IMG/VR virus record: IMGVR_UViG_3300044846_003573
Direction: 5' to 3' (one strand)
Source of the DNA: a virus
Lineage: Duplodnaviria > Caudoviricetes
Length of the DNA stretch: 64,000 nucleotides
The notes beneath the pieces were generated by a model that saw only the letters and a program-made list of their open reading frames with translations, was not told where the DNA came from and did not search any database. This document shows, piece after piece, positions 1 through 64,000 of this stretch. The number at the start of each line of letters is the position of its first letter. Within the stretch, counting starts at the first letter, position 1. The position numbers were made by a program, and so were the translations under genes.

Positions 1-196
1 GACATTTGAATCACTTATGCAAGCGTCAAACTATGTTCAGAGTATTGAGGAGAGACAAGGGTTAAAGATTGGATGTATTGAAGAGATTGCTTATCTAAAC
101 AAGTGGATTAATAAAGGTGAACTTATTTATTTTGCTGAAAAATACCACAAGAACAATTACGGAAAATATCTTAAAGGTTTAATTGATAGAATTTAA
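1..196 (+). CDS. rfbA: Glucose-1-phosphate thymidylyltransferase, C-terminal fragment (truncated by window edge)
   Basis: Manual translation from nt 2: TFESLMQASNYVQSIEERQGLKIGCIEEIAYLNKWI...YGKYLKGLIDRI*, matching the RmlA C-terminal motif (ASxFxxxIExRQGLKIxCxEEIAY...YGxYL). Confidence 0.85.
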   Translation, partial: TFESLMQASNYVQSIEERQGLKIGCIEEIAYLNKWINKGELIYFAEKYHKNNYGKYLKGLIDRI

Positions 197-240
197 CATT
201 AACCTTTGACAAAAATAATACTTTATTTTATATTTTAACT

Positions 241-420
241 ATGAGTTTAAACAGTTCTGATTTTATTGAAGAAATAATACATGAAGCATATTCTAAAGAT
301 ATGTACAAGGAGTTATTTGAACTTGCAAAAAAGTATAGAAATAGTGATGGAATACCATTTTACGATTCTTTTGAAAAAGCGTATTATGAACTCGGAATAC
401 CTGAAATTGATAAAATATGA
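241..420 (+). CDS. Small hypothetical protein (59 aa)
   Basis: Manual ORF MSLNSSDFIEEII...PEIDKI*; stop overlaps next start (ATGA). Confidence 0.5.
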   Translation: MSLNSSDFIEEIIHEAYSKDMYKELFELAKKYRNSDGIPFYDSFEKAYYELGIPEIDKI

Positions 421-1436
421 TATATAAGTTAGAATACATTTGGTTAGACGGATATACCCCTGAACCAAAATTAAGAAGTAAAACAAAAGTTTTAACATTG
501 GAAAATGAACCATTATTAGAATCAATTCCGATTTGGAATTTTGATGGCTCATCAACACAACAAGCTGAAGGTAATTTTTCAGATTGTTTATTAAAACCTG
601 TTAAGATGATTCGAGACCCACAGAGAAAGAATGGTTATTTGGTATTGTGTGAGGTTCTTAACCCTGACATGACACCGCATAGTTCTAATACTCGCTCACA
701 AATTAAAGACAATATGAATATGTGGGTTGGTTTTGAACAAGAGTATTTCATATATGATGGTGAACTACCATTGGGGCACACCAAAGGTAACATGAAACCA
801 CAAGGTGAGTATTACTGTGGTATTGGAACTGATAATGTATCAGGACGTAATATCGTTGAACACCATTTAGATGTTTGTCTATCTGCAGGACTTAATCTTA
901 CAGGTATTAACGCTGAAGTGGCTCTTGGACAATGGGAGTTCCAAGTGATGGGAAAAGGGACATTAGATTCTTGTGACCAATTGATTCTGTGTCGTTATCT
1001 ATTACAAAGAGTTGCTGAAACTTATAATGTTAAAATTGAATACCACCCAAAACCTTTACAGGGTGATTGGAATGGTTCAGGATTACACACGAACTTTTCA
1101 AACAAAAAGATGAGAGAAGTTGGAGGTAAAGAATACTTTGATTCAATCCTCAATGTGTTTGAATTAAATCATTCTAAACATATTGAAAATTACGGTTCAG
1201 ACAATGAATACAGATTAACTGGTAAACATGAAACACAATCTATTGATAAGTTTAGTTATGGTGTGTCAGATAGAGGTTCATCAATAAGAATACCGCAAGT
1301 AACAGTTAATAACGGATGGAAAGGATATGTTGAAGATAGACGACCAGCATCTAATGGTGACCCATATAGAATTATGAAAGTAATATCTGAGTCAGTAAAT
1401 CAGGCGGAAGCCAACTTATCCTTCAATACTATTTAA
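417..1436 (+). CDS. glnA: Glutamine synthetase, type II-like
   Basis: Motifs EYIWLDG, WNFDGSSTQQA, GFEQEY, GINAEVALGQWEFQV, DWNGSGLHTNFS, RLTGKHET, DRGSSIRIP, YVEDRRPASNGDPY. Confidence 0.92.
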   Translation: MIYKLEYIWLDGYTPEPKLRSKTKVLTLENEPLLESIPIWNFDGSSTQQAEGNFSDCLLKPVKMIRDPQRKNGYLVLCEVLNPDMTPHSSNTRSQIKDNMNMWVGFEQEYFIYDGELPLGHTKGNMKPQGEYYCGIGTDNVSGRNIVEHHLDVCLSAGLNLTGINAEVALGQWEFQVMGKGTLDSCDQLILCRYLLQRVAETYNVKIEYHPKPLQGDWNGSGLHTNFSNKKMREVGGKEYFDSILNVFELNHSKHIENYGSDNEYRLTGKHETQSIDKFSYGVSDRGSSIRIPQVTVNNGWKGYVEDRRPASNGDPYRIMKVISESVNQAEANLSFNTI

Positions 1437-1479
1437 TTTACTATATTTTGTTTGGTGGTATATTTATTAAATAAACACT

Positions 1480-2223
1480 ATGATAATTTATTTAACAACT
1501 AATTTAATTAACGGTAAAAAATATGTTGGACTTGATATGAATAATGATAAGAATTATTTAGGGTCAGGTGTTCATATTAAACGTGCAATAAAAAAATATG
1601 GTAAAGAAAATTTCATAAAAGAAATTTTAGAGGTTTGTGATAATAGACAAGAGTTATTATTATGTGAAAAAAAATGGATAGAAAACTTTAAAGCTGTTGA
1701 ATCTAAAGAATTTTATAATGTTCATATCGGTGGTATTGGTGGTGACATTACACAATATATGGATGAATCTAAAATTATTGAATGGAAACAAAATATTAGT
1801 AATGGTAAAAAGGGTAAAACTAAAGGAAAACCATTAACTGAACAAAATAAAAAAGGTATAAGTGAGTCATTGAGAAAATATTATGATAATGGTGGTGTTG
1901 CCCCATTACAAGGTAAAAAAAGAGATGATGAAACTAAAAGAAAAATAAGTGAGTCTAATAAAGGTAAAGAATTTACTAAAGAACATTTAGAAAATTTAAA
2001 AGAATCATTTAAGGGAAGAGATTATAATGGTGAAAAAAATCCATTCTACGGTAAGGGACATATGATTTCAGGTGAAAAAAACCCAATGTACGGTAAAAGT
2101 TTTTATGATGTATGGGTTGAAAAATATGGTAAAGAAGTTGCCGATATAAAGAAAAAAGAATGGTTAGATAAAAAAAGAAAAAAAAATGGAACTGATTACA
2201 ACAACAATAATGAAAAAATCTGA
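1480..2223 (+). CDS. Free-standing GIY-YIG homing endonuclease with NUMOD3-like repeats
   Basis: N-terminal IIYLTTNLINGKKYVG, YLGSG, FYN; repeats such as DETKRKISESNKGK and GEKNPFYGK/GEKNPMYGK. Confidence 0.88.
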   Translation: MIIYLTTNLINGKKYVGLDMNNDKNYLGSGVHIKRAIKKYGKENFIKEILEVCDNRQELLLCEKKWIENFKAVESKEFYNVHIGGIGGDITQYMDESKIIEWKQNISNGKKGKTKGKPLTEQNKKGISESLRKYYDNGGVAPLQGKKRDDETKRKISESNKGKEFTKEHLENLKESFKGRDYNGEKNPFYGKGHMISGEKNPMYGKSFYDVWVEKYGKEVADIKKKEWLDKKRKKNGTDYNNNNEKI

Positions 2224-2629
2224 TGAGGGTGTTCACGGGAACATTTTCGGAGGAACTTTGATGTCTCTAATTGACGACTCAGCAGCATCTTACGCTGCTC
2301 AGATATGTGACACTTCAAGAATAGTTACAATTAAGATTGATGAGTTATTATTTAAAAGTCCTGTTAAGGTTGGAAGTTTACTAAAAATTTATGGTAAGGT
2401 AGAAAAGTTCGGAACAACATCAATCAAATTATATATTGAGGTAAGAAAACATAACGTCCACACTGGTAAACAAGAAGCGGTTACACAAACATATATAACA
2501 TTTGTAAGGATAGATGGTGATGGTAAAGCAATCCCTATTCATCAATATGTTAAGGACAGATACTACGAAAGATACGAAAAATTTGGTAAGGGATTACTTT
2601 CTTTAGACGAAAAACATAACAATGATTGA
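2186..2629 (+). CDS. Acyl-CoA thioesterase (hotdog fold)
   Basis: HGNIFGGTLMSLID, F.SPVKVG, G.TSI, FVRIDGDGKAIPI. Confidence 0.8.
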   Translation: MELITTTIMKKSDEGVHGNIFGGTLMSLIDDSAASYAAQICDTSRIVTIKIDELLFKSPVKVGSLLKIYGKVEKFGTTSIKLYIEVRKHNVHTGKQEAVTQTYITFVRIDGDGKAIPIHQYVKDRYYERYEKFGKGLLSLDEKHNND

Positions 2630-2930
2630 TTTGTTGAAGAAGAATGATTTATTCTTTCTCAAACAAGTTAAAGAAAATATTCTTACTAAATACAATCTTC
2701 CATTTGAATGTTTATCTATTGAATACATGGATGAGATTTATTTCAAGATTCATTTCATTATGAAGAAGATACCGTTTGAAGTTTATTTTCATAGATATGA
2801 AGTTTTAGAAGAGGTTGAAAATGATTTGAAAACCTTTTTAAAGATAATCAATCCTGAAAGACAGATTCATCATTTAAGGGTTTATGTTGACTATAGACCA
2901 CAAAATAAAAACTTATTAAATTTTGTTTGA
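2622..2930 (+). CDS. Hypothetical protein
   Basis: ORF in tightly packed run; no motif recognised. Confidence 0.6.
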   Translation: MIDLLKKNDLFFLKQVKENILTKYNLPFECLSIEYMDEIYFKIHFIMKKIPFEVYFHRYEVLEEVENDLKTFLKIINPERQIHHLRVYVDYRPQNKNLLNFV

Positions 2931-3258
2931 CATGAAGTATGATTACTATGGTTTAAAGTCTAAAATAGACGATTTTTTGGATTTACATGATGAGGAAATT
3001 GTTAAACAAGGTTGGACAATAACATCTAAACCATGTGATGATTGTAAAGATTATGATATTAATTTAAGGTTTAGTGATGTTAAATATTGTTACGAAACAA
3101 CAACAGGTAGTAAAAGTTACAATTTAGATTATCTATTTGTTGAAAAGATAGATAAAAATAAACAGAACAAAACGGTTTATAGTTCAGCTAAAAAGATGGG
3201 TTTAGAGATAAATGATAAAGGTTTAATTTATAATTTAAGCAATGTCAAACTTTCTTGA
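2923..3258 (+). CDS. Hypothetical protein
   Basis: ORF in tightly packed run; no motif recognised. Confidence 0.55.
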   Translation: MFDMKYDYYGLKSKIDDFLDLHDEEIVKQGWTITSKPCDDCKDYDINLRFSDVKYCYETTTGSKSYNLDYLFVEKIDKNKQNKTVYSSAKKMGLEINDKGLIYNLSNVKLS

Positions 3259-4146
3259 ATATTTCACTGCATTGTCTCTATGACTTGATACTCCACCACC
3301 AGCGTTGATATCTGCAAAATATTCAGCGGCTTGTTTCTTTGTTTCAAATTTTGGAAATCCTGACTTTTTACCTTTTGTGAAGAACATAATAGCCACTTGA
3401 GCTGCGGTAAATGGGTTATTAACTTCTTCAGGATTACCAACTAAATCTTTACCGATTAGACCACCATATTTTCTATAGTTCCCCATACCTGTTAACTGAT
3501 TAAATCCTCTACCTCTATATTTGTATCCATCATCGTCGGCAGTTCCATTCTTACCATTACCAACAGTATTGGCGTATATTAAATTATAAAACTTTTTATC
3601 ATCTTGTTTAAGTTGATTTATTTCAGAATCTGAAAGATGAGAAACTCTTTTCCCAAAAAGACTTCTTATTCTACCAACACCTGTATTAGAATAAGATGTT
3701 TCTGATTTTGGTATGTAATTACTTTCTTTACCAATTACGGATAATATACCAATTTGAGCCATTGGGTCTGTAATACCAAAATCATTCATGGCGTCAACCA
3801 ATAAATCAATGTTTCTTGCTTTTTTTCCTGAAAATTTGTGAATTAATTTACCTGAAAAATTATCTTCATTTCCGTATGTTAAATCTTCAAGTTTGGCATC
3901 TTGAAGTTTATCTTTAAGATATTTTTCTTCCTCACCTGTTAAATCTTCTTTATTATTTGTGATGTTATCAATAATTTTACTTACATCTGTTGTACCGAAA
4001 GTGTCTTCCGCGAACTTTTTAACTGCTTGACCAATCTCAGTTTGTTTTAAATAATCAACTGCGTCGTCTAAAAAACCTTCATTTAAATTATATAATTTTC
4101 TGATGTCATTTTTTTCTTGTTCTGAAATAATAAATCTTTTACTCAT
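3235..4146 (-). CDS. GH19-like (chitinase/lysozyme family) peptidoglycan hydrolase with N-terminal leader
   Basis: LSVIGKESN, DGYKYRGRGFNQLTGMGNY, DLVGNPE; N-terminus MSKRFIISEQEKNDIRKLYNLNE. Confidence 0.75.
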   Translation of the reverse strand: MSKRFIISEQEKNDIRKLYNLNEGFLDDAVDYLKQTEIGQAVKKFAEDTFGTTDVSKIIDNITNNKEDLTGEEEKYLKDKLQDAKLEDLTYGNEDNFSGKLIHKFSGKKARNIDLLVDAMNDFGITDPMAQIGILSVIGKESNYIPKSETSYSNTGVGRIRSLFGKRVSHLSDSEINQLKQDDKKFYNLIYANTVGNGKNGTADDDGYKYRGRGFNQLTGMGNYRKYGGLIGKDLVGNPEEVNNPFTAAQVAIMFFTKGKKSGFPKFETKKQAAEYFADINAGGGVSSHRDNAVKYSRKFDIA

Positions 4147-4198
4147 CGTATTGTTTTTATAATAAATATTATCTTATATTTGTTTGTAAACAAAACAC

Positions 4199-4351
4199 AT
4201 GATTTTAGTATTATTTTGGGTAGTAATAGCAAGGTTTGTTAGGTTATTAACAACCAAAGAAAAACCAACATTCAAGGAAGAGTTGGGTGATTTTGTTTTT
4301 CATTACCTTTTCGCTTTGGTAATCTACGTTATTCTTATCTCAATTTTCTGA
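4199..4351 (+). CDS. Small membrane peptide (50 aa)
   Basis: Manual ORF MILVLFWVVIARFV...ALVIYVILISIF*; TATATTTG at 4175-4182 upstream. Confidence 0.4.
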   Translation: MILVLFWVVIARFVRLLTTKEKPTFKEELGDFVFHYLFALVIYVILISIF

Positions 4352-4691
4352 GTTCCCTTTTGATTGACTCTTCTATCAAATCGTCTGATTGTTCTATATT
4401 AAGATATATAGTGTCGTATTTGTAATTAAGTGAGTCCATTGCGTTGGAAATAAGATTGGTCAAAAAAGATTTAAGTTTACCCATTCTACCATCTTTAATA
4501 TCAACACTTATATCGGCAAAGACACTTCCAAAAACAATATTACCTCTCATCCATTCCTGTTTAGACGGATAAGCCTCAATACGATTAATCCTAATATTAG
4601 GTAGATTAAAACCTTTATCCTGTTCAAACTTTGATAGGGCTTTAGGTAATATCCTTTCAATATGATTTTTTAAGTGTTCTCCGTATGTCAT
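4335..4691 (-). CDS. Hypothetical protein
   Basis: ORF with TATTTAT upstream on its strand. Confidence 0.6.
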   Translation of the reverse strand: MTYGEHLKNHIERILPKALSKFEQDKGFNLPNIRINRIEAYPSKQEWMRGNIVFGSVFADISVDIKDGRMGKLKSFLTNLISNAMDSLNYKYDTIYLNIEQSDDLIEESIKRELRKLR

Positions 4692-4730
4692 TTCTAATTA
4701 TATAAATACTTATAGTAAAACAAATATACT

Positions 4731-5327
4731 ATGAGTTACACGAAAGAACAAATTGAAACTGCGGTAAAATCAAAAGGTTATGTATGGTTTGAAGATACTG
4801 CTAATAAAGGTTACGATGTTAACATCGTTGGAATCAGAAACACTGCAACTGGACAAAAGGTTACAAATGCTTTTGATGATTATTTAACTATTTCTTACAA
4901 AGAGAATGGACAATGGAAGTGTCACGTTTGGCCGGCAACAACTGACCCAGGTAAGAAAGGTGTAATGGAATACCACAACAAAGATGGTGTTGCTCGTTTG
5001 GTTGAGGGACAGTATCGTGGTTCACATATCATCAGATTACATCAGGGTAAGTATGAAGCGTTAGGACAAGATAGAGCGGTTAAAGTTTATCGTGATGCCA
5101 ATAAAGATATGACTTATGATGAGAACAAAATCACTGAAGGTGTTTATGGTATTAACATTCACAAAGCAGGTGCTAATTCAACATATGTTGAGAATTGGTC
5201 TGAAGGATGTCAAGTATTCAAGATGTCGGCTGACTTTGAAGAGTTTATGAAGATTTGTCGTAAGTCAAAAGACATTCACGGAAATCGTTTTACATACACA
5301 TTAATTGAAACAAAAGATATTGTATAA
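4731..5327 (+). CDS. Possible L,D-transpeptidase-like (YkuD-type catalytic motif) protein
   Basis: GINIHKAG...NWSEGCQVF resembles the Hx(n)SxGC motif; function inferred from motif only. Confidence 0.5.
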   Translation: MSYTKEQIETAVKSKGYVWFEDTANKGYDVNIVGIRNTATGQKVTNAFDDYLTISYKENGQWKCHVWPATTDPGKKGVMEYHNKDGVARLVEGQYRGSHIIRLHQGKYEALGQDRAVKVYRDANKDMTYDENKITEGVYGINIHKAGANSTYVENWSEGCQVFKMSADFEEFMKICRKSKDIHGNRFTYTLIETKDIV

Positions 5328-5368
5328 TAGATTTATCACAATTTAGGTTCATCCAAATATTTATTGGT

Positions 5369-5668
5369 ATGACAAAACTAACAGAACAACTTGGAAAAAT
5401 TAGACAGATGATGGGAGTTATCAGAGAGTCTAAAGATGTGTCAGAACCTTACGATGAGAAGGCTGATACTGATTACAACGACGATGTTCATGGGGATGAT
5501 ATGAAAGACCACCCATCCTTCAAACAGAAGTTTGACTATATTGATGAGTTGGAACAAATCATGGAGAAGTGGACAGATGAATACAAGAGAAGTATTAACT
5601 GTAACGCTCCAAGAGGATTCAGTCAGAGAGCCCATTGTGATGGAAGAGCTAAGAAGAAAAGAAAATAA
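5369..5668 (+). CDS. Hypothetical phage protein
   Basis: Leader MTKLTEQLGKIRQMMG; C-terminal SINCNAPRGFSQRAHC; TATTTAT at 5358-5364. Confidence 0.65.
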   Translation: MTKLTEQLGKIRQMMGVIRESKDVSEPYDEKADTDYNDDVHGDDMKDHPSFKQKFDYIDELEQIMEKWTDEYKRSINCNAPRGFSQRAHCDGRAKKKRK

Positions 5669-5673
5669 ACATT

Positions 5674-5701
5674 AAAAAACCCCTAATTCAAGGGGTTTTT
5701 T
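5674..5701. terminator. Bidirectional intrinsic terminator
   Basis: aaaaaacccct-aattca-aggggtttttt between convergent genes. Confidence 0.8.
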
Positions 5702-5734
5702 ATTTATTGTTATCGTTTCAGGACGAATACGTTT

Positions 5735-5947
5735 TTATAGACCGTAGACTGATTTGTATTTTGTCCCAAGTAACGACAAACATTTTTCAACTGCTTCTTC
5801 TTTCTGTTTTAAACCTTTAGCCACCAATTTCTTTGAATGGTAAATAACGAATTCTACTGAACCACCTTTTGGACTTGGTAAAGTTTTGTAAATGTCATAG
5901 AAACCTACTTTAGAGGTGTAGATACCTTTTGATGAACCTTTTGCCAT
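5735..5947 (-). CDS. Small basic hypothetical protein
   Basis: ORF track; no motif. Confidence 0.55.
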   Translation of the reverse strand: MAKGSSKGIYTSKVGFYDIYKTLPSPKGGSVEFVIYHSKKLVAKGLKQKEEAVEKCLSLLGTKYKSVYGL

Positions 5948-6000
5948 TTTGTTTTATTTTTTATTTGTTTGTATAAGTTTAGTAGTAAAAATTGATATAA

Positions 6001-6318
6001 TCAATTGGGGAATGGTATTTCTAAATTGGCGATGAACTTATAAATTGGTGAACCTAAAAATATAACACCCTTCAATTCGTTATTAAATTGTGATTGTACC
6101 CATTCATTAAACACTTCAATTACCAATGCTTTTGGGACAGAGTGTAAGGTTGAAATTGTTTTAATGAATTCTTTATTACCGTAAGCGTATTTAGTTGAGT
6201 TTACTACACAAATAGGTAATTCCAAAGATGGAACTTTTAAAAAATGGTAACTACCATCATTTAATATTTCAACATTTTGGACTTCAATAAATTTCTTTAT
6301 TTGTTCTTTTATTAACAT
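6001..6318 (-). CDS. Hypothetical protein
   Basis: ORF track; starts MLIKEQIKK. Confidence 0.55.
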   Translation of the reverse strand: MLIKEQIKKFIEVQNVEILNDGSYHFLKVPSLELPICVVNSTKYAYGNKEFIKTISTLHSVPKALVIEVFNEWVQSQFNNELKGVIFLGSPIYKFIANLEIPFPN

Positions 6319-6435
6319 CCTATAAAAATCATTGATACAACTGCAACCAAGGCAACAAGTGTAAAGATTACGGATTCTATTTTGTCGCTCTTTTTCATTA
6401 CTACAAATGTAATGATAAAAACTTATACTGACAAA

Positions 6436-6954
6436 TTATTTTCTCTTATTTGGTGAAAATTCTTTTATAGTTCCCCAAAGTACATTAACTTCTTGAATTT
6501 CAGAATCGGTAATAATATCACTAACTTCTTTTCCATAGTAATAATCAAAATTACCATCATTTTGTGAAAGTTCTATAATTGGTGTCACAGAATGTTTTGA
6601 ATAACTGGTTATCGTATTTCTATATACCGTTTCAACATATTGAACACGATTTTCAGAAACATCATAAGTATATTCTTTAGGTTCAGGTATTGTTAAATCA
6701 GCAAAAGCTTTATTTGTGGTGATTTTATCAACATTTAATACATAAAGATTAAAAATGAAATCTATATCAATATAATCTAAATTTTTTCTTCCTGTTCCAA
6801 TTACAGAATTAATTGCTGATTCAAAATTTTCCACAACATATGAATGTTCTATATCGTTTAATACAACTTTTTCACCATCAAATGATTTTTTCGCCATATA
6901 CAGAATTGTATATAATAACTTTTGACTTAATGATTCTAAAAATGAGTTATCCAT
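6436..6954 (-). CDS. Hypothetical protein
   Basis: ORF track; no motif. Confidence 0.65.
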   Translation of the reverse strand: MDNSFLESLSQKLLYTILYMAKKSFDGEKVVLNDIEHSYVVENFESAINSVIGTGRKNLDYIDIDFIFNLYVLNVDKITTNKAFADLTIPEPKEYTYDVSENRVQYVETVYRNTITSYSKHSVTPIIELSQNDGNFDYYYGKEVSDIITDSEIQEVNVLWGTIKEFSPNKRK

Positions 6955-7032
6955 GTGATTAAATATATAACATAAATATATAAAATAAAAGTATTTATAT
7001 TATAATGAATTTGAAGGACAAATTCTATAAAT

Positions 7033-7368
7033 TTGAATATGATTTTAACTGATAAAGTATTAAATAAACTTTTCAATTCGGAATATATTAAAAATATATA
7101 TCCGATGATTGATAATATTGATGTTAATGTTGATTGGGATGGTGATGATGCTTTTCCTTTTTATAAACTTCATGTTACTGTTAAGTTAAATGACCCAACG
7201 ATTAATGAATATAACATTTATGAAAAAGGATTTGACCCACATTATCTTTATGATTATCATCTGAAATACCTTCTTAACTTTTTAAATATTAATTTAAACA
7301 CGGCACTTATTGAACAAGTTTTTATTAAAGTGTTAAATCCTGATGGGGAAGAGATAGTCAAATATTAA
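7033..7368 (+). CDS. Hypothetical protein
   Basis: ORF track; no motif. Confidence 0.6.
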   Translation: MNMILTDKVLNKLFNSEYIKNIYPMIDNIDVNVDWDGDDAFPFYKLHVTVKLNDPTINEYNIYEKGFDPHYLYDYHLKYLLNFLNINLNTALIEQVFIKVLNPDGEEIVKY

Positions 7369-7372
7369 TTAT

Positions 7373-7720
7373 ATGAACCTACAAGAACACATAAAAAAAG
7401 TATTAAAAGAGGAGACGGGTGAAAGAACCAAACTTGAAAAGGTTATCACTAATGTTATCAACAGGTCATTAGATGGAAAAGAATTACCTGAAAACTTCCA
7501 TAGTGTTGTTGTTGATGTCTACGGAACAAAATACGGAGATGGTTGTATGATAACTTTATTGATGAAAAGGCCTTATAGTGAAGAAGAATCTGAAATGTTG
7601 TTTGATGTTAGTAGAGATGCTAAAAATTTAATTAAATCGTTCTTCAAAGAACATTTTCTTTATGGTATTAGTATTTCAACATCAACTATAGAAAATTACA
7701 TGAAGATGACAAGTGATTGA
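7373..7720 (+). CDS. MNLQE-leader protein, unknown function
   Basis: Starts MNLQEHIKKVLKEE. Confidence 0.7.
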   Translation: MNLQEHIKKVLKEETGERTKLEKVITNVINRSLDGKELPENFHSVVVDVYGTKYGDGCMITLLMKRPYSEEESEMLFDVSRDAKNLIKSFFKEHFLYGISISTSTIENYMKMTSD

Positions 7721-7731
7721 ATATTAATTAT

Positions 7732-8040
7732 ATGAACTTACAAGAACACATAAGAAGAGTATTAAAAGAGGAAACTGAAAAGTTTGATAAGATAGAACAT
7801 TTTATGAAAACTGCTAATACATTATTCAGCAAACTAAAATTTAAGGCTGTTAAACGTGTTGAGTTTGATTATGACGAAAGGATTGAAGGGTTTATTGTTA
7901 ATGTATTTTATGATAGACAATATGCGATAGATAATCCAAAAAATTTCAATCAAGTAAAACAAAACTTTATTAAAGAAATTGGTTCAATCATTACAAGGTT
8001 TTTCCCATTCAAATTTTATATTTATTTATATGACGACTAA
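7732..8040 (+). CDS. MNLQE-leader protein, unknown function
   Basis: Start moved to ATG at 7732: MNLQEHIRRVLKEE. Confidence 0.7.
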   Translation: MNLQEHIRRVLKEETEKFDKIEHFMKTANTLFSKLKFKAVKRVEFDYDERIEGFIVNVFYDRQYAIDNPKNFNQVKQNFIKEIGSIITRFFPFKFYIYLYDD

Positions 8041-8049
8041 TTATATATT

Positions 8050-8685
8050 ATGAACTTACACGAACACATAAAAAAAGTATTAAGAGAAGAGGTTAACAAG
8101 AAGTATTTGAAACCGAGTGAAAAATCCGAGAAATTTATTTTGGATAGATTGAATAGTATGGCTTCAGGTGCTGAAATATACCACGTTGAAAGTTATAAAA
8201 CAAGACACGATTTTGAGTTTTGTAAAAATGGAAAACAAATAATGAATCTCGCATTGTTCTTTGAAGAAACTGACGATAACACCCCAACGTCTGAAAGGAA
8301 ATTTGACTCTTCAACATTATCAGTACAAGAAGATTTTGTTGGTGGATTATTAGGGGCTTTTCCTGTTAGAAGAAATTATCTTTATTATATAATTGAAGAA
8401 TGGTTTGAAGATACTTTTTTAAGTAAAATCTCAAATATGATGGGTAGAAATGATATATCTGTTGAAGAATTATCATTTAATGATAGGTCATATACGTGTG
8501 TTCCACCAATTAATGAAGTACCTGAAGGAGTTACTCAAGACGAGATGATTAAGGTTATTATGAACAATACATTATGGCGTAAAAAAGATTTATTGGCGTT
8601 AGAAGAAAGAGAGCCTGGGTCTTTAGAATGGATGTATTTGAATAAACTTCGTAATAATGAGGTTAATAGATTAGATAATAGATAA
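8050..8685 (+). CDS. MNLQE-leader protein, unknown function
   Basis: Starts MNLHEHIKKVLREE. Confidence 0.7.
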   Translation: MNLHEHIKKVLREEVNKKYLKPSEKSEKFILDRLNSMASGAEIYHVESYKTRHDFEFCKNGKQIMNLALFFEETDDNTPTSERKFDSSTLSVQEDFVGGLLGAFPVRRNYLYYIIEEWFEDTFLSKISNMMGRNDISVEELSFNDRSYTCVPPINEVPEGVTQDEMIKVIMNNTLWRKKDLLALEEREPGSLEWMYLNKLRNNEVNRLDNR

Positions 8686-8686
8686 T

Positions 8687-8968
8687 ATGAACCTACAGGA
8701 ACAAATAAGAATAGTATTAAGGGAAGTAGTTAATGAATCCAAAGGTTGGAGTGATTCAAAGCAAAAATTAGAAAGAACTTTTAAATTCAAAGATTTTAAT
8801 GAATCAATGGGATTTGTTAATAAAGTTGCGAAGATTGCCGAATCACAAAATCATCATCCCGATATTAAAATAAATTACAACAAAGTAAAATTATCAATAA
8901 CTGACCACGAAAAGGGTGGGGTATCTGAAAAATGTCATAAATTGGTAAAGGCTATTGATAAACTCTAA
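8687..8968 (+). CDS. phhB: Pterin-4-alpha-carbinolamine dehydratase-like domain with MNLQE leader
   Basis: KLERTFKFKDFNESMGFVNKVAKIAESQNHHPDI...YNKV...TDHEKGGVSE. Confidence 0.8.
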   Translation: MNLQEQIRIVLREVVNESKGWSDSKQKLERTFKFKDFNESMGFVNKVAKIAESQNHHPDIKINYNKVKLSITDHEKGGVSEKCHKLVKAIDKL

Positions 8969-8972
8969 CAAT

Positions 8973-9455
8973 ATGAACCTACAAGAGAACATACAAAGGA
9001 TTAGAGAAATGATGGACATGCCTGATATGAATATATTAGATAAACCATTACAAATATGTAGTAAAAACCCAATGACAGGATATTACAGGGATGGGTATTG
9101 TAAGACGGATAGTTCAGATAAAGGAACACACACCGTTTGTAGTGAAGTAGATGATGAATTTCTTGAGTTTACAATGTCAAAAGGAAATGATTTATCTATG
9201 TTAAAAAGTGGGGACAGATGGTGTTTATGTGCAAATAGATGGAAAGAAGCGTATGATGCGGGTAAAGCACCAAAAGTAATTAAAAATGCGACAAACAAAA
9301 AAACATTAGATGTTATTGGTGATGATATTAAAGATGAAGAACTAACAGAATACGCAAGAACATTAAAAAACGCAAGACAACAGGGGGTTGGGTTAAGATT
9401 TCCGAAGTCAGCAATAAAAGCAAATCCAGCAAGGTTTAGACCTTACAACAGGTAA
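8973..9455 (+). CDS. DUF2237-family protein with MNLQE leader
   Basis: PLQICSKNPMTGYYRDGYC, GTHTVC, FLEF..SKGNDLS, GDRWCLCANRWKEA. Confidence 0.75.
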   Translation: MNLQENIQRIREMMDMPDMNILDKPLQICSKNPMTGYYRDGYCKTDSSDKGTHTVCSEVDDEFLEFTMSKGNDLSMLKSGDRWCLCANRWKEAYDAGKAPKVIKNATNKKTLDVIGDDIKDEELTEYARTLKNARQQGVGLRFPKSAIKANPARFRPYNR

Positions 9456-9456
9456 T

Positions 9457-9939
9457 ATGAAAAAAATAATAAGACTAACAGAATCACAACTTATTTCATT
9501 AGTTAAAAGAGTGATTAATGAAAGTGACCCGAAAGATGGGACTGGTAAAAAACCAAAAGGGTCTGACAGAAGATTATATACTGATGAAAACCCAAAGGAT
9601 ACTGTATCGGTTAAGTTCAGAACAAAAGAAGACATTGTTGATACTTTAAACAAAGAAAGTTTCAAATCTAAATCACACGCTCGTCAGTCTCAGATTATAA
9701 ATCTTATACATCAGAGATTACGAGTTGCTTTGGAAAGAGCAAAAGACCCTGAGGTTAAGAAAAGATTAAGAACTGCCTTTGAATATATTGAGTCCAAAAA
9801 AGAACAATCTAAAAAGAAAACTCAGGAGATGAAAGAAAGTGAATTAACTGAAAGATGTTGGAAAGGATATACTCAAAAAGGAATGAAAACTATGTTTGGT
9901 AAGAGATACCCTAACTGTGTTAAAAATACAAAGAAATGA
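9457..9939 (+). CDS. MKKxxRLTE-leader hypothetical phage protein
   Basis: MKKIIRLTESQLISLVKRVINE; RRLYTDENPKDTVSVKF; C-terminal CWKGY...YPNCVK. Confidence 0.7.
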   Translation: MKKIIRLTESQLISLVKRVINESDPKDGTGKKPKGSDRRLYTDENPKDTVSVKFRTKEDIVDTLNKESFKSKSHARQSQIINLIHQRLRVALERAKDPEVKKRLRTAFEYIESKKEQSKKKTQEMKESELTERCWKGYTQKGMKTMFGKRYPNCVKNTKK

Positions 9940-10367
9940 ACCTACAAGAAACAATAAGACGAATATTAAGGGAAGAACTATATTCTCCATCAGGAGATGA
10001 AATGACACCTAATAAGTTTGTGGTCCATAAATCAAATCCGGTATGGAGAAAGAATATACGACTTAATGGGTTGTTGACATCGGTAGGGGAATGTTATGAG
10101 AATCACGCAATGGATTTATATGGTGAATGGTATACGGAATGTCAACCAGCAATTTTTGCCACAGATTCATTGGATAAAGAAGATATGTTTAGTGATGGTT
10201 ATGATGATGACACATGGTTAATAGATACAGAATGTGCTGGGGTTACTTGGTATAGAGATGCACATTTCGAAGGTGGAGATTATGAACATCATATTGTGAC
10301 ATTTGAGAATATATCATCTAACTGTATAAAATTAATCAATAAAGGAACAGGTAAAAGTATTTGGTAA
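9936..10367 (+). CDS. MNLQE-leader protein, possible ADP-ribosyltransferase-like fold
   Basis: VVHKS...NIRLNGL...PAIFAT resembles the H-x-S/T...I...GL pattern of ART-fold proteins; weak. Confidence 0.4.
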   Translation: MNLQETIRRILREELYSPSGDEMTPNKFVVHKSNPVWRKNIRLNGLLTSVGECYENHAMDLYGEWYTECQPAIFATDSLDKEDMFSDGYDDDTWLIDTECAGVTWYRDAHFEGGDYEHHIVTFENISSNCIKLINKGTGKSIW

Positions 10368-10368
10368 G

Positions 10369-10989
10369 ATGAACCTACAGGAACACATAAGAAGAGTATT
10401 AAGGGAAGATAAAAAGAGTAAATTCATTATGGATATTGTTGATAAACATGGTGTTTATAAGACGGCAGAAATGATGGGTGTAACTATTACCTATTTATAC
10501 AAAATGTCTGATTTAAAAATTGATGAATTTGTTGCTAAAGAACTATTGGCTGAAAATATTGAAAATGGTAATTTACCTGCAAAATATAAAGGATTTGAAA
10601 TTGAAATAAGTAGTGATGATGTGTTTTATTGGGCAAGGCAGTTTAAATCGGGACACTATCCACCTAATGTATTAGAAAAAATATGGGTAATGGCAACACC
10701 TTTTTTCGCAACTGCTGATTATACACCCGTTGAACTTGATTGGTATGGATTAGAAGATGACTCAAAGAAACCTAATGTAGGAATATACGATACAAGTGGT
10801 GATGGTGATTATTTTGTGGAACTTACACATAATACACATAATGGTAATTATTTTTTTAATAGTGTTGATAATTTATTTGATTGGTATAATACGTTTTACT
10901 TACCAGAAGTGTATGAAATAATCTTGGATAGATTCATACCTGAAGTCCAAGAAGACACAGATGAAAGACTTAGAGATAAAAATACTTAA
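10369..10989 (+). CDS. MNLQE-leader protein, unknown function
   Basis: Starts MNLQEHIRRVLRED. Confidence 0.7.
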   Translation: MNLQEHIRRVLREDKKSKFIMDIVDKHGVYKTAEMMGVTITYLYKMSDLKIDEFVAKELLAENIENGNLPAKYKGFEIEISSDDVFYWARQFKSGHYPPNVLEKIWVMATPFFATADYTPVELDWYGLEDDSKKPNVGIYDTSGDGDYFVELTHNTHNGNYFFNSVDNLFDWYNTFYLPEVYEIILDRFIPEVQEDTDERLRDKNT

Positions 10990-11026
10990 GATACGGACTT
11001 AGGACCGTTGTAGTTTAGGCTACATT

Positions 11027-11057
11027 AACCCCATTGAATTCGCTACTCAGTGGGGTT
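11027..11057. terminator. Bidirectional terminator overlapping the stop of the array gene
   Basis: aaccccattga-attcgctac-tcagtggggtt between convergent genes. Confidence 0.65.
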
Positions 11058-11777
11058 TTCATTTAAGACATCTTCCACCACTGGTGAATTACATGTACGT
11101 GATGTGTGTGTTGTAGTTACCTTATGATTTAGGACTTCTTTCACCTCACTGAGAACAATAGTGGGTCTACAATAGGTTTTAGACACCTTATGATTTAATA
11201 CCTTCTCCACCATATTCGGAAACGGCGGTGTATTGAATGATATTGTAGACACCTTATGATTTAATGCCTTTTCCACCAAAACCACTTGTTCCGCATTCGT
11301 CGTTTGTGTTGTAGATACCTTATGATTTAATACATCTTCCACCAAGAAACCTTCGTTACCGATATCGTTTTGCGTTGTGAATACCTTATAATTTAATACC
11401 TCTTCCATCTTCACATTTGCCTTCATGCCCATATAAACAGTTGTAGATACCTTATGATTTAATACCTCTTCCACCTCATCATACTTTTTCTCCGCACACA
11501 ATTCAGTTGTGGGCACCTTATGATTTAATACCTCTTCCACCCAAGAAGCGAGTATTGGTTCAAAATCTTTGGGTTCCAATGAGAAAATGGTAAAAAAACT
11601 ATTAAAGAAATAATATCTCCACCACAAACGACCACTCTTTTCAAATTCAAAATACCAATGCTCCTTTTCTCGGTCAATTAACCATATAGAATCTTTATAT
11701 GGGATTATCTCCACATTACCTAATTCTTTGTATAGTTGTTTGAATACAACCTGTTTTAATCTATCAGTTACTTTCAT
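11043..11777 (-). CDS. Array gene A: about 79-aa conserved N-domain plus 22-aa periodic array (VEEVLNHKVSTT + 10 variable aa)
   Basis: ORF track; N-domain shared with three paralogs. Confidence 0.85.
   Translation of the reverse strand: MKVTDRLKQVVFKQLYKELGNVEIIPYKDSIWLIDREKEHWYFEFEKSGRLWWRYYFFNSFFTIFSLEPKDFEPILASWVEEVLNHKVPTTELCAEKKYDEVEEVLNHKVSTTVYMGMKANVKMEEVLNYKVFTTQNDIGNEGFLVEDVLNHKVSTTQTTNAEQVVLVEKALNHKVSTISFNTPPFPNMVEKVLNHKVSKTYCRPTIVLSEVKEVLNHKVTTTHTSRTCNSPVVEDVLNENPTE
11061..11541 (-). CRISPR. CRISPR-like array A inside CDS: 7 full 36-bp repeats + 1 partial, 7 spacers of 30 bp (structure certain, CRISPR function unproven)
   Basis: Repeats start on + strand at 11110, 11176, 11242, 11308, 11374, 11440, 11506 (period 66); consensus GTTGTRGATACCTTATGATTTAATACCTCTTCCACC. 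Confidence 0.6.
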
Positions 11778-12507
11778 TTTCTTTTTTGTTGTTTAATGCC
11801 TCATCTACCGATTCCGCTCTTCTTGAGATGAATTCTTCCGTTTTGGATACCTTACGATTCAATATATCTTCCACCAAAAAGTTTCCTTCACCTACGTCAC
11901 GGACTGTTTTGGATACCTTAATATCCAATACCTCTTCCATCTCAAGATTACCTCTTGGGTGGAGATACTCCGTTGTAGATACCTTACGATTCAATACCTG
12001 TTCCACCAAATAGTTGTTAGATAAGGTCATGTTTTTTGTTGTGGATACCTTACTATTCAATACCTCTTCCATCATATCATTCGAAGTGAAACTGAATTGC
12101 TGAGTTGTGGATACCTTACTATTCAATACCTCTTCCACCCCTTGCTTAAAACTTCTGAAACGGCTTGCAGTTGTGGATACCTTACTATTCAATACCTCTT
12201 CCACCCCACCATCCATGACATATTGCGTGCTATCTGTTGTGGATACCTTACTATTCAATACCTCTTCCACCCAAGATGAAATAATTGGTTCAAAATCTTT
12301 GGACTCCAAAGAGAAAAAAGAAAAGAAAGATTTGAAATAATCATATCTCCAATATAAACATCCACTTTCAGTTAGTTGGAAATACCAGTATTTTTCTTCT
12401 CTATCAATAAACCAATAACTGTATTGGGTAGGGATAATTTCCACATTACCTAATTCTTTGTATAGTTGTTTGAATATGAGTTGTTTTAATCTATCCGTTA
12501 CTTTCAT
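11764..12507 (-). CDS. Array gene B
   Basis: ORF track; same architecture, repeat variants NSK/NRK. Confidence 0.85.
   Translation of the reverse strand: MKVTDRLKQLIFKQLYKELGNVEIIPTQYSYWFIDREEKYWYFQLTESGCLYWRYDYFKSFFSFFSLESKDFEPIISSWVEEVLNSKVSTTDSTQYVMDGGVEEVLNSKVSTTASRFRSFKQGVEEVLNSKVSTTQQFSFTSNDMMEEVLNSKVSTTKNMTLSNNYLVEQVLNRKVSTTEYLHPRGNLEMEEVLDIKVSKTVRDVGEGNFLVEDILNRKVSKTEEFISRRAESVDEALNNKKENESN
11791..12271 (-). CRISPR. CRISPR-like array B inside CDS: 7 full repeats + 1 partial, 7 spacers of 30 bp
   Basis: Repeats start at 11840, 11906, 11972, 12038, 12104, 12170, 12236; variant GTTGTGGATACCTTACTATTCAATACCTCTTCCACC. Confidence 0.6.
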
Positions 12508-13195
12508 TTTCTTTTTTATTGTTTAATGCCTTTTTCACCCAAACACTATTTAATACTTCTTCCACTGACCTTTCGGAAAACAAGGAATTATTTTTAGTTG
12601 TAGATACCCTACTATCTAATACTTTTTTTACCTTTCTTTTTTGGGCGGCGTCTACTTCAAAAGTTTCGGATACCTTATGATTTAAGACCTCTTCCACCCA
12701 CTTTGCTGTTACAGTAGTTTTCTCTTCAGTTGTGGATACCTTATGATTTAATACCTCTTCCACCAGAGGAAATTCGTCAATTACAAACATTTTTGTTGTG
12801 GATACCTTATGATTTAAGACCTCTTCCACCTGAAGTAAGCGGTGGGCCAATGTATTACCTGTTGTGGATACCTTATGATTTAATACCTCTTCCACCTTAT
12901 TGTCTCGGCGTACGGAAGGTATACGAGTTGTGGATACCTTATGATTTAAGACCTCTTCCACCCAAGAAGATATTATTGGTTCAAACTCACTCTGTTCCAA
13001 AGAGAAAATGCTGAAAAACGATGGGAAGAATGAGTATCTCCAAAATAAACATCCCTCTTTAGACAACTGAAAATACCAATAACAATTTTCCCTATCAATG
13101 AACCATACAGAGTCTTTATATGGGATTATCTCCGCATTACCTAACTCTTTGTATAGGTGTTTGAATATGAGTTGTTTTAGCTTATCTGTAACCAT
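12491..13195 (-). CDS. Array gene C
   Basis: ORF track, start moved to ATG at 13195; TATCTTTG just upstream. Confidence 0.85.
   Translation of the reverse strand: MVTDKLKQLIFKHLYKELGNAEIIPYKDSVWFIDRENCYWYFQLSKEGCLFWRYSFFPSFFSIFSLEQSEFEPIISSWVEEVLNHKVSTTRIPSVRRDNKVEEVLNHKVSTTGNTLAHRLLQVEEVLNHKVSTTKMFVIDEFPLVEEVLNHKVSTTEEKTTVTAKWVEEVLNHKVSETFEVDAAQKRKVKKVLDSRVSTTKNNSLFSERSVEEVLNSVWVKKALNNKKENESNG
12545..12962 (-). CRISPR. CRISPR-like array C inside CDS: 6 full repeats + partial, 6 spacers of 30 bp
   Basis: Repeats start at 12597, 12663, 12729, 12795, 12861, 12927. Confidence 0.6.
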
Positions 13196-13231
13196 AAGCA
13201 CAAAGATACAAAAAAACTTTGAAAATACAAA

Positions 13232-13570
13232 TTAATTTTCAGACGGTAATTTTAACGACCATTGGGAGCTCATTATCTTGTTGGACATTTGACCCTCCAA
13301 ATTCAGTTTTTTCTTAACCCATTGTCCAATAATTCTGGTAGATTGATAACTGTTAAGAGAAAAGAAGGAAGAAATTGCTTCAATTAAACCTTTATAGATA
13401 AAACACAATTCATTATTGGAATGATTACCACCATATTGAATTTGAGCAGACTCATCTTTAGGATATGAAAAATATATACTGGCACCAGTTTTAGTTATAT
13501 TGAAATCCTGACTATCAAGATACCTGAATATTACTTTATCTAATTGTGATTCTGTGATTAAATATTTCAT
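13232..13570 (-). CDS. MKYLITE-family protein
   Basis: MKYLITESQLDKVIFRYLD...SSFFSL...IIGQWV. Confidence 0.75.
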   Translation of the reverse strand: MKYLITESQLDKVIFRYLDSQDFNITKTGASIYFSYPKDESAQIQYGGNHSNNELCFIYKGLIEAISSFFSLNSYQSTRIIGQWVKKKLNLEGQMSNKIMSSQWSLKLPSEN

Positions 13571-13938
13571 GATAATGTTATACTTCTAACTGATTTAACT
13601 TCATAGTCAGGAAAGAACTCATTAAATACATCTGACATAATGAATTTGCCGTGAACTAACCAAATAGGATGAGGAAACGCTGTACCATATACATCGTCAA
13701 AGTTCCTATTATAGTATAAATCACCACTTGGTTTATTATAAACCATTACGGCGTTTTGGTCACTATCAAATAAGTTAAGTCTTAAATCATTTTCAGAATG
13801 TGAATCAACCAAATTTTCAAAATAACGAATCATTTTAGGTTTGAGTCTATTGTATTGTTCCGTATATTCAGAATCTCTCCAAGTTCTTTCAAGTTCGGAT
13901 ATTAAATTATATTGTGACTCGGTAATAATATACTTCAT
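13567..13938 (-). CDS. MKYLITE-leader protein
   Basis: MKYIITESQYNLISE. Confidence 0.7.
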   Translation of the reverse strand: MKYIITESQYNLISELERTWRDSEYTEQYNRLKPKMIRYFENLVDSHSENDLRLNLFDSDQNAVMVYNKPSGDLYYNRNFDDVYGTAFPHPIWLVHGKFIMSDVFNEFFPDYEVKSVRSITLS

Positions 13939-13944
13939 GTAATA

Positions 13945-13964
13945 ATAAATATAATTATATTTAT
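13945..13964. promoter_or_regulatory. Perfect 20-bp palindrome with back-to-back TATTTAT motifs between divergent genes
   Basis: ataaatataattatatttat between ATGs at 13938(-) and 13971(+). Confidence 0.6.
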
Positions 13965-13970
13965 AATATT

Positions 13971-14294
13971 ATGAACCTACAAGAGAATATAAAAAAAGTA
14001 TTAAGGGAAGAAACAGATTTTTCACCACAGTTCAAAAGAAGACTGAATAGATTTAAATCGTTTGTATGGGATAATAATGTAACTAATTATCCATGTGATT
14101 TTGAAAACTTTGAAGCGTTCATGCGTGGTATACAACATGAAATTATGGACATGATTACAGATGGTTCTGATACCGATGGCCCGTTGTCTGATTGGTTAAC
14201 ATATAAAGATGGTGTTACGTATGTAGAAAACTACATGAGGGATGACTTAGAAAAGTTTTATAATAAGCAATGTGTTGATGTCTTATACGTATAA
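13971..14294 (+). CDS. MNLQE-leader protein
   Basis: MNLQENIKKVLREE. Confidence 0.7.
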   Translation: MNLQENIKKVLREETDFSPQFKRRLNRFKSFVWDNNVTNYPCDFENFEAFMRGIQHEIMDMITDGSDTDGPLSDWLTYKDGVTYVENYMRDDLEKFYNKQCVDVLYV

Positions 14295-14639
14295 ATCAAG
14301 AAATTGTTCAATTGATATTCCAAGACCTGAGATACCAAAAAAGTTCATAAAGTCGGATTCATCCCAAGTATCACATCCGTTATTAATAATCCAAGATTGA
14401 CCTGTGGCATAATTCATCTGATAAAGTAAATCATAACTATTATCTAATTTTATCAGATACATCGGACCATAATTGTCCATATTAAATCTTCTTTGCATAC
14501 TATTATAACTAATACACTCATCAAAAATTATCATTACATCAGTTAAATCTGGGTCAAACTCAACACGACCTGTCAGGTCAATATTAAACTTGTCTTTAAT
14601 GAATGTTTTTAATTTAGATTCGGTGATAAGATATTTCAT
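14283..14639 (-). CDS. MKYLITE-leader protein
   Basis: MKYLITESKL. Confidence 0.7.
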   Translation of the reverse strand: MKYLITESKLKTFIKDKFNIDLTGRVEFDPDLTDVMIIFDECISYNSMQRRFNMDNYGPMYLIKLDNSYDLLYQMNYATGQSWIINNGCDTWDESDFMNFFGISGLGISIEQFLDLYV

Positions 14640-14655
14640 TATATATAAATATTAG

Positions 14656-15066
14656 TTAACAATTTCCTGTATTATAAACCTCAATATTGTGAACACTAAT
14701 TAGACCGCCACCGAACTGATATAAAGCCTTAGAAATAACATCTCTATACATACTTCTTGTACCTTCCTCATAGATATACCTTCCCACATTTGCAGGAGCT
14801 GGCTTAGGTATGTAGACGACCAAATTCATAGAGTCACGAGTGGGGATGATATTATAACTACAATACATCAAGACGGTTGAGATATCATTTTCAAGTATAG
14901 TTTTTGTTAGAAAGATAATATCTTCTCTTGTTCCTTTAAGACCAATCTCATCAATAATATCTTCAGGTTCCTTATCAGTCATTTTACACAGAGTACGCAT
15001 ACCAAATTTCTCTAATAAGGGTTTAAGAGTTTTGTTATATTGATTCTCAGTGATTAAGTATTTCAT
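14656..15066 (-). CDS. MKYLITE-leader protein
   Basis: MKYLITENQY. Confidence 0.7.
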   Translation of the reverse strand: MKYLITENQYNKTLKPLLEKFGMRTLCKMTDKEPEDIIDEIGLKGTREDIIFLTKTILENDISTVLMYCSYNIIPTRDSMNLVVYIPKPAPANVGRYIYEEGTRSMYRDVISKALYQFGGGLISVHNIEVYNTGNC

Positions 15067-15078
15067 TATATGTAAATA

Positions 15079-15411
15079 TTAGTTATAGTGAACCTTCAAA
15101 ACTTCGGACTTGCTAAAGACAACCCATTGTGAGTAACTGACTTCCATTTGTAGGGTATTTCCAACCCAATTACCAATAATCTTTTTAGAGCGGACTTCAT
15201 CTAAAGAAAATAATACAGAGATGTCCTCAATTAAATTTAAGTTTATCTGACAAACACCATTTTTTTTATTATATCTAATTTGGGCATGTTCATCTTCTTC
15301 TGAATTAACAAAGAATATATTACTACTTGTTTCAATCTGAATAAAGTTCTGGCTATCCAAATATCTAAAGATTACTCTGTCTAATTGTGATTCGGTGATA
15401 AGGTATTTCAT
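15079..15411 (-). CDS. MKYLITE-family protein (WVxNTLQM subfamily)
   Basis: MKYLITESQLDRVIFRYLD...IGNWVGNTLQMEVSYS. Confidence 0.75.
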   Translation of the reverse strand: MKYLITESQLDRVIFRYLDSQNFIQIETSSNIFFVNSEEDEHAQIRYNKKNGVCQINLNLIEDISVLFSLDEVRSKKIIGNWVGNTLQMEVSYSQWVVFSKSEVLKVHYN

Positions 15412-15414
15412 ATA

Positions 15415-15735
15415 TTAATAATCAAAAAACATAACATCAACATCAAATGCTTTACTAAACCAATCAGAAATGAATTTACCTGATTGCTCTTTATCAAGTG
15501 GATACATGGATGAAAACTTATCTAAAAAAGATTCATCAATATATAATCTACCATCGCTGTGGTCAAACTCCATTAAAATAAAAAAATCAGGGCCTCTTTC
15601 AGGGCTATATATATTAATGAAATCACTATCTGATGTTCTATCATAATCTAATAATTTATTTAACTCAGATATCATTAAATTATTTATTACCGATTTGACT
15701 TTATCTAATTGTGATTCGGTGATGAGGTATTTCAT
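15415..15735 (-). CDS. MKYLITE-leader protein
   Basis: Start moved to ATG at 15735. Confidence 0.7.
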   Translation of the reverse strand: MKYLITESQLDKVKSVINNLMISELNKLLDYDRTSDSDFINIYSPERGPDFFILMEFDHSDGRLYIDESFLDKFSSMYPLDKEQSGKFISDWFSKAFDVDVMFFDY

Positions 15736-15768
15736 ATAAAATATAAATATAATCATATTTATAATAAT

Positions 15769-16098
15769 ATGAACTTAAAAGAATCTATAAAAAGAATACT
15801 GAGGGAAGAACTATCGGCGAGAATTAAAAGAAGACTTTCTAATGATGAAATGGAAAATGAGTTTCTTGAATCTTTTGAAGGCGCTTATCGTCTTACAAAA
15901 GACAGAAAGGTTTTAAGTTCACATTTTTTAGATGAGTTAGTCTACACAACAATAACCTTTATGATGGATGGGGTACATTGGAGATTTGTTAGTACATTAC
16001 CTGAAGATGAATTTTGGTATGATGATATACACCAAGGATTAGAAAATCATTATAGAAAAAGAATTACACGGATGTATAATGAAAGAAAAGGTTTTTAA
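15769..16098 (+). CDS. MNLQE-leader protein
   Basis: MNLKESIKRILREE. Confidence 0.7.
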   Translation: MNLKESIKRILREELSARIKRRLSNDEMENEFLESFEGAYRLTKDRKVLSSHFLDELVYTTITFMMDGVHWRFVSTLPEDEFWYDDIHQGLENHYRKRITRMYNERKGF

Positions 16099-16101
16099 AG
16101 A

Positions 16102-16380
16102 TTAATTAGAGTTTAAGAATTTGAGTAACGCTCTAATATATTCGGAACGTTTATTATAGAATTCAGTATCATCATCATATTGAAAAAACTCTTCACCTCT
16201 ATGTCTATCAACGAACTTTTCAATTAATTCATAAGCGTAGTCATCTCTGTCGGCGGAATCTTCAAAATCTTCTTCATCCATAATGTAGTTATAATCATCC
16301 CTAAGTGATTCCAATTCATCCATTGTAAACCTCCTAAGTAAAAATGCTTCTAACTGTGATTCTGTAATTAAGTATTTCAT
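16102..16380 (-). CDS. MKYLITE-leader acidic protein
   Basis: MKYLITESQLE; D/E-rich. Confidence 0.7.
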   Translation of the reverse strand: MKYLITESQLEAFLLRRFTMDELESLRDDYNYIMDEEDFEDSADRDDYAYELIEKFVDRHRGEEFFQYDDDTEFYNKRSEYIRALLKFLNSN

Positions 16381-16733
16381 TATTCGTTAACCATTAATCT
16401 GTAATCATATGGACCATCCCAAACCGTACTATCACTAATACCCAAAGTATTATTAACCCATGCTTTGATTATATCCAAACAATCCGATTTATCAATGGAG
16501 AAGAAGGTAGATAATTTATCAGTCAAATCAGAATTTACAAACACCCAATTCCTAACTTCACCAAAAGCGTTATTAGTATAAACACTAATCTGTGATTCCC
16601 TATCTGACTCACTGTTTAAGAAATATATATAATTGCTGAATTTCTTCTTGTTGTCATACATCACAAAGTCCTGAATATCAAGATACTTAAAGATTACTTT
16701 CTCTAATTTTGATTCGGTGATAAGGTATTTCAT
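16380..16733 (-). CDS. MKYLITE-family protein
   Basis: MKYLITESKLEKVIFKYLD...FFSID...WVNNTL. Confidence 0.75.
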   Translation of the reverse strand: MKYLITESKLEKVIFKYLDIQDFVMYDNKKKFSNYIYFLNSESDRESQISVYTNNAFGEVRNWVFVNSDLTDKLSTFFSIDKSDCLDIIKAWVNNTLGISDSTVWDGPYDYRLMVNE

Positions 16734-17068
16734 TATATATAAATATTCTTAGGTATTTTCAACCAAGACTGGGTCATCAAACCAGCCTTGGTGGTATTTG
16801 TAACTTTCATTTGTAGGGTATTCCCAACCCACCTACCAATAGCCGATTCAGAATCAGATTTGTCCAAAGAAAATAACGATGAGATGTTCTTGATTAATTC
16901 GGGACTTATTACGCAACCAAAATTACCATTTTTGATTTGAGCATATTCATCATCTTCAGAGTTAACGAAGTATACTAAAAGACCTATTTTAATTTGAATA
17001 AAATCTTGATGGTTCAAGTAAATAAAGATTGCTCTATCTAATTGTGATTCGGTGATAAGGTATTTCAT
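16733..17068 (-). CDS. MKYLITE-family protein (WVxNTLQM subfamily)
   Basis: ...AIGRWVGNTLQMKVTNT + 10 aa + LKIP. Confidence 0.75.
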   Translation of the reverse strand: MKYLITESQLDRAIFIYLNHQDFIQIKIGLLVYFVNSEDDEYAQIKNGNFGCVISPELIKNISSLFSLDKSDSESAIGRWVGNTLQMKVTNTTKAGLMTQSWLKIPKNIYI

Positions 17069-17080
17069 TATATATAAGTA

Positions 17081-17395
17081 TTAGTTAGGTGCTCTCAATC
17101 GTTCAGTGGGTAGGGTGTAAGAAATCTTTATTTGGAGAGTATCACTAACCCAACTACCAATAACTTCTTTTGAATCTAAATAATGTAAAGAAAATAAAGA
17201 AGAAATCTCATCAATTAATTTAGTGGATATATAACACCATTCATTAGTTATACTAGATTTAATTTGAGCGTATTCGTCACCTTCTGAATTAATAAAGTAT
17301 ACACCACCATTTTTCTCAATCTGAATAAAATCCTGATTATCCAAGTACTTAAAGATTACCTGATTTAATTTAGATTCTGTTATAAGGTATTTCAT
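17081..17395 (-). CDS. MKYLITE-family protein
   Basis: Start moved to ATG at 17395; ...VIGSWVSDTLQIKISYT. Confidence 0.75.
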   Translation of the reverse strand: MKYLITESKLNQVIFKYLDNQDFIQIEKNGGVYFINSEGDEYAQIKSSITNEWCYISTKLIDEISSLFSLHYLDSKEVIGSWVSDTLQIKISYTLPTERLRAPN

Positions 17396-17502
17396 TATAT
17401 ATAAATACAAAGATACACATAAAACTGAACAATACATATTGGGTTAATAATTTAATAAGAATATGATAATATGGTTTGAGGTTGTTTTTAATACTTATTA
17501 TT

Positions 17503-18210
17503 ATGGATTTATCAAAGTTTTTAACCATAGTAATCCCTTGTAAGAACGAGGGCAAGATAATAGAACAAACGTTGTCCTTATTAAACTTTCAAAAGGGAAT
17601 ACAAGATGTTAGAGTTATTGTTTGTGATTCATCGGATGATGATTATACATCCTATTCTTTGGAAAATAGGAGAACAGATTATTTTAATCTACAGATTATT
17701 TCAGGAGGACTTCCGTCTGTTGCAAGAAATAAGGGGGCTGAGAATGTGGAAACACCTTATGTTTTATTTTTGGATGCTGACATATTCTTATTGGATTTCA
17801 ACATATTAAACAATTGTATATGGGAGTTCTTATTACATAATACAGATTTGATTACATGTAAGGTAAGGTCAACGACAGGTGAGTATAATAGTATATTCAG
17901 ATTGTTTGATACAATACAAAAGGTATTTAAACCAATCACGCCATTTTGTCTTGGTGGGTTCATGATGGTAAAGAAAGAAGTATATGATACAATCGGTGGG
18001 TTTGATGAAAACGCAAGAGTTGCCGAGGATTATCTATTCTCCAAACAAGTTAAACCAAGCAAGTTTTATATCATGAATACGACGGTATTCACAAGTCCAA
18101 GAAGGTTCAAACAGAAAGGGGTGTGGTATATGTTAAAACTTATGGTTAGTTCATTCTTCAACAGAAACAATAAAAATCATTTTGAGGATGATAAAGGATA
18201 CTGGGAATGA
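17503..18210 (+). CDS. Glycosyltransferase family 2
   Basis: TIVIPCKNEG, VIVCDSSDD, ARNKGA, YVLFLDAD, GGFDE...AED. Confidence 0.85.
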   Translation: MDLSKFLTIVIPCKNEGKIIEQTLSLLNFQKGIQDVRVIVCDSSDDDYTSYSLENRRTDYFNLQIISGGLPSVARNKGAENVETPYVLFLDADIFLLDFNILNNCIWEFLLHNTDLITCKVRSTTGEYNSIFRLFDTIQKVFKPITPFCLGGFMMVKKEVYDTIGGFDENARVAEDYLFSKQVKPSKFYIMNTTVFTSPRRFKQKGVWYMLKLMVSSFFNRNNKNHFEDDKGYWE

Positions 18211-18923
18211 ATAATTGGAAAACAATAATCATGAGTGATTTACACTTAGGAGCAAGACAATCACAGACAGATAAGATAATAAGTTTCTTGGATAATAACA
18301 CAACAGAAAAACTAATACTGAACGGTGATATTATAGATGGTTGGGCTCTTAAAGGTAATGGTAAATGGACGAAGGATTGTACCAAGATATTCAGGAAGTT
18401 CATGAAGATGTCTGAGAAGAATACAAAGGTAATTTATATAAGAGGAAACCACGATGACTTCCTAAAAGATTTTATTCCATTTAAATTAAACAACATTAGG
18501 ATTGTAAGAAAGTATATACATAATGGTATTGACGGAAGAAAGTATTTTTGTTTTCACGGGGATGTATTGGATTTCGTTATAATGGAAGCGAGGTGGTTAG
18601 CAGTAATCGGTGGATGGTCATATGATATTGTCATTAAGTTTAATACTCTATATAACAAAATAAGAAAGTGGTTTAACTTACCATATCATTCATTGGCAAA
18701 CACAATAAAACAATCAGTAAAAGGGGCAATTAACTTTGTATCTGATTTTGAACAAAACGCGAAAGGTCTAACAAAACAAAAGGGATATGATGTTGCGGTG
18801 TGTGGACATATTCATCACCCGAAGATAGAGAATGACTATATGAACTCAGGAGACTTTTGTGAGAACTCTACATGTCTTGTAGAAGATTATAACGGGGAGT
18901 GGAAGATTATTACTATTAGTTAG
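18207..18923 (+). CDS. Calcineurin-like metallophosphoesterase, UDP-2,3-diacylglucosamine hydrolase (LpxH)-like
   Basis: SDLHLG, LNGDIIDGW, RGNHDD, FHGD, CGHIHHP, YMNSGDF. Confidence 0.85.
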   Translation: MNNWKTIIMSDLHLGARQSQTDKIISFLDNNTTEKLILNGDIIDGWALKGNGKWTKDCTKIFRKFMKMSEKNTKVIYIRGNHDDFLKDFIPFKLNNIRIVRKYIHNGIDGRKYFCFHGDVLDFVIMEARWLAVIGGWSYDIVIKFNTLYNKIRKWFNLPYHSLANTIKQSVKGAINFVSDFEQNAKGLTKQKGYDVAVCGHIHHPKIENDYMNSGDFCENSTCLVEDYNGEWKIITIS

Positions 18924-19245
18924 GTATTTTAAACAAATTGTTCACATCGTGAAAGACCAAACGGGTATAAGTAACCCTCATTTGTAGAGTATTTTCAACC
19001 CATCTACCGATAACTTCCTTAGAATCATATATGTCCAAAGAAAAGAAAGAAGAAATTTCGTAAATTAATCCATGGCGTATATAACACCAACCATCGTTTC
19101 TATCATATCTGATTTGGGCATATTTATCATCTTCCGAATTAACAAAGTATATTGCGTTTCCTCTTTTAATCTGAATAAAGTTCTTAATATCCAAATATCT
19201 AAAGATTACTCTGTCTAATTGTGATTCTGTGATAAGATATTTCAT
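18916..19245 (-). CDS. MKYLITE-family protein (WVxNTLQM subfamily)
   Basis: ...VIGRWVENTLQMRVTYT + 10 aa + FKIPN. Confidence 0.75.
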   Translation of the reverse strand: MKYLITESQLDRVIFRYLDIKNFIQIKRGNAIYFVNSEDDKYAQIRYDRNDGWCYIRHGLIYEISSFFSLDIYDSKEVIGRWVENTLQMRVTYTRLVFHDVNNLFKIPN

Positions 19246-19275
19246 TACATATAAATATCATAAAGATAATAACTA

Positions 19276-20070
19276 TTATTGATTTAAGACCTGTTCCATC
19301 ACATAGTTCATAACAGACATTTCTACATCCGTTGTACATTCCTTATGATTTAATACCTCTTCCACCCCTCTTGTGAAGGGTCCAGAATATGCTTCCAATG
19401 TTGATACCTTATGATTTAATACCTCTTCTACCTCAATTTTTCCAACGTAATCAAGTGAATCGGTTGTAGATACCTTATGATTTAATACTTCTTCCACCAA
19501 TGAATGTTCGGGGTATTTGAGAATGGTAGTTGTAGACACCTTAACATTATGACTTAATACATCTTCCACCCGTGTTCGGATATGAGCATTGTGAGTATTA
19601 GTTGTGGATACCTTACTATTCAATACCTCTTCCACCTTCCAAGGAACACGAACTTTAACATCGCACGTTGTGGATACCTTATGATTTAATACATCTTCCA
19701 CCATCATGCTTTCAACACCGCTACCTGTCACGGTTGTAGATACCTTATGATTTAAGACCTCTTCCACCTTGTCCGTTGTAATTGGAAGTGGAATGAAGGT
19801 TGTGGATACCTTATGATTTAAGACCTCTTCCACCCAAGAAGATAGAACAGGACAAAAATCATCCAAACTCATGGAGAATATTTGAAAAAACGAATTAAAA
19901 AAATCGTATCTCCACCATAAAGTACCTGACTCATCAAGTTCAAAGTACCAGTATTTATTATCCCTATTAATAAACCATATAGACCCATTATAAGGAATAA
20001 TCTCACAATCACCCAACTCTTTATATAGGTGTTTAAAAATAAGTTGTTTTAATCTATCTGTAATAACCAT
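19276..20070 (-). CDS. Array gene D
   Basis: ORF track; same N-domain and 22-aa array; TATATTTG at 20075-20082 upstream. Confidence 0.85.
   Translation of the reverse strand: MVITDRLKQLIFKHLYKELGDCEIIPYNGSIWFINRDNKYWYFELDESGTLWWRYDFFNSFFQIFSMSLDDFCPVLSSWVEEVLNHKVSTTFIPLPITTDKVEEVLNHKVSTTVTGSGVESMMVEDVLNHKVSTTCDVKVRVPWKVEEVLNSKVSTTNTHNAHIRTRVEDVLSHNVKVSTTTILKYPEHSLVEEVLNHKVSTTDSLDYVGKIEVEEVLNHKVSTLEAYSGPFTRGVEEVLNHKECTTDVEMSVMNYVMEQVLNQ
19281..19834 (-). CRISPR. CRISPR-like array D inside CDS: 8 full repeats (one with a 6-bp insertion) + partial, 8 spacers of 30 bp
   Basis: Repeats start at 19331, 19397, 19463, 19529 (42 bp), 19601, 19667, 19733, 19799. Confidence 0.6.
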
Positions 20071-20885
20071 AGAGCAAATATAGTAAGAAATTATGAACTA
20101 AACAAACTCATTCCCCCATTCCACTATCGTGTCGTTCCATTCCCCTTCGGGTCATTACACTAATGGGTTCATTCATTTGTTTACTTCCTAATTTCATCAG
20201 GTCAAGAACTTCCTAATTTCCCCTATTGTATGAATCTATAATTAACGTACAACACTAATCTATAATAATCCCCCATAATGAAAGACACATACTATGAAGG
20301 GACATAACATATTACTGTTAATGGTATTGTACCCCATCGGGATAATGAAATACCCTAAAGGGTATATAAGATGATATTAGTATACCTGTTAGGGTATAAA
20401 ATATATGGTGGAATGTGAAAGGGACAATGTTCTTTATAGGGAACATAACCCTACAGGGTTATCCCTTATATAACACATTATGTCCCACTTTTTACCACCA
20501 CTATAATTGTCCATATCATGTGTCTATATGGTAAGGGGAAATCTTAAAAACCCCCTTGAAGACACTATAAAATACACTTTTCGTTGAAGGATTTAAACAA
20601 CTAAAGTCTGTCCACGCCACTTTATTGTTACATCCTATTTTTAGCTGGAAAATGTATATAGTTAAAAAAACCCTTCTCACACTATCAGGAGGACCACTTT
20701 TTTCACTTTTCATATAACCAAAAACCCCTCTCACATATACGTCAGTGGTAAAAAGTGGGAACATTTACCTATGGACAATATACATAATATACACTATATT
20801 TATAGTTGTTAATATGTCTAAAACCCGTCAAGGGGATTATCCCTTATCTGACGCTCCCCTGACATTTTGACAAAATCAAGAAAAA

Positions 20886-21182
20886 ATGAATAATAATTTA
20901 TCAACAATTCCCCCTGACGATATGTCTAACCCCATTTCCATACCTGACATACTGAAAAATTTAAGGGTTGTAACTGACCCTTTACGGGATGTTGTTGCTG
21001 TGACCCTATATTATAATGGGGAAAAGGTGGGTAAGATGGAGTATAGGAAGGCTTCATCTACGTATCAGGGGGATATGAAGATATTAACATTGTATTCTCT
21101 GACCCCTGAGTTCATGGAGTTATTCAAGGGACATGAAAATCCCATACGTGTTTTGGACAACCATGTTAAAGTGTTTGTTTAA
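20886..21182 (+). CDS. Hypothetical protein
   Basis: ORF track. Confidence 0.55.
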   Translation: MNNNLSTIPPDDMSNPISIPDILKNLRVVTDPLRDVVAVTLYYNGEKVGKMEYRKASSTYQGDMKILTLYSLTPEFMELFKGHENPIRVLDNHVKVFV

Positions 21183-21552
21183 ACTGTTTCCAAATAACAC
21201 TCTTGTACTTTGTTTCATTCCCCCGAGCTTCTACTTCAAAGGGGCAGTCCCAATAACCATGTCTTGTTTGTGATGATGCGTAGTTACGTTTGATACCCCT
21301 TTGTATGTGGTGGGTGTATTCGTGTATGATTGTTTTAACAAACTTATCAACAGTCTCACATGTGGATGGGTTAATAACTAATGCTTCATAATCGTATTGA
21401 CCATAGAGATTTGTTAACCCGTTTCTAATTTTCAGTTTCGGGGATGGTTTGTTTCCATGACCGAGTGTCTTTCTAACTATGGTTATAAGTTGTAACCCCA
21501 TCTTACGAAGTTCGGTGGTTGTGTATGTATCTAATCTATCTTTGAGTTTCAT
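21166..21552 (-). CDS. HExxH metallopeptidase-like protein
   Basis: Start moved to MKLKDR (21552); KTIIHEYTHHIQ...FEVEAR. Confidence 0.55.
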   Translation of the reverse strand: MKLKDRLDTYTTTELRKMGLQLITIVRKTLGHGNKPSPKLKIRNGLTNLYGQYDYEALVINPSTCETVDKFVKTIIHEYTHHIQRGIKRNYASSQTRHGYWDCPFEVEARGNETKYKSVIWKQFKQTL

Positions 21553-21553
21553 A

Positions 21554-21976
21554 TTAGTCGATGAATTTGTAGGTGATGTTCCCGATGATTTCGTCATTGT
21601 GTCTTGGTAATGGGATAGAGGCAGCTTTGAAGAAGGTTGGGATGATTGTGTTGTTGATAAGTTTCTGTGCTCCGTTGTTAGCTGACCACTTTCTGCTCTT
21701 GAAGTAACTTGCTCTGTGATGACTACGCCAAGAGTTAACACTTGGGATTGATGACTCGGCGTAACGGTGACCTTCTCTCTTTAGGGTTACCTCTATGTTA
21801 ATCACACGACCATAAGAATTGGTGTTCCAATTCCACTTGTCTGTCTCACCCACAGATACAATACGAACCGACACCTCACCGAAGTGGTTCCATGTGTCAG
21901 TCATAACAACAAGGTTCTGCTTCTTGATGAATCTCATTAACAATTTGGTTGATAGTTTGTCTTGGGTGATTTTCAT
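21554..21976 (-). CDS. Hypothetical protein
   Basis: ORF track; TATATTTG at 21997-22004 upstream. Confidence 0.6.
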   Translation of the reverse strand: MKITQDKLSTKLLMRFIKKQNLVVMTDTWNHFGEVSVRIVSVGETDKWNWNTNSYGRVINIEVTLKREGHRYAESSIPSVNSWRSHHRASYFKSRKWSANNGAQKLINNTIIPTFFKAASIPLPRHNDEIIGNITYKFID

Positions 21977-22302
21977 AGTGGTTGTTTATTGTTCTACAAA
22001 TATACAACAATTTTCTTCCCCCACAAAAAAAATCTTCTTTTTTTTTAAAAGCAGGGTGGAGTATACACTCCAAGCATTAACCGTGCCAGCCCTTTATCCC
22101 CTTATCGTTATAAGGTACACTTACGGGGCTAAGTTACAACGAAAATAATTAATAAAAAATTAGGATATTAACTTTCTTCGCCGTATCTTTGTGTTGACGC
22201 TCTTCTTATAAAAAAAAATATATAAGGCACCAAGCTAAGTTACGGCGGATTTTTTAAATAAACAAATATATTATCACATAATAAATCCCTACCTTTGTAG
22301 TA

Positions 22303-22605
22303 ATGAGACAGAAGATATATACCATTAAAGACTTTGACTTCAAACCCCACGGTGTGGTAAAGGGTGCGGTACAAGGTTTACTTACACTCCCCAACAATAT
22401 CACAGTATCTATTGTCGGTGGTGGTCTTCAATCTATTGTCGGTGGGATGAATATGTTACGTGGTGATGGAGTGGATACCTTTGAAGTAGCCGCTTGGTGG
22501 GGTGACCAAGGTGATTGGATTAAACTATCTGACTACGATGATGTGTTATCATATGTTGATAAAGATAGACTACCAATCATACTACTTGATTTATCTAAGA
22601 AATAA
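22303..22605 (+). CDS. Hypothetical protein
   Basis: ORF track; TACCTTTG at 22290-22297. Confidence 0.65.
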   Translation: MRQKIYTIKDFDFKPHGVVKGAVQGLLTLPNNITVSIVGGGLQSIVGGMNMLRGDGVDTFEVAAWWGDQGDWIKLSDYDDVLSYVDKDRLPIILLDLSKK

Positions 22606-22650
22606 TTTGTATATATAAAACCTTTGAACTATATTTGTAGTCTATACATT

Positions 22651-22839
22651 ATGAAGAAATACATACTACCCCTAATCATGTTAGTCGTTATACTAACATC
22701 TTGTTCTACCCCACAACATGGGTACAACTACAAGAAACATTCTAACACACAACAGAAGATGTACAAACAAACTAAACGTGTGAACAAAGGGAAGAACCAA
22801 CTACAACATCAGTGTACCCCTAAGAAACACAGACGATAA
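22651..22839 (+). CDS. Small basic lipoprotein
   Basis: MKKYILPLIMLVVILTS-C lipobox. Confidence 0.65.
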   Translation: MKKYILPLIMLVVILTSCSTPQHGYNYKKHSNTQQKMYKQTKRVNKGKNQLQHQCTPKKHRR

Positions 22840-22972
22840 GATGAAACGATTTACCATCACACCCAATCAGGCAATCATCCTATACTGTCTACTAATGGTT
22901 ACCATAGTAGCAGTGGTAAAAGGATGTGACCTAATGTAAAGGGGAGGGGATACTTATTAAAAGTTATCAACA

Positions 22973-23066
22973 CCCCCTACTACCCCCTCCTATACCCCTA
23001 CCTATGGGGTCCCCCCTCCCGTATCCCCCCTTATATAGGGGGTTTTTTGGTCATATAGGGGGGATA
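22973..23066. other. C-run/G-run element with nested inverted repeats (candidate origin, terminus or packaging signal)
   Basis: Six C-runs at 22973-23030; TATCCCCCC(T)TATAT 23022-23036 versus ATATAGGGGGGATA 23053-23066. Confidence 0.45.
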
Positions 23067-23185
23067 ATCCCCTCGAAAAAATCCTGGAAAATTTTTTTAG
23101 AAAAGCGACCCTTTGTTTTAAAATGTTCCCTATATGTAAAAAATAAATTTTGGGAAATTTTTTGGAAAATTGGTATTTATAAAAT

Positions 23186-23527
23186 ATGAAAAAGATTGTA
23201 ACACTTACGGAATCTGATTTAACTAATATTGTTAAACGTGTGATTAATGAAGATAAGAAAAAATCTTTTAGTCGTAATATGATAAAATTTATAGATAAGA
23301 TTCTTGGTCAGGTAATACCTGGGTTAAAACCTAATGATTATGATGCGGAAGATTACGATGAATATAAGGAGGAGATTGTTTGGACAACTTTGGGGTGTAT
23401 GGCTTATGAAATGGATTATGACTTACCACGAGAGAAAGTGGAGGAATTATTTTCATTAATGGAGACACCTGAATTTAATGAAAAAATTAAGAAAGGATAT
23501 TCTAAGTATAAGAAGATGAAAAATTAA
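23186..23527 (+). CDS. MKKxVRLTE-leader protein
   Basis: MKKIVTLTESDLTNIVKRVINE. Confidence 0.7.
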   Translation: MKKIVTLTESDLTNIVKRVINEDKKKSFSRNMIKFIDKILGQVIPGLKPNDYDAEDYDEYKEEIVWTTLGCMAYEMDYDLPREKVEELFSLMETPEFNEKIKKGYSKYKKMKN

Positions 23528-23555
23528 CCTCTCCAATGATAGTATTGTTGGACCG

Positions 23556-23584
23556 ACCCCTTTGATTTATTCAAGGGGTTTTTT
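23556..23584 (+). terminator. Intrinsic terminator
   Basis: acccctttga-tttat-tcaaggggt followed by a T-tract. Confidence 0.65.
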
Positions 23585-23674
23585 ATTTCATTTTTTTTTC
23601 TTATTATTGATATATGTAAAAAATAAATTTTGGTAAATTAGTATTATTGTTTTATCTTTGTAAAAAAAATATAT

Positions 23675-24175
23675 ATGGAACCTGAAGAAGAGAATATTGG
23701 TATGATGAATATTTTAGGAGATAATGTTTTGTTAACAAGGGATTATGGTAATTATACTATAACTAATGGTGGAATGACTGTTAATCCGTATATTGATAAT
23801 GATTATCGTGTTTCTTCAATGAACAACAGAACGTATAATAAGGATGGTGAATTTGTTTTTCCTGAATTATTATTCAAGGTTCTTAAGAAGAGTTTACCTG
23901 GTATTAATTCAATTGTTATTAATAAGTTTGAAACTAAATTTACATATACTGTTGATAGTTTTGAATCTACTCCAACGTATTTGGTATATGTTGATGTTAG
24001 ATACAATTGGGATTCAAGTGAGGTATTATCTCCTGAGAAGTTGGGTGATAAAATCAACATGTCATTTCCTATGATATATACTGATGTTAAGTTTGTTAAG
24101 TTTCAGGTAAACACCGTTAAGGTTGAGAGACGTGATTACGAAAAAGAGTTTATGAATATCTTTGGGAAAAAATAA
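23675..24175 (+). CDS. Hypothetical protein
   Basis: ORF track; TATCTTTG at 23653-23660. Confidence 0.65.
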   Translation: MEPEEENIGMMNILGDNVLLTRDYGNYTITNGGMTVNPYIDNDYRVSSMNNRTYNKDGEFVFPELLFKVLKKSLPGINSIVINKFETKFTYTVDSFESTPTYLVYVDVRYNWDSSEVLSPEKLGDKINMSFPMIYTDVKFVKFQVNTVKVERRDYEKEFMNIFGKK

Positions 24176-24224
24176 TTTTTTTCTTTGTTGTTCAATCCCC
24201 CCTACCCCCTTTTTTGTTTTGATG
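24171..24224 (+). repeat. About 55-bp intergenic repeat, copy 1
   Basis: aataattttttt..ttgttcaatcccccctacccccttttttgttttgat; second copy near 24989. Confidence 0.75.
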
Positions 24225-24237
24225 TATTTATTGTAAT

Positions 24238-24597
24238 ATGAAATACGTTATAACTGAAAACCAATCTTCCGAGTTAATTTCAAAAACTCTTAAAAAACTT
24301 AATATCACATTTTATATTTCGTATATGAGTGATAATGGACGTGATAGTATAACTGCGACGGTATATTTTTATAAAGACGGGAAAATATTCGGATATAATA
24401 ATGGGTATGATTTTATTTTTAAATATGATTCCCTATTTAATCGGTTAATACCTGATGGTCGTTTTCCACACCTTGAACGTAGGGGTGAATTTCAATTTAT
24501 GCCACCAAAAATGGTTATTGAATTTTTTACAGATAAGGTTGAAACTTATTTGAAGAATTATATTGATAAAGGATATACTAACCTTAAAAGAAAATAA
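24238..24597 (+). CDS. MKYLITE-leader protein
   Basis: MKYVITENQ. Confidence 0.7.
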   Translation: MKYVITENQSSELISKTLKKLNITFYISYMSDNGRDSITATVYFYKDGKIFGYNNGYDFIFKYDSLFNRLIPDGRFPHLERRGEFQFMPPKMVIEFFTDKVETYLKNYIDKGYTNLKRK

Positions 24598-24598
24598 T

Positions 24599-24991
24599 AT
24601 GAAATACAAAATCACAAAGGAACAATATTCTAAACTTGTCTATAAGTTAATTGATGCATTTTTTAAGGATGTTAAATTTAACAAAGATGAAGGTGGGGGT
24701 TATTTGACTTATGATATTACTGTTGATGGTGAGGAAGTTGCTTATATTAACACAAAAAAAAGTCCTAATATCGATAAGGGATGTGAATATGAACTTGTAA
24801 TATATGAGGTTACTATATTAAAGATAACAGACTTTGTTCCGATTTTTAGGAAGAAGATATTCTCAAAAATACTCATTAAATATTTTTCTGATATTATTGG
24901 TGAAGATATTGATTGTATTGATTTTGATATGAAACATCATGAAAGTGAAGATACAATTACATATAGAAAAAAATTCAAAAAGAAAAAATAA
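24599..24991 (+). CDS. MKYLITE-like leader protein
   Basis: Start moved to MKYKITKEQY at 24599. Confidence 0.65.
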   Translation: MKYKITKEQYSKLVYKLIDAFFKDVKFNKDEGGGYLTYDITVDGEEVAYINTKKSPNIDKGCEYELVIYEVTILKITDFVPIFRKKIFSKILIKYFSDIIGEDIDCIDFDMKHHESEDTITYRKKFKKKK

Positions 24992-25042
24992 TTTTTTTTC
25001 CGTTGTTCCAATTCCCCCTACCCCCTTTTTTGTTTTTAGATA
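24989..25042 (+). repeat. About 55-bp intergenic repeat, copy 2
   Basis: ataattttttttccgttgttccaattcccctacccccttttttgtttttagat. Confidence 0.75.
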
Positions 25043-25051
25043 CTTATTTAT

Positions 25052-25249
25052 ATGAAAGAATTTTTAAAATATCTTATCATATGGATTGCTGAGAATCTAT
25101 CTATTCCATTTTGGGTTGTTGGTCATGTCCATCTATCACTTAATATTTATAACGACATTTATGAGGTTATTGCGTCTTTTGGAATGAATATAATTGTTGG
25201 TGTAGGTTTTTATTTTGGTTGGAAAGAATCATTAAAAAATAAAATTTAA
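25052..25249 (+). CDS. Small 2-TM membrane protein
   Basis: Two hydrophobic stretches. Confidence 0.55.
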   Translation: MKEFLKYLIIWIAENLSIPFWVVGHVHLSLNIYNDIYEVIASFGMNIIVGVGFYFGWKESLKNKI

Positions 25250-25274
25250 GTATTTATAGTAAACATTATATATT

Positions 25275-25847
25275 ATGAAAAAAGTTGTAAGATTAACTGA
25301 ATCAGATTTGGTTAAAATAGTTAAAAGAGTTGTTAAAGAAGAGTCTTCTCCAAAAGAAAAAGGAAAAGATTTATATACATTATTACATTCGTTGAGAAAT
25401 TCAATTAATGATGAAGATAAGAAAGAAGCGTTATCTAAACTTGAGGATGTATTTTCTATTGTTAGAGATATGGATAATAAAGATAAACCAAAACGTAAAG
25501 TTAATGAAAATAGACATGAAGAAAAGGATATTTTCATATCTAAAGGTTTCAAGGGAGTTAGAATGGAATTTGGAGGTGAATCGGCATCACCAAGTGATAT
25601 TATTGAGTTATATAATGCTTATGTTGAAGAGGGTATACCATTGGTTAAGTATCTTGGTCGTGATATCTTTTTAAATGCTAATGACGATGAGATTGATAAG
25701 TATTCTGTTCTTGACGAATTGAACTATGCTATTGTTGGTGAAGAAGATGAGGAGGAAGAAGATTATGATGATAATAATCGTCAAAGTTTTGAGGATACCG
25801 GTAGACATCTTGGATGGTTTAATCCCAAACGTTGGAATGATATGTAA
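25275..25847 (+). CDS. MKKxVRLTE-leader protein
   Basis: MKKVVRLTESDLVKIVKRVVKEE; internal KVNE. Confidence 0.7.
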   Translation: MKKVVRLTESDLVKIVKRVVKEESSPKEKGKDLYTLLHSLRNSINDEDKKEALSKLEDVFSIVRDMDNKDKPKRKVNENRHEEKDIFISKGFKGVRMEFGGESASPSDIIELYNAYVEEGIPLVKYLGRDIFLNANDDEIDKYSVLDELNYAIVGEEDEEEEDYDDNNRQSFEDTGRHLGWFNPKRWNDM

Positions 25848-25865
25848 AACAAAATTAAATTATAC

Positions 25866-25890
25866 AACCCCTCCATGTGAGGGGTTTTTT
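25866..25890 (+). terminator. Intrinsic terminator
   Basis: aacccctc-catgt-gaggggtttttt. Confidence 0.75.
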
Positions 25891-25913
25891 ATTTGGTATA
25901 TATTTATTGTAAT

Positions 25914-26570
25914 ATGAAAAAGATTGTAAGATTAACTGAATCAGATTTGGTTAAAATAGTTAAAAGAGTTATAGAAGAAGAACAGTCGTTCTCAGATAAA
26001 TTGAAGCAGAAGATGTTATTCTTTAAACCTTTAAAGTTAACGGATGATAGAAAACTGAAGTTGTTTGAGTTTGTTGTTGATTCTATTGATTCTGGTGATT
26101 TTAGTACAGATGCTCGTAGAACACATCAAAAGGATGTAAACCTTGTAATTTATTCTAAGGGTGAGATAGTCATTGATGGTATCAAGACAACTGCAAGTGT
26201 TGTTGTGTTTAATGTTAGAAAAAATATGGATGTTGGTCGTATTCCATCTTCTGATGTTATTGTTCAGATTCCAAAACATACAAAGGGTTATGGTGATATG
26301 GGTTTTATGGATGAAAATAACCCTCTGTTTCAGAAGTTTGTCGGGTTATGTAAAAATATATTTGAAACCGACAAAAAATTACATATGGAGTTGGAAAAAG
26401 CTCAAATTAATTTATCTCGTGTTTCACCACATAAGAAGAAAGAAGACGAACCAATTCCCCGTTATGGAGTTTATTATGATTTTGATGATGATGATTACAC
26501 CAACAATAATGGTTTTGGGGGATTTGGTGGAGGTAGTTTCGGAGGTGGTGGAGCTGGTAGTGATTTCTAA
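25914..26570 (+). CDS. MKKxVRLTE-leader protein with Gly-rich tail
   Basis: Start moved to 25914; ends GFGGFGGGSFGGGGAGSDF. Confidence 0.7.
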   Translation: MKKIVRLTESDLVKIVKRVIEEEQSFSDKLKQKMLFFKPLKLTDDRKLKLFEFVVDSIDSGDFSTDARRTHQKDVNLVIYSKGEIVIDGIKTTASVVVFNVRKNMDVGRIPSSDVIVQIPKHTKGYGDMGFMDENNPLFQKFVGLCKNIFETDKKLHMELEKAQINLSRVSPHKKKEDEPIPRYGVYYDFDDDDYTNNNGFGGFGGGSFGGGGAGSDF

Positions 26571-26585
26571 AGTATTTATTGTAAT

Positions 26586-27293
26586 ATGAAAAAGATTGTA
26601 AAATTAACAGAATCTGATTTGACAAGAATTGTTAAACGTATTATTCGTGAAAACGAGGAACAACAAATAACTGACGAGGTAACCAATATAATTCTTAATA
26701 ACATATCAAAAGAAGATTTGTTAACTCTTGGGAAACTATACAACTCTATTGGGGAAGATGAATTTAAAGACGTTGCTGAAGATGTTGTTGATAGTGTTAT
26801 TGAAGGTGATACGGTTAGTGAATCAATAGGGTTTTCTAGAAGGGGTATCACTGTTGATACCGAAGCTGAAAAAAATAAACTTGAGCTTACAAAAATAATC
26901 ACACGATTTGCAACTACAGTATTGTCTCTTATGACAGGAGCAGTTACTATTAATACCTTGAATCCACAACACCAAGACATTGATAGCGCAATGGTTGCTG
27001 GTATAATTACCGCAGCATTAGTAGGAACAAACTTATTAACAAGAATACCACATAAGATTGGTACTAAACCACTACCTAAAAAATTAAAAGATTCAAGAAT
27101 GGCTAAATTGGTTGATTCTGAATTGAAAAATTTTGATGACCCAAGAAACACATTAATTCAAGACGCAATTGAACATTTAATGGATAAACGAATTCCTGAA
27201 ACAGTTGCAAGACAATTTATTGAGGATTGGGAAGAAACAAATAATATTAAATTTGTAAGACCTCCTGAAAAAAGGGTGAAAAGGGCTAAATAA
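26586..27293 (+). CDS. MKKxVRLTE-leader protein with two hydrophobic segments
   Basis: MKKIVKLTESDLTRIVKRIIRE. Confidence 0.7.
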   Translation: MKKIVKLTESDLTRIVKRIIRENEEQQITDEVTNIILNNISKEDLLTLGKLYNSIGEDEFKDVAEDVVDSVIEGDTVSESIGFSRRGITVDTEAEKNKLELTKIITRFATTVLSLMTGAVTINTLNPQHQDIDSAMVAGIITAALVGTNLLTRIPHKIGTKPLPKKLKDSRMAKLVDSELKNFDDPRNTLIQDAIEHLMDKRIPETVARQFIEDWEETNNIKFVRPPEKRVKRAK

Positions 27294-27306
27294 TATTAGG
27301 TAGAAT

Positions 27307-27618
27307 ATGAAATACATTATCACCGAGTCTCAGAATTTACAAATGAGGAAAGTTAATTTCTTTAAAGAATATCTTGAGAACCTATTATCTAAATACGAAT
27401 GGTTTAATGGTGATGTCTCGATAGAAACAAAAAATTGGAAAGTTAAAGATAAGACATATCCTGTATATCAAATTATACTAAATACAGGTGGTCGTAGTTA
27501 TCACGCTTATGACGAGGGTACAGAGATTGATGATAATATTGACACTATGTTTAAATTATTATTCCCTAAAGATAAGAACGGAGATTCCACTGCGGTGTGG
27601 GATGTTATTTTTATATAA
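27307..27618 (+). CDS. MKYLITE-leader protein
   Basis: MKYIITESQ. Confidence 0.7.
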   Translation: MKYIITESQNLQMRKVNFFKEYLENLLSKYEWFNGDVSIETKNWKVKDKTYPVYQIILNTGGRSYHAYDEGTEIDDNIDTMFKLLFPKDKNGDSTAVWDVIFI

Positions 27619-27633
27619 AATATTTATTGTAAT

Positions 27634-27945
27634 ATGAAATATATTATTACCGAGAGTAAGTTAAATGAGGTTATTAAGAGGTACATGGAGGCTACCTATG
27701 GTGATGTTGAAATGAACATTGACAAAGATGATGGGTATATTCATTTCTTTAGTAGGAAAGACGTTGATAGTGATGGTCACCCTGTAAGAATTGCCCACAG
27801 AAATAATCACGGGACATTATGGATTGATTATTCTTTTTTTGAAAAGATGCGTGTTTTATTTGGAAATTCAGTTGGTGAAGGTATTGAGAAATATTATAAA
27901 GATAAGTTTGGAATAGAGATTAAGAGAATTAACATGCAGTTTTAG
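27634..27945 (+). CDS. MKYLITE-leader protein
   Basis: MKYIITESKLNE. Confidence 0.7.
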   Translation: MKYIITESKLNEVIKRYMEATYGDVEMNIDKDDGYIHFFSRKDVDSDGHPVRIAHRNNHGTLWIDYSFFEKMRVLFGNSVGEGIEKYYKDKFGIEIKRINMQF

Positions 27946-28008
27946 TATTTTACTAGAATATTTGACTAGTAAAATCATTATTAGTATTATTATAAAAAAT
28001 ATAATACT

Positions 28009-28392
28009 ATGGAAAAATTACAACAACTTATTGAAACATGTCCTGATGAGCTTTTTGATATAGTTAATAAACTATATGACGAAAAGTTTCCAAAAAAGAA
28101 AAAGAATTCTAAAACCATTTTTAAATTTAAAGTATTAGGTAAAAATTACGATAGTACTATTACAACCAAGAATTACGTATCATTTATTTCTGATATTTCT
28201 AAGATTCATCCTTTTGAAATGTTTAAAGAATGTATACATGAATATTATCTTTCTAACAATGACTTGGTATTAAAACAATCACAAAAAATTAATGATAACT
28301 TTTATATTAGTGGGTATAGTTCTACTGAAGTTAAAGTAAGACATGTTATGAATATATGTGAATTACTTGGAATTAATTTGGAAATACTATAA
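28009..28392 (+). CDS. Hypothetical protein
   Basis: ORF track. Confidence 0.6.
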   Translation: MEKLQQLIETCPDELFDIVNKLYDEKFPKKKKNSKTIFKFKVLGKNYDSTITTKNYVSFISDISKIHPFEMFKECIHEYYLSNNDLVLKQSQKINDNFYISGYSSTEVKVRHVMNICELLGINLEIL

Positions 28393-28436
28393 TTTTTATT
28401 TATCTTTGTCGTTCAACATTAAACCCCTACTCTACT

Positions 28437-28985
28437 ATGTTAAATTTTCTTAAATTAGCAAAACAAAAATACATTGACAATAAAGACGTTGATTTTGGAT
28501 TAGACTTAATTGATTTTTTATGTTATTGTTATATTAATTTGAATCCTTGTTCATACGGTGGTAAAATTCAGGCTAAATTAATTAAAGAATTAGGTATATT
28601 ATCTATTTCTGCATCTTTGGATAGAGGTGATGCTTTTTTTGGTAAATTTTTTGCTGAAATGAAATGTACGTTTCTTGATAAGAAAAATTCTTATCATTTA
28701 ACTCACTTAAGACAATGGCAAAATTTTGATTTTTATATTTTATGTTTCATTGATTGTGAAAATGATTTTATTCCTGAGTTTTTTGTATTAAATAAAAAAG
28801 TTTTAGATAAAATTAAGACAACCGCTATGAACGGAACCAAGGAATCTAACCTTAATAACGATAAGGTTTCTTTACGAGCAACAGTTAAGAAGAATGGAGA
28901 GGTACATAAAATGTTTAAAAAGAAAAACAAATTATCAGGTACATCATTCTCTGATTTAAAAAAGTTTATTGATACTTTAAAATAA
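28437..28985 (+). CDS. Possible PD-(D/E)xK nuclease-like protein
   Basis: RGD...FAEMKC followed by LRQWQNFDFYIL; weak motif only. Confidence 0.35.
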   Translation: MLNFLKLAKQKYIDNKDVDFGLDLIDFLCYCYINLNPCSYGGKIQAKLIKELGILSISASLDRGDAFFGKFFAEMKCTFLDKKNSYHLTHLRQWQNFDFYILCFIDCENDFIPEFFVLNKKVLDKIKTTAMNGTKESNLNNDKVSLRATVKKNGEVHKMFKKKNKLSGTSFSDLKKFIDTLK

Positions 28986-28993
28986 TTTTTTAT

Positions 28994-29494
28994 ATGGATT
29001 TATCTAATTACACAATCGAACAACTTGTTGAATTGAAAGACAAGATTAGTAATCAAATTTATTCTTTTGAAGACGGATATTTTTATATCTGTAAAGTTCA
29101 TTCCTATGGAAGAAGTTGGGAAGATAAAGGTATAACAAACCCATATACTCTTCAGGAGTTATGTAATCAGTATGATGGTGATGAGGGTATTCTTAATGTT
29201 TATACAAACAACCCTGATTTGAATATTTATAACTATGGTGACGTTAAATTTGTTCCCACACGTGAGGACTACGAGAAGTGGTACAAATATTCATATGTAA
29301 AACGACAAATTCCTAATATTGAAAAAGAATTGGAAGAATGGGAAAACCGAGATAATGTCCCATTTAATCGTCGTCCATTATTTGCTCCCATCTATTCAGT
29401 TGAAACTTTAGATGAGTATAGACAAGAAATGTCCGAACTTGAGGGGACATTTGTGGAACCTGTTAATCTTGGTAGATATCTTGACGAAGAATAA
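28994..29494 (+). CDS. Hypothetical protein
   Basis: ORF track. Confidence 0.6.
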   Translation: MDLSNYTIEQLVELKDKISNQIYSFEDGYFYICKVHSYGRSWEDKGITNPYTLQELCNQYDGDEGILNVYTNNPDLNIYNYGDVKFVPTREDYEKWYKYSYVKRQIPNIEKELEEWENRDNVPFNRRPLFAPIYSVETLDEYRQEMSELEGTFVEPVNLGRYLDEE

Positions 29495-29515
29495 TTTTTG
29501 TTAATATTTATTATT

Positions 29516-30133
29516 ATGAGTAAACAAATGAGAGAAATGATAAACAAATTTGGTAATGTACTGAATGAGTCATCTTTAAACCGTGTACATTCATTTATTC
29601 AAAAACATGATTGTTCAATTATTACTGCGTTTAGAAGTTCTCTTATAAATTGTATTGATAATGAGGACGGAAAAAAACTTAATATTAGAGATAATAAATC
29701 TCGTAATAAACATTTGAAATCAACTCTTATTTCTTTGGGGTATGGTGTAACAAATGTTAAGGGAACTTACATTGAGAACTTTTTGTCTGACAATCAAATT
29801 GAAGTTAGTGAGGATAGTTATTTTGTTGTTAATCTTCCTAACGACCCATCTTTTACTGATAAGATAAAAAAACTTGGTGAGATGTTCTGTCAAGATAGTG
29901 TTTTAATTTTAGAGAAAGGTGGTGATGTAAATTATTTGTTCGGTACAAACAATTCTGATTTTCCTGGATATGGTGAGACAATACCTGTTGGAAATTTTAA
30001 ACCTGGAATTGAATCTGAGTTTATGACAAAGGTTGGTGGTCGTCCATTTGCTCTTGAGTCGTTTGATTTACTTCAAATTAATTCAAAACGAATTGTTAAG
30101 GAATTTGCAAAACCCGTCATTGATTTATTATAA
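29516..30133 (+). CDS. Conserved hypothetical large-phage protein
   Basis: VLNE-SSLNRV...SIITAFR...LGYGVTNVKGTYIE...EDSYFV. Confidence 0.65.
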   Translation: MSKQMREMINKFGNVLNESSLNRVHSFIQKHDCSIITAFRSSLINCIDNEDGKKLNIRDNKSRNKHLKSTLISLGYGVTNVKGTYIENFLSDNQIEVSEDSYFVVNLPNDPSFTDKIKKLGEMFCQDSVLILEKGGDVNYLFGTNNSDFPGYGETIPVGNFKPGIESEFMTKVGGRPFALESFDLLQINSKRIVKEFAKPVIDLL

Positions 30134-30142
30134 TCAAATATT

Positions 30143-30170
30143 AACTCCATTCATCTGAGTGGGGTTTTTT
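30143..30170 (+). terminator. Intrinsic terminator
   Basis: aactccattc-atct-gagtggggtttttt. Confidence 0.65.
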
Positions 30171-30193
30171 GTTTTGTAATGTATTTATCTTAT

Positions 30194-30703
30194 ATGTCTG
30201 ATAATTTTTCACAAAAAGTAATTGGTTTAATCGATAAGGGGGGGTCTGTTTTGGATATTGCCAAGTTTTTCGGTGGTTTGGGACAATTTATCCAAAAAGT
30301 TTCCCAATATCCATATCTAAAAGCATTAGTTGATTCAAAGTTAGGAGGTAATATTGAGTTCTATCTTGACGATTTGTCCAAAAGGTACCGACTTCCTGTT
30401 CAAATAAAAGCTGTTGAAGAGGCAGATGACTACTTTGGAGAAATGTATGACGTTTATGTTGATGTAATAATACCTGAAGTTACTGATGAAGTTGATATTG
30501 CAATCTTATATAATTATTTGAAAATGTATGAGGATGATACTGCGGATGAATGGGCATTACTTAGTGATAAAAAACTTAATTCAGGTATGACAATGGTACA
30601 TATTCTATCAATCAATGGTATTGATTGGAGAGATATGAAACGAGTGATTAATACAACAGAAGAAGACGTTGAAGAAATAATTCCTGACGAATACGAAATA
30701 TAA
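30194..30703 (+). CDS. Hypothetical protein
   Basis: ORF track, start moved to MSDN. Confidence 0.6.
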   Translation: MSDNFSQKVIGLIDKGGSVLDIAKFFGGLGQFIQKVSQYPYLKALVDSKLGGNIEFYLDDLSKRYRLPVQIKAVEEADDYFGEMYDVYVDVIIPEVTDEVDIAILYNYLKMYEDDTADEWALLSDKKLNSGMTMVHILSINGIDWRDMKRVINTTEEDVEEIIPDEYEI

Positions 30704-30706
30704 TAT

Positions 30707-31411
30707 ATGAGTAATTTACCTTCCAAATACAAGGCGTTTTCTAAAGTAATGTCCGTTTATTTTAAGTCAAAAGAGATTCACGGATTAATAATTTATCATG
30801 ATGATGAATATACTAAAGTTCCTTTGTATAATGAAATGGTTACAGTTCCAATCTTAAAGATAAAAAATCCAAATAACATTCCGTTTTCATACAATGCACT
30901 CAGCTCTTTACTTGATGATGAATTAGATACTGTTGGAAATTTTGCCAATGTATCAATTAAATCATATCAACGTCCATCACTTATAGTATTAAATGATTTC
31001 AATAAAGGAGAGTTTTATATTCCTAAAGAAAATGAAAAAAAATTAAGGAAATGTTTAAATACAGATACCGTTGAGATAAAATACAGAGATAATAACAGCA
31101 TAATATATACAATATATGGAAAATATATTGTTGATGATAACTTTGAAATGTATTGGGAAAGTAGTGAATCTTTTAGAATAGACATCACTTTTGAAATTGA
31201 AAAAATATTTGTTGATGACCTTGTTAGAAAGGTTCATCATTTTATGAAAAACTATGATGAAATGGTTCACTTGGTTTATGACATAAAGTATGATAATGAT
31301 GAATTGTTTGAAAACCCTGTATGGGATTGTATTATAGAAAATTTGAGTCAATATAAAACAATGATAAACAGAGACTGGCAATATGTTGATGTGAACATTA
31401 TTGTATCTTGA
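30707..31411 (+). CDS. Hypothetical protein
   Basis: ORF track. Confidence 0.6.
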   Translation: MSNLPSKYKAFSKVMSVYFKSKEIHGLIIYHDDEYTKVPLYNEMVTVPILKIKNPNNIPFSYNALSSLLDDELDTVGNFANVSIKSYQRPSLIVLNDFNKGEFYIPKENEKKLRKCLNTDTVEIKYRDNNSIIYTIYGKYIVDDNFEMYWESSESFRIDITFEIEKIFVDDLVRKVHHFMKNYDEMVHLVYDIKYDNDELFENPVWDCIIENLSQYKTMINRDWQYVDVNIIVS

Positions 31412-31424
31412 TATATTTATTAGT

Positions 31425-32126
31425 ATGAAAAAAGTAATAAGACTAACTGAATCAGACTTAATTAACATTGTTAAAAGAGTTATTAATGAAAGTGATGAAA
31501 AATCAACTTTTGAACTTAAAATTGAGACAACTCATGATGACCAACTTGGCCCTGTAATTGAAAATTTCTTTGCAACTAAAACTGAATCTGAAATTAAACA
31601 ATATTTCATGGAACTTAGTAACAGAAACCCAAAACCAAAATGGATACAAAAATTAATAAAATTTTTTAAAAATGATAAAAACAAAAATAAAAAAATAAAC
31701 ACAAAAAGTATTGGGAAAGCACTTATGGGTTATTCTATACTATTCATGTTACAACAAATTTTTAAAATACCTTTACCTTTACCATCAAACCCTGTTAACG
31801 AACAAAAAAGACCTCATAGCAGTGACCCAAATTTCACACAAAGTAATACTAAAAATGTTGGTGAAGAACTAAAAAACCGTAACTTCAAAATAGACTCAGC
31901 AGACAAAAATGGTAAAACATACGTTGGAGAGAGTAAAACTATAAATACAATATTCCACCTTAATATTAATGGAACGTATCGTGCGGTTGCAAGGAATGGG
32001 AATTATAGTGGAACATGGAAATTGGTACCTAAAGGAACCAAAGAAACATGTCCGGGTGGTTTTGTAAAATTAAAAAATTGTAATATATTTGACGGTGTTA
32101 AATTTTTAACTGATTCTGGAAGATAA
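31425..32126 (+). CDS. MKKxVRLTE-leader protein
   Basis: MKKVIRLTESDLINIVKRVINE; internal PVNEQ. Confidence 0.7.
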   Translation: MKKVIRLTESDLINIVKRVINESDEKSTFELKIETTHDDQLGPVIENFFATKTESEIKQYFMELSNRNPKPKWIQKLIKFFKNDKNKNKKINTKSIGKALMGYSILFMLQQIFKIPLPLPSNPVNEQKRPHSSDPNFTQSNTKNVGEELKNRNFKIDSADKNGKTYVGESKTINTIFHLNINGTYRAVARNGNYSGTWKLVPKGTKETCPGGFVKLKNCNIFDGVKFLTDSGR

Positions 32127-32135
32127 AAATATCTG

Positions 32136-32486
32136 ATGATGAAATATATCATAGACCAAAAACAATTAGAAAAAACAAAAAATTTAATTCAAGGATTAAT
32201 TAATTCTAAATTAGATAGTTTAAGAGAAGAGTCTGAAGAGTGGGGAATGGGTGAGATGGATGAATTACACGAAGTTGAATCTGTTGATAAGATTGAGGTT
32301 GTTGATGTTGTAATGTCAGGTAAGATAAAAGTTCTCATTAATATTTACAGAACTCAGTTAAGAGATGATTTTGATAATATCAGGGGGGAAATTCAATATA
32401 GGATAGAAGATTTGTTACCCAATATTGAATTATACATAAACGATATTATTGACGAAAGGGAATTTGGACCTAAAATTGATTGGTAA
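32136..32486 (+). CDS. MKYLITE-like leader protein
   Basis: MKYIIDQKQLE. Confidence 0.65.
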   Translation: MMKYIIDQKQLEKTKNLIQGLINSKLDSLREESEEWGMGEMDELHEVESVDKIEVVDVVMSGKIKVLINIYRTQLRDDFDNIRGEIQYRIEDLLPNIELYINDIIDEREFGPKIDW

Positions 32487-32540
32487 ATGAACCATTAATT
32501 GAATTTTTTTACTATATTTGTAATCTAAAATAAAAACAAT

Positions 32541-32639
32541 ATGACATTAAACAATTTACCTGATGAAGACTATTACGACCAAGAAGTTTATGATGATGGA
32601 GAATTGTTAGACGAATGTGATGATTATTGTGGAAGTTAA
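32541..32639 (+). CDS. Very acidic 32-aa peptide
   Basis: Manual ORF MTLNNLPDEDYYDQEVYDDGELLDECDDYCGS*; TATATTTG at 32513-32520. Confidence 0.45.
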   Translation: MTLNNLPDEDYYDQEVYDDGELLDECDDYCGS

Positions 32640-32830
32640 CTATATTTATATAGTATAAAAACTTACTATTATGAAATTCAACAACCTTTGGTTAAAATTA
32701 CAGGAAATTGACGAAATCAACATTACTGTTAAAGTCTTAGCATTTATAATTCTATCAATTGAATTGGATTGGTCATCAAAAAAAGTTTCTTTCACTGTAT
32801 TGAACTTTAATTGGTCAAACAAGTAATTTT

Positions 32831-32853
32831 AAACCCCTTATAAAAAGGGGTTT
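32831..32853. terminator. Intrinsic terminator hairpin
   Basis: aaacccctt-ataaa-aaggggttt. Confidence 0.65.
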
Positions 32854-32884
32854 ATTTTTTTAAATTTATTTTTATTTTTATTTT

Positions 32885-33073
32885 ATGACACAAGAAGAAA
32901 AATCACAATTGTATAGTAACTTACTAATGCAACACACCCGTTTGGATAACAAAATTAATGAAATTAAATCTGAGGATTTCGAACTCAACAATGAACAAAT
33001 GGGTAGAATTAGAACACTTCAGATGCAACAGGGACAATTGGTTGCTCAGATGCAACAATTGATGAATGGATAA
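32885..33073 (+). CDS. Small coiled-coil protein
   Basis: ORF track; Q/L-rich heptads. Confidence 0.6.
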   Translation: MTQEEKSQLYSNLLMQHTRLDNKINEIKSEDFELNNEQMGRIRTLQMQQGQLVAQMQQLMNG

Positions 33074-33557
33074 ACCATTCAGGTGTATCTCTATTTTTCC
33101 ATTTAGCAAAATCTTTTTTAGCTCCGTTATAGTAGTTTCTATATGATTCTATAACGTCTTTTACTTTATACTCATCGGGCATTGCTTTTGGAGGTTCTGT
33201 AAAACCTTTATCACAAATGTTTAACTTATTTGTGATACACCACTCAATAACATCTTGAGATTTATGACGTTTTCCGTATCTATAAGTGTATTCTTTACAT
33301 AATTCAACTCCTAAGTCACAAAGATAAAGATAGTTTGATAATGACTCTCTGACCCATATTGAACAGGGGTGGTTTTTATGTGATAACTTATACGGTACTT
33401 GGTCGGTACTTGGTCGGTACTTGGTGGGTACTTGGTGGGTTACATGGTGGGCTCCACATAATAGTTGTGCAGTCTCAAGTATCATCTTAACCACGTGTTT
33501 ATCACAATGGTATTCTGCACATTTTTTTGTATCCCAATCCAAAAAGAAGATATTCAT
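33009..33557 (-). CDS. Pyrimidine dimer DNA glycosylase / endonuclease V-like protein
   Basis: MNIFFLD...AEYHCDKHVVKMILETAQLL, SHKNHPCSIWVRES, EYTYRYGKRHKS, PPKAMPDEYK. Confidence 0.75.
   Translation of the reverse strand: MNIFFLDWDTKKCAEYHCDKHVVKMILETAQLLCGAHHVTHQVPTKYRPSTDQVPYKLSHKNHPCSIWVRESLSNYLYLCDLGVELCKEYTYRYGKRHKSQDVIEWCITNKLNICDKGFTEPPKAMPDEYKVKDVIESYRNYYNGAKKDFAKWKNRDTPEWFIHSSIVASEQPIVPVASEVF
33394..33437. repeat. 11-bp tandem repeat x4 inside CDS
   Basis: ggtacttggtc x2, ggtacttggtg x2. Confidence 0.9.
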
Positions 33558-33621
33558 AATGCTAATGTAAACAAAAAATCCCACAAGACGTGGGACATTT
33601 TGAAAAATAAATGAAATTGTA

Positions 33622-34047
33622 TTAGTTTACCGATACAACTTCTAAATCAAAGATAAGTTTCTTACCTGCTAATGGATGGTTCATGTCCAATACAACAGTA
33701 CTTTCTTTAATTTCTGTAACCACAACGTTTACTGGACCAAATTGGTTTTGTCCTTGTAACATATCCCCAGCTTTAACACCTTCAGGGACTTGGTTTAGTA
33801 ACACTTCACTAACAAGTTGAGGATTAATATCTCCGTAAGCGTTTTCTGGCTCAATTTCAATTGTTTTCATTTCGCCAGCGGTCATATCAATTAATCCGTT
33901 TTCAAAACCTGGAATTAATTGTCCTTGACCTAATGTTACTGTAAGAGGTTCTCTACCCTCAGCTAAAGATGTGTCGAATACTGTACCATCTTCTAATTTA
34001 CCTGTATAATGAACAGATACATTATCACCGTTTTTAATTTTACTCAT
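33622..34047 (-). CDS. FKBP-type peptidyl-prolyl isomerase (SlyD/FkpB-like)
   Basis: VSVHYTGKLEDGTVFDTS, GQLIPGFENGL, AYG, DMNHPLAGKKLIFDLEVV. Confidence 0.9.
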   Translation of the reverse strand: MSKIKNGDNVSVHYTGKLEDGTVFDTSLAEGREPLTVTLGQGQLIPGFENGLIDMTAGEMKTIEIEPENAYGDINPQLVSEVLLNQVPEGVKAGDMLQGQNQFGPVNVVVTEIKESTVVLDMNHPLAGKKLIFDLEVVSVN

Positions 34048-34131
34048 ATACAATTATATTATTTTTTTTTGATATAAAAAAGTGTAAAAGTTAATTTTCT
34101 TTGTATTTATATAGATAAAAAAGAATTTTTT

Positions 34132-34704
34132 ATGAAAAAAGAAAAAGTTATTAGATTAACAGAAAATGAACTTATTAATTTAATTAAAAAAGTTATAAAA
34201 GAAAACGATGATTTAACTGCAAAAACACCTGACCAATTTCGTAAGGAAGTATCAGGTCTTACAGGTTCTGAAGTTCTTATGTTTAATGCTTATGGTTTAA
34301 ACAAATACACAGGTGAAAGCGGAATTTTTAAGGGTAAAAGAACTTCTGAAAACTATAAAATAAAAGAAGTTGGAATAACAACAATTAATAATTTACCAAC
34401 AGTTGAATTTACAGTTCAAGATATTTCGACAGGTGCGGGAGTTGATGGTTATACAGGTACTTTTTTGAATGTAAAAAGACGTAGTGAACCTATTAAATTC
34501 AGATGGAATTGTAACTCAGCATTTGAAAAAGGATTAGGGGAAATTAATCAACCTTTCCAAAGAAAAGGTGGTATTAAAGAAGATTATCTAAATAACGATT
34601 TAGCAAAAGTAATTACATCAAGACCGTTTTGTACTTATAAAGGAACTCCTGATTATGTAGTACCAATTAAACCGAACACATCATATAGAGGTGCTCCAAG
34701 ATAA
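34132..34704 (+). CDS. MKKxVRLTE-leader protein
   Basis: MKKEKVIRLTENELINLIKKVIKE. Confidence 0.7.
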   Translation: MKKEKVIRLTENELINLIKKVIKENDDLTAKTPDQFRKEVSGLTGSEVLMFNAYGLNKYTGESGIFKGKRTSENYKIKEVGITTINNLPTVEFTVQDISTGAGVDGYTGTFLNVKRRSEPIKFRWNCNSAFEKGLGEINQPFQRKGGIKEDYLNNDLAKVITSRPFCTYKGTPDYVVPIKPNTSYRGAPR

Positions 34705-34729
34705 AATAAAAAAATAAAAAAATAAAAAA

Positions 34730-35146
34730 ATGAAAAAAGTAGTAAGATTATCAGAATCAGAATTAACTAGATTAATTAAAACAGTAGTTAACGAAACAAA
34801 AAGAAATAAAAGAAACAGAGTTAATGAAGATGTTGAAAACTTCTTTAATCCCGAAGCAATGAGTACTGGTGGGGCAATTGCGACAATGGTTGGAACAACT
34901 ATTGCTCTTTTAGGTATTGCAGGATGGGATTATCTTAAGGAACTTTACGGTCAATTAAGAAATACTGAAGGTAAAGAAGAAGAAGCAATGGAACTTAAGT
35001 CTATTATCCGAGATTACGAAAGTAATAAAATGAATTCAGGTGAAGAAATGGATTCTGATGTTGATAGTATGGATATGGATATGGAAGACGAGGAACCAAG
35101 AGACCCAATGGCTGAGAGTATCAGAAGACACATTAGAAGACGTTAA
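34730..35146 (+). CDS. MKKxVRLTE-leader protein with one TM segment
   Basis: MKKVVRLSESELTRLIKTVVNE; RVNED. Confidence 0.7.
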   Translation: MKKVVRLSESELTRLIKTVVNETKRNKRNRVNEDVENFFNPEAMSTGGAIATMVGTTIALLGIAGWDYLKELYGQLRNTEGKEEEAMELKSIIRDYESNKMNSGEEMDSDVDSMDMDMEDEEPRDPMAESIRRHIRRR

Positions 35147-35164
35147 TTTTTAAAAAAAAATAAT

Positions 35165-35191
35165 AAAAAACTCCCAATCGGGAGTTTTTTT
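35165..35191. terminator. Intrinsic terminator
   Basis: aaaaaactccc-aatc-gggagttttttt. Confidence 0.8.
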
Positions 35192-35227
35192 GCTTATATT
35201 TGTAAAACAATTAACACCAACACTACT

Positions 35228-35392
35228 ATGAAAAACTTAAAACTAAAATTGACTTCAGCAATGTTCGCTCTTGTATTATCAGTTGTATTAATGATTAACT
35301 CACCATCATTGCCTGTATTTGTTTTAAGTGTTGGTCTTATCCTATTACAGACAGTGTTGTGGGGTAAGTTGATGAAAGAGATTAAAGAATAA
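35228..35392 (+). CDS. Small 2-TM membrane peptide (54 aa)
   Basis: Manual ORF MKNLKLKLTSAMFALVLSVVLM...; TATATTTG at 35195-35202. Confidence 0.5.
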   Translation: MKNLKLKLTSAMFALVLSVVLMINSPSLPVFVLSVGLILLQTVLWGKLMKEIKE

Positions 35393-35466
35393 AAAAATCC
35401 CCTCAAATGAGGGGATTTGTGGTTTATATTAATTTACAAAATACTTATTAAAAAGTATTTATTAGT

Positions 35467-45060: not shown

Positions 45061-45663
45061 ATGAGTAAGAAATTAAATCCTGAACTTAAACCTGATGATA
45101 GAATTGTTATTATTGAACTCTTAGGTGAACCTCAACTATCGTTTGGTGATAGAGGAACTGTTAAAGGAGTACAAAAAGGACCTGGATTTGTTCAGTATGT
45201 TGTTAAATGGGACAATGGGTCAAGTCTTTATTTATTGGATGAAGATAAATGGATGTATGAATCTGAGTTTGATGAAATGAGAGAACGAAAAATGAAAAAA
45301 AATATACAGGAAAATAAATCAACTGATTTAACACAACATGCGATGTTAGTAAAACATTTCAACATGTTGTTTATAAAAAGATATCTAAATAAATTAAGAG
45401 AGGCTAGTGTTGTTAATATGTTTTCGGCGGCTCCATATCTTTATATGGGTAAAGAAAGATTGGCTCATGAACACAAGTATAGTGATACTAACGAAGCCTT
45501 TGATGAATTAGTTGATATGGCCGATAAGGCTCAAGGTGAAATGGTAAACGGAGTAATCAGTATACTTGAAGATGAAAATAAAGAAGTGACAGTTGAAAAC
45601 ATTAATTCTGCTTTAAGAAGATACGCACCAAAAATTATTTCATTTTACGCAAATTACTTCTAA
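45061..45663 (+). CDS. Hypothetical protein
   Basis: Start moved to MSKKLN; internal IQE; NKLREASVVNMFSAAPYL. Confidence 0.65.
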   Translation: MSKKLNPELKPDDRIVIIELLGEPQLSFGDRGTVKGVQKGPGFVQYVVKWDNGSSLYLLDEDKWMYESEFDEMRERKMKKNIQENKSTDLTQHAMLVKHFNMLFIKRYLNKLREASVVNMFSAAPYLYMGKERLAHEHKYSDTNEAFDELVDMADKAQGEMVNGVISILEDENKEVTVENINSALRRYAPKIISFYANYF

Positions 45664-45896
45664 AGTAAAAACAAAGGATTTCTTTCACCGAAGTGTCCAC
45701 CAACAATGTTGTAGTAGTAATATTCTAAAGCGTCTTCATAAGACATGTCTTTTTGTAATGACTCAAGTATTTTATCACGTGAATAAAGTATTCTTATACC
45801 ATTACCAAACTCTTCAACAACACCTGTAATACATTCATCAAATCCGTCTAATAGAATTGCGCCTTCGGCTAATTCTTCTACTTCTTCTTTTGTCAT
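45660..45896 (-). CDS. Hypothetical protein
   Basis: LLDGFDECITGV...YYYYNIVG. Confidence 0.6.
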   Translation of the reverse strand: MTKEEVEELAEGAILLDGFDECITGVVEEFGNGIRILYSRDKILESLQKDMSYEDALEYYYYNIVGGHFGERNPLFLL

Positions 45897-46402
45897 TTGT
45901 TTTTGTAGTCTTCTAATGTGATTCCTTCTGTGTCTTTATCACTAATCCTAATTTTAAAGTTAAATCCTCTCATGTATTTGGTGATAATGTCTTTCACTTC
46001 TTCTATTGTATCCCATTGAATACATCCTTCGTGTTCTTTAGAATAATCATTATCAACCAAGTAGTTAACTATTGTCCCACTTTGAAGTGTTAAAAATCCG
46101 TGAGCGTAACCTTTTGGAACATATACCGATTCACCTGAGGTCAAAACAAATGTTTCAAGTTTACCAAAGTTCTCACTGTCTTTATCCAAGTTAATAACAA
46201 AATCAATAATCTTTCCTTGAATAACGGAAACTAATTTGGTTTGAGCCATTGGTTCATCTTGATAATGTAATCCACGAAATACAAATATATCGTCGTTTAT
46301 ACTAATATTTGATTGAACCCACTTGTCAGAAAGTTTAATTGGGGTGAAAGACCCACGATGGTCTTTAAAAACTGGTTGTAATAGTTGGTAAGGTTTTTCC
46401 AT
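45893..46402 (-). CDS. rfbC: dTDP-4-dehydrorhamnose 3,5-epimerase
   Basis: FKDHRGSF, VQSNIS, FRGLHYQ, QTKLVSVIQGKIID, YVPKGYAHGFLTL, ISDKD. Confidence 0.9.
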   Translation of the reverse strand: MEKPYQLLQPVFKDHRGSFTPIKLSDKWVQSNISINDDIFVFRGLHYQDEPMAQTKLVSVIQGKIIDFVINLDKDSENFGKLETFVLTSGESVYVPKGYAHGFLTLQSGTIVNYLVDNDYSKEHEGCIQWDTIEEVKDIITKYMRGFNFKIRISDKDTEGITLEDYKNK

Positions 46403-46466
46403 GTGTAAAATATAATAAATTAATATTATTCAATCAACCATATATTTATCTAGAAAACAATTATAT

Positions 46467-46928
46467 ATGAGAAACGCATTTTTTTTGAATATTACTAAAG
46501 AAGAAAAAGAATCAATACAAGATAAACACAAAAGTCAATATGATGGATATGTTACTCGTGGATTTAACACACCAAAAGAACAGATACTTAATGTAGAAAA
46601 TTTGGCGTTAGATGAAAAAGGAATTACAGTATCTAATATGGGTGAAGTTAAAGAATATACGAACAAAGAAGTTAATAGAAAACTTAAAAAAGTTTGTGAA
46701 CAATGTAATGGTTTATATGAAGGTGAAATGTGTGAACAGTGTTCATCTATGAAAGAGGGAGAACAATGTGAACAATGTGGTGAAATGAAAGAAGGTGAAA
46801 CATGTGAGTGTGGAACTAAAGGATATTCTATGGAAGAAATTGAGGAAAGTATCAAACTAAAATCAAAAGCTCCGTTAGTTAAAGAAGATATCAGTGAATC
46901 ATTAAATTGGTTTAAGAGACTTTTGTAA
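46467..46928 (+). CDS. Protein with repeated EGExCEQC motifs
   Basis: CEQC x3, CEQCGE, CECG. Confidence 0.65.
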   Translation: MRNAFFLNITKEEKESIQDKHKSQYDGYVTRGFNTPKEQILNVENLALDEKGITVSNMGEVKEYTNKEVNRKLKKVCEQCNGLYEGEMCEQCSSMKEGEQCEQCGEMKEGETCECGTKGYSMEEIEESIKLKSKAPLVKEDISESLNWFKRLL

Positions 46929-46929
46929 A

Positions 46930-47265
46930 ATGAACATCAAAGAAATAGTTGATTATTACTATAATCCAAAATCTGAAATACTACAGGTTAGTTTTAGATT
47001 AGAGGAAGATGGTGATGATGAAATAAGAGAACATGAATTTGAACTGGACTTTATTGAAAAGTCCGGTTTTTTCATTTTGGAAAACTATGATTACGAATCA
47101 AGTGATTTCCCAATTATATATGAAGAAGATACTGACGAACTTATAATTGATGAAGAAGCGTCAGATGAAAAGGAATATGAAATTGATACTGATGAACTGA
47201 CATCATTTATGGAAGAATACTATAGTTCAAATCCAAAGAAAGTACCACCTTCGTTTTTATTCTAA
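46930..47265 (+). CDS. Acidic hypothetical protein
   Basis: ORF track. Confidence 0.6.
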   Translation: MNIKEIVDYYYNPKSEILQVSFRLEEDGDDEIREHEFELDFIEKSGFFILENYDYESSDFPIIYEEDTDELIIDEEASDEKEYEIDTDELTSFMEEYYSSNPKKVPPSFLF

Positions 47266-47307
47266 TAACTCCACTTTTTTTATTGGTTAACTTATATTTA
47301 TGTAATA

Positions 47308-47568
47308 ATGATACACGACGTTGATTACATAATTTCATTGCTTAAAAAATTAACTACTGATAATGGAAAAAAAGGTAGTAAAGACGAATTAGGTGAGCAA
47401 GACGCAGCAGCTCCTGCTGCTGGAGGTGGAACATCTAACACGAATAAAAGAGGCAGTAATTGGAATGAATTATATGCGACTGTCAGAGGTAAGGCTAATA
47501 TGTTAGGTAAGAAAGGTGAAAAATGGGATTCGGGTGTTAAACGAGGTACCGCAAATCAAATTTGGTAA
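47308..47568 (+). CDS. Hypothetical protein
   Basis: ORF track; ELGEQDAAA; RGKANML/RGTANQI repeat. Confidence 0.6.
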   Translation: MIHDVDYIISLLKKLTTDNGKKGSKDELGEQDAAAPAAGGGTSNTNKRGSNWNELYATVRGKANMLGKKGEKWDSGVKRGTANQIW

Positions 47569-49802
47569 TGAATAGTAATCAAAAAGAAATATTAGAAAGA
47601 GTATTGTTAATGATGAATTACGACTCGTCAAAGACACTGAATGAAAATACTCAGTTAATAACTGAACAATACACTTGGCCGACTATTTTACAACAAGGTT
47701 TAAAATTATCTAAAAATAATACACTTTCAGGACCTGAATGGGAAACTTATTTAAATGGATTAAGGGCGACTACTTTACCTGATTTAATGAAAATTCAAAA
47801 AGGATTTTCAGACGCAGGGTATGGAGCAATAAGCCCTGATTTTGGTTTACAAGGATTCAATAAACCAAATCCTACTCCGGCGTCTATAGTTTTGGAAAAT
47901 GATATTTACGTAAAATCTCTTAAAAATTACGAGAATAGAAAATCTAAAGGATTAAACGCCGGTATTAAACCAACAGGTCCTCAGTCAACATTAATACCCG
48001 CATTCCCTTTTCAAATGCAAAATTTATTTGGAAAAACATCAGGTCAATTGTTAGATGAACTTCAAAAACAAAAAACAGGTGCTCAACAAAATAAAACAGA
48101 ACAAAGGGCAGTTGCTTCGGGATGTATTTTTAAAAATAAAACAGAGGGTGATGCGTTTAGAGAATGGTTTAATAACTCTTACCCAAAATTAGCACAAAAA
48201 AATCAATTAGAAAGAAGTGGGGCGTTTTGTAATTCCTATATTAATAAAGCAGCAAATGCAACTTTTAACGAGGGTATGTTTAAAGGTAAAAAAGTTTATG
48301 ATGTTTACAAAGATTTAACCGCCGATTTAAGTGGATATAACCCTAAGTCAAAAATACCAAAAGTTGATATAACGGCTCAACGAGATAAACCACAATCAGA
48401 TGCTTCTAAGTTTATAAATCAAGAAAAACATAGAAGAGAAATGTCACAAATTCAAGAAAAAGAATACGCTGAAATTTTTGATTTTTCAAAATTCCCAACC
48501 GAATTACCATTAACACAATATAATAAAACAACAGGTGATTATGGGGGTTATGAATTTAATTATTGGACAGAACCTAATACAAAAATAAAAGTTTATATAC
48601 AAGGAAAAACTAAAGATGAGGTTTTTGATGAACTAATTGTTTTATATGAAGAAAAAAATAAAAAAGAAACAATAGATAAAGCATATAGTAATGAATTAAT
48701 TAATAAGTTATTTACTAAAGAAGCAATTGATTACGCTCTTCAAAATTGTGACGAAGAGGCTGTCGTGTCATTCTTCGAAGAAATAATGAATGGAACCAAA
48801 AAAAATAAAAATGGTAGAATTGTTGGGAAATATTATAGAAATTCTAAAGGACAATCTTTTATGGCGAAATGGGATTCAACAAAAATACCTTGTGAAAGCG
48901 CGTTTTGGAATGAATACGGATTATATATACAGTTGGGTGGTATGGTTGCGATTGCAATATTATCAGGTGGTTTAGGTTTAGGACCTTCGGCAACAATATT
49001 TCTTGAGTTAGCGGCCGATACTGCTCTTAATTTATATTCTTTAAAGAAAAGTGTTGATGCTCAAGATAATGATGCAATTAAAATGGACTTGGCGTATGTC
49101 TTTTTACCTTTATTAATGGCATCAGGTCCGGTTAAGGCGGCATTAAAATCTGCAAAATTTGGTGATGAAGTCATCAAATCTGTCGAATCAAAATTAAAAT
49201 CTTTACCTACTAATTCAACCAAAACACAAGTTGATAACTTGTTAAAAAATATGACACCCCAAGAGCAACGAGTTATTAAAGAACTTGGTACTGAAGAATA
49301 TAAAGACGTTGTTCAAAAGGCGAGTAAAGATGTGGTGGATGGTATTAAGAAAACTGCTAAAGCACCAATAGCTAGAAAAATATCTAATCCTTTAATTAAT
49401 ATTTTAGTTTATGGAACACCTGCTGTTACATTTTTGGTTAAAAAAATTAATGATATTTTTAGTCAAAAAATAGGTAAAAATATTAATGAAGAAGAACAAA
49501 AACTTTGGGAGTTAGCCCTTTCGTATTTTGATGAAACAGAACAAAATAAAATTTTACAAACTTTAAGTTCTTTAGATAGTCAAACAATGAATCAAATTAA
49601 AACAAAATTTGAATCAGGTAGTCTTGGTATAGAATGTAAAAAGGCTATTAATGAGGTAATTTCGGGTGGGAAAAAAGGAGTTGACGTTGAAAACGAAATG
49701 AAAAAACTTAATGAAAATTTAAGAAAATTAGATGAAGAATTTTTAAAGAGTTTAAATTTAGAAGACGAAATACAAATTTCTGATGAACCAATTACAAATT
49801 AA
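47568..49802 (+). CDS. Large hypothetical, probable virion or injected protein with hydrophobic hairpin
   Basis: Leader ...KTLNENTQLITEQ; GMVAIAILSGGLGLG segment. Confidence 0.65.
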   Translation: MNSNQKEILERVLLMMNYDSSKTLNENTQLITEQYTWPTILQQGLKLSKNNTLSGPEWETYLNGLRATTLPDLMKIQKGFSDAGYGAISPDFGLQGFNKPNPTPASIVLENDIYVKSLKNYENRKSKGLNAGIKPTGPQSTLIPAFPFQMQNLFGKTSGQLLDELQKQKTGAQQNKTEQRAVASGCIFKNKTEGDAFREWFNNSYPKLAQKNQLERSGAFCNSYINKAANATFNEGMFKGKKVYDVYKDLTADLSGYNPKSKIPKVDITAQRDKPQSDASKFINQEKHRREMSQIQEKEYAEIFDFSKFPTELPLTQYNKTTGDYGGYEFNYWTEPNTKIKVYIQGKTKDEVFDELIVLYEEKNKKETIDKAYSNELINKLFTKEAIDYALQNCDEEAVVSFFEEIMNGTKKNKNGRIVGKYYRNSKGQSFMAKWDSTKIPCESAFWNEYGLYIQLGGMVAIAILSGGLGLGPSATIFLELAADTALNLYSLKKSVDAQDNDAIKMDLAYVFLPLLMASGPVKAALKSAKFGDEVIKSVESKLKSLPTNSTKTQVDNLLKNMTPQEQRVIKELGTEEYKDVVQKASKDVVDGIKKTAKAPIARKISNPLINILVYGTPAVTFLVKKINDIFSQKIGKNINEEEQKLWELALSYFDETEQNKILQTLSSLDSQTMNQIKTKFESGSLGIECKKAINEVISGGKKGVDVENEMKKLNENLRKLDEEFLKSLNLEDEIQISDEPITN

Positions 49803-49827
49803 CACATATTTATAAAAAAAAGAAAAA

Positions 49828-51213
49828 ATGAAAAAAGAAATTTTATCAGAAATTAATAGATTTAGAGAAATTAGTGGTTTGCCGTTGTTGATTGAAGGTA
49901 AAATACCTTCATCTTTTATTGACGATTTATCTAAACTTTTTAATAAATCATCAGACGAACTTTTTACGTCACTTGAAAAAAAAGAAATACCTTCATTAGA
50001 AAAAACACTCAAAACCGCTTTAGGTGATGATAGCGTAATTTTCGCTAAAAACTTACAAAAATTAAAAGCCGGAACTCTGTCACCAACATTAGAAGATAAA
50101 TTGTTAGCGTCATTAATAAGAAGTAATGATGATAGAATTAAAAATTTGGTAGAAACTACTTTTATAAAATCAAATCCTGATTTAAATCAAATCATTAATA
50201 GATTTACAAAAAGGGCTGATGGTTCATATTCTGAAATTCAACCAGGGTTAACTTATGATAAATATATTAGTAGAATGTCTCCTGAAAAATATACGGAATA
50301 TGTGAAATTACAAAATCAGTTAATTGACGCAACTGATTTAGGAGTACAAATGAAAAAATATCTAAAAGAAAGATTAGCATCTGAATTAACTTCACTTAAA
50401 ACTAAATCAATTACAACTCCTTCGGTTGAAAATATGTATAAATTATACGAACTACAAGCCAAAAAATTAGGTAAAAAACCAATTCCTATGTCCGATTTAA
50501 AACTAATTGAGGATGATATAATTAATGCTGGTGTAACACAAAAAGAAATGGTTAACTATATGATTGAGTTAAGTGGTGATGAAAAATCATTCTTAGAAAG
50601 AATGAAAATTTTTAGACAAGGTAAGAAAGAACTTGAGGGTATGGCCGGTGACTCTGTTGACGAATTAAAGAAAGGTTTATCAGGTTGGAAGAAAGGTGCG
50701 TTAGTAGTATTAGGACTTGCATTATTAGGTGGTGGTGTTTGGTATAACTGGGATAGGCTTAGATATGGTTCAAACAAAGATGTATGGAAAGAAACTTATA
50801 AAGAATCATTTAGTGATTTACCTAAAAATTTACAAAATTTTATTATTGCAAATTATGCCGGTTCTGCAGGTAGTGACCCAAACATTAAAAAAAATATCAA
50901 AAGTTTATTATTTGATAATGATGTTTTAACTATTACATTTATGGATAATACAAAAAATATTATTAAAAAAGTAACACAAGGAGAGAATGAATATTGGTCA
51001 GTAGTTGAAGGTGAACCTAAAAAAACTGAGGAAGATGAAATAATACCAACAACATATCCTAGAGATATTAATACTTCAACCGACACTAAAATTATAGATA
51101 AAATTAAAACTGATTATGGGTATGACATATCCGATTTTACTTCTGTTAAAGTTATTAGTGATAGTAAAGTTCAATTAGTTTTAAATGGTGAAACATATGA
51201 AATGTCATATTGA
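49828..51213 (+). CDS. Large hypothetical protein with one TM segment
   Basis: MKKEILSEINRFREISG; ALVVLGLALLGGGVWY. Confidence 0.65.
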   Translation: MKKEILSEINRFREISGLPLLIEGKIPSSFIDDLSKLFNKSSDELFTSLEKKEIPSLEKTLKTALGDDSVIFAKNLQKLKAGTLSPTLEDKLLASLIRSNDDRIKNLVETTFIKSNPDLNQIINRFTKRADGSYSEIQPGLTYDKYISRMSPEKYTEYVKLQNQLIDATDLGVQMKKYLKERLASELTSLKTKSITTPSVENMYKLYELQAKKLGKKPIPMSDLKLIEDDIINAGVTQKEMVNYMIELSGDEKSFLERMKIFRQGKKELEGMAGDSVDELKKGLSGWKKGALVVLGLALLGGGVWYNWDRLRYGSNKDVWKETYKESFSDLPKNLQNFIIANYAGSAGSDPNIKKNIKSLLFDNDVLTITFMDNTKNIIKKVTQGENEYWSVVEGEPKKTEEDEIIPTTYPRDINTSTDTKIIDKIKTDYGYDISDFTSVKVISDSKVQLVLNGETYEMSY

Positions 51214-53105
51214 TGGAATATATGAATAAAAATACTCTTTTAATTGAAAAAGAATTACCTAAAAAAGGTGATGGTACAAAAGAATTACCTAAAAAAGGTG
51301 ATGGTACAAAAGAATTGCCTAAAAAAGGTGATAGTACAAAAGAATTACCTAAAAAAGGTGATAGTACAAAAGAATTACCTAAAAAGGATACTCCTGAAAA
51401 AAGTGGTAAGGTTGATGTAACATTAGACCACCCAAAAGACCAAGCTCAAGGTGATGCTTTTAGAGCTTGGATGTCAGTAAATCGCCCGGATTTTAAATGT
51501 GGTAGTGACAAACTTGAAAATAAAAAAGGTATGTCATTTAAAAATAATTGTATAAAACTGGCTTGGAAGGATAACAAAGGAGATTTTTTAAAATTATCAC
51601 CACAACAACAAACTGAATTATCTAAAAAAGTTGAATTTCCAATTAATACTATTGATAGGTCAAATAAATTCAGAAAATGGTTAAAAAGTTTTCGTGTTGG
51701 TTTTTTCAAACAAAAAAATATTAGAGATATTATTTCAAATATCCAAGACGATGCTGATTCTATTAAAATCGCTTGGGAAGAATATGGTAATGAGTTTATT
51801 CAATTTTTACTTAATTCACCTAACTCAGCTTTACAAGCGTTAGGTAAACAAATTAAAGATGAAAACGAAAATTGGTTAAAAACTGGTGAAGGTCTTGATG
51901 TTGGGTTTGAAAAACAAATTGAATCAGAAAAAAGAAAATGCGAGCCTTGGACTTTAGGTAATTTATTTGAAAAAAAATATAAAAGAGAAGGAGTTGATAA
52001 ATTAAATCAAAAGGCTAAAGAATTTATCGAATGGTCAGGTGAAAAAGGTTGGTATGGTAATTTAGTACCATCTGATTTTTGTGGTTTTGATGCCAATGAT
52101 ATTGACTGGGATAATGATGTTTGGATGGATGAAGATAGTGGAGAACATCAAATTTACCAGCATCCAATTGTTAGATTATTGTCGTTACATAAAGTTTGGA
52201 TGAGAGACGAACTTACTCGTGTTGATAGGAAGAGTGATTTATTTACTAAGTTTTTAAAGGATAGTGGTGAAGAAGTTACACCATATGTTTCAGGTGGTAG
52301 AAGTGAAGAAGGACGAACTAAAAACGTTAGACTTTCAGATACACCTGCGGACTCAAGTGCTGAAGTAATTTTATCGGCAGGTGCTAACAGAAATTTATGT
52401 GTTAATTTAAGAAATGCTTTAAAATCATCTTCAGATAGAAGTGAAACAGTTCAAAGGGCTATTCAAATGTGTAATTCAAAAAATTCAAATTGGTTAAAAA
52501 CGGATTTAGAAAGTAGAGTGAAAACTAAATTAAAAGTATTTCAGGAAGGTAAAATGATTAAAGAAACTATTCAAAACAAATTAAAATCAAAGAAGAATGA
52601 AAAATCTTTGAGTACCCTATCAGAACAGTTTAACAAACAAAATTATAGAAAATTCTTCGATACGTTAACTAAATTTAGAAATAATAATATCAATGAAGCA
52701 ACCAATGCAGAATTTGAAAAATCATTTGACGTTGTTTTTCAAGGAAAAGAATCTGAATTTAAAAACAGAGCAATAGAATATATCTTAGGCAAATTGGAAG
52801 TTTCACCATCGTCTGAACTTGGTAAAAGTATTAAATCAGAATTAGATAAAGTATCTGCTAAAGATATGTTTAGAAATGAATATGATGTCCCTGAGGCAAT
52901 ATCAAAAGCAATTGAAACATCTTCACAAACAAATAATGGTGAACAAACGGGATTAAAAGGTATTGTATCCCAATCAATTAAATTTGACGATAAACAAATC
53001 AAACAAGGTGTTAGACAACATCTTCACGATTATATCGAAGGCGTTAAAGATGATATTAAGTCTTTAGAACAAAAATTAAAAAGTTCAATCATAAAAGACA
53101 TCTAA
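51210..53105 (+). CDS. Large hypothetical protein with N-terminal KELPKKGD(G/S)T repeats
   Basis: ORF track. Confidence 0.65.
   Translation: MMEYMNKNTLLIEKELPKKGDGTKELPKKGDGTKELPKKGDSTKELPKKGDSTKELPKKDTPEKSGKVDVTLDHPKDQAQGDAFRAWMSVNRPDFKCGSDKLENKKGMSFKNNCIKLAWKDNKGDFLKLSPQQQTELSKKVEFPINTIDRSNKFRKWLKSFRVGFFKQKNIRDIISNIQDDADSIKIAWEEYGNEFIQFLLNSPNSALQALGKQIKDENENWLKTGEGLDVGFEKQIESEKRKCEPWTLGNLFEKKYKREGVDKLNQKAKEFIEWSGEKGWYGNLVPSDFCGFDANDIDWDNDVWMDEDSGEHQIYQHPIVRLLSLHKVWMRDELTRVDRKSDLFTKFLKDSGEEVTPYVSGGRSEEGRTKNVRLSDTPADSSAEVILSAGANRNLCVNLRNALKSSSDRSETVQRAIQMCNSKNSNWLKTDLESRVKTKLKVFQEGKMIKETIQNKLKSKKNEKSLSTLSEQFNKQNYRKFFDTLTKFRNNNINEATNAEFEKSFDVVFQGKESEFKNRAIEYILGKLEVSPSSELGKSIKSELDKVSAKDMFRNEYDVPEAISKAIETSSQTNNGEQTGLKGIVSQSIKFDDKQIKQGVRQHLHDYIEGVKDDIKSLEQKLKSSIIKDI
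51248..51387 (+). repeat. 30-bp in-frame tandem repeat, 4 full copies + partial
   Basis: aaaagaattacctaaaaaaggtgat(g/a)gtac. Confidence 0.9.
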
Positions 53106-53590
53106 AAACTTTTTTGAAAATCAATCCAAACTTTTTGTAAAGATTGACCCACAGAATCCGAAAATATAGTAGGTTCTGTGGGTTTTTTCATTAACTTCAT
53201 ATTAGTCTCACTCAATAACTTGTCTCCTTTCTTCGAATTACACGTTATACAACACGTAACTAGGTTATCCCATGTATTACCACCACCTTTTGATTTAGGA
53301 ACGATATGGTCTATTGTGAGGTCTTTTTTACTACCACAATAAACACAAGCGTTGTGGTCACGTTTCATGATTCTGTGACGATTAACACGAATTCGTCTAC
53401 GAGTGATTGAAACGTAGTTTAAAAGTCTAATAATAACGGGTCTAACGAGTTTTACGATACCACATACAACTGGCTCGTCAGATGATTTAACAATCTCTGC
53501 TTTTCCTTTATATACTAAATTAAATCCACGATTAAACGATGTAACATTTAATGGACTGTAATCTGAATTAAGCACCAATATTCCACTCAT
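53102..53590 (-). CDS. HNH endonuclease (bacterial McrA-like small HNH family)
   Basis: LVLNSDYSPL, RD..CVYCG, LTIDHIVPKSKGG..TWDNLVTCC..CNSKK. Confidence 0.88.
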   Translation of the reverse strand: MSGILVLNSDYSPLNVTSFNRGFNLVYKGKAEIVKSSDEPVVCGIVKLVRPVIIRLLNYVSITRRRIRVNRHRIMKRDHNACVYCGSKKDLTIDHIVPKSKGGGNTWDNLVTCCITCNSKKGDKLLSETNMKLMKKPTEPTIFSDSVGQSLQKVWIDFQKSF

Positions 53591-53665
53591 AATGACAAAT
53601 ATATTAATAAAAATTTATTAAGACAAATTGAATTTTGCAATAAGTATTATTATACTTAAATTGTT

Positions 53666-53917
53666 ATGTCGGAAAACAAAATACAAATATCAGAAAAATA
53701 TAGAGATGATGTTAAAGGATTAACACATGATAAACTTATATTAGTTCCTTTGGAGGTATTAGAAAGTTTACATGATTTTTACACATGGAAAGAGTTTATT
53801 TCAAACCCAAACTTTATTGAAGAAAAATCATCTATTATTATTGAAAAATATGATAAAGTAAAATTTTCGTTTGATGACGAATGGGATAATTATAGTGGAA
53901 CACATTTTGGTTATTAA
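53666..53917 (+). CDS. Hypothetical protein
   Basis: ORF track. Confidence 0.55.
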   Translation: MSENKIQISEKYRDDVKGLTHDKLILVPLEVLESLHDFYTWKEFISNPNFIEEKSSIIIEKYDKVKFSFDDEWDNYSGTHFGY

Positions 53918-54132
53918 TTATGTATTGTATTGTTAAGTATATTAAGGTAGATAAGAAAGAATTACCTGTTATTATTTTAAATTCTCAGGATGAAATTTTA
54001 GAATTTGATGATGAGAATAAAGCTGAAGAATTTAAATCAATTCTTCAATTGAATTCTGACTCAGGTTACAGATACGTTGTCAAGAAAATTTGATGTTGTC
54101 CCAAATTTTGTCTATATTTGTGACAAATAATT

Positions 54133-54209
54133 GCCTTCGTAGCTCAGTAGGATAGAGCAACAGATTTCTAATCTGTGGGTCAGGGGTTCGAATCCCTTCG
54201 GGGGTACCA
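54133..54209 (+). tRNA. tRNA-Arg (anticodon UCU) with encoded CCA
   Basis: GCCTTCG/CGGGGGT acceptor, GCTC-GAGC D arm, ACAGA-TTTCTAA-TCTGT anticodon arm, GGTTCGAATCC T arm, ACCA end. Confidence 0.92.
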
Positions 54210-54213
54210 CATT

Positions 54214-54241
54214 AAAAAAAGGGTTATTTAAACCCTTTTTT
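54214..54241 (+). terminator. Intrinsic terminator after tRNA
   Basis: aaaaaaagggtt-att-taaaccctttttt. Confidence 0.7.
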
Positions 54242-54293
54242 ATTTTTTAAACTATTTATAAATCAGTTAAATAAATTTTTAAAGAAAGAACAG

Positions 54294-54911
54294 GTGAAGG
54301 AACTATTACCAACAATTATTACCTCAGTCACATCAATTGTTATAGCATTAATAACTGCGGGTTTCTTCAATATGATGAAGGAAAAAAGAGCGAAACAAAA
54401 CTCAAGAAACAAACTTTCTCAACAAATTGAAACAGATGAAATTGTTCACTCTACTTTAAGAGAAATCAGAAGAAAATATAACGCAGATAGAATATATGTC
54501 ATTCAGTTTCATAATGGTGGAAATTTTTACACATCATCAGCGATGCAGAAAGCGTCTGTAACATATGAAAGATGTTCTGATGGACTTGAAAGAATAACTG
54601 AAAAAATACAAAATGTGTTTGTAAGTCACTATAATTGGTTGATTAAACAAACTATGGAGGACGGATTATTTATTCACGATTGTGAACTTATCCCTGATAT
54701 TGCAACAAGAGCTTTAATTAAAAAGTTTGGAACACAATCTATGGTTTCATTACCAATTATGGACAGAGAAAACCATTTAATTGCTCTTCTTTGTATGGAT
54801 TGGGTATTCAGTGAACATGTTGAGGTATACTGTGAAAATGAGGAGTTTACAAAGAATTTCAGAGAGGACTTCAAAAAAGACACTCAGTCGGTTAGAAACT
54901 TTTTAATTTAA
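54294..54911 (+). CDS. N-terminal TM + GAF-like domain protein (possible holin)
   Basis: One TM, coiled coil, then ADRIYVIQFHNG...SMVSLPI...LIALLCMDW typical of GAF folds; GTG start. Confidence 0.45.
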   Translation: MKELLPTIITSVTSIVIALITAGFFNMMKEKRAKQNSRNKLSQQIETDEIVHSTLREIRRKYNADRIYVIQFHNGGNFYTSSAMQKASVTYERCSDGLERITEKIQNVFVSHYNWLIKQTMEDGLFIHDCELIPDIATRALIKKFGTQSMVSLPIMDRENHLIALLCMDWVFSEHVEVYCENEEFTKNFREDFKKDTQSVRNFLI

Positions 54912-55675
54912 TAATCTAAATCAAAGTTTGGGCTACTAGCCGTATTACCAACCCATCCAGCAGTATCTATTTCATAAAAATATTCGGTATTATATTCTAA
55001 TTCTTCATTTGTCTCAACTTCTATTGCCATCGGTGATGCGTATACTAATATAGTTTCATTTGTATCTTCATAATCTGTGATTGTGTCAGAGTCAATTTTG
55101 TCATATCTGTTAAGTTTACTAATTTCTGATTTTAATTCTTCATTAATACTAAAATAAAAGTCTAATTTTAATTCGTAAGCGTCGCTTTTTTGTTGTTCAC
55201 CTGTACCACCACAGTCATAACAATCTTCAGTACCTCTACCCCCACAGGAATCACATTCACTTTTACCACCACCATCACAATTTGAACATGTTTCACCTTC
55301 GTCGTCTTCACCTTCACCACCACAATCAGAACATTCTACTTCACCTGAACCATCACATTCACTGCAACTAATTTCACCATCACCACCACAGTAATCACAG
55401 CTTTCCTGAACTTCAGTATCAAATACATTAGCAATTGCATAGGTAAATCTTTCATTATCTACTTTCCATAATATTGATTCAAATTCTTTTTCACCATTAT
55501 TAATGGCATTGATTAAAAATACCAATTTAACAAAATCCCATCCTTCTAACACGGACATCATTTGTTTATACGGGCCTTTACGGTCATTTAATTTTCTTGA
55601 TATTTGTGTAACATTTGTATCTTTAATGGATAAAGATAGCTTTTTCGCGATTTGAATTAATTTATTGTTTTCCAT
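54908..55675 (-). CDS. Protein with DnaJ-type CxxCxGxG zinc-finger repeats (no J domain)
   Basis: Six CxxCxGxG motifs; start moved to MENNK. Confidence 0.7.
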   Translation of the reverse strand: MENNKLIQIAKKLSLSIKDTNVTQISRKLNDRKGPYKQMMSVLEGWDFVKLVFLINAINNGEKEFESILWKVDNERFTYAIANVFDTEVQESCDYCGGDGEISCSECDGSGEVECSDCGGEGEDDEGETCSNCDGGGKSECDSCGGRGTEDCYDCGGTGEQQKSDAYELKLDFYFSINEELKSEISKLNRYDKIDSDTITDYEDTNETILVYASPMAIEVETNEELEYNTEYFYEIDTAGWVGNTASSPNFDLDY

Positions 55676-55702
55676 AATATTTATAAATATACCATTTTTA
55701 TA

Positions 55703-57391
55703 ATGAATAAAAAACAATTACACGAACAATCATTAAAAGAACTACGTAAGTTAGAATATATATTTGAGGATGCGATTGATAAATCAACTTTTTTTAACGC
55801 TAAAAACGCTAGAGCTCATTTACAAAGTTTAGGGTATAAAGTTAAACCAACATTAGATGAAGTTGGTGATATTACACCTGAGTTTTCTAGTATATTACAA
55901 AAAATAGGTTCAGCGTTTAAAAAAGAAATGCCTGATTTAAACATACAATTTGGTTCGGGTAGGGATAGTTTTCATCGAAGAATATCAGGTACCAGTAGAC
56001 ATAATAAAGGCAACGCTAATGACGTAGTTTTTTGGAAAAATGAACAAGGTGACATCAAAGAAACCGATAATGAAATATTGGATAAAATTTCAACGTTACT
56101 ATGTGCCGCAAGAAAAAGTATTCCAGGATTTACATTTATTGATGAATACAGACACGGAACAAGAAATTCAACAGGTAATCATTTTCACCTATCTTGGTCA
56201 GAGAATGGGAGAGATGAAAGTAGATTTACACCAAAGTTTTGTAATTCAATAAATGTGTCAAGTTTAGATAGTTTTGAATTTCCTGAAGTTCCAAATAATG
56301 AAATTATCGATAAAAAAGAACCGTCTAAACTTGATAAGTTTTTAGATTATGTTGGGTTAGGTGAATTGAGTGACGCGACGGCAGGTAATAAAGAAAGTCA
56401 AAAAGGACTGGTGGATAAGGCAAAAGAACTTTTTTCAGATGATGATGTGAAAGATAATGATGAAGGTTTTGAAATATTTGGATATAAATTAGACGATATA
56501 TTAGATAACGTAAAAAGTATTATACCTCAATTTGAATCTGAACAAAAGAAAAAAAATATTTTAGAAACTCTTCAGATTAGCGATATTTCAGGGATGTCAA
56601 CTTATGGAAGGAAAAATGAAAAACTTAAATCAAGAAATTTTTTTGTTATCCATCATACTGCTGGTAGGGGTGATGCTGAAAAAGTTGTTGGCATTCTTAA
56701 TAGTAGAAAAGGTGGATTAGGTGTTCAATGGGTTATAGAAAGAGATGGGTCTATTGTTCGAACATTACCTGATGGAAGTAGAGGGGCTCATATTTTAAAT
56801 TCAAGTGATTTCCCATCGGCTCCAAAAGGAATTAATAATTCTAACACTGAAGGTGTTGAAGTTGTTGGTATGAATGATGATGACATTTTACCTGTACAGG
56901 CGGTTTCTGCACTTAAATTGGTTAAATCTTTGGGGTATAGTCCTGATAGGATTTACGGCCATGGTGAAATAAATCCGGGACATAAAGCAAAAACTGAAGG
57001 TCAAACAATAAAACAATTTATTTTAAAAAATTGGGGTAATAGTGAATCTGATTATGACTATTCTATGTTTGATAATAGGGGTGGTGATATTGAAACTGAA
57101 AAAAATAATACTAAAGAACCAAATAAACTAGAAAAATTTTTAGACTATGTTGGGTTAGGAACTTTTGTAGACGCTAAACCCGGAGATAAAGAAAGTCAAA
57201 AAGAGTTAGTGTCAAAAATCCAAGATAAAAAAGATGTTAAAGATACTGGTGACGGATTTGAAATTTTTGGATATAGTGTTGATGATATCTTAGATAAAAT
57301 TGGTGATTTATTACCTCAATTTGAATCTGAACAAAAGAAAAAAAATATTTTAGAAGATATTCAAAAAATTAAATCAAAAATGATTAAATAA
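55703..57391 (+). CDS. Tandem wall hydrolase: M15-type peptidase-like domain + N-acetylmuramoyl-L-alanine amidase, each followed by a duplicated module
   Basis: SRHNKGNAND...HFHLSW (SxHxxGxAxD...HxH); FVIHHTAG...IERDGSI...EGVEVVG...IYGHGEI. Confidence 0.7.
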   Translation: MNKKQLHEQSLKELRKLEYIFEDAIDKSTFFNAKNARAHLQSLGYKVKPTLDEVGDITPEFSSILQKIGSAFKKEMPDLNIQFGSGRDSFHRRISGTSRHNKGNANDVVFWKNEQGDIKETDNEILDKISTLLCAARKSIPGFTFIDEYRHGTRNSTGNHFHLSWSENGRDESRFTPKFCNSINVSSLDSFEFPEVPNNEIIDKKEPSKLDKFLDYVGLGELSDATAGNKESQKGLVDKAKELFSDDDVKDNDEGFEIFGYKLDDILDNVKSIIPQFESEQKKKNILETLQISDISGMSTYGRKNEKLKSRNFFVIHHTAGRGDAEKVVGILNSRKGGLGVQWVIERDGSIVRTLPDGSRGAHILNSSDFPSAPKGINNSNTEGVEVVGMNDDDILPVQAVSALKLVKSLGYSPDRIYGHGEINPGHKAKTEGQTIKQFILKNWGNSESDYDYSMFDNRGGDIETEKNNTKEPNKLEKFLDYVGLGTFVDAKPGDKESQKELVSKIQDKKDVKDTGDGFEIFGYSVDDILDKIGDLLPQFESEQKKKNILEDIQKIKSKMIK

Positions 57392-57417
57392 AAAAAGGGA
57401 CTAAAAAGTCCCTTTTT
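57391..57417. terminator. Bidirectional terminator
   Basis: aaaaaagggact-aaaa-agtccctttt between the hydrolase gene and the tmRNA 3' end. Confidence 0.8.
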
Positions 57418-57420
57418 AAT

Positions 57421-57815
57421 TGGTGGAGATGCGGGGATTCGAACCCCGGTCCAAATATGTCGACCATAAAACACTACACGTTTAGGTCATTGTTTTTCTA
57501 AACAATCCGAAACTTCACAATTCCCTTATTTTATAGTGGTTCGGTTTACTGAGAACTAATCCTCCACTTTGTTCCTTTTCGGATAGAAACCACACCACGG
57601 TACAAGCTTCTGTTGCAAGGTTATATGCTCACCGACCCCGTTGTATACTAATCTTAGATTAGGCTACAGTTACTTCTTCAGTACGGATTAAACCGAGTGT
57701 AGAAAGTTTTGCAATTGTGTTGCCGTTTGTGTTTTAAACCAGTTTTACAGGGTTAGTTTAGCCCCGACGTGCGTTTTATGACAGATTCATACCTGTCAAA
57801 TCCAAAAACATCCCC
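57421..57815 (-). ncRNA. ssrA: tmRNA
   Basis: 5' GGGGATGTTTTTGGATTTGACAGG and 3' GGACCGGGGTTCGAATCCCCGCATCTCCACCA form an alanine-type tRNA-like domain; internal tag ORF; TATCTTTG at 57838-57845 upstream. Confidence 0.9.
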
Positions 57816-57890
57816 ATATACTCAAAGAACTATGTTACAAAGATATAAATATATTCTTCTTTTACCAAGTATTTATTAAAAAAAAGTTTA

Positions 57891-58970
57891 ATGAGTCAAC
57901 TTTATCAGGCATTAAAAGATTTTACGGAAGATTTAGTTACTGCAAATTTTGTTAGGTACGAAGACGATGAGGATATTTTACGTATTACAAGAATAAATGA
58001 AAAAAATCTTGGTAAGTCTTTGGTTTATTTAACGTTTGATAGTGATGATTATGTTGACCTTTTCACTAGAAATAATGATGAAACTAATAACGGTTATTTA
58101 ATTAGAGTTGCTTTCCAAGGGGGGTATTATGGAGGTAATGTTTTTGTTGATGATTATTCCATGGATTATGATTGGGATGAGGGTTATTTACTACACTATT
58201 TCAATGATGAGAATTTAGATAGGGTTAAACAAATAGTAAAAATATTAAGACCTAGTCTTTCCGTTGAGGATTTAAGAAATCATAACGATAAAGTTATTGA
58301 AATTTGTAAGTGGTTAAAAAATGAATTTTCAAATGAGATAGATAGTATTATTTACGATTATTCAAGTGAATATGATGAAGCCTTGGTTAAAGGATTAAGA
58401 CAATATGTTATATCTAAATTATGTAACGCTTTACTTCCTTTAAATATCTTTGAGAAAAAATGTACTAATCTCTACATGACAACTGTATCAATTCTTTTAA
58501 ATACTTGGGATAAGTCTGGTGAAGACAAAGACGCTAAACTTTCAGATATGTTAAAAACAAGTATTGACCAATTGGGAATACAGTTTGATGAAGATTTATA
58601 TGAAGATTATTATGCTTATTTTGATAGTCAAAATTATGATGATGAAGGTTTTAACAGAAGTGTAACTTGGAATCTTGATAAAATCATGGAAAAAATTGAA
58701 AATAGTGATAATATTGATTCTTATCGTAAAAACTCTGAAACACTTGAAAAACTATCAAAGTTAAAGTATGGTGAATTTAATAGATGGTATGAATTTCCTT
58801 CACAAAAAACATTTGGTGAAAAGACACCAAACAAATTCATAATTCAAGATGTTGATGACGGAAAAATACTCATTACATATAGTAATCATAGTAAAAATGA
58901 ATTTAACCAAACCGTTAAAATTGATTATGATACTTTCTTAAATTTTTTATATCATCCTGAATTGTTTTAA
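57891..58970 (+). CDS. Acidic hypothetical protein
   Basis: ORF track. Confidence 0.65.
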   Translation: MSQLYQALKDFTEDLVTANFVRYEDDEDILRITRINEKNLGKSLVYLTFDSDDYVDLFTRNNDETNNGYLIRVAFQGGYYGGNVFVDDYSMDYDWDEGYLLHYFNDENLDRVKQIVKILRPSLSVEDLRNHNDKVIEICKWLKNEFSNEIDSIIYDYSSEYDEALVKGLRQYVISKLCNALLPLNIFEKKCTNLYMTTVSILLNTWDKSGEDKDAKLSDMLKTSIDQLGIQFDEDLYEDYYAYFDSQNYDDEGFNRSVTWNLDKIMEKIENSDNIDSYRKNSETLEKLSKLKYGEFNRWYEFPSQKTFGEKTPNKFIIQDVDDGKILITYSNHSKNEFNQTVKIDYDTFLNFLYHPELF

Positions 58971-58997
58971 TAAAAAAATAGCTTATCTTTATGAGCT

Positions 58998-59816
58998 ATG
59001 ATAGAAAATGTTGATTTTTTAAAAAAGGTATTGTCAATACCTACAAAATCATTTAAAGAAGATTTAATGATTGAATTTTTGGTTAAATATTTAACCGAAA
59101 AAAAACATAATTTTAAAGTTGATGACTTTGGAAATGTTTATGTCACAAAGGGTGAAATAAACGAGGGTGAATTTTACCCTTGTATTGTTGCACATACTGA
59201 TACGGTTCATAACATTGACACAATCAATATCCATGAAGAACAACTTAAAGACTCAAAAGGTAATCCAAGTTTATCACTTAAAGCATATAACGATTTGGGT
59301 AACCCGACAGGTATTGGTGGTGATGATAAGTGTGGAGTGTTTGCCTGTCTTCAGTTATTGGAAGTCTTTGATGTAATTAAAGTTGCTTTATTTGTATCTG
59401 AAGAAGTTGGTTGTTTGGGTTCAAAAGAAGCTGACAGGGGTTTTTTTAGTAATGTAGGTTACGCAATTCAATTTGACGCTCCTGACGACTACATGGTAAC
59501 AGAATATTGTTATGGTGTTAAAGTATTTGAAACGGATTCTGAATTTGAAACAAAGGCTAAAAAAGTTCTTTCTGAAGGTATGTTATCTGAACCAAAATAT
59601 ATGCAACACCCTTACACAGATGTTTGGCAACTTCGTAAAAAGTTTGACTTCTCTTGTATCAACTTTTCAATCGGATATCACAACTATCACACACCAAACG
59701 AATATGTTGTTGTCCATGAAGTTTTTGCCGGTATGAATACAGGTAAAAAACTAATCGAAGAACTCGGTAAACAGAAATACCAATTCATACACAGTTCACA
59801 AGTTTTTAATTTTTAA
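58998..59816 (+). CDS. M28/M20-clan zinc peptidase
   Basis: VAHTDTVH, GGDDKCG, SEEVGCLGS, FD, IGYHNYHTPNE. Confidence 0.8.
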   Translation: MIENVDFLKKVLSIPTKSFKEDLMIEFLVKYLTEKKHNFKVDDFGNVYVTKGEINEGEFYPCIVAHTDTVHNIDTINIHEEQLKDSKGNPSLSLKAYNDLGNPTGIGGDDKCGVFACLQLLEVFDVIKVALFVSEEVGCLGSKEADRGFFSNVGYAIQFDAPDDYMVTEYCYGVKVFETDSEFETKAKKVLSEGMLSEPKYMQHPYTDVWQLRKKFDFSCINFSIGYHNYHTPNEYVVVHEVFAGMNTGKKLIEELGKQKYQFIHSSQVFNF

Positions 59817-59820
59817 TTAT

Positions 59821-59849
59821 AAAAAAAAGGGGGTTTATTCCCCCTTTTT
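59821..59849. terminator. Bidirectional terminator
   Basis: aaaaaaaaggggg-tttatt-cccccttttt. Confidence 0.8.
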
Positions 59850-61898
59850 CTTTCTTGGTCTTTTCACTTTTGGTGTTTCATCAGGTTGGGCTTCAACTTC
59901 TGATATTGACACTTCCTCCTCATTGATTTCAATATTGTAGGACTTATACATTACAATTTTTTCACGTAATACTTCATCTGAAATGTAGTCTTCAATCTTT
60001 TCTTGAATCGCTCTTTTCAAAGGACGTGCTCCGTAAACATCATCAAATCCAACTTTTGAAACAAAGTCAATTACTGACTGACCGAAGTTAATGTTATATC
60101 CCAATTTTGACAAACGAGATTTCAATTTGTTAACTTCAACCAAAACAATCTTTTGAATATCGTCATTTTGAAGTGTATTGAATACAATTACCTCATCCAA
60201 ACGATTGATAAATTCAGGTGCGAAGTGGTTCTTCAATTCTTTGTTTAACATTGTTTTTTTAAGTTCTTCATTAGCATAAACATTATTAGTTTTACTAAAC
60301 CCAACACCTGCTCCAAATTCTTGCATCTTTTTCACCCCAAGATTTGAAGTCATAATAATTAAACAGTTCTTGAAATTGATTTTTCTTCCAAAACTATCTG
60401 TCATGTAACCTTCATCCAACAATTGAAGTAATGCCGAGAATATATCTTTGTGAGCCTTCTCAACCTCGTCAAATAATACCACAGAGTATGGTTTGGTTTT
60501 AACTTGTTCTGTAAGTTGACCACCTTCATCATATCCTACATAACCTGGAGGTGAACCAATCAAACGAGATACGGTATGTTTATCTTGATATTCAGACATA
60601 TCAACTCGGATAAGATTTTCATCACTACCAAAGATTTGTCTTGCCAATTCTTTTGCCAATAATGTCTTACCAACACCTGTTGAACCTAAGAATATAAATG
60701 AACCAATTGGTTTATTTGGGTCTTTGATACCTAATCTATTTCTACGAATAGATTTCGCAATCTTTGTAACCGCTTCTTTTTGTCCAATGACTGATTTATT
60801 TAACTCTTCCTCTAAATTAATAAGAGCAATTTTATCATCTAAATTAAGTTTTGTTAAAGGTATTTTTGTCATTGTTGACACTACCTCGTAAACCAATTCT
60901 TCAGAAATTGTTTTTCTATTATCCAAAAGAGTTTGTTCAAACTTTTTCTTTTCAATATCAAGTTGTGATAAAACTTTCTTTTCTTTATCTCTTAAGTTAG
61001 CGGCTTCTTCGTAATTCTGTTTTTTAACAACAAGTAATTTTTGTTGTTTAATCTCTAACGCCTGACGTTTTAATTCATCAATTATTTCAGGATTTTTTAC
61101 ATCCACCTGAGCTCTTGCTCCGACTTCATCTAAGATGTCAAACGCTTTGTCAGGGAACTCTCTGTCCGTGATATATCGCTCCGCTAAGTCAACACAGATT
61201 TGTAGAATATTATCGGTATAATTTACTTTGTGATAATTTTCGTATCTGTCTTTAACATTTTTAAGGATTTGTAATGTTTCTTCTTTTGTTGATGAACTAA
61301 CAATTACTTTTTGAAAACGTCTATCCAACGCTCCGTCCTTTTCAATTTGTTTTTTATACTCATCTAATGTTGTAGCTCCAATACATTGTATTTCACCTCT
61401 TGATAATGCTGGTTTTAAGATATTGGATGCGTCCATGGAACCTGAGGCGTTACCTGCTCCGACAATGGTATGGATTTCATCAATGAATAGAATAACATTT
61501 GGGGTTGCTTGAATTTCTTCCAAGATAACCTTTAATCGTTCCTCAAATTGACCACGATACTTTGTTCCGGCAACAACTGAATTCATCTCTAATGAAAGAA
61601 TACGTTTGTCAACCAAGTTTCTTGGACAATCACCTTCAAAAATCTTCATTGCCAATCCCTCAACAATTGCCGTCTTACCACAACCAGGTTCACCGATGAT
61701 AATTGGGTTGTTTTTCTTTCTTCTTGAAAGGATTTGAGCAATACGTAATATTTCGTCTTCTCTACCGACAACGGGGTCTAACTTACCTTCTTCGGCAAGT
61801 TTAATAAGGTCACGACTAAAATTGTCTAAAACAGGTGTACTTGAGTTAACCTCTGCTTTTTTTGGTAGTTTCCCACCTTCTTCAACTGAATCTGTCAT
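59835..61898 (-). CDS. clpC: ClpC-type AAA+ ATPase lacking the N-terminal Clp repeat domain
   Basis: Two AAA modules ([16 protein letters not shown]), [15 protein letters not shown]-like [15 protein letters not shown] loop; start moved to 61898. Confidence 0.85.
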
Positions 61899-61986
61899 AA
61901 AATAGTTTTTATTAAAATTAAATGAATTTGTTCTTAAATTCAACTACAAATGTAATTCAAAATTATTTATCATTAAAAAAAAAGTT

Positions 61987-62229
61987 ATGGCAATCACAAA
62001 AGAAACAATCAGTGGAACAAATATTATTTGTGAAATTGAATCATCAAACATTACTAAAACAGATTTCAACACAGAGAGTAAAAAACTAATTGTTGATTTT
62101 AAAACCGGCGCTCAGTATGAATATGAGGAGGTACCTCATGAAGTTTATACAAGATTTAGAATGGCAGAATCACAAGGAAGTTTTTTCAATAAAAACATTG
62201 CAAAGGCTTACAAATATAAAAGATTGTAA
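61987..62229 (+). CDS. KTSC-domain protein
   Basis: ESSNI...L.V.FK.G..YEY..VP...Y...A.SQGSFFNKNI. Confidence 0.8.
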   Translation: MAITKETISGTNIICEIESSNITKTDFNTESKKLIVDFKTGAQYEYEEVPHEVYTRFRMAESQGSFFNKNIAKAYKYKRL

Positions 62230-62249
62230 TTAGTTGATATTTATTATTT

Positions 62250-63011
62250 GTGAAAGATAATAATATAATTCAAAGTTTTTTTTCTAAAGATGAACTTAAC
62301 TCAAAAATTTGGGATGAGAACATGAAGTTGCGTAAAGAAGTAAGAGAAAAATTACTTTACACTGCAAATGAATTTATTGATTTTATTGGTGTTCCTTTAT
62401 TAATTGAGGATGTTATTTTCACAGGTTCTTTAGCAAACTACAATTGGTCGGAGTATTCTGATATTGATTTACACGTCGTTTGTGATTTCATTCAATTTTC
62501 TGACACTGAGTTATCACTTTACGAAGAATTATTTAAAGTTAAAAAAACTATTTTCAATACCAATCACGATATTAAAATTTTTGGGTATGAAGTTGAACTA
62601 TATGTTCAAAACGCATCTGAAGCACATTTTAGTTCAGGTGTTTATTCAGTTCTATATGATGAATGGGATATGAAACCTGAAAAAGAAGAAGTTAAGATAG
62701 ACACTAAATTATTAAAGTCAAAAATTAATCATTGGAAAACACAGATTGACACTGTGGTTGATAACGCATCAGAGAAAGATATTGATGAAGCAAGAGAATA
62801 TATTAAAAAATTTAAAGAAAAACTTAAAAAATATAGGAGTTCAGGTCTTAAAAAAGATGGTGAATATTCATATGAAAATTTGGTCTTTAAGTACTTAAGA
62901 AGAAGTGATTATTTGGAAAAACTATTTAATTTAGAGAATAAATTGGTCGATAAAGAATTATCACTAATGGAACAAAAGATAGATTTTTTACTTAATCTAA
63001 AAAAATCTTAA
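62250..63011 (+). CDS. Pol-beta-superfamily nucleotidyltransferase
   Basis: FTGSLANYNW...SDIDLH...EVELYVQ. Confidence 0.75.
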   Translation: MKDNNIIQSFFSKDELNSKIWDENMKLRKEVREKLLYTANEFIDFIGVPLLIEDVIFTGSLANYNWSEYSDIDLHVVCDFIQFSDTELSLYEELFKVKKTIFNTNHDIKIFGYEVELYVQNASEAHFSSGVYSVLYDEWDMKPEKEEVKIDTKLLKSKINHWKTQIDTVVDNASEKDIDEAREYIKKFKEKLKKYRSSGLKKDGEYSYENLVFKYLRRSDYLEKLFNLENKLVDKELSLMEQKIDFLLNLKKS

Positions 63012-63043
63012 ATTTCTGTATATTTATTAAGAAAACTTAAATT

Positions 63044-63232
63044 ATGGCGCAGTATTCTTCTGGAACATATACTTATGTGGTTATTAACAACACTACAGGT
63101 GGAACTAATTGTAATACTTGTACATCAACATTACAACCACACCCAACTTATGGTGGTGGAACAATTTCAGGAGATACTGTAATACAACTAAACGCCGTAA
63201 CAATAGGCGGTTTTAACGGATTAAATAGTTAA
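63044..63232 (+). CDS. Small T/G/N-rich protein
   Basis: ORF track; TATTTAT upstream. Confidence 0.55.
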   Translation: MAQYSSGTYTYVVINNTTGGTNCNTCTSTLQPHPTYGGGTISGDTVIQLNAVTIGGFNGLNS

Positions 63233-63238
63233 AAAATT

Positions 63239-64000
63239 ATGAGCAAACTAAAACCAATTGGTAGTGAGAAACTACAAGGTATGGATAAAATCCAAAGAAT
63301 TATGGAAATAGCTCGTTATAACGAGAATATACCAAATTCAATTAATGAAACATCTTCAGTTGATTACAGAGTAACATTAGCTGATGGTAACACCTATGAA
63401 ATTGTAAAAGAAAGATTGGGTTATATCATTAAAAAACAAATCAATGAATCTACTTCAGATTATATTGACCATATGAAGAATAGAAAACATTTTTCTTCAT
63501 ACTCTGCAGCTATGAGAAAATTAAATTTAATGGCTGGTGAAATTAATAGAGTTAATGGTATTAGTGAAGGAATTTCTTTATTTACTGAAGATAAGAAATA
63601 CATGTTAAAAACACCAAAACCTGAAATGGAAGCCCCAACTGAAGCACCTTCAGATTTACCTCCACCGGCACCTGCTCCTGAGGAAACTCCTGCACCTGCT
63701 GACCCATCTATGGGTTCAGACATGGGTGGTGATTTACCAGTTGCACCTGAAGGTGATGAAATGGGTATGGAAGAACCAACAGGTATGGAAGAACCAACAG
63801 GTATGGAAGATATGGGTGAATTACCATCAGAAGGTGGGGAAGGTGAACCTGTAACATTTAAATCTATCCAAAAGTTAACTGGAAAGTTGGCTCAAAAAAT
63901 TAGAGATTATTCAGGTGAAGATGAGTTATCAAGTAAAGATGTAAAATATGTTATTAATTCAATATTATCTTCTTTAGATTTAAATTCATTGGATGAAGAA
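63239..64000 (+). CDS. Hypothetical protein with P/E-rich linker, runs off the window end
   Basis: Manual translation MSKLKPIGSEKLQGMDKIQRIMEIARYNE...GMEEPTGMEEPT...; open to 64000. Confidence 0.7.
   Translation, partial: MSKLKPIGSEKLQGMDKIQRIMEIARYNENIPNSINETSSVDYRVTLADGNTYEIVKERLGYIIKKQINESTSDYIDHMKNRKHFSSYSAAMRKLNLMAGEINRVNGISEGISLFTEDKKYMLKTPKPEMEAPTEAPSDLPPPAPAPEETPAPADPSMGSDMGGDLPVAPEGDEMGMEEPTGMEEPTGMEDMGELPSEGGEGEPVTFKSIQKLTGKLAQKIRDYSGEDELSSKDVKYVINSILSSLDLNSLDEE

What the first reader, a model, noticed from the sequence alone, without database searches (positions are those of the whole stretch)
11043..13195. Protein-coding CRISPR-like arrays: three tandem genes whose C-terminal halves are 36-bp repeat / 30-bp spacer arrays read in frame
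Seen: each gene has a conserved N-domain of about 79 aa, then 6-7 full copies of GGTGGAAGAGGTATTAAATCATAAGGTATCCACAAC (sense strand). These are separated by unrelated spacers of exactly 30 bp, so each unit is 66 bp, or 22 codons (VEEVLNHKVSTT + 10 variable aa). With array D the total is 28 full repeats and 28 spacers, none with an in-frame stop; my rough hand estimate for random 40% GC spacers is about 0.5 each, or about 1e-8 overall. The only repeat indel is 6 bp and keeps the frame. Established knowledge, from memory: 36-nt repeats ending in CAAC with about 30-nt spacers are typical of type VI-B/II-C arrays in Bacteroidota, the likely host group. No cas or reverse transcriptase gene is visible in the window. 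Inference: the phage may use host or phage spacer-acquisition machinery to insert random 10-aa modules and diversify a protein, and/or the mRNA may double as pre-crRNA (guide or decoy for host Cas). I know of no described system like this.
Basis: partly seen in the sequence, partly recalled or inferred. Interest (0 to 1): 0.95.

Follow-up and report, generated by a model that had tools for sequence, protein, structure and literature searches.

The report
Translated CRISPR-like arrays in phage genes
Four genes of a lake jumbo phage end in arrays with the geometry and turnover of CRISPR arrays (36-bp repeat, 30-bp unique insert), yet they are read in frame as protein, which suggests that DNA may be written into a gene as whole units to diversify a protein; no paper found in three full-text searches describes this.

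Summary
Four minus-strand genes (11043-11777, 11764-12507, 12491-13195, 19276-20070) encode a ~79-aa domain followed by 66-bp units: a 36-bp repeat plus exactly 30 bp of unrelated sequence.

Shown here:
- The repeat/insert boundary is sharp at single-nucleotide level and out of phase with the codons.
- 0 of 69 non-redundant inserts carry an in-frame stop; about 33 were expected.
- Inserts in related phages are either the same or unrelated, never intermediate.
- The end next to the domain is variable, and the far end is conserved with decayed repeats.
- Inserts are 42% GC in a 30% GC phage and encode near-random peptides.
- Once present, inserts evolve under purifying selection on the peptide, so the arrays are translated.
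- The repeat resembles true Bacteroidota type VI-B repeats as much as those resemble each other (shuffle p about 5e-4).

Not shown:
- Any cas or reverse transcriptase gene in the window or its relatives.
- Any protospacer.
- Any RNA processing.

The first repeat is the native C-terminal helix of a phage protein family.

Best reading (about 0.45): units are inserted at DNA level in a CRISPR-adaptation-like way, then shuffled by recombination, giving a hypervariable peptide-display protein. Main rival (about 0.3): an unusual tandem-repeat protein whose old cassette pool is only shuffled.

First-stage readers of this scan noted the same arrays in other genomes; none had been followed up.

The parts
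12491..13195 (-). Gene C, first gene of the C-B-A operon (ATG at 13195; a GTG at 13201 is also open). N domain 12963-13195.
   Evidence: ORF list. Overlaps gene B by 17 nt.
12597..12962 (-). Array C: 6 detected repeats (mismatches 1,0,1,0,3,9 from the domain side) and 5 spacers of 30 bp, plus a decayed tail.
11764..12507 (-). Gene B. N domain 12272-12507.
   Evidence: Its start lies inside the tail of gene C.
11840..12271 (-). Array B: 7 repeats (mismatches 3,3,3,4,4,6,5). The four newest share an array-specific variant (TTGAATAGT).
11043..11777 (-). Gene A, last gene of the operon. N domain 11542-11777.
11110..11541 (-). Array A: 7 repeats (mismatches 2,1,3,2,5,5,6), followed by a last cassette and a partial repeat that ends in the stop codon (11043-11109).
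19276..20070 (-). Gene D, a separate copy 6 kb away. N domain 19835-20070.
19331..19834 (-). Array D: 7 detected repeats plus one 42-nt repeat with a 6-bp in-frame insertion.
13232..17437 (-). Cluster of ~110-aa paralogues (starting MKYLITESQ) homologous to the N domain plus first repeat. A few plus-strand genes lie among them.
   Evidence: Alignment A1. BLASTP E 5e-8, running through WVENTLQMRVTYT / WVEEVLNHKVSTT.
18916..19245 (-). Paralogue of the same family directly downstream of gene D.
13201..13208 (-). TAnnTTTG motif (TATCTTTG) 5 nt upstream of the ATG of gene C. It is a Bacteroidota-type promoter element by sequence only.
   Evidence: Read. The promoter type comes from established knowledge and was not tested.
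20075..20082 (-). TATATTTG motif 4 nt upstream of the ATG of gene D.
   Evidence: Read. Not tested.

Best explanation
These are translated cassette arrays that grow at DNA level. Each gene encodes a small alpha/beta domain whose last helix is encoded by the first 36-bp repeat. Behind it follow units of one 30-bp cassette plus one copy of the repeat.

Inferred: new units are added mainly next to the domain by a ruler-type insertion that duplicates the repeat, as Cas1-Cas2 does in CRISPR adaptation. The integrase is most plausibly supplied by a Bacteroidota host with a type II-C/VI-B system, which uses a 36-bp repeat and 30-bp spacers. Because 36+30 = 66 bp is 22 codons, every insertion adds 22 residues in frame. 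Insertions with stops, or with harmful peptides, are removed by selection.

Shown: whole-unit turnover, polarity, translation and foreign composition. Homologous recombination within the repeats then deletes units and moves cassettes between arrays and between phages.

The product is a protein with a constant scaffold motif (VEEVLNHKVSTT) and a combinatorial set of near-random 10-residue segments that are individually kept by selection. It is probably used in phage-host conflict as a binding or decoy surface; that function is inferred.
For: 1. Boundary at nucleotide level. Unit positions 1-36 have entropy <=1.1 bit and positions 37-66 have 1.8-2.0 bit. The first repeat base, a third codon position, is G in 69 of 69 units although its codon varies. 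The third base of the last Thr codon is fully variable. The last cassette residue is therefore limited to NNG codons.
2. Exact length. 178 of 187 spacers are 30 bp, and 417 of 428 protein gaps are 10 aa.
3. Whole-unit turnover. Pairwise spacer identity is bimodal, <=18/30 or >=24/30. Orthologous arrays differ by whole cassettes.
4. Polarity. Among 788 array pairs that share a cassette, the first cassette is the same in 7% and the last in 48%. Repeats decay towards the far end (rho 0.61, p 4e-18; 1.8 vs 5.4 mismatches). Patterns are nested and conserved at the trailer end. A cassette is duplicated in only 2 of 119 arrays.
5. Foreign composition. Spacers are 42% GC, with GC by codon position .47/.41/.39, against .41/.31/.20 in phage genes. 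Stop-free random 30-mers from the window are 32% GC. The dinucleotide signature differs from the phage.
6. Random-like peptides. Amino-acid use correlates r 0.86 with random translation and 0.49 with the phage proteome.
7. Translation. 0 of 69 spacers carry an in-frame stop against 33 expected. Cassette substitutions are 15 synonymous to 12 nonsynonymous against 24% synonymous expected (p 4e-4), like the N domain at 59:56.
8. Repeat sequence. Synonymous sites are kept: 85% identical codons against 59% in the N domain.
9. Similarity to CRISPR repeats. 17 of 27 internal positions are shared with the F. covae VI-B repeat and with a second Bacteroidota 36/30 repeat, the same as those two share with each other (shuffle p 5.5e-4). 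The similarity lies in the orientation that puts the conserved ACAAC end away from the variable end, as in F. columnare (PMC8092290).
10. A lake metagenome contig shows a further 30-nt cassette between two repeats.
Against: - No Cas1, Cas2 or reverse transcriptase in five related phage records that are 37-82% complete. None in 30 window ORFs.
- No bacterial array with this repeat in one genome each of 185,579 species.
- No protospacer in the phage itself or three relatives, in GenBank phages, in IMG/VR for 4 spacers, in metagenome contigs for 2 spacers, or in 400 Bacteroidota genomes.
- The first repeat is homologous to the C-terminus of array-less paralogues, so the repeat has a coding origin.
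- The same cassette occurs in different arrays and at different positions, and cassettes beyond the conserved one also vary. Recombination alone therefore explains part of the pattern.
- Distant lineages have irregular, decayed arrays in which only the amino-acid motif persists.
Confidence: 0.45

Rival explanations
1. This is an unusual but ordinary tandem-repeat protein. The 12-residue motif is a structural element of a solenoid and the 10-residue segments are surface loops. The repeats are kept alike by short-tract gene conversion. A large, old pool of loop cassettes is only shuffled among arrays and phages by recombination in the repeats. No insertion machinery exists.
For: - The first repeat is the native C-terminal helix of a phage domain family.
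- Cassettes move between arrays and positions, and all four combinations of two variable sites occur.
- Distant relatives keep the V-x-x-V-L-N motif at protein level with irregular spacing.
- The AlphaFold model of the array part has the shape of LRR solenoids, including 22-residue SDS22 (Z up to 8.7).
- Cassettes are under purifying selection as peptides.
- No cas genes and no protospacers were found.
- A precedent from my own knowledge: conserved glycine-rich motifs flank shuffled hypervariable segments in T-even gp38 adhesins.
Against: - It gives no source for new cassettes.
- Cassette GC3 is .39 against .20 in phage genes, and the dinucleotide signature is foreign. This is hard to reconcile with long residence in this genome.
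- An invariant third-position G sits in an otherwise free codon.
- Ten contiguous positions have near-maximal entropy and no hydrophobic pattern.
- pLDDT is below 40 across the array.
- Cassette duplications are almost absent (2 of 119), although unequal crossing-over should create them.
- With crossovers alone, the cassettes next to the N domain should be the most tightly linked to it. They are the least linked.
Confidence: 0.3
2. The arrays act mainly as RNA. The transcript is a pre-crRNA or a repeat mimic (Racr-like or mini-array-like) that loads or blocks a host Cas13b or Cas9. Translation is secondary.
For: - The repeat resembles VI-B repeats in the sense orientation.
- The geometry is 36/30.
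- Synonymous sites of the repeat are conserved.
- Phage repeat mimics and cas-less phage arrays are known (PMC10651486, PMC11656645, PMC4916379).
- Contigs from RNA libraries cover an N domain, a repeat and a cassette.
Against: - Strict absence of stops and a third-position bias of cassette substitutions show selection on the peptide.
- The hairpin is weak (z -1.3 to -2.2) and differs from the VI-B inner stem, with no compensatory changes (read).
- No Rfam CRISPR-DR match.
- No targets were found for any spacer.
- The RNA-library contigs may stem from DNA.
Confidence: 0.1
3. The gene is a multi-core peptide precursor. The N domain acts as a leader, and each unit is released as a ~22-residue peptide by a protease that cuts at the repeat. 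V-E-E fits the [ILV]-x-E type of prohead-protease site. The result is a library of small peptides that are packaged or secreted.
For: - Conserved flanks with hypervariable cores, kept alike at nucleotide level, are known from cyanobactin-type precursors (my own knowledge).
- Every repeat contains V-E-E.
- Relatives carry an N-terminal MKYIITE...LINEE leader like the neighbouring paralogues.
- The array part is predicted to be disordered.
Against: - No modifying enzyme or protease is linked to the genes.
- The window's four genes lack the leader.
- Cores show no enrichment of residues used by known peptide-modifying pathways.
- This reading does not explain the origin of the cassettes either. 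It is compatible with the best explanation rather than opposed to it.
Confidence: 0.1

Closest known systems
Type VI-B (Cas13b) and type II-C CRISPR arrays of Bacteroidota, e.g. Flavobacterium columnare/covae
   Same: 36-bp repeat and 30-bp unique spacers. Repeat end ACAAC lies away from the variable end. 23-25 of 36 repeat positions are identical. One end is variable, and the other is conserved with decayed repeats. Changes occur by whole units. Spacer composition is foreign.
   Different: The array lies inside an ORF and is read in frame. Spacers never carry stops and are under peptide-level selection. The first repeat encodes the last helix of a protein domain. No cas genes were found on the phage. 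No protospacers were found. The VI-B inner hairpin is not kept. Cassettes move between arrays more than is usual for CRISPR spacers.
Cas-less CRISPR arrays, mini-arrays and repeat mimics (Racr) on phages (PMC4916379, PMC11656645, PMC10651486)
   Same: Phage-borne repeats that resemble host CRISPR repeats, with no cas genes nearby.
   Different: Those are non-coding RNAs. Here the array is a coding sequence under protein-level selection, present as 4 arrays of 6-8 units per genome.
Off-target 'neo-CRISPR' loci made by Cas1-Cas2 at pseudo-repeats (from my own knowledge; not checked in the library)
   Same: It would explain how an array can start at a sequence that merely resembles a repeat, here the 3' end of a gene, with duplication of the adjacent sequence.
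   Different: Those are rare laboratory events without known function. Here the arrays are conserved in at least 975 homologues.
Hypervariable segments between conserved glycine-rich motifs in T-even gp38 adhesins; LRR/VLR-type variable repeat proteins
   Same: Conserved short motifs flank hypervariable segments, and cassettes are shuffled by recombination. The low-confidence fold model is LRR-like.
   Different: No sequence relation. Unit and cassette length are fixed to the nucleotide. The boundary is out of phase with codons. Cassette composition is random-like and foreign.
Diversity-generating retroelements
   Same: Targeted diversification of a phage protein.
   Different: No reverse transcriptase and no template repeat. 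Variation is by whole-cassette replacement, not adenine-specific point changes.

Membership tests
CRISPR array (II-C/VI-B class of Bacteroidota) | Near-identical direct repeats of 36 bp | tested here: met
CRISPR array (II-C/VI-B class of Bacteroidota) | Unique spacers of about 30 bp | tested here: met
   178 of 187 spacers are exactly 30 bp. Identity is bimodal.
CRISPR array (II-C/VI-B class of Bacteroidota) | Repeat sequence of the family, including the conserved leader-distal GTTGT/ACAAC end | tested here: met
   17 of 27 internal positions are shared with two real repeats, shuffle p 5.5e-4. PMC5395568 Table 4; PMC8092290.
CRISPR array (II-C/VI-B class of Bacteroidota) | Polarised growth: variable leader end, conserved trailer end, degenerate terminal repeat | tested here: met
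   Recombination blurs the pattern.
CRISPR array (II-C/VI-B class of Bacteroidota) | cas genes beside the array or elsewhere in the same genome | tested here: not met
   None in 30 window ORFs. No Cas1 or Cas2 in 5 related phage records. The host is unknown.
CRISPR array (II-C/VI-B class of Bacteroidota) | Spacers match foreign nucleic acids (protospacers) | tested here: inconclusive
   No match. Only a few spacers could be searched widely, and only exactly.
CRISPR array (II-C/VI-B class of Bacteroidota) | Non-coding transcript processed into crRNAs | not testable with these tools
   The array is an ORF under peptide-level selection. No small-RNA data are available.
CRISPR array (II-C/VI-B class of Bacteroidota) | Repeat hairpin of the Cas13b type / match to an Rfam CRISPR-DR model | tested here: not met
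   Weak 5-bp outer stem, with an inner stem only in the GTC variant. No Rfam match.
Structural tandem-repeat protein (LRR-like solenoid) | Conserved hydrophobic pattern through the whole unit | tested here: not met
   Positions 1-9 of the 10-residue segment have 4.0-4.2 of 4.32 bits.
Structural tandem-repeat protein (LRR-like solenoid) | Confidently predicted repeat fold, or a Pfam repeat family | tested here: inconclusive
   pLDDT 26-40 in residues 87-244. The shape matches LRRs at Z up to 8.7. No Pfam or PHROG family.
Diversity-generating retroelement | Reverse transcriptase, template repeat, adenine-specific changes | tested here: not met
   No RVT_1. Cassettes are replaced whole.
Phage protein family of the neighbouring MKYLITESQ paralogues (unnamed) | Homology of the N domain through the WV..L..KV.T C-terminal element | tested here: met
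   BLASTP E 5e-8. Alignment A1. 340 representatives at E<=1e-3.

The most novel reading that the evidence does not exclude
A Cas1-Cas2-type integrase, from the host or an unrecognised phage one, writes captured 30-bp DNA into a phage open reading frame. Because the unit is 66 bp, each acquisition adds a new 10-residue module to a protein. Selection and recombination then turn this into a heritable, combinatorial peptide library: CRISPR adaptation reused to diversify a protein rather than to store guides.
Probability: 0.3. Interest if true: 0.97.

Novelty: categorically new. Interest (0 to 1): 0.88.

Why it matters
If units are really inserted at DNA level, this would be a new way to diversify a protein. 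It would be neither point hypermutation (DGR) nor assembly from silent copies, but the acquisition of foreign or random 30-bp modules into a reading frame. It would also extend what CRISPR adaptation machinery, or a look-alike, is used for.

Even on the conservative reading, it is a large and undescribed family: at least 975 homologues in lake metagenomes and about 680 cassette families in a small sample. These hypervariable phage proteins have DNA-level rules that no known repeat protein shows.

The family is also a systematic source of 'CRISPR arrays' that array finders will call in phage genomes.

It makes testable the question of whether host adaptation complexes act on phage DNA during infection.

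Tried and rejected
- **Rfam** on 10900-20200 at E<=10: no CRISPR-DR family, only chance-level hits, including a partial GOLLD match inside array A at E 2.2.
- **Own genome:** none is held.
- **GenBank phages:** no relative of the locus. At E<=10 only chance matches appeared.
- **Protospacers in the phage and relatives:** nothing above shuffled controls in the window or in 3 related phage records covering 629 kb. A first run timed out.
- **Protospacers elsewhere:** four spacers as exact 24-mers in IMG/VR found only the arrays themselves. Two metagenome scans gave nothing, or only an array.
- **400 Bacteroidota genomes:** one 24-nt exact run of the last cassette of array A lies antisense to rpmF (bL32). 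It recurs at the same site in two further genomes of that order. I judged it chance for four reasons. The other 9 of the first 10 spacer bases do not fit. The spacer's own reading departs from the conserved HRAH of bL32. The match runs on into the repeat. About 0.05-0.4 such runs are expected in that search space.
- **Shared sub-strings between different spacers**, in either orientation: same as shuffles.
- **GC gradient of spacers along the arrays:** none.
- **Antisense coding:** one antisense frame is open through the repeat, but 22 of 69 spacers carry stops in it.
- **RNA covariation in the repeat:** none seen by eye in the variants.
- **G005**, labelled 'provirus': it has no GC step and gave no host flank.
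- **Other family and atlas searches:** Pfam and PHROGs on the array proteins and neighbours gave nothing. The protein atlas gave no usable hit.
- **Read laying:** Logan contigs (k=31) break at the 36-bp repeats, so allele structure within a sample could not be read.
Full report
**What is there**

The window is 30% GC and looks like part of a jumbo phage. It carries a tRNA, a tmRNA-like gene, a ClpB-like ATPase, a PPK2-lysozyme fusion and a glutamine-synthetase-like gene. No whole genome is held for it.

Lake-water metagenomes hold the same sequence. The closest IMG/VR contigs are 85-97% identical in the flanks and reach 240 kb, at 82% estimated completeness.

Four minus-strand ORFs (11043-11777, 11764-12507, 12491-13195/13201, 19276-20070) each encode a ~79-aa N domain followed by 22-codon units. 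The first three overlap by 14-17 nt and form one operon.

The 36-bp repeat (GGTGGAAGAGGTATTAAATCATAAGGTATCCACAAC on the coding strand) occurs 18 times at <=3 mismatches, against 0 expected. It occurs 26 times at <=8 mismatches, always with gaps of exactly 30 bp. One repeat in gene D has a 6-bp in-frame insertion.

**The unit is defined in DNA, not in codons**

I took 69 non-redundant units from the window and 17 related loci. Positions 1-36 have entropy <=1.1 bit, mostly below 0.5. Positions 37-66 have 1.8-2.0 bit.

The boundary is out of phase with the reading frame:
- The first repeat base is the third base of the last cassette codon. It is G in 69 of 69 units, although the codon's other two bases are free.
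- The third base of the final Thr codon of the repeat is fully variable.

At protein level this shows as a last cassette residue limited to NNG codons (K, L, R, M, E, Q), while positions 1-9 have 4.0-4.2 of 4.32 bits.

Synonymous sites of the repeat are kept across diverged lineages. Among codons with the same amino acid, 85% are identical in the repeat and 59% in the N domain, for pairs whose N domains are 60-79% identical in DNA.

**The arrays are translated**

None of the 69 non-redundant spacers has an in-frame stop. Shuffles give 33 on average, and at least 20 in every one of 2000 trials.

Where the same cassette occurs in several phages, its differences are 15 synonymous and 12 nonsynonymous codons, with 16 of 28 changed bases at third positions. 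Random changes would be 24% synonymous (p 4e-4; counted once per cluster, 11:10, p 0.005). The N domain gives 59:56.

Cassettes are therefore kept as peptides once they exist. An RNA-only function would not give this third-position bias.

**Cassettes turn over as whole units, mostly next to the domain**

Pairwise identity of distinct spacers is bimodal: <=18 of 30 or >=24 of 30, with nothing between. Orthologous arrays in phages with 85-97% identical flanks share some cassettes and differ by others.

Results from 119 complete arrays among the best protein matches:
- The cassette next to the N domain is the same in 7% of 788 array pairs that share any cassette. The last full cassette is the same in 48%.
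- Within the group of gene C the patterns are nested, for example ...3 1, 4 3 1, 5 4 3 1 and 12 8 1, 14 12 8 1, 59 14 12 8 1.
- Repeats decay towards the far end: 1.8 against 5.4 mismatches, rho 0.61, p 4e-18.
- Arrays have lineage-specific repeat variants that are shared by their newest units.
- A cassette is duplicated within an array in only 2 of 119 cases.

Recombination is also evident. The same cassette (for example CDVKVRVPWK) sits in arrays of different paralogues and at different positions. Tails typical of gene D are joined to N domains of type C. All four combinations of two variable sites occur.

Chao1 gives about 680 cassette families for this small sample. The family has at least 975 members at E<=1e-3, with lengths stepping by 22 aa.

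**Cassettes do not look like this phage**

- Spacers are 42% GC. GC by codon position is .47/.41/.39, against .41/.31/.20 in ordinary genes of the window. Stop-free random 30-mers of the window are 32% GC.
- Dinucleotide ratios differ from the phage: GC 0.96 against 0.52, and CC/GG 1.05 against 1.34. TA is depleted to 0.59, which also lowers stops in three other frames.
- A is about equal to T, and G to C.
- Amino-acid use follows random translation of such DNA (r 0.86) far better than the phage proteome (r 0.49).

This argues against long neutral residence in a genome with GC3 of 0.20. It fits sequence that arrived from elsewhere in either orientation.

**Relation to CRISPR**

The remembered lead was checked. 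F. columnare ATCC 49512 has a 36-bp repeat with 30-bp spacers that ends in GGTATCTACAAC (PMC5395568, Table 4). In F. covae this array lies directly behind a gene ending with an RNxxxH (HEPN) motif, as expected of cas13b, and its far end is degenerate.

In F. columnare both the II-C and VI-B repeats are 36 bp. They share the leader-distal GTTGT end, and the VI-B array takes up spacers through the II-C machinery (PMC8092290).

A scan of 400 Bacteroidota genomes for 36/30 arrays with GKTG...ACAAC ends gave four repeat types. Outside the ends forced by that pattern, the common phage repeat variant shares 17 of 27 positions with the F. covae repeat, and 17 of 27 with a second type. Those two share the same number with each other. 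Shuffles reach this in 0.055% of trials, or 0.8% for the consensus variant. The similarity is on the coding strand. That places ACAAC at the end away from the variable side, as in the real arrays.

Evidence against membership:
- No Rfam CRISPR-DR hit.
- Only a weak hairpin.
- No bacterial array with the phage-type repeat in one genome each of 185,579 species.
- No Cas1, Cas2 or RVT_1 in five related phage records.
- No cas gene among 30 window ORFs.
- No protospacer in any search I could run.

The searches for protospacers were narrow, because only exact words for six spacers could be sent to the large collections. One 24-nt run antisense to rpmF is best taken as chance.

**Relation to proteins**

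The N domain together with the first repeat is homologous to at least eleven neighbouring ~110-aa paralogues that start MKYLITESQ. BLASTP gives E 5e-8, and the alignment runs through WVEEVLNHKVSTT / WVENTLQMRVTYT.

AlphaFold places the first repeat in the last helix (residues 69-85) of a moderately confident alpha/beta domain (pLDDT 70-87). The array part has pLDDT 26-40. Its modelled shape matches LRR solenoids at Z up to 8.7, which at that confidence is only a hint.

The repeat therefore has a coding origin. The array was not simply captured from a host.

Distant relatives found with the N domain alone (340 representatives at E<=1e-3) often carry decayed arrays. These keep the 22-residue period and the V-x-x-V-L-N motif, but have irregular spacing and only partly conserved repeat DNA. 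No Pfam or PHROG family covers any of these proteins.

**Reading**

Shown:
- Translated arrays.
- A unit definition at nucleotide level.
- Whole-unit turnover concentrated at the domain-proximal end.
- Shuffling by recombination.
- Foreign, random-like cassettes that are then kept by selection.
- A repeat that is similar to VI-B repeats.

Inferred: units are added by a ruler-type integrase that duplicates the first repeat. Since 66 bp is 22 codons, an array that started at the 3' end of a gene, at a sequence resembling a repeat, can grow without breaking the frame. Selection removes stops.

I put this at about 0.45, and a host Cas1-Cas2 as the agent at about 0.25-0.3.

The main rival (0.3) needs no machinery. 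It leaves three things unexplained: the source of cassettes, their composition, and why the cassettes closest to the N domain are the least linked to it.

An RNA-level role (0.1) and release of the units as peptides at V-E-E (0.1) are compatible additions rather than alternatives.

I found no paper describing such arrays. One pipeline paper explicitly discards 'translated CRISPRs' as artefacts (PMC10392669). First-stage readers of this scan noted the same arrays in other genomes, and none had been followed up.

Noticed in passing
window 13232-17437 and 18916-19245 (minus strand): At least eleven tandem paralogues of ~110 aa start with MKYLITESQ(L/Y). They are homologous to the N domain of the array genes. 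Relatives of the array genes elsewhere carry the same leader (MKYIITENQYRLINEE) in front of the domain.
   Followed up: partly
window 9936-10367, 10369-10989, 13971-14294, 15769-16098 (plus strand): A second paralogous family starts MNLQE.I+R.LREE. Its genes are interleaved with the first family. No Pfam or PHROG match.
   Followed up: no
window 11080-11109 (last cassette of array A); L060, L067, L071: 20-24 nt of this cassette equal the antisense strand of rpmF (ribosomal protein bL32, TGELHVR site) in three Bacteroidota genomes of one order. The rest of the cassette does not fit. Judged chance, but it is the only cassette with any outside match.
   Followed up: yes
every repeat of arrays A-D: The repeat encodes V-E-E, which fits the [ILV]-x-E motif that another first-stage note on this genome proposes as a protease or targeting site. 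Cutting there would dice the arrays into 22-residue peptides.
   Followed up: no
window 12730-13014 (+), 12107-12340 (+), 11786-12013 (+): Antisense ORFs of 75-94 aa run through the arrays, because one antisense frame of the repeat is open (LWIPYDLIPLPP). Stops in spacers are depleted in that frame (22 against 36 expected) but are not absent. TA dinucleotides are depleted in spacers (0.59).
   Followed up: partly
window 13201-13208 and 20075-20082 (minus strand): TAnnTTTG motifs lie 4-5 nt upstream of the start codons of genes C and D. This suggests Bacteroidota-type promoters and nearly leaderless mRNAs, and it fits a Bacteroidota host.
   Followed up: no
window 11028-11057 (minus strand): A 7-bp GC-rich stem (AACCCCA/TGGGGTT) encloses the stop codon of gene A. 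It may be the operon's terminator, although the consensus scan did not call it because there is no T run.
   Followed up: no
window 57421-57815 (-) and 54133-54209 (+): ARAGORN calls a tmRNA gene (tag AKLSTLGLIRTEEVTVA) and a tRNA-Arg(TCT).
   Followed up: no
window 35467-37233 (+): One ORF joins a polyphosphate kinase 2 domain (E 3e-70) to a phage lysozyme domain (E 6e-19).
   Followed up: no
window 1480-2223 (+); L037 13901-14614 (-): SegE-like GIY-YIG homing endonuclease genes occur in the window, and about 7 kb from the arrays in a distant relative.
   Followed up: no
window 51248-51385: A plain tandem repeat of 30 bp x 4.6 copies (97% identical) lies inside ORF 51210-53105. It is unrelated to the arrays.
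   Followed up: no
window 10400-20200, runs X1 and X2: Many contig joints between the paralogous small genes (skips and back-jumps of 0.2-5 kb) suggest that co-occurring strains differ in the number and order of these paralogues.
   Followed up: no

What the first reader, a model, noticed from the sequence alone, without database searches (positions are those of the whole stretch)
11061..19834. The repeat is constrained as DNA/RNA, not just as peptide: fixed wobble G and sharp 36-nt boundaries
Seen: the first base of the repeat is the third base of the last variable codon. Of 28 such codons 4 are Met/Trp (G forced). Of the 24 with a synonymous choice, 23 end in G (GAG, AAG, TTG, GGG, GTG, TCG, CAG, CGG), although this genome strongly prefers A/T at third positions. 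At the other end the Thr wobble base (first spacer base) varies over all four bases. The repeat has a GTGGA/TCCAC terminal stem. Four array C spacers counted by hand are 27-47% GC and contain CpGs, mostly above the local background. Inference: the unit is a nucleotide element with defined ends, such as an integration target, into which foreign 30-mers are inserted.
Basis: partly seen in the sequence, partly recalled or inferred. Interest (0 to 1): 0.8.

Follow-up and report, generated by a model that had tools for sequence, protein, structure and literature searches.

The report
In-frame CRISPR-like cassette arrays in phage genes
Four genes of a giant lake phage end in arrays built like CRISPR (36-base repeat, 30-base unique insert). 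The arrays are translated, and whole inserts are swapped between phages far faster than point mutations arise, by a cassette-making process still unknown.

Summary
Across 110 distinct arrays from this window and 90 related loci, the repeat is a 36-nt unit that sits one base out of phase with the codons. Its first base, the wobble base of the last variable codon, is G in 155 of 158 junctions before well-kept repeats; codon usage predicts about 15%. The next base after the repeat, a Thr wobble, is free.

The inserts are not non-coding spacers:
- None of 247 cassette families has an in-frame stop.
- Every length deviation is a multiple of 3.
- Shared cassettes evolve with pN/pS 0.26, the same as the folded N-domain (0.24).
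- Distant relatives have the same 12+10-residue architecture but only protein-level conservation.

In this subfamily the repeats are copied as DNA. Silent-site divergence is 0.20 in repeats against 0.67 in the adjacent domain, and the unpreferred silent G bases erode towards the far end of the array. Whole cassettes turn over faster than point substitution, mostly next to the N-domain. They are shuffled by crossovers inside the repeats.

Cassettes look like random DNA of about 42% GC. I found no source, Cas1 or reverse transcriptase. The repeat resembles Flavobacterium type VI-B CRISPR repeats (24-26 of 36 bases); this is a lead only. The proposed stem is not supported.

First readers of this scan noted the same family in about three other genomes.

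The parts
12491..13201 (-). Gene C. N-domain 12965-13201; array of 22-codon units 12491-12964. Its end overlaps the start of gene B.
   Evidence: ORF and translation. More than 864 homologues in metagenomes. Orthologues share the distal cassettes but differ in the proximal ones.
11764..12507 (-). Gene B. N-domain 12274-12507; array 11764-12273, with its own repeat variant (Asn-Ser-Lys). Its end overlaps the start of gene A.
   Evidence: The same variant occurs in B-type arrays of other phages.
11043..11777 (-). Gene A. N-domain 11544-11777; array 11043-11543. Its repeats are more decayed than in the other three genes.
19276..20070 (-). Gene D, the fourth paralogue, 6 kb from the others. N-domain 19837-20070; array 19276-19836. 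One repeat carries a 6-nt in-frame insertion.
   Evidence: A start-to-start distance of 138 (66+72) recurs in D-type arrays of relatives.
12927..12962 (-). Representative 36-nt repeat (first repeat of gene C). It encodes the last base of the preceding codon, then VEEVLNHKVST, then the first two bases of a Thr codon.
   Evidence: Information profile and per-position variation. It aligns with the last helix of the paralogue family.
12897..12926 (-). Representative 30-nt cassette (encodes RIPSVRRDNK together with the flanking bases).
   Evidence: An exact search in IMG/VR finds it only in one homologous array.
13232..19245 (-). Island of array-less paralogues of the N-domain (the MKYLITESQ... family: 13232-13570, 15079-15411, 16380-16733, 16733-17068, 17081-17437, 18916-19245). 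They are interspersed with other small gene families, a GT2 glycosyltransferase and a metallophosphatase.
   Evidence: Alignment A1. hhalign of array N-domains against paralogues: probability 96%, E 1.5e-9, running through the first repeat. Pfam.

Best explanation
These are translated genes for a modular hypervariable protein. Each encodes a small folded N-domain followed by 7-9 units of 12 conserved residues plus 10 variable residues.

The 12+10 layout is an old protein architecture. In this subfamily, however, the array behaves as a DNA-level cassette system.

Shown: the 36-nt repeat is propagated as an exact nucleotide unit, one base out of phase with the codons. Units nearest the N-domain are close to pristine. 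They then decay by ordinary AT-biased mutation towards the distal end.

Shown: whole 30-nt cassettes are gained, lost and replaced much faster than point substitution, mainly at the N-domain end. They are moved between arrays by homologous crossovers inside the repeats, which act as portable homology arms.

Shown: once in place, a cassette evolves slowly under purifying selection, so its peptide matters.

Inferred: unrelated new cassettes keep arising by a precise process that adds or replaces 30 nt between repeat ends. The machinery and the source of the sequence are not identified.

Inferred: the likely role is a fast-changing recognition or decoy surface in a phage-host or phage-phage conflict.
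For: Translated:
- 0 of 247 cassette families has an in-frame stop, while the other frames are 48-71% stop-free.
- The period is 66 in 504 of 519 intervals, and every exception is a multiple of 3.
- In shared cassettes 52 of 95 changes fall at codon position 3; pN/pS is 0.26 (P 1e-10). The N-domain gives 0.24.

Old protein architecture:
- The N-domain plus first repeat is homologous to the array-less paralogues.
- The profile search finds 633 representative clusters.
- A distant branch has 12-residue motifs with free synonymous sites, variable loop lengths and no G rule.
- An intermediate branch keeps the 22-codon period and the G rule with a different nucleotide repeat.

Copied as DNA:
- Boundaries are sharp.
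- The G rule holds.
- Silent divergence between paralogues is 0.20 in repeats against 0.67 in N-domains.
- Unpreferred silent G falls with unit index: position 1 from 0.99 to 0.79, position 4 from 0.97 to 0.78, position 10 from 0.97 to 0.72. Preferred A-ending codons stay.

Turnover:
- Arrays with identical N-domains differ by 2.5 cassettes on average, and Jaccard similarity is 0.02 at 11-22% N-domain divergence.
- Nearest-neighbour distances between cassettes are bimodal, 6 or fewer or 10 or more.
- Repeat decay and cassette sharing are polar, no array holds a duplicated cassette, and Chao1 is at least 665.

Shuffling: the same cassette in a different context keeps the adjacent half of each flanking repeat, while the far half is randomised.

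Composition.
Against: - No generator was found: no Cas1, no reverse transcriptase, no donor cassettes, no protospacers. Continuing birth of cassettes is inferred only from the missing intermediates and the fast turnover.
- GC-biased gene conversion in a recombination hotspot could explain part of the silent-site G and the raised GC without any generator.
- Some cassettes lie inside arrays rather than at the end. Recombination explains this, but it weakens strict polarity.
- The population inferences rest on metagenome assemblies, where joins across 36-nt repeats could in principle be chimeric.
- The array part folds with very low confidence (pLDDT under 45).
- No function is known: Pfam, PHROGs, Foldseek and the Atlas gave nothing.
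Confidence: 0.5

Rival explanations
1. CRISPR adaptation hijack. The array mimics or derives from a type VI-B/II-C-style CRISPR array. During infection the host's Cas1-Cas2 integrase inserts 30-nt prespacers at the junction with the N-domain, which acts as the leader, and duplicates the 36-nt repeat. Because 66 nt is 22 codons, every insertion stays in frame. Stop-free insertions that are useful are kept.
For: - The geometry is exact: 36-nt repeat and 30-nt insert.
- Repeat ends are exact and out of phase with the codons.
- Turnover is polar and the distal repeats are degenerate.
- Inserts are unrelated, non-duplicated and unlike phage DNA in composition.
- The repeat matches the F. columnare VI-B repeat at 24-26 of 36 ungapped positions, including the last 12 nt. 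It matches the F. branchiophilum repeat at 24-25 of 36. No shuffle out of 200,000 reaches 24.
- The topology is that of VI-B arrays: transcription from the variable, leader end, and spacers acquired in trans through II-C Cas1, also from the host genome (PMC8092290).
Against: - The repeat peptide is an integral, ancestral part of a protein domain.
- The 12+10 layout exists in distant relatives without any CRISPR-like DNA features. The geometry is therefore inherited from the protein.
- Cassettes are under purifying selection as peptides.
- Not one of 519 intervals is off by 1-2 nt.
- No Rfam CRISPR repeat family matches.
- The internal hairpin of VI-B repeats is absent and there is no covariation.
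- The matching 3' end varies between phage lineages.
- No protospacers were found.
- No closer host repeat was found in 401 sampled genomes of the class.
- The resemblance to VI-B repeats was found post hoc.
Confidence: 0.15
2. No dedicated generator. This is an ordinary repeat protein under strong diversifying, frequency-dependent selection. A very large, old population pool of loop cassettes is reshuffled by homologous recombination. Repeats are kept alike by concerted evolution and GC-biased gene conversion. The fixed G is a by-product.
For: - Recombination inside repeats is directly visible.
- Cassettes are shared between paralogous arrays and between phages.
- The distant family shows the ordinary state of the same architecture.
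- GC at four-fold sites forms a gradient: long ORFs 0.13, N-domains 0.25, cassettes 0.36. A recombination-linked bias would give this.
- A chimeric cassette arises from an in-register 66-nt deletion.
Against: - An old pool should give a continuum of cassette divergence, but distances of 7-9 are missing.
- The edges of a homology block should erode, yet position 1 is as well kept as interior positions while position 37 is free.
- Unequal crossover should give duplicated cassettes, but none is seen in 110 arrays.
- Distal cassettes of arrays C and B are the most conserved, although conserved N-domain sequence flanks them on both sides.
- Cassette amino-acid composition tracks translation of random DNA (r 0.83) better than the phage proteome (r 0.60).
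Confidence: 0.25
3. RNA-level function. The mRNA mimics a type VI-B pre-crRNA and acts as an RNA anti-CRISPR or decoy that loads host Cas13b with harmless guides. The reading frame is kept open only for translational coupling of the tandem genes.
For: - The repeat resembles VI-B repeats in the sense orientation.
- Phage-borne repeat mimics are known (PMC10651486).
- Genes C, B and A overlap, so a stop inside an array would uncouple the next gene.
- Contigs from two lake metatranscriptome libraries cover parts of genes B and C.
Against: - The codon-position pattern and the pN/pS of 0.26 in cassettes show selection on the peptide.
- The VI-B internal stem is absent, and the weak terminal stem neither covaries nor is conserved.
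- Silent positions decay in distal units.
- The RNA evidence consists of low-depth contigs that cannot exclude DNA carry-over.
Confidence: 0.05

Closest known systems
Type VI-B / II-C CRISPR arrays of Flavobacterium (F. columnare CRISPR-2; PMC5395568, PMC8092290)
   Same: - 36-nt repeat and 30-nt unique inserts.
- 24-26 of 36 identical bases, including the last 12.
- The variable end lies next to the upstream leader, from which the array is transcribed.
- Distal repeats are degenerate.
- Arrays differ between strains by whole units.
   Different: - These arrays are read in frame as protein, and the inserts are under purifying selection.
- The repeat encodes part of a conserved protein domain.
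- No cas genes, no protospacers and no conserved repeat hairpin were found.
- Insert length never deviates out of frame.
Hypervariable core cassettes between conserved recognition sequences in multi-core RiPP precursors (cyanobactin PatE, prochlorosin ProcA; from my own knowledge, not tested here)
   Same: - A leader-like N-terminal part is followed by repeated conserved flanks and short hypervariable peptide cassettes.
- The borders between near-identical and unrelated DNA are sharp.
   Different: - No modifying or processing enzymes were identified nearby.
- There are up to 9 units here and 25 in distant relatives.
- The cassettes have no recurring residue pattern.
- The setting is a phage.
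Highly internally conserved (HIC) repeats of fungal NLR genes (PMC11761791 and my own knowledge)
   Same: Tandem coding repeats are kept nearly identical at the nucleotide level by recombination and combined with hypervariability. Repeats are shuffled between paralogues.
   Different: In HIC repeats the variation sits at a few codons inside each repeat, and units are duplicated. Here ten codons are replaced wholesale and no cassette is duplicated.
[quoted passage not shown]
   Same: Intragenic tandem repeats encode a conserved amphipathic element plus variable residues. They are spread among mobile elements and large viruses.
   Different: There is no DUF285 match. The period is 22 residues, not 25. 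Variation is cassette-wise, not interspersed. The dyad symmetry is weak.
Diversity-generating retroelements and silent-cassette gene conversion systems (Bordetella phage Mtd, Borrelia vlsE; my own knowledge)
   Same: Targeted hypervariation of short segments in an otherwise conserved gene.
   Different: No reverse transcriptase. No template repeat and no adenine-specific pattern. No silent donor cassettes in a 240-kb relative.

Membership tests
CRISPR array | Direct repeats of fixed length separated by unique spacers of similar length | tested here: met
   36-nt repeat and 30-nt inserts. The period is 66 in 504 of 519 intervals. There are 247 unrelated insert families.
CRISPR array | Adaptation or effector cas genes in the same genome | tested here: not met
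   No Cas1 (PF01867) in five related phage contigs that are 37-82% complete. Nothing cas-like in the Pfam scans of neighbouring genes. The host genome is unknown.
CRISPR array | Spacers derived from foreign nucleic acids (protospacers can be found) | tested here: not met
   No match beyond chance in the local loci, in INPHARED phages, in IMG/VR for three spacers or in the own-type genome. The sampling is limited.
CRISPR array | Non-coding transcript processed into crRNAs | tested here: inconclusive
   The arrays are open reading frames under codon-level selection. RNA processing could not be tested, because only contigs of RNA libraries were available.
CRISPR array | Repeat belongs to a known CRISPR repeat family or has its conserved structure | tested here: inconclusive
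   No Rfam family matches, even at E up to 10. Identity to Flavobacterium VI-B repeats is 24-26 of 36, but their internal hairpin is absent and there is no covariation.
PARCEL (DUF285) | Match to the 25-residue DUF285/PARCEL motif | tested here: not met
   No Pfam hit for the array proteins. The period is 22 residues.
Diversity-generating retroelement target | Reverse transcriptase with a template repeat, and adenine-specific differences in the variable repeat | tested here: not met
   No RVT_1 in five related contigs. The cassettes are unrelated to each other and to the rest of the genome.
Multi-core RiPP precursor | Conserved recognition flanks around hypervariable core peptides | tested here: met
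   A 12-residue conserved motif flanks 10-residue cassettes. The cassettes are under purifying selection.
Multi-core RiPP precursor | Cognate processing or modifying enzymes encoded nearby | tested here: not met
   Only a GT2 glycosyltransferase and a metallophosphatase are recognisable in the island. No protease, cyclase or radical SAM enzyme was found.
Concerted-evolution (HIC-type) coding repeats | Nucleotide identity between repeats far above that of flanking coding sequence | tested here: met
   pS is 0.20 in repeats against 0.67 in N-domains of the same paralogues.
Concerted-evolution (HIC-type) coding repeats | Unit number changes by unequal crossover that duplicates whole units | tested here: not met
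   None of 110 arrays contains the same cassette twice.

The most novel reading that the evidence does not exclude
A dedicated mechanism exists that adds a copy of the 36-nt repeat plus a new, unrelated 30-nt sequence at the N-domain end of a translated gene. The mechanism could be phage-encoded or borrowed from the host's CRISPR adaptation machinery. It would be an insertion-based generator of protein diversity: CRISPR-style acquisition used to write new peptide cassettes into a phage protein.
Probability: 0.3. Interest if true: 0.92.

Novelty: new variant of a known kind. Interest (0 to 1): 0.75.

Why it matters
Targeted protein diversification is known from a few mechanisms: DGR retrohoming, silent-cassette gene conversion, and repeat shuffling. 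Here a widespread family in freshwater giant phages changes whole 10-residue cassettes at exact DNA borders, with CRISPR-like polarity. The profile search found 633 representative clusters. Each cassette is then conserved as a peptide.

If a precise unit-adding process is behind this, it would be a new way of writing diversity into a protein, and possibly an unexpected use of CRISPR adaptation.

Even without such a process, two points stand. First, the family is a clean natural example of repeats serving as recombination arms for a large peptide library (at least 665 cassettes in 110 arrays). Second, these arrays will be called as CRISPR arrays by repeat-spacer finders in phage metagenomes, which matters for annotation.

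Tried and rejected
- Rfam scans of the window at gathering thresholds, and of 10900-20200 at E up to 10, found no CRISPR repeat family or other relevant RNA family.
- Searches of the INPHARED phage collection with DNA (near and distant modes) and with the protein found no relatives and no credible protospacers.
- A blastn-short search of 85 spacers against the window and the first 14 related loci (267 kb, arrays masked) gave only chance matches of 13-18 nt.
- Exact searches of three N-proximal spacers in IMG/VR hit only contigs already known to carry homologous arrays.
- A BLAST search of a relative's arrays against its own 240-kb contig found no donor cassettes.
- Cas1 and reverse transcriptase family searches in five related phage contigs found nothing.
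- The genome contigs pattern scan for repeats ending like the phage repeat was too loose.
- The same pattern run on 401 genomes of that class again found only F. columnare. The host remains unknown.
- AlphaFold2 gave a moderately confident N-domain (pLDDT 70-81) and an unconfident array part. Foldseek against AFDB clusters and the PDB, PHROGs and the ESM Atlas gave no function.
- GGTGGAAG is not a genome-wide Chi-like motif. It occurs 20 times in the arrays and once elsewhere.
- Laying run contigs on the region showed that assemblies break at the repeats and that alternative cassettes exist. It could not show RNA ends.
- I considered prohead-protease cleavage at the V-E-E motif of each repeat. 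I set it aside because the motif is often V-E-D and the distant family does not keep it at that place.


Full report
WHAT IS THERE

The window has 30.6% GC. It belongs to a giant phage of lake water. Relatives lie on IMG/VR and metagenome contigs of 208-332 kb, and one homologue is named as a protein of an uncultured Caudovirales phage.

Four paralogous genes lie on the minus strand: A 11043-11777, B 11764-12507, C 12491-13201 and D 19276-20070. Each encodes an N-domain of about 78 residues followed by 7-9 units of 22 codons. Each unit has 12 conserved residues (VEEVLNHKVSTT) and 10 variable residues. Genes C, B and A overlap by 17 and 14 nt, so they are probably translationally coupled.

CHECK OF THE OBSERVATION

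I then collected 14 viral and 76 metagenomic loci. They gave 110 distinct arrays, 629 units and 247 unrelated cassette families.
- The base before GTG is G in 278 of 301 distinct junctions, and in 155 of 158 before well-kept repeats.
- Given the amino acids and the phage's codon usage, about 15% would be expected.
- Residues that cannot be encoded NNG are nearly absent at that position across 38 representative clusters with a regular period (10 of 154).
- The base after the repeat, a Thr wobble, takes all four values. It does not follow the phage's Thr codon usage.
- Information content drops from near maximal to near zero within one base at both ends.
- Spacers have 41.9% GC against 30.4%, more CpG, and a different dinucleotide signature; GpC observed/expected is 0.89 against 0.53.

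The GTGGA/TCCAC pair exists, but it folds weakly, shows no compensatory change and is lost in divergent arrays.

THE ARRAYS ARE TRANSLATED PROTEIN

- No cassette family has an in-frame stop, while the other five frames are only 48-71% stop-free. A random 30-mer from the window is stop-free about half the time.
- All 15 deviations from the 66-nt period are multiples of 3.
- Where the same cassette occurs in several arrays, 52 of 95 changes fall at codon position 3. pN/pS is 0.26 (P 1e-10). This equals the N-domain's 0.24, and the silent rate is similar. There is therefore no hypermutation, and the peptide is under selection.
- The N-domain together with the first repeat is homologous to a family of array-less paralogues that fills the island between genes C and D (hhalign probability 96%, E 1.5e-9). 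The repeat peptide is thus the last helix of that domain.
- AlphaFold2 models the N-domain with moderate confidence and gives the array low confidence.
- A profile search of 1.8 billion representatives found 633 clusters.
- A distant branch, with up to 25 units on a 332-kb contig, has a 12-residue motif followed by loops of about 9-12 residues where consecutive units could be delimited. Its synonymous sites are free, there is no G rule, and its GC equals that of its surroundings.
- An intermediate branch keeps the 22-codon period and the G rule with a different nucleotide repeat.
- The 36/30 geometry is therefore inherited from a 12+10-residue protein architecture.

IN THIS SUBFAMILY THE REPEAT IS COPIED AS DNA

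- Between the four paralogues, silent divergence is 0.67 in the N-domains but 0.20 in the repeats.
- Several silent positions use codons the phage otherwise avoids (GTG, GAG, AAG), yet they are 83-97% invariant.
- These unpreferred G bases, including position 1, fall with distance from the N-domain. Position 1 goes from 0.99 to 0.79, position 4 from 0.97 to 0.78 and position 10 from 0.97 to 0.72. Preferred A-ending codons stay.
- Repeats are therefore born identical and then decay. They are not each held by selection on DNA or RNA.

POPULATION DYNAMICS

- Orthologous arrays share their distal cassettes and differ in their proximal ones by whole units.
- Repeat mismatches to the consensus rise from 2.0 at unit 0 to about 5 at unit 6.
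- Proximal cassettes are shared by 2.9 arrays on average, and distal ones by 6.3.
- No array carries a cassette twice. Chao1 gives at least 665 cassettes (all).
- Arrays with identical 228-nt N-domains differ by 2.5 cassettes on average. At 11-22% N-domain divergence almost none is shared.
- Cassette distances are bimodal, 6 or fewer or 10 or more. Cassettes are replaced, not diverged.
- The same cassette in a different context keeps the adjacent half of each flanking repeat, while the far half is randomised. This is the signature of crossovers inside the repeats.

WHERE CASSETTES COME FROM IS UNKNOWN

Their nucleotide composition is near uniform (A .29, C .21, G .21, T .28), and no strong positional motif was seen. 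Their amino-acid composition tracks translation of random DNA (r 0.83) better than the phage proteome (r 0.60). GC at four-fold sites is 0.36, against 0.25 in their own N-domains and 0.13 in long phage genes.

I found no source sequence, no Cas1 and no reverse transcriptase.

COMPARISON WITH CRISPR

No Rfam repeat family matches.

The repeat is 24-26 of 36 identical, ungapped and in the sense orientation, to the type VI-B repeat of F. columnare. It is 24-25 of 36 identical to that of F. branchiophilum (PMC5395568, Table 4). No shuffle out of 200,000 reaches 24. VI-B arrays share the topology: they are transcribed from the variable, leader end and acquire spacers in trans (PMC8092290).

Against a real link:
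- The protein ancestry of the repeat.
- The absent internal hairpin.
- The lineage-specific 3' end.
- The post hoc nature of the match.
- No closer repeat was found among 401 sampled genomes of the class.

VERDICT

The unit is a nucleotide-level element with exact ends and wholesale 30-nt replacement. But foreign origin and an integration machinery are unproven, the stem is not supported, and the inserts are functional peptides.

My best reading (0.5): a modular hypervariable phage protein whose repeats are DNA copy units and recombination arms, with an unidentified process that keeps supplying new cassettes, mainly at the N-domain end.

Rivals:
- Recombination plus biased gene conversion, without a generator (0.25).
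- Hijacked CRISPR adaptation (0.15).
- An RNA decoy for Cas13b (0.05).

CAVEATS

The sequences are metagenome assemblies, and the junction counts are not phylogenetically independent. The RNA evidence is limited to low-depth contigs of two metatranscriptomes. First readers of this scan noted the same family in about three other genomes; those notes are unchecked.

Noticed in passing
window 57421-57815 (-) and 54133-54209 (+): The phage carries a tmRNA gene (Rfam 136 bits) with an unusual tag peptide ending in VTVA. It also carries a tRNA-Arg(TCT).
   Followed up: no
window 59835-61943 (-): A full-length FtsH-like ATP-dependent protease gene (PHROG 4871, E 4e-237) sits in a phage genome.
   Followed up: no
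window 13232-19245, and also 10369-10989, 13971-14294 and 15769-16098: This is a dense island of small paralogous gene families. At least nine genes start MKYLITESQ.... At least three on the other strand start MNLQE/MNLKE...VLREE. The shared N-termini may be a common targeting or processing signal, as an earlier first-reader note suggests.
   Followed up: partly
P0013 compared with P0005 (homologues of gene C): The cassette EFPIGRARCG looks like a chimera of two adjacent cassettes, EFPIGRAHHE and VGFEGLQRCG. This implies an in-register 66-nt deletion with its endpoints inside cassettes. It is a minor route to new cassettes.
   Followed up: no
L237:2001-3773 (a 332-kb contig) and P0239/P0230: Distant family members have about 25 units (up to 611 aa) of a V-[ED]-D-x-I-x-N-G-V-K-E-T motif with variable loop lengths. 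They lie near a tail-collar domain gene and DUF5872 genes.
   Followed up: partly
window 1480-2223, 417-1436, 29498-30133 and 8955-9455: Other recognisable genes: a SegE-like GIY-YIG homing endonuclease, a glutamine-synthetase-like gene, an S-adenosylmethionine lyase family gene (a possible anti-restriction function) and a DUF2237 gene.
   Followed up: no
window 12730-13014 (+): A 94-codon antisense ORF stays open through four units, reading LWIPYDL.PLPP repeatedly. It is most likely a by-product of the repeat rather than a gene.
   Followed up: no

What the first reader, a model, noticed from the sequence alone, without database searches (positions are those of the whole stretch)
11764..12962. 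Polar decay of repeats places the growing end next to the N-terminal domain
Seen: in arrays B, C and D the repeats nearest the N-domain are near-identical and those toward the stop decay (B: NSK x4, then NRK, DIK, NRK, then a half repeat; C ends in KVLDSR and fragments; D ends in STL, ECTT and a half repeat). Array A is degenerate throughout. Variants occur in adjacent blocks. Established: CRISPR adaptation duplicates the leader-proximal repeat and gives this pattern. Inference: the coding sequence for EPIxxSW (ttggttcaaa...cccaaga on the plus strand) acts as the leader, and new modules enter between the domain and older modules.
Basis: partly seen in the sequence, partly recalled or inferred. 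Interest (0 to 1): 0.7.

Follow-up and report, generated by a model that had tools for sequence, protein, structure and literature searches.

The report
Polar cassette arrays in phage genes
Four genes of an uncultured lake jumbo phage end in translated arrays that look like CRISPR (36-base repeat, 30-base unique insert); the repeats do decay from the protein's N-terminal domain towards the stop, but related phages swap inserts at both ends and inside the arrays, so growth only at the N-domain junction by CRISPR enzymes is not shown.

Summary
In arrays B, C, A and, more weakly, D, repeat mismatches rise from the N-domain towards the stop. This is so in 13 of 13 independent lineages, even without the stop-bearing unit.

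The arrays are real coding sequence. None of 131 unique inserts has an in-frame stop, and the inserts show purifying selection. Yet the units are set at the DNA level: a 36-nt repeat plus a 30-nt insert, one base out of codon phase.

The CRISPR-type reading is only partly supported.
- For a polar process: the N-proximal slot holds the most private inserts (40% against 17-24%). It takes twice its share of one-step changes (15 of 32). Its inserts are the most GC-rich.
- Against growth at that end alone: phages with identical N-domains also differ inside and at the C-terminal end. In 71 arrays the slot behind a conserved anchor holds 10 unrelated inserts, almost never stacked. Two contigs 99.97% identical differ only in slot 6 of 7, with the changed tract starting inside the upstream repeat.

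Repeats are mosaics, which shows recombination within them. I found no cas1, protospacer or host repeat.

The source of new 30-nt inserts is unexplained. An earlier follow-up in this scan reached a similar cassette-shuffling reading for array D.

The parts
12491..13201 (-). Gene C: N-domain (12963-13201) plus array of 6 full units and fragments (12491-12962)
   Evidence: ORF and unit parse. 864 homologs. The N-domain is modelled with pLDDT about 80, the array about 27.
11764..12507 (-). Gene B: N-domain (12272-12507) plus 7 full units and a half unit; its ATG lies 16 nt upstream of gene C's stop
   Evidence: Orthologs in L001, L002, L004-L006 and L017.
11043..11777 (-). Gene A: same build, 7 full units and a terminal VEDVLNENPTE*; its start overlaps gene B's end
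19276..20070 (-). Gene D: fourth paralog, 8 units; one unit has a 6-nt in-frame insertion
12927..12962 (-). First repeat (R1) of array C in the DNA register. Its first base is the third base of the invariant Trp codon. R1 forms the end of the N-domain's last helix.
   Evidence: Register, repeat positions, invariant W78, helix 68-90.
12236..12271 (-). First repeat (R1) of array B. Further copies start every 66 nt at 12170, 12104, 12038, 11972, 11906 and 11840.
   Evidence: (3-6 mismatches to the consensus).
12597..12698 (-). Anchor of the C family: degenerate repeat VKKVLDSRVSTT and, upstream of it, the conserved insert FEVDAAQKRK
   Evidence: The anchor insert is present in 71 of 160 distinct arrays. 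The slots on both sides of it vary.
18916..19245 (-). One of about seven neighbouring genes of about 110 aa (13232-17437 and 18916-19245) homologous to the N-domain, including the first repeat peptide (WVENTLQMRVTYT against WVEEVLNHKVSTT)
   Evidence: BLASTP E 5e-8. The matching DNA is 12-17 of 36 identical to the repeat.

Best explanation
These are translated cassette arrays, and homologous recombination inside the 36-nt repeat moves their cassettes. Each gene encodes a small folded domain whose last helix ends in the first repeat. That is followed by 22-residue units of 12 constant and 10 unique residues.

Shown here: the constant 36 nt is kept at the nucleotide level. Cassettes are exchanged, deleted and replaced by crossovers within it, between paralogs and between co-circulating phages.

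Inferred: the first repeat is fixed by the fold and by the invariant Trp codon, and acts as the best-preserved copy. Next to it lies 240 bp of conserved N-domain DNA that can serve as a long homology arm. Homogenisation and exchange are therefore most frequent at the N-proximal units. Distal repeats drift, lose recombination partners and keep their inserts.

This would give polar decay and a young N-proximal end without leader-directed integration. A second, weaker hot spot sits at the C-terminal slot, next to the conserved 3' flank.

This account does not explain where new 30-nt inserts come from.
For: Coding:
- None of 131 unique inserts has an in-frame stop, while 28-55% have stops in each of the other five frames.
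- Substitutions within insert variants are 50% synonymous where 22% is expected, so dN/dS is about 0.3.
- The three DNA versions of DSTQYVMDGG differ only at synonymous sites.
- The N-domain plus R1 is homologous to single-copy neighbours.

Recombination:
- Repeats are mosaics. Their 5' part travels with the upstream insert (C12 follows GNTL in three different contexts). Their 3' part travels with the downstream insert (the SET variant precedes FEVD).
- L004's VEQVLNRK|VSKT is a chimera of window repeats B5 and B6, with the insert between them lost.
- L001 and L002 have 2 differences in 6065 nt. A changed tract then runs from position 12 of repeat 6 through the insert and ends at the next repeat. 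Both inserts occur in other proteins.
- The same inserts turn up in different paralogs and slots: CDVKVRVPWK is in D slot 3 and in C-like P0043 slot 1. P0026 carries TFGGGGHSK twice.
- 10 alternative inserts occupy the single slot behind the FEVD anchor.

Polarity.

No adaptation genes: and no cas or recombinase gene beside the arrays.
Against: Recombination only redistributes cassettes, and several features point to a DNA-level writing process.
- 65% of 276 insert clusters are singletons.
- Inserts are either the same or unrelated: Hamming distance 1-6 or 12-29, with nothing between.
- Inserts are compositionally foreign. GC is 42% against 31% for the window. GC at four-fold sites is 33% against 13% in window genes. 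Stop-free random 30-mers of window composition would have 32% GC.
- Unit borders are sharp and one base out of codon phase. The wobble base before each repeat is G in 91% of units, while the Thr wobble base that ends the repeat is free.
- Repeat codons are kept at synonymous sites in 82% of cases against 48% in the N-domain, across lineages only 42-65% identical in protein.

The gradient of recombination with distance from the N-domain is inferred, not measured.
Confidence: 0.5

Rival explanations
1. A ruler-type integrase, most simply the Cas1-Cas2 of a Bacteroidota host, inserts new 30-bp pieces at the first repeat and duplicates it. Only in-frame, stop-free inserts survive. Recombination then deletes units and moves them about.
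For: - Exact 36+30 geometry with borders out of codon phase, and the -1 G that in R1 is the obligatory third base of Trp.
- Unrelated, GC-rich inserts.
- An excess of private inserts and of one-step changes in slot 1.
- A GC gradient that fits ageing away from the junction.
- Nested N-terminal series.
- The repeat resembles a verified Cas13b direct repeat and a CRISPR-like array in a Bacteroidaceae MAG, which has the same length and termini and GGTA at positions 25-28.
Against: - No cas1 in five related phage contigs.
- No protospacer in related genomes, the arrays' own genomes, IMG/VR or JGI metagenomes, though the power of these searches is low.
- Ten alternative inserts in the C-terminal slot cannot come from leader-end addition plus deletion.
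- The repeat peptide is an ancestral part of the protein family, not captured DNA.
- R1 and R2 of window array C differ at position 12, unlike a fresh duplication.
- The MAG array has no cas gene on its contig and the MAG has no cas1.
Confidence: 0.2
2. There is no polar process at all. The gradient would reflect selection only. R1 is part of the fold, nearby units must stay canonical for function, and the last units are free to drift or are shaped by the overlapping start region of the next gene.
For: - R1 lies in a confidently modelled helix.
- The last units of C and B overlap the next gene's start and share ALNNKKENESN.
- Degenerate repeats still encode similar peptides.
Against: - The gradient remains when the last unit is left out.
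- It is seen at synonymous sites, which protein selection does not explain.
- It comes with gradients in insert novelty and GC.
- D and A are followed by no overlapping paralog, yet both decay.
Confidence: 0.12
3. An RNA-level role. The mRNA would carry look-alikes of type VI-B direct repeats in the sense orientation. It would be cut or bound by the host's Cas13b as a decoy or a hijacked guide array. Translation would be secondary.
For: - Nucleotide-level conservation of the repeat across distant lineages.
- 36/30 geometry with the repeat on the mRNA strand.
- Similarity to the PspCas13b repeat, p 0.002-0.02 against shuffles for four lineage variants.
- Phage RNA mimics of CRISPR repeats are known (PMC10651486, abstract).
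Against: - The frame is kept open in every array, and inserts evolve under purifying selection on the peptide.
- No Rfam CRISPR repeat family matches.
- The repeat folds weakly (-5.4 kcal/mol, z -1.3).
- The host and its CRISPR type are unknown.
- The Cas13b repeat was picked from memory as a comparator, so the p-values are optimistic.
Confidence: 0.08

Closest known systems
CRISPR arrays of Bacteroidota with 36-nt repeats and 30-nt spacers (type II-C and VI-B; geometry from my own knowledge, PspCas13b repeat verified in 10.1101/2023.03.10.532141)
   Same: Exact 36+30 period, mutually unrelated inserts, and decay of repeats at the end far from the transcription start. The inserts nearest the start vary most, and the distal ones are shared among strains. 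The repeat also shares GTGGA(A) at its 5' end and (GGTA)..ACAAC at its 3' end.
   Different: - The array is translated in one frame as the C-terminal half of a protein, and inserts are under purifying selection.
- No cas genes, protospacers or leader were found.
- The distal slot is replaced, not frozen.
- The repeat peptide is an ancestral part of the protein family.
Hypervariable repeat proteins whose units are rearranged between variants, such as TALEs (survey: PMC10392669)
   Same: Tandem units with a constant part and a local hypervariable part. Units are shuffled between variants by recombination. The survey calls such families 'exceptionally rare'.
   Different: - Ten consecutive residues vary, not one or two.
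- The variable parts are unrelated rather than drawn from a few types.
- The array is predicted to be disordered.
- The unit borders are set in DNA, out of codon phase.
False CRISPRs: tandem repeats in protein-coding genes that CRISPR finders report (PMC5294841)
   Same: A repeat-spacer look inside an ORF, with no cas genes nearby.
   Different: That paper defines false CRISPRs by their lack of spacer diversity. Here there are 276 insert clusters in 160 arrays, and arrays turn over between phages with identical flanks.
Virus-borne mini-CRISPR arrays and RNA anti-CRISPRs (PMC6858448, PMC10651486)
   Same: Phage-borne copies of CRISPR-like repeats without cas genes.
   Different: Those are short, non-coding and match the host's repeat. 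Here there are 4-9 units, all translated, and the host repeat is unknown.

Membership tests
CRISPR array | Direct repeats of fixed length separated by unique spacers of fixed length | tested here: met
   A 36-nt conserved block and a 30-nt variable block. Nearly all inserts are exactly 30 nt.
CRISPR array | Non-coding: transcribed and processed, not translated | tested here: not met
   None of 131 inserts has an in-frame stop. dN/dS is about 0.3. The array is fused to a conserved domain in 864 homologs.
CRISPR array | cas1-cas2 (or other cas genes) in the same genome | tested here: not met
   No Cas1 over the cut-off in five related phage contigs, two of them rated complete. None among window ORFs near the arrays. 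The host genome is unknown, so supply in trans is untested.
CRISPR array | Spacers derive from foreign DNA (protospacers) | tested here: inconclusive
   No match outside arrays in the loci, in five related genomes, in two arrays' own genomes, or for slot-1 inserts in IMG/VR and JGI metagenomes. Only a few inserts were scanned, and by exact match.
CRISPR array | New units enter only at the leader-proximal repeat | tested here: not met
   Slot 1 is enriched (15 of 32 events) but not exclusive: 11 events are internal and 6 are in the last slot. 10 alternative inserts occupy the last slot. L001 and L002 differ in slot 6 of 7.
CRISPR array | Repeat belongs to a described CRISPR repeat family | tested here: inconclusive
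   No Rfam match at the gathering score or at E<=10. Similarity to the PspCas13b repeat has p 0.002-0.02, and to one MAG array p<0.002, but the MAG array was found with a pattern that forced 13 positions.
Hypervariable repeat protein with unit shuffling | Tandem peptide units with a constant part and a localised hypervariable part | tested here: met
   12 constant plus 10 variable residues.
Hypervariable repeat protein with unit shuffling | Units rearranged between variants by recombination in the constant part | tested here: met
   Mosaic and chimeric repeats, a replacement tract with both ends in repeats, and shared cassettes in other slots and paralogs.
RNA anti-CRISPR / viral mini-array | Repeat near-identical to the CRISPR repeat of the host | not testable with these tools
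   The host is unknown. A scan of 185,579 species genomes for the repeat's termini at 36/30 spacing gave one CRISPR-like array, in a roe-deer Bacteroidaceae MAG, 23 of 36 identical.

The most novel reading that the evidence does not exclude
The arrays would be written as well as shuffled. A ruler-type integrase, such as the host's Cas1-Cas2 acting on a repeat that resembles Bacteroidota type VI-B or II-C repeats, would add captured 30-bp DNA at the junction between the N-domain and the first repeat. A phage gene would then turn acquired DNA into new peptide cassettes. Its mRNA might also double as a Cas13b guide or decoy array.
Probability: 0.15. Interest if true: 0.92.

Novelty: new variant of a known kind. 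Interest (0 to 1): 0.6.

Why it matters
Polar ageing is taken as a hallmark of CRISPR adaptation. Here it appears in a translated array of a phage with no cas genes, next to direct evidence for recombination. Polarity alone therefore cannot be read as adaptation.

The family is widespread in lake jumbo phages, with 864 homologs. Its arrays turn over while flanking DNA stays identical. The inserts are compositionally foreign and their origin is unexplained.

If an integrase writes them, this would be a new way to make protein diversity. If not, it is a clean natural case of cassette shuffling driven by a DNA repeat that is conserved beyond what its coding role requires.

Tried and rejected
- **Cultured phages:** no DNA or protein match in INPHARED.
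- **Whole genome:** none is held for the window.
- **Protein families:** Pfam and PHROGs gave nothing for the array proteins or the small paralogs.
- **Structure:** fold searches gave only generic helical matches with Z <= 6.4, or uncharacterised phage relatives.
- **Repeat copies:** no extra repeat copy or anti-repeat in the window at up to 10 mismatches.
- **Local protospacer hit:** a 21/22 match to L010 was a low-complexity A/T run.
- **Bacteroidota sample:** a pattern G.TGGAA..GGTA...ACAAC in 400 sampled genomes found only single chance hits besides the MAG.
- **Cas13b in the MAG:** my guessed NCBIfam accessions turned out to be Cas13a and Cas13d, with no hits, so Cas13b was never searched.
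- **Cas13b repeats from memory:** two of three were not found in the paper library and are not used.
- **Laid contigs of four runs:** they break at the identical repeats (k-mer assembly), so minor alternative inserts could not be assigned to a slot. RNA-library contigs cover parts of B and C but do not prove transcription.
- **Internal 'substitutions':** cases such as DGYD/EYGF can also come from differential deletion, so I do not count them against polar growth. The last-slot alternatives cannot be explained that way.
- **Prohead-protease sites:** The third residue is E in only about 80-90% of units.

Full report
**What is there**

The window is 30% GC. It carries many small genes, a tmRNA, a tRNA and phage-type genes. 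No whole genome is held for it.

Four paralogous genes lie on the minus strand:
- C at 12491-13201
- B at 11764-12507
- A at 11043-11777
- D at 19276-20070

C, B and A are in tandem, and each stop overlaps the next start. Each gene encodes a 79-80-residue N-domain followed by units of 66 nt.

The family has 864 homologs in metagenomes. These include an 'uncultured Caudovirales phage' protein and contigs of up to 294 kb. I fetched 46 IMG/VR loci. At least 16 lake-water metagenome runs from 2020-2024 hold 78-91% of the stretch's sampled words.

**The observation**

Mismatches to the consensus rise with distance from the N-domain in all four arrays: rho is 0.85 for C, 0.89 for B, 0.95 for A and 0.71 for D. 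Array A is therefore graded, not uniformly degenerate.

The gradient is general:
- 34 of 37 distinct arrays show it.
- 13 of 13 lineage clusters show it with the stop-bearing unit left out (p 1.2e-4).
- Mean mismatches per repeat are 2.3 in the N-proximal half and 6.2 in the C-terminal half.

**Coding, but defined in DNA**

The arrays are translated sequence.
- None of 131 unique inserts has an in-frame stop. In each of the other frames, 28-55% of inserts have one.
- Changes within insert variants are 50% synonymous where 22% is expected.
- The three DNA versions of DSTQYVMDGG differ only synonymously.
- The N-domain, including the first repeat peptide, is homologous to neighbouring single-domain genes: WVEEVLNHKVSTT aligns with WVENTLQMRVTYT, E 5e-8. 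The repeat peptide is thus native to the family, not captured DNA.
- AlphaFold models the N-domain and the first repeat as one fold (pLDDT about 80) and the rest as disordered.

The unit is nevertheless set at the nucleotide level.
- The conserved block runs from the wobble base of the preceding codon (G in 91% of units) to the second base of the last Thr codon. That Thr wobble base is free.
- This makes 36 nt plus 30 nt, one base out of codon phase.
- In the first repeat that G is the third base of the invariant Trp codon.
- Repeat codons are identical at synonymous sites in 82% of cases against 48% in the N-domain, across lineages whose N-domains are 42-65% identical.
- Divergent lineages have their own repeat variants but keep GGTGGA..TAAAT..GGTA..CAAC and the 36+30 period.

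**The inserts**

- Pairwise distances are bimodal: 1-6 differences or 12-29.
- There are 276 clusters in 160 arrays, and 65% are singletons. Order is conserved in 237 of 243 co-occurring pairs.
- Insert GC is 42% against 31% for the window. GC at four-fold sites is 33% against 13% in window genes. Stop-free random 30-mers of window composition would have 32% GC.
- Amino-acid composition is nearer to random codons than to the proteome.

**Tests of polarity in strain comparisons**

For a polar process:
- Private inserts make up 40% of slot 1 and 17-24% of other slots.
- In a spanning forest of one-step differences, 15 of 32 fall in slot 1 where 7.7 are expected (p 0.004).
- Insert GC falls from N to C: rho -0.23, p 0.02 on 100 clusters. 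Slot-1-only inserts have 45% GC against 41% for the rest.
- Nested N-terminal series exist.

Against growth at that end only:
- 11 of the 32 events are internal and 6 are in the last slot.
- Phages with 0-1 differences in 237 nt of N-domain differ at the N end, inside the array and at the C end.
- In 71 arrays with the FEVD/FEIN anchor, 63 have exactly one insert behind it. That slot holds 10 unrelated inserts, which deletion from a long ancestor cannot explain.
- L001 and L002 differ at 2 of 6065 nt. A tract then runs from position 12 of repeat 6 of array A through the insert to the next repeat. Both inserts occur elsewhere in the pool.

**Recombination is shown directly**

- Repeats are mosaics. 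The 5' part goes with the upstream insert and the 3' part with the downstream one.
- L004 carries a chimera of window repeats B5 and B6, with the insert between them lost.
- The same inserts appear in different paralogs and slots. Six pairs occur in both orders, and one array holds an insert twice.

**Tests of a CRISPR link**

Negative results:
- No Cas1 in five related contigs.
- No cas or recombinase gene near the arrays.
- No Rfam CRISPR repeat family.
- No extra repeat or anti-repeat in the window.
- No protospacers.

Suggestive results:
- A scan of 185,579 species genomes for the repeat's termini at 36/30 spacing found one CRISPR-like array, at a contig end of a Bacteroidaceae MAG.
- It has three 36-nt repeats and 29-30-nt inserts. 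It is 23 of 36 identical to the phage repeat, including an unforced GGTA at positions 25-28.
- Its contig carries no cas gene and the MAG has no cas1.
- The PspCas13b direct repeat, verified in 10.1101/2023.03.10.532141, is more like four phage repeat variants than shuffles are, p 0.002-0.02. I chose this comparator from memory, so this is a lead and not a test.

**Reading**

Recombination inside the repeat is demonstrated and accounts for how cassettes move. The polarity is real, but it is a bias and not a rule.

I infer that it arises because the first repeat is held by the fold and the Trp codon and adjoins a long homology arm. Distal repeats drift and lose recombination partners.

What makes new, GC-rich, exactly 30-nt inserts is not explained. 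A ruler-type integrase remains possible, at about 15-20%.

The earlier scan note e1-5322550 on array D reached the same cassette-shuffling view. I tested that independently here.

Noticed in passing
window 11043-13201 and 19276-20070 (all repeats): The first codon of each repeat is GTG in 91% of units, ATG in 8% and TTG in 1%. It is never another Val codon with C at the first base. All three are start codons, so internal initiation at each unit is conceivable.
   Followed up: no
L053:16858-17024 (MAG Bacteroidaceae RGIG3754, contig end): An orphan CRISPR-like array of three 36-nt repeats (GGTGGAAGCGGATGAGAAAAAGAGGGTAGTTACAAC) plus a decayed fourth. It shares its termini and GGTA at positions 25-28 with the phage coding repeat. 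There is no cas gene on the contig and no cas1 in the MAG.
   Followed up: partly
window 12491-12507 and 11764-11777: Each array gene's last codons overlap the next gene's ATG by 14-17 nt. The shared tail ALNNKKENESN is the translated upstream region of the next paralog, so the tandem copies were duplicated together with this junction.
   Followed up: partly
window 13232-17437, 18916-19245; plus strand 7717-10989, 13971-14294, 15769-16098: Two large families of small paralogs surround the arrays. The MKYLITESQL.. proteins on the minus strand are homologous to the array N-domain. The MNLQE.IRRVLREE.. proteins are on the plus strand. The region looks like a nursery of multigene families.
   Followed up: partly
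window 12700-12793 in run X16; joints in runs X1, X2, X16: Lake samples hold alternative inserts at 7-25% of the main depth. In one sample an alternative is deeper than the window's own version, so arrays are polymorphic within one population.
   Followed up: partly
window 12927-13151 and 12243-12351 (run X17, RNA library): Metatranscriptome contigs cover the N-domain, first repeat, insert and second repeat of a C-like gene, and the B junction. This is a weak hint of transcription, since DNA carry-over is not excluded.
   Followed up: no
window 12729-12962: Position 12 of the repeat alternates C, A, C, A, C along array C. In other phages the C allele follows the insert GNTLAHRLLQ whatever comes after it.
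   Followed up: yes
L040-L044, L020, L046: Distant relatives carry arrays with other repeat peptides (VDEVLNNEVETT, VESVLNGGVTTT, VEDTLNCKVLST). In L042-L044 the protein is longer, with a further C-terminal region of about 120 residues behind the array.
   Followed up: no

Follow-up and report, generated by a model that had tools for sequence, protein, structure and literature searches.

Type VI-B (Cas13b) arrays, as found in Flavobacterium columnare, F. covae and Bergeyella zoohelcum, are built from 36-bp repeats and inserts of about 30 bp at periods of 65–67 nt. They end in a repeat of which only the 5' part remains, gain units at the leader end with duplication of the repeat, and have no cas1 beside them; in F. 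columnare, the VI-B array without Cas1 is filled in trans by a type II-C module (PMC8092290). In the case of viruses, mini-arrays and solitary repeat units have been described in which host-type CRISPR repeats enclose one or two spacers in a virus devoid of cas genes; these repeats are identical to those of the host, they are intergenic, and their spacers mostly target related viruses (PMC11656645). Off-target integration by Cas1-Cas2 at repeat-like sites, with a spacer-sized insert duplicating the site, has also been documented, and the known cases (PMC6698737, citing Nivala, Shipman and Church 2018) come from in vitro work or engineered E. coli, are rare and are possibly harmful.

In this study, we have analyzed a family of small phage genes in a window of 64,000 nucleotides, and we consider it rather probable that they end in translated CRISPR-type mini-arrays whose units are gained by integrase-type insertion, presumably by host Cas1-Cas2. 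The genes belong to an uncultured lake jumbo phage. The final 12 codons of a protein of about 110 residues coincide with a 36-bp DNA repeat, which is followed by a hypervariable insert of 28–32 bp and then by another repeat copy, either complete or reduced to its first 12–20 bases. This layout is common to more than 1250 metagenomic homologues, with relatives carrying up to five repeats. A weight-matrix scan located 108 copies of the repeat in 0.54 Mb of related phage DNA versus 1 in shuffled DNA, and each phage genome has 5–14 copies.

All the paralogs in the window are encoded on the minus strand. The P6 ORF (18916–19245), for a MKYLITE-tagged protein of 109 residues, ends in a one-spacer mini-array. 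This comprises a full repeat (18964–18999) that encodes VENTLQMRVTYT and matches the family consensus at 30/36 positions and real VI-B repeats at 23–25/36, a 29-nt insert (18935–18963) that is translated as RLVFHDVNN and in IMG/VR is confined to three orthologous contigs, and a truncated terminal repeat (18923–18934; 10/12 versus repeat nucleotides 1–12), which, shifted by one base, is translated as (L)FKIP and precedes the trailer TAACTAA. The P4 ORF (16733–17068; 111 residues), of the same family, has a full repeat, VGNTLQMKVTNT, at 16793–16828 (33/36 versus the consensus, 24/36 versus the best real VI-B repeat), a 29-nt insert of 52% GC at 16764–16792 (TKAGLMTQS), whose only other occurrence in IMG/VR is a related copy with 3 differences in locus L013, and a truncated terminal repeat at 16752–16763 (11/12 versus nucleotides 1–12), read as (W)LKIP; the period is 65 nt in both genes. 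An earlier note on this DNA had read both loci on the plus strand as a half repeat, 29 nt and a 36-mer, an observation that we confirm, with the minus strand as the coding one, and the unit of repeat, spacer and (truncated) repeat proposed there holds at the DNA level. The supposed half repeat is indeed a repeat copy, but it is the 5'-retained terminal repeat, with L(R/K)IP arising when the repeat is translated with a one-base shift, and the paralogs are not array-less, as had been stated, but one-spacer mini-arrays with relatives of 2–5 repeats at the DNA level.

A third paralog with a unit, P5 (17081–17395), had been overlooked: its repeat (17114–17149) is followed by a shortened insert of only 14 nt (17100–17113), a truncated repeat (17088–17099; 9/12) and the TAACTAA trailer, its tail LRAPN-stop being a variant of LRIPN-stop. 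P2 (15079–15411) retains its repeat (15130–15165; 26/36), with a decayed tail (LKVHYN-stop) and no clear second copy. The domain is retained in P1 (13232–13570), where the repeat has decayed past recognition and the tail LKLPSEN-stop is a possible relic of a unit, while P3 (16380–16733) has kept WVNNTL alone, without a unit. The surroundings also include in-frame array genes, namely three in tandem (11043–13201, minus strand; Bacteroidota-type promoter at 13201–13231), in which a distant N-domain homologue precedes 36+30-bp arrays of a second repeat type, and a fourth ORF (19276–20070, minus strand; promoter at 20075–20106). The homology of the MKYLITE proteins to this N-domain had been noted before; it is real, with a common FFSL...W-V-E motif, but distant (21–26% identity). 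Homing endonuclease genes are found in the window as well.

The second repeat copy can be in frame or shifted by one or two bases. The repeat contains TGA in both non-coding frames (GT-TGA-G and AAA-TGA-A) and the remaining frame is closed by the trailer, so that repeat and trailer together ensure proper termination whatever the length of the insert. The tails LRIPYK-stop and LRIPSK-stop are the repeat translated one base out of frame, and a period of 67 places a TGA at the repeat start, the untranslated rest of the repeat being still conserved. Successive copies lie 64–68 nt apart (65 in 81 units, 66 in 63, 67 in 22), and in most arrays with several units the frame is already lost after the first one. 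Frame decides only where translation ends, not the ability of the DNA array to grow, and the idea that a 65-nt period leaves a one-spacer gene and a 66-nt period permits expansion has to be abandoned. Among the 120 best of the more than 1250 homologues, the tail is L(R/K)IP in 76 and VENT in 9, two units are present in 13, and 112 of 132 inserts are unique. In the AlphaFold2 model of P6 (pLDDT 88), the last helix ends with WVENTLQM; the first half of the repeat lies in this confidently modelled helix, and the first copy is therefore conserved in part through constraint on the protein. Synonymous sites are constrained just in repeat codons 1–4 (GTT GAG AAT ACC) and free in codons 5–12, so that the synonymous freedom which the earlier note had regarded as evidence against its reading applies to one part of the repeat and not to the other. 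The codons of the repeat (GAG, ACC, CTA/CTC, AAG, GTC, AAC) are unusual for the gene. Since most DNA loci (L051–L260) were retrieved by a pattern that fixes repeat nucleotides 1–12, statements on those bases rest on the 44 genes from the protein search.

When 185,579 genomes were scanned by motif, 93 real VI-B arrays were obtained, every one in Bacteroidota, with Cas13b (NF038190) adjoining the array in 5 of the 7 loci checked; the Cas13b repeat end given in the earlier note, TTTGAAGGGTATTCACAAC, is exact in several of them (e.g., L085, L135 and L144). The phage consensus on the coding strand matches these repeats at 26/36 positions at best and 22.1/36 on average (overall 22–26/36), compared with a mean best match of 12.8 and a maximum of 22 in 5000 shuffles (p<2e-4), which makes the suspected VI-B similarity significant; it also exceeds synonymous recodings of the repeat peptide (18.1 ± 1.2; p=0.0008). 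The similarity is present in either orientation and includes an identical GTTG start, CCCT...AAGG core and ACA(A/C)C end. As judged by these alignments, the 36-bp repeat is related to the type VI-B repeats of Bacteroidota; the resemblance to II-C repeats, also suggested earlier, is weak. On folding, neither strand of the phage repeat forms the VI-B hairpin (−1.4 or −3.3 kcal/mol by strand, z above 0, versus −11 to −12 kcal/mol and z of −2.5 to −3.7 for real VI-B repeats), and a search of 401 Bacteroidota genomes yielded no bacterial repeat differing from it at 3 or fewer positions. Further differences from VI-B arrays are that the phage unit sits within or at the end of a coding gene and is translated, that the gene usually has one to four units, and that neither cas13b nor any other cas gene was found in the related phage records.

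Beyond the repeat itself, the units behave as those of an array. The terminal copy retains its 5' part, like real VI-B arrays, and in 6/6 informative comparisons the extra units adjoin the domain, with the shared insert lying nearest the trailer. Adjacent repeats of one array match at 34.2/36 positions (34 of 63 pairs are identical), versus 30.2/36 between arrays. These comparisons show that new inserts join at the domain side, each accompanied by a copy of the repeat already present in the gene, and that older units are usually displaced out of frame by the insertion. Domain-side gain with repeat duplication is the signature of an integrase cutting both repeat ends, as in CRISPR adaptation.

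The inserts, for their part, look like foreign natural DNA in composition. Their GC content is 0.42 versus 0.32 for the phage, their composition is strand-symmetric and flat over codon positions, unlike that of the domain, and their dinucleotide signature correlates with that of real VI-B spacers (r=0.87) but not with that of phage DNA (0.46). Lengths are centred on 29 nt with a wider spread than in real arrays, where 85% of spacers have 30 nt. Pairs with 100% identical domains bear unrelated inserts, insert identity is at the random level (0.26) when domain identity falls below 85%, and the same insert is seen behind different neighbours; the 29–31-nt segment, whose variability the earlier note had put up for testing, is thus exchanged as a whole cassette between orthologues. 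In frame 0, 17% of inserts contain a stop codon, versus 30–35% in the other five frames, and this depletion indicates that the tail is under selection as a peptide. Between related inserts, the changes read in frame 0 comprise 17 synonymous and 21 non-synonymous ones, compared with 4:33 and 1:35 in the other frames. No source was found in IMG/VR (5 inserts), 1.9 Mb of local DNA (166 inserts), 401 Flavobacteriaceae genomes (4 inserts) or 401 Flavobacteriales genomes (window region as query, at low sensitivity).

Several explanations have to be weighed. The conservation of second copies as DNA in all three frames, even past the stop codon, is hard to reconcile with an ordinary protein tandem repeat, that is, a 12-residue structural motif with a fast-evolving 10-residue linker, growing and shrinking by replication slippage and recombination under diversifying selection, with a coincidental or convergent likeness to CRISPR. 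The modelled helix, the depletion of frame-0 stops, the synonymous excess between related inserts, the free codons 5–12, the missing hairpin and the lack of cas genes would all suit it. However, slippage would not put unrelated inserts between duplicated repeats, nor does it account for their foreign-like composition without codon periodicity, for a likeness to Cas13b-associated repeats above that of shuffles and recodings, or for a 36+30 geometry, 5'-retained terminal repeat and polar gain as in real arrays, and we regard this explanation as very unlikely. Hardly better placed is an RNA function, by which mini-arrays or solitary-repeat decoys would act as an RNA anti-CRISPR, mis-arming or soaking up host Cas13b, with translation incidental. 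Such viral elements are established (PMC11656645), the phages carry many copies, the VI-B relatedness holds in either orientation, and the opposite strand presents truncated repeat, spacer and full repeat, the order needed by a Cas13b crRNA. Nevertheless, the repeat folds poorly, reading-frame selection shows that the peptide matters, and the known viral repeats are the host's, whereas here the best match has 72% identity and a near copy is absent from the 401 Bacteroidota genomes. None of the tested inserts matches related phages and, unlike the known mini-arrays, this family, of more than 1250 members, has diverged, coding repeats joined to a single protein domain, with no targets found in the searches made for insert sources.

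Cassette turnover without CRISPR enzymes, by an unrecognised phage nuclease or integrase or by recombination among the repeats of co-infecting phages that shuffles existing inserts, is unlikely, though less so. No Cas1, Cas2, Cas13b, reverse transcriptase or rve integrase was detected in five related phage records (three complete), and the integrase is thus unseen; the many paralogs per genome, the identical insert behind different neighbours, the loose insert lengths and the homing endonuclease genes are also consistent with such turnover. Recombination, however, cannot create hundreds of unique inserts and leaves their non-phage composition unexplained, and three features indicate the known adaptation reaction, namely the duplication of a 36-bp target on either side of a 30-bp insert, the polarity of gain, and the relationship of the repeat to VI-B repeats from the likely host phylum. 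That phylum, Bacteroidota, is judged likely from the enrichment of its promoter type (13 versus 5.3 ± 2 expected).

Most likely, then, host Cas1-Cas2 would insert spacer-like DNA in integrase fashion, a candidate being the type II-C module, the one that fills VI-B arrays in trans in F. columnare, acting on a phage repeat that is still VI-B-like at its leader-proximal end. Insertion would duplicate the gene's repeat beside the domain, and the translated insert would become the protein tail. The interpretation in the earlier note is partly supported. Unlike in the off-target Cas1-Cas2 cases, a large natural family of phage genes has conserved the site, and translation of the product follows; as the unit is read as the protein tail, each new insert rewrites the last ~10 residues.

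Internal proteins of phage T4 carry capsid-targeting sequences with an I/L-x-E motif. The MKYLITE N-terminus, like two other shared leaders in the window, includes this motif, a likeness by motif alone that bears only on the possible role of the protein, and the family members are small, probably capsid-loaded phage proteins. For the phage, the benefit may lie in varying the tail of a protein that is injected, or in a decoy for the spacer-acquisition machinery of the host.

Six paralogs of the MKYLITE family, which comprises phage proteins of about 110 amino acids, are found in the window, all of them on the minus strand. In two of these genes (16733–17068 and 18916–19245), the domain ends in a 36-nt unit; 29 nt separate this unit from a repetition of its first 12 nt (11/12 and 10/12 matching positions, respectively), and the unit coordinates that an earlier note had read for this pair, 16793–16828 and 18964–18999, were confirmed. 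The paralog at 17081–17395 contains the same parts within 17088–17149, with an intact TAACTAA trailer after the truncated copy, at a spacing of merely 14 nt, as if an insert of originally 29–31 nt had been shortened by an internal deletion. At 15079–15411 the unit is kept and the tail has decayed, and the remaining two paralogs have lost the unit. The gene at 18916–19245 is convergent with a plus-strand metallophosphoesterase gene (18207–18923), with an overlap of 8 nt; the stop codon of the latter (TAG, 18921–18923) touches the truncated repeat, so that operon read-through would transcribe the unit in the antisense direction.

The family has more than 1250 metagenomic homologues, and 119 of the 120 best ones share the layout domain-W-VENTLQM(K/R)VTNT, about ten unrelated residues, and a tail. 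The tail reads L(R/K)IP.. in 76 of those 119 proteins and VENT.. in 9, while the other 34 stop inside the insert or with its last codon. Two units are present in 13 of the 120 best homologues, in which private repeat variants are common to both units, and 112 of 132 inserts are unique. Related phage genomes carry 5–14 clustered paralogs each. Searches with the family gave no match in Pfam and PHROGs and no homologue among 50,697 cultured-phage records. An AlphaFold2 model (pLDDT 88, pTM 0.81) predicts a small domain of alpha/beta type, in which WVENTLQM closes the last helix (residues 72–87), with a tail of lower confidence and six disordered residues at the start; comparison of this model with the PDB retrieved no meaningful match (Foldseek E above 0.4, best Z 4.5). 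Internal proteins of phage T4 are made with an N-terminal leader ending in I/L-x-E, which is cut by the prohead protease, and are packaged in the head. The MKYLITE N-terminus contains an I-x-E motif and may be a capsid-targeting leader of this kind.

The unit repeats at the level of DNA and not of the peptide alone. Its consensus across the family is GTTGAGAATACCCTACAAATGAAGGTTACAAACACC; in the +1 frame it reads TTG AGA ATA CCC TAC AAA TGA, that is LRIPYK-stop, exactly the commonest tail, in the +2 frame it opens with GT-TGA, and the trailer TAACTAA after the truncated copy shuts the remaining frame. With stops in all frames of the repeat and trailer, a terminated protein is thus obtained whatever the length of the insert. 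The 183 units, which hold 166 unique inserts, have periods of 65 nt (81 units), 66 nt (63 units), 67 nt (22 units), and either 64 or 68 nt (13 units). A period of 67 nt terminates translation where the copy begins, and the untranslated remainder of the copy is conserved all the same. In one locus (L008), the gene frame ends at copy two and four full copies plus a truncated one are present, and the majority of the 33 distinct multi-unit arrays run out of frame past the first unit. Scanned with a weight matrix, related phage DNA yielded 108 copies and shuffled DNA a single one. The earlier note had named synonymous freedom within the repeat as an observation that would speak against its reading: such freedom is curtailed in repeat codons 1–4, with a synonymous diversity of 0.12–0.14 as compared with 0.32–0.37 in the domain, and present in codons 5–12 (0.42–0.44). 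The low values in codons 1–4 imply a DNA-level constraint on the first 12 bases, the very bases retained in truncated copies.

Besides this frame-independent architecture, the repeat shows similarity to those of type VI-B, the CRISPR type associated with Cas13b. Real arrays were collected by scanning 185,579 genomes, one per species, for three consecutive repeat ends at array spacing, of which two had to carry TTTGNAGNGTANNNNCAAC, a motif that combines the phage repeat, read in minus sense, with known Cas13b repeats. The scan returned 93 arrays, all in Bacteroidota and nearly all with a period of 66 nt, and Cas13b (NCBIfam NF038190, E below 1e-170) is encoded in five of the seven flanks inspected. 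On the coding strand, an orientation that played no part in writing the scan motif, the phage consensus matches 77 distinct real repeats with a mean of 22.1/36 and a best of 26/36, whereas the best match of 5000 shuffles averages 12.8 and never exceeds 22 (p<2e-4). The resemblance to VI-B repeats suggested in the earlier note is therefore significant, yet it amounts to about 70% identity (22–26/36); type II-C repeats, taken from F. columnare and F. aerium, match far more weakly, at 9–17/36. As the peptide is conserved, recodings of it with the codon usage of the gene itself served as a further control: they score 18.1 ± 1.2 on average, which leaves the family consensus at p=0.0008 and the two copies of the window, both drifted towards AT, at p=0.03 and p=0.01. 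Several codons of the repeat (GAG, ACC, CTA/CTC, AAG, GTC, and AAC) are otherwise rare in the same genes. An Rfam search over 10500–20500 (E up to 10) gave chance matches alone and no CRISPR-DR family, and no near copy (at most 3 mismatches) of the phage repeat (GTTGAGAATACC...) occurs in 401 sampled Bacteroidota genomes, a sample that may miss the true host. Cas13b repeats form an RNA hairpin closed by GUUG/CAAC, with a U-rich loop, to which Cas13b binds. In contrast to real VI-B repeats, which fold at -10.9 to -12.2 kcal/mol, the phage repeat has lost this hairpin on both strands (-1.4 and -3.3 kcal/mol, z above 0). In the arrays of B. zoohelcum (L104), Capnocytophaga stomatis (L149), and F. 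covae (L120), one VI-B repeat is broken after about 20 nt by a conserved insert of about 50 nt, after which the array resumes; this split repeat is presumably the 'long direct repeat' reported for B. zoohelcum.

The likeness extends to the behavior of the arrays. The spacers of VI-B arrays measure 30 nt in 85% of cases, and the phage units likewise consist of 36-bp repeats and unique inserts of about 30 bp, with polar gain, repeat duplication, and a degenerate terminal repeat as further traits common to both. In real VI-B arrays the terminal repeat is reduced to its 5′ part, and the terminal copy of the phage units, on the coding strand, keeps nt 1–12(–20), which places the protein domain in the position of the leader. 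Inserts are gained in a polar manner, cassette-wise and with repeat duplication: wherever two arrays have an insert in common, it occupies the position closest to the trailer, and additional units adjoin the domain (six of six informative comparisons). Adjacent repeats within an array agree at 34.2/36 positions, being identical in 34 of 63 pairs, as compared with 30.2/36 between arrays, a difference that holds at positions 13–36, which the retrieval pattern leaves unfixed. The hypervariability for which the earlier note proposed to test the 29–30-nt segment was borne out: gene pairs whose domains are 100% identical have inserts that are unrelated to each other, and once the domains are less than 85% identical, the inserts agree no better than random sequences (0.26).

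The inserts resemble foreign natural DNA. Their GC content is 42%, against 32% for the phage, A and T as well as G and C are equal between strands, codon-position structure is near-absent in them and strong in the domain, and their dinucleotide biases, which are non-random, follow those of 862 real VI-B spacers closely (r=0.87) and those of the phage DNA itself poorly (r=0.46). Selection nevertheless acts on the translated frame, and the inserts are filtered as coding sequence. When read in the frame of the repeat before it, 17% of the inserts contain a stop, chiefly in the last two codons; the figure is 30–35% for the other five frames and would be 46% for random sequence of the same composition. 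For related inserts, the counts of synonymous to non-synonymous changes are 17:21 in the translated frame versus 4:33 and 1:35 in other frames, a tally dominated by one insert lineage. Enrichment in the inserts is 2.4-fold for tryptophan and 0.21-fold for stops, a combination that fits the repair of TGA to TGG. One lineage, TDAY(R/M)NID., is present across diverged paralogs and phages (loci L016, L031, and L039) with mostly synonymous changes, and may represent a tail that has become functionally fixed. As to sources, none turned up in the searches made: every local BLAST match of at least 20 nt between the inserts and 1.1 Mb of related phage DNA sits in other array copies, and five IMG/VR scans returned the own contig or orthologous copies alone. 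A 9.1-kb region compared with 401 Flavobacteriales genomes (two candidates scored per genome) gave 50 weak matches, none overlapping an insert, and four inserts of locus L173 had no source in 401 Flavobacteriaceae genomes. No clear PAM-like or ruler-like motif was seen at insert ends.

The window has a GC content of 30% and derives from a jumbo phage, whose close relatives are IMG/VR contigs of 200–320 kb from lake metagenomes. It encodes a polyphosphate kinase 2 domain fused to a phage lysozyme domain in one ORF (35467–37233), a ClpB-like ATPase, a glutamine synthetase, and phage-borne tRNA-Arg(TCT) (54133–54209) and tmRNA (57421–57815, tag AKLSTLGLIRTEEVTVA) genes. A 30-nt tandem repeat (51248–51385, 4.6 copies, 97% identity), lying within ORF 51210–53105 and encoding KELPKKGDST-like units, bears no relation to the CRISPR-like repeats. 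There are 13 matches to the promoter pattern of Bacteroidota, TTTG-N17-21-TAnnTTTG, a 2.5-fold enrichment over shuffles (5.3 ± 2.0, with 0/100 reaching 13). The matches are sensibly placed, among others immediately 5′ of two in-frame array genes, distant homologues of the family (13201–13231 and 20075–20106), and of the tRNA (54089–54120), with ten more elsewhere. The MKYLITE paralogs have TATTTAT-like A/T boxes just 5′ of the ATG instead. The promoter pattern, the sole host evidence obtained, suggests a Bacteroidota host; the ClpB-like gene, examined for the same purpose, offered no clue, and the 862 real VI-B spacers gave just chance matches of 14–19 nt to phage DNA.

Several other origins for the inserts can be weighed against these data. 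Slippage would not place unrelated inserts between duplicated resident repeats, as an integrase making staggered cuts would. Random, untemplated synthesis is ruled out by the natural-DNA dinucleotide biases of the inserts. Diversity-generating retroelements, in turn, make use of a reverse transcriptase and a template repeat and restrict variation to adenine positions. The inserts described here are wholly unrelated to one another, rather than mutated at A, and five records of related phages, of which three are complete, contain no reverse transcriptase (RVT_1), nor Cas1, Cas2, Cas13b, or an rve integrase, so that a retroelement of this class was rejected. Virus-borne mini-arrays and solitary repeat units (RNA anti-CRISPRs) are similar in layout, and they differ as follows: their repeat is identical or nearly so to that of the host, whereas the phage repeat reaches at best 26/36 among the 77, and the spacers of mini-arrays target related viruses, whereas the phage inserts have no such targets in the related DNA and IMG/VR scans.

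Integration by a host enzyme would have precedents. The VI-B array of F. columnare, which is Cas1-less, is filled in trans by the type II-C Cas1-Cas2 (PMC8092290), and Cas1-Cas2 can also integrate off target, at sites that resemble a repeat (PMC6698737). The writer of the inserts would then most likely be the Cas1-Cas2 integrase of a Bacteroidota host. We tentatively propose, giving it somewhat less than an even chance, that integration serves as a protein-writing device or is at least tolerated and filtered: a CRISPR integrase, probably host Cas1-Cas2, would insert foreign DNA in pieces of 30 bp, again and again, at the 3′ ends of a large family of jumbo-phage genes for injected proteins, with a tail library and an adaptation decoy as the outcome. 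The three-frame stop design of the repeat would turn each integration into a new C-terminal peptide, so that protein tails would exist by the thousands, as a library, in the phage population, and the units would simultaneously divert the adaptation machinery of the host from its own arrays. The benefit to the phage might accordingly reside in the changing tail or in the decoy effect.

In the usual view, CRISPR arrays are memory banks that do not code for protein. In this family, a repeat-spacer architecture of the same kind is fused to genes and translated, in more than 1000 phage genes, with no cas gene found in the five related phage records. If the inserts are written by the host integrase, CRISPR adaptation would act on a virus genome in nature, and proteins would be known to become hypervariable in a new way that differs from diversification by retroelements. 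It would also be a possible counter-measure to spacer acquisition.

Follow-up and report, generated by a model that had tools for sequence, protein, structure and literature searches.

An undescribed hypervariable phage protein with 10-residue cassettes apparently exchanged at a DNA-conserved repeat

We analysed a 64,000-nt stretch of DNA (the window) from the genome of an uncultured lake jumbo phage and found that array gene D (P0001) appears to encode an undescribed kind of hypervariable phage protein, representing an undescribed protein family of freshwater jumbo phages. The family packages variation into discrete, individually conserved 10-residue cassettes, which would pass from phage to phage by exchange at a repeat whose DNA is conserved. 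We hold it to be probable, though well short of certain, that this is an amplified-domain family whose cassettes are shuffled by recombination inside the repeat under selection at the protein level.

Results

Architecture of gene D

Parsing divided gene D into an N-domain, eight repeat-plus-cassette units and a degenerate partial repeat (Table 1); this MEQVLNQ-stop ending is common to many D-type homologues. Cassettes 1 to 4 encode FIPLPITTDK, VTGSGVESMM, CDVKVRVPWK and NTHNAHIRTR, and cassettes 5 to 8 encode TILKYPEHSL, DSLDYVGKIE, EAYSGPFTRG and DVEMSVMNYV. Seven of the eight units measure 66 nt and unit 5 measures 72 nt, because its repeat is 42 nt long; the cassettes are 30 nt in 8/8. Unit spacing equalled 22 codons in 665 of ~716 cases (36-nt repeat plus 30-nt cassette), and the regularity of the array far exceeds chance.

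An earlier note on this DNA had described D as an array gene with the N-domain of array genes A, B and C, with eight 30-bp spacers of which none is shared with A-C, and with one repeat longer by 6 nt between spacers still of 30 nt. This description held throughout: the D N-domain is ~68-69% identical in nucleotides to those of A, B and C, 0/8 D cassettes match the 20 A-C cassettes, parsing confirmed the longer repeat and its 30-nt neighbours, and an all-versus-all comparison of the 28 cassettes in the window gave at most 15/29 nt (mean 7.8) and at most 4/10 aa, which is chance level. Homology of D to A-C cassettes in the same order, named by the note as the sign of simple gene duplication, was absent in the window, while elsewhere in the population C-type sequence is found in arrays at the D locus. 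D orthologues are present at the same locus in related phage contigs, and D cassettes are found again in other arrays, differently combined.

Table 1. Features of gene D and of other genes in the window (positions are those of the window).
Feature	Position	Strand	Description or basis
Array gene D (P0001)	19276..20070	-	264-aa ORF; ORF and translation
N-domain of D	19834-20070	-	79 aa; parsing
Folded N-terminal alpha/beta domain of D	19807..20070	-	residues 1 to ~88; AlphaFold2
Array of D, 8 repeat-plus-cassette units	19300..19833	-	12 constant residues (VEEVLNHKVSTT) + 10 unique
Units 1-4	19833-19768, 19767-19702, 19701-19636, 19635-19570	-	parsing
Units 5-8	19569-19498, 19497-19432, 19431-19366, 19365-19300	-	parsing
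Variant 42-nt repeat, VEDVLSHNVKVSTT	19528-19569 (codon register); 19528..19570 (with the conserved G one base upstream)	-	
Degenerate terminal partial repeat	19276-19299	-	MEQVLNQ + stop; parsing
Single-domain paralogue	18916..19245	-	109 aa; directly downstream of D
Paralogous array gene C (P0004)	12491..13201	-	
Paralogous array gene B (P0003)	11764..12507	-	
Paralogous array gene A (P0002)	11043..11777	-	
HExxH protein	21166-21741		

A folded domain and its single-domain paralogues

AlphaFold2 modelled residues 1-88 of D with a pLDDT of ~90 as a helix (5-18), four strands (23-53) and two further helices (55-65 and 69-85), the last of which runs into the first repeat (SSWVEEVLNH). Over the array region the pLDDT was 30-40 with almost no secondary structure (one model, from a shallow and gappy alignment of 60 sequences), and this region is therefore predicted to be disordered or else is not modelled. 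The 109-aa paralogue combines the domain with a single repeat-like segment (WVENTLQMRVTYT) and a single short tail, and was modelled with a pLDDT of 92, its tail forming strand 93-97 of the fold. Single-domain paralogues align with array proteins across both the domain and the repeat-like segment, and they likely represent the ancestral form of the array genes. Fold searches of the PDB returned no known fold for the domain (best Z 5.5 and 4.5), those of the AlphaFold DB clusters only two unnamed proteins, and those of BFVD only unnamed proteins from uncultured phages.

The close family comprises at least 978 metagenomic proteins, of which the best 120 were listed, and the wider domain family 781 clusters at 50% identity; among the family matches listed, protein lengths are quantised by 22 aa. 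Array proteins and small paralogues were without matches in Pfam and PHROGs, megablast, blastn and tblastn searches of the GenBank phage collection found nothing related to the region, to the array protein or to the single-domain paralogue, and the Protein Atlas gave no usable match. A scan for promoters and terminators stayed at chance level.

Selection on the cassettes and their diversity

We counted stop codons in 347 distinct cassettes taken from 122 distinct array ORFs. The reading frame had none (0/3,470 cassette codons), and stops made up 3.8% and 7.1% of the codons in the two remaining sense frames. Cassette variants within clusters carried 59 synonymous and 62 non-synonymous changes, where 22.5% synonymous would be expected (p = 2e-10), and dN/dS was ~0.3 in cassette variants vs ~0.16 in the N-domain. 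Each cassette peptide thus appears to be kept by purifying selection; the earlier proposal that the frame is under selection is supported by the missing stops, by the synonymous excess and by the 22-aa steps in protein length.

Among close relatives, shared cassettes were 97-100% identical in nucleotides, like the N-domain, and arrays differed by whole cassettes. The histogram of cassette identities was bimodal, with almost nothing between 'same' and 'unrelated', and adjacent cassettes were no more similar than random pairs. An origin of cassettes by duplication and divergence is ruled out by the bimodal identities and the unlike neighbours, and hypermutation is ruled out by the conservation of shared cassettes, which equals that of the N-domain. 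The 89 distinct complete arrays yielded 239 cassette clusters, 153 of them singletons, and the estimated total was ~580 clusters, leaving the repertoire far from exhausted; arrays ranged from 2 to 12 units, with all sizes occurring. Cassettes are rich in Gly, Ser, Thr, Pro and Arg, and their G+C by codon position was 0.459, 0.409 and 0.377 vs 0.322, 0.293 and 0.296 in the N-domain; across 377 cassettes no position showed a residue preference, except that the last codon is NNG. Unique cassettes peaked beside the N-domain (0.47 at position 1 vs 0.18 at the last; 0.40 vs 0.11 in another count). Upstream of the anchor cassette CDVKVRVPWK, 52 occurrences fell into 34 distinct clusters; downstream of it, 76 occurrences fell into 30.

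The repeat as DNA and as peptide

Third-codon positions of the repeat are 84-94% identical even where the N-domain proteins are only 51-60% identical, and certain codons (e.g. AAG, TCC, GAG) are fixed in the repeat and rare in N-domains. The repeat is therefore conserved as DNA, beyond the needs of the protein. Its edges are offset by one base from the codon phase: the base preceding the repeat is G in 314 of 347 cassettes, and the last Thr codon has a random wobble base, which leaves one edge fixed and the other free, a pattern that simple gene conversion does not explain. As peptide, the best-conserved residues are V1 (93%), V4 (94%), L5 (100%) and V9 (97%), which are hydrophobic and spaced as in a helix. 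Residue 3 is Glu in 79%, Asp in 12% and Lys in 7% of units, and in some lineages the repeat begins V-D-K or V-E-N. Repeats degenerate toward the C-terminus, where the nearest units lose the motif; this decay is mainly non-synonymous (0.63 to 2.6 codons) with synonymous change almost flat (0.88 to 1.2), which fits relaxed selection better than age. The near-flat synonymous change also weakens repeat decay as an age clock.

The 42-nt variant repeat

The 6-nt insertion arose by local duplication of a hexamer, AAGGTN, and the pair now reads AATGTT AAGGTG at 19537-19548; the earlier placement of the variant repeat at 19529-19570 corresponds to 19528-19569, counted from the conserved G one base upstream. 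We found the 42-nt repeat in 15 DNA-distinct arrays, once in each and always directly upstream of TILKYPEHSL, in 10 different neighbour contexts. The insertion is a single old slippage duplication that was inherited together with its cassette. Propagation of the variant to neighbouring repeats, which had been suggested as something to look for, occurred in none of these 15 arrays. The earlier inference that a ruler sets spacer length independently of repeat length is unsupported, since an insertion inherited from one event and never spread shows that the repeat tolerates an in-frame indel, not how cassette length is set. That the variant survived uncorrected also indicates that conversion between repeats is not strong. 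The 22-aa period was retained in distant lineages with a differing repeat consensus (86 of ~115 spacings), which points to a constraint on the protein; constant cassette length follows from the transmission of whole cassettes by crossovers inside repeats, together with the keeping of this period.

Recombination between arrays

Cassette order was preserved in 857 of 872 instances. In a junction test we took array pairs that share one cassette and differ in a neighbour, and compared the intervening repeat; differences per 35 nt were 2.18 for upstream repeats, 5.18 for downstream repeats and 4.86 for random pairs, and most of the differences fell on the side of the unshared neighbour. Two arrays (L012 and L014) occupy the D locus with flanks only 73-76% identical to the window, carry an N-domain 90-93% identical to that of the window's C gene, and end in a cassette matching the last one of D at 29-30/30 nt. 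Crossovers that fall within the 36-nt repeat and join alleles, paralogues or diverged lineages would thus be how arrays change, and GGTGG might serve as a hot spot for this recombination. Note that all arrays come from short-read metagenome assemblies, in which cassette-repeat-cassette junctions need read support and longer-range strain chimeras are possible.

Discussion

Under the explanation that we favour, the ancestor would have been a protein of one ~100-residue alpha/beta domain, whose last 22 codons (the end of helix 3 and a short tail) were amplified in tandem. The present unit would then consist of a 36-nt repeat conserved as DNA and a 30-nt cassette encoding a unique 10-residue peptide under purifying selection. 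Homologous recombination inside the repeats would delete, insert or swap whole cassettes, with alleles, the four paralogues and diverged phage lineages as partners; because crossovers would keep the register of the repeat in which they fall, neither the length of a cassette nor the reading frame would alter in inheritance, and selection on the protein would remove the rest. Recombination by itself makes no new cassettes. Since AlphaFold2 gives the array no structure, we can only infer that the protein has a constant scaffold displaying short peptides whose set changes, in the manner of other phage proteins engaged in arms races.

The geometry of the array invites comparison with CRISPR. In Bacteroidota, type II-C and VI-B CRISPR arrays have 36-nt repeats and 30-nt spacers, and gene D shares with CRISPR arrays the 36-nt direct repeats, the unique 30-nt spacers, the DNA-conserved repeat and the degenerate last repeat, as well as unique units concentrated at one end and relatives that share distal units and differ by whole-unit gain or loss. 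A genuine non-coding CRISPR array, or a decoy RNA mimicking a host CRISPR repeat, that is open in one frame by accident would account for this 36/30 geometry and for a weak 5-bp terminal stem in the repeat; however, the total lack of stops in one frame only, the purifying selection on the peptides and the placing of the array, always as an in-frame extension of the 88-residue folded domain, speak against it. The array RNA folds no better than shuffles (z = +1.27), variants in the stem break pairs without compensation, Rfam has neither a CRISPR repeat family matching the repeat nor a family for the array RNA, the repeat has no match in a collection of representative prokaryote genomes (185,579 species), and Cas1 (PF01867) is absent from five related phage records (37-82% complete). 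No protospacers were found in the DNA searched. RNA explanations of the array are excluded by the missing Rfam family, the shuffle-level folding and the 5-bp stem without covariation. The non-coding reading, to which we give next to no credence, is refuted for practical purposes: the array of gene D, translated in frame and with each spacer selected as a peptide, is, judged by its sequence, not a CRISPR array. A second reading keeps the coding role and supposes active acquisition at the DNA level, in which a phage or host enzyme, working by a mechanism perhaps borrowed from the host, would insert 30-nt segments of captured or new DNA beside the N-domain and duplicate the 36-nt repeat, as in CRISPR adaptation, thereby diversifying the protein; each insertion would keep the frame because 36 + 30 = 66 is a multiple of three, and selection would retain stop-free, useful ones. 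The 36-nt and 30-nt geometry with sharp edges that ignore codon phase, the nucleotide-level conservation of the repeat across lineages, the mutually unrelated cassettes without intermediates or signs of duplication and divergence, their higher G+C at all three codon positions, the excess of unique cassettes beside the N-domain and the degeneration of repeats toward the C-terminus would all suit such a process. On the other hand, neither Cas1 nor a reverse transcriptase (PF00078) occurs in the five related records, the repeat is absent from the Rfam CRISPR families and from the prokaryote genomes just mentioned, novelty is merely a gradient around the anchor CDVKVRVPWK, the C-terminal decay fits relaxed selection better than age, and lineages whose repeats differ keep the 22-aa period. 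Possible sources gave no cassette match outside orthologous arrays: there were no second copies in 338 kb of local DNA, no match to N-domains or repeats, even with the register shifted or the strand reversed, and none in the phage collection or in one Bacteroidia MAG carrying a relative, and six exact cassette scans, which cover possible sources to a limited extent, matched only orthologous arrays. We regard active acquisition as quite improbable. Diversity-generating retroelements likewise target hypervariability to the C-terminal end of a phage protein; here, in contrast, the five relatives have no reverse transcriptase, the 338 kb of local DNA hold no template copy, and whole cassettes are replaced where retroelements introduce adenine-directed mutations.

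Two further readings concern the protein. The array could be a multi-core peptide precursor or polyprotein, with the 12-mer as a recognition or cleavage site and the cassettes as products released either by a T4 gp21-type prohead protease, yielding peptides inside the capsid that are injected, or, cyanobactin-like, by the nearby HExxH protein. The cyanobactin precursors PatE and TruE are of the multi-core RiPP type. With such precursors, and with those of sponge macrocyclic peptides (PMC10945851), gene D shares a constant N-terminal part, near-identical repeated flanks around variable cores that are replaced wholesale, and several paralogous genes per genome; it differs in that the N-terminal part is an 88-residue folded domain, the cores have no residue pattern, the units of 22 aa number up to 12 per gene and lie in a phage, and no maturation enzymes are recognised nearby. 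The purifying selection on each cassette and the predicted lack of structure in the array would fit a precursor, and Peptidase_S77 (T4 gp21 type; PF03420) scored above its curated cut-off in 4/5 related records. Proteases of the gp21 type cleave behind a Glu that is preceded by a short motif, and one propeptide can contain several such sites (PMC9026906). Each repeat begins V-E-E, yet Glu at residue 3 is confined to 79% of units and some lineages have other beginnings (V-D-K or V-E-N); the MKYLITE start of the single-domain paralogues (I-T-E at residues 5-7) resembles the T4 capsid-targeting leader, yet array proteins begin M-V-I-T-D or M-K-V-T-D, without Glu. The family resembles T4 internal and giant-phage cargo proteins (PMC9026906) in its clusters of small, fast-changing paralogues with a shared short N-terminal leader, and CTS-tagged capsid-internal proteins in the protease gene of the related records; unlike the latter, array proteins lack the leader Glu of the hydrophobic-x-Glu motif. 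The HExxH protein lies near arrays in 38 loci; its SprT-like Pfam match is, however, sub-threshold and the proximity may reflect general synteny. The other neighbours of D with Pfam matches, GT2 and metallophosphoesterase genes, are missing in two loci (L001, L002), Pfam recognised no known RiPP enzyme among the adjoining genes, and no cassette position favours residues that modifying enzymes need. A precursor seems unlikely to us. We judge it rather unlikely, too, that the array is a folded solenoid in which each 12-mer forms a short amphipathic core helix and the ten variable residues form surface loops, a binding face re-assorted by unit shuffling in the manner of TAL effectors, fungal NLRs or lamprey receptors. 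The helix-spaced hydrophobic residues (V1, V4, L5, V9), the same segment serving in the N-domain as the buried end of helix 3, the strict 22-residue period across divergent lineages, which suggests a structural constraint, and the loop-like cassette composition argue for it; the AlphaFold2 result over the array, the occurrence of all sizes from 2 to 12 units and the loss of the motif nearest the C-terminus argue against it. Lamprey variable lymphocyte receptors are assembled somatically from silent donor cassettes as LRR modules; gene D is like them in its short cassettes chosen combinatorially between constant parts, and unlike them in that its variation lies in the germ line of phage populations and that 338 kb of local DNA revealed no silent donors. 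The WD40, ANK and TPR repeats of fungal NLRs and the repeats of TAL effectors combine high internal conservation with hypervariable positions (PMC12222747). Gene D is similar in its near-identical DNA repeats, its confined variation and its alleles arising by unequal or inter-allelic recombination, but ten contiguous residues are unrelated between units, compared with 2-4 positions there, and no solenoid is predicted.

Phage genomes hold many fast-changing genes of obscure logic, and the array family is one large unannotated case. As a natural modular peptide library in jumbo phages of many lake metagenomes, it would be useful for asking how recombination is channelled into protein diversity, what the peptides bind in hosts or rival phages, and whether coding sequences ever use CRISPR-like insertion mechanisms. 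Should active acquisition after all be true, an active system would be writing 30-nt segments into a protein-coding gene and so diversifying a protein instead of storing guides, and the out-of-phase repeat edge, the DNA-conserved repeat, the unrelated, G+C-richer cassettes and the N-domain-proximal unique ones would be its footprints. Public lake-metagenome contigs at the locus place the phage in many samples; these contigs break at every repeat, so that no within-sample history is readable. A freshwater Bacteroidia is a possible host, on weak evidence. Genes of this family will be reported as arrays by CRISPR-array finders and so give rise to false claims of CRISPR in phages.

Gene D is one of a family of shuffled cassette proteins

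Gene D belongs to a new and widespread family of cassette proteins that recombination shuffles and whose geometry resembles that of CRISPR arrays. Each unit joins a constant repeat (36 nt, 12 residues) to a variable cassette (30 nt, 10 residues), and the paralogous genes A, B and C (11043-13201) are built as D is. The constant part of unit 5 in D is longer, at 14 residues (VEDVLSHNVKVSTT), and the cassettes flanking it each still have 10 codons. When all 28 cassettes of the window were compared with one another, no pair exceeded 15/29 identical bases (mean 7.8) or 4/10 identical residues. The parsed ORF and this comparison therefore bear out the earlier note, which had described eight spacers unique to D and one 6-nt repeat insertion within 19276-20070.

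Features of the window discussed in the text
Feature	Coordinates	Strand	Description
Gene D	19276-20070	-	ORF, 264 codons: 79-residue N-terminal part, eight units (12-mer VEEVLNHKVSTT + 10 variable residues), partial ninth repeat MEQVLNQ, stop
Single-domain paralogues (six)	13232-13570, 15079-15411, 16380-16733, 16733-17068, 17081-17437, 18916-19245	-	109-118 codons; same domain once
Small genes with the paralogues' first residues	13567-13938, 14283-14639, 14656-15066, 15415-15756, 16102-16380		bodies different
Overlap of C and B	12491-12507		17 nt
Overlap of B and A	11764-11777		14 nt
GT2 glycosyltransferase + calcineurin-like phosphoesterase	17476-18923	+	between array genes
HExxH protein (IIHEYTHH)	21166-21741	-	191 aa; sub-threshold SprT-like and DUF6782 metallopeptidase matches
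Partner ORF of HExxH protein	20886-21182
Leader-bearing proteins	8050-10989, 13971-14294, 15769-16098	+	MNLQE-x-I-x-x-VLREE
DUF2237 protein	8955-9455		leader-bearing
Dehydratase-like protein	8687-8968		leader-bearing
PPK2-lysozyme fusion	35467-37233	+	polyphosphate kinase 2 and phage lysozyme domains in a single 588-aa ORF
Glutamine-synthetase-like gene	417-1436	+	short (339 aa); both GS domains present
Tandem repeat, 30 nt x 4.6	51248-51385		near-perfect; within 631-aa ORF without assigned function
Tandem repeat, 11 nt x 4.4	33393-33448

Cassettes are kept as peptides and the repeat as DNA

A homologue search returned at least 978 proteins, none annotated, whose lengths step by 22 residues (152, 174, 196, 218, 242, 264). 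Among 347 distinct cassettes out of 122 DNA-distinct array ORFs, none of the 3,470 in-frame codons was a stop (the two remaining sense frames had 3.8% and 7.1% stops), and the variant sites in clusters of near-identical cassettes were 59 synonymous and 62 non-synonymous (expected synonymous 22.5%, p = 2e-10). Cassette dN/dS was ~0.3 in this set; in a first, smaller set it was ~0.24 vs ~0.16 in the N-domain, the folded domain preceding each array. Gene D is thus a protein-coding gene, the data support selection on its frame, as the earlier note had proposed, and every cassette is kept as a peptide though unrelated to all others.

What defines the repeat is its DNA sequence. In 314/347 cassettes G preceded the first Val codon; NNG is therefore almost always the final variable codon, and the residue it encodes is nearly always L, K, M, E, R, S, Q, W, G, V, T, A or P. 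At the last Thr codon the wobble position is random (T 142, C 111, A 101, G 87). The conserved block thus spans 36 nt and is offset from codon phase by one base; the variable block spans 30 nt. Four-fold sites within the block are 90-98% conserved, and the repeat fixes codons that are rare in N-domains (e.g. AAG, TCC, GAG). Across lineages with N-domain protein identity of just 51-60%, repeat third positions were 84-94% identical and N-domain third positions 51-65%. GGTGG, at the repeat start, might serve as a recombination hot spot.

Arrays change by replacement of whole units

In close relatives the N-domains are 94-99.6% identical and shared cassettes 97-100%, and the arrays differ by whole cassettes. 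Cassette identity is bimodal (98 pairs at 8-9/10 residues, the rest at chance level), neighbouring cassettes have no similarity to each other, a duplicated cassette occurred in just 2/154 arrays and cassette order was kept in 857/872 instances; these observations are what one would expect if entire units are replaced instead of mutating. Direct evidence for a crossover mechanism comes from array pairs that share one cassette and differ in its neighbour: on both sides of the shared cassette, the intervening repeat differs mostly at the positions farthest from it, as expected for crossovers inside the repeat. Short reads are long enough to cover the single cassette-repeat-cassette junctions on which this analysis rests.

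Exchange crosses both paralogues and lineages. Although the flanks of two related loci at the D position (L012 and L014) share just 73-76% identity with the window, most of the N-domain in each shows 90-93% identity to gene C, and 29-30/30 bases of the last cassette agree with that of D. Within the window, repeat 4 of D has a Ser variant typical of array B. Cassette clusters seen once numbered 153/239 in 89 distinct arrays, with an estimated total of ~580.

The 6-nt insertion in D (...CAT AAT GTT AAG GTG... vs the normal ...CAT AAG GTA...) is a tandem duplication of the hexamer AAGGTN that later mutated. We found the 42-nt variant in 15 DNA-distinct arrays, once in each and directly before the cassette TILKYPEHSL, and never at another repeat. 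Upstream of the unit there were three different neighbours and downstream eight, and the variant thus serves as an inherited marker of a single unit; in one homologue a near-identical cassette (TIIKYPEHSL) follows a normal repeat. Its propagation to neighbouring repeats, suggested as a check, was thus not seen, and this lack of spread shows that inter-repeat gene conversion is weak.

Could cassettes instead be added by an active acquisition system? The out-of-phase repeat boundary, the nucleotide-level conservation of the repeat and the mutual unrelatedness of cassettes would all suit such a system, as would cassette G+C (0.459, 0.409 and 0.377 at the three codon positions vs 0.322, 0.293 and 0.296 in the N-domain), which might also be raised by GC-biased repair where recombination is frequent. 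Unique cassettes are over-represented beside the N-domain (0.47 in position 1 vs 0.18 in the final one, a second analysis giving the same trend), and repeat degeneracy rises towards the C-terminus. However, novel cassettes occur inside arrays too, and the repeat decay is mostly non-synonymous with synonymous change nearly flat, as expected if selection is relaxed on the distal units and not if these are simply older. Neither Cas1 nor reverse transcriptase was found in five relatives, the repeat has no Rfam CRISPR repeat match and is absent from the genomes of 185,579 species, and in every search cassettes matched only orthologous arrays. Moreover, lineages with another repeat consensus keep the 22-residue period (86/~115 spacings). 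We therefore consider acquisition improbable and favour recombination; the ruler that the earlier note had invoked to set spacer length independently of repeat length is unsupported, as the 6-nt insertion says nothing about how length is set.

Origin of the arrays

AlphaFold2 modelled residues 1-88 of D at pLDDT ~90 as a helix, four strands and two helices, the last of which ends in the first repeat, and the array region at pLDDT 30-40. The fold had no informative match (best PDB Z 5.5 and 4.5; elsewhere just unnamed phage or metagenome proteins). All six single-domain paralogues begin MKYLITES and carry one repeat-like segment (WVENTLQMRVTYT) and one short tail, which in the one modelled (pLDDT 92) contributes a strand to the fold. 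A domain profile search gave 781 clusters at 50% identity, the majority of ~100-125 residues and some with arrays. These paralogues and the mostly short clusters indicate that arrays probably arose when the final 22 codons of a single-domain protein were amplified in tandem. Two representative-library matches (P0154 and P0224) in the MKYLITE-type branch have 22-residue-period arrays of other repeats (VENDLQMRVTNT or VGNTLQTEVTST), so that arrays are either old or of more than one origin. Small genes nearby share the paralogues' first residues (see table).

Possible functions and neighbouring genes

Three readings of function are possible, compatible with recombination and not exclusive of it. 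The array may be a disordered tail presenting short peptide motifs; or a solenoid with variable loops, for which the conserved V1, V4, L5 and V9 fit an amphipathic helix; or a precursor cleaved into peptides. Relatives of the window phage encode a T4 gp21-type prohead protease, an enzyme type that cleaves after Glu (PMC9026906), and every repeat starts V-E-E, but the Glu at repeat residue 3 is just 79% conserved and missing in some lineages. The fast turnover of individually conserved cassettes among phages that are nearly identical is typical of arms-race proteins.

Genes C, B and A overlap, and the stop region (…KKENESN) of one holds the next start, an arrangement suggestive of translational coupling. 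At 38 loci, distant lineages included, homologues of the HExxH protein are found no more than a few kb from array genes, with the partner ORF conserved beside it. The glycosyltransferase and phosphoesterase adjoin D in most close relatives and are missing from L001 and L002. An N-terminal leader is common to otherwise unrelated proteins nearby, one of them resembling, by eye, pterin-4a-carbinolamine dehydratase.

The phage and its distribution

The window (G+C ~30%) also encodes a PPK2-lysozyme fusion, an amidase, a ClpB/ClpC-like ATPase and a glutamine-synthetase-like protein; it holds two tandem repeats. Its relatives, all IMG/VR contigs, reach 240 kb in length (estimated completeness 37-82%), and the array family is absent from the GenBank phage collection searched. 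DNA of the window phage is present in at least 20 lake-water metagenome runs, and the sole prokaryote-genome match, a contig of 2.8 kb in the bin of a Lake Mendota Bacteroidia MAG, gives a weak hint of Bacteroidia as host. All related arrays come from metagenome assemblies, in which longer-distance strain chimeras are possible; identical arrays from independent samples (L001 = L002; L004 = L005 = L006; L014 = L015) support the assemblies. Exact copies of the repeat are also present on a Tara Oceans scaffold (L077) and in ENA assembly ERZ807358 (L040), so the family may extend beyond lakes.
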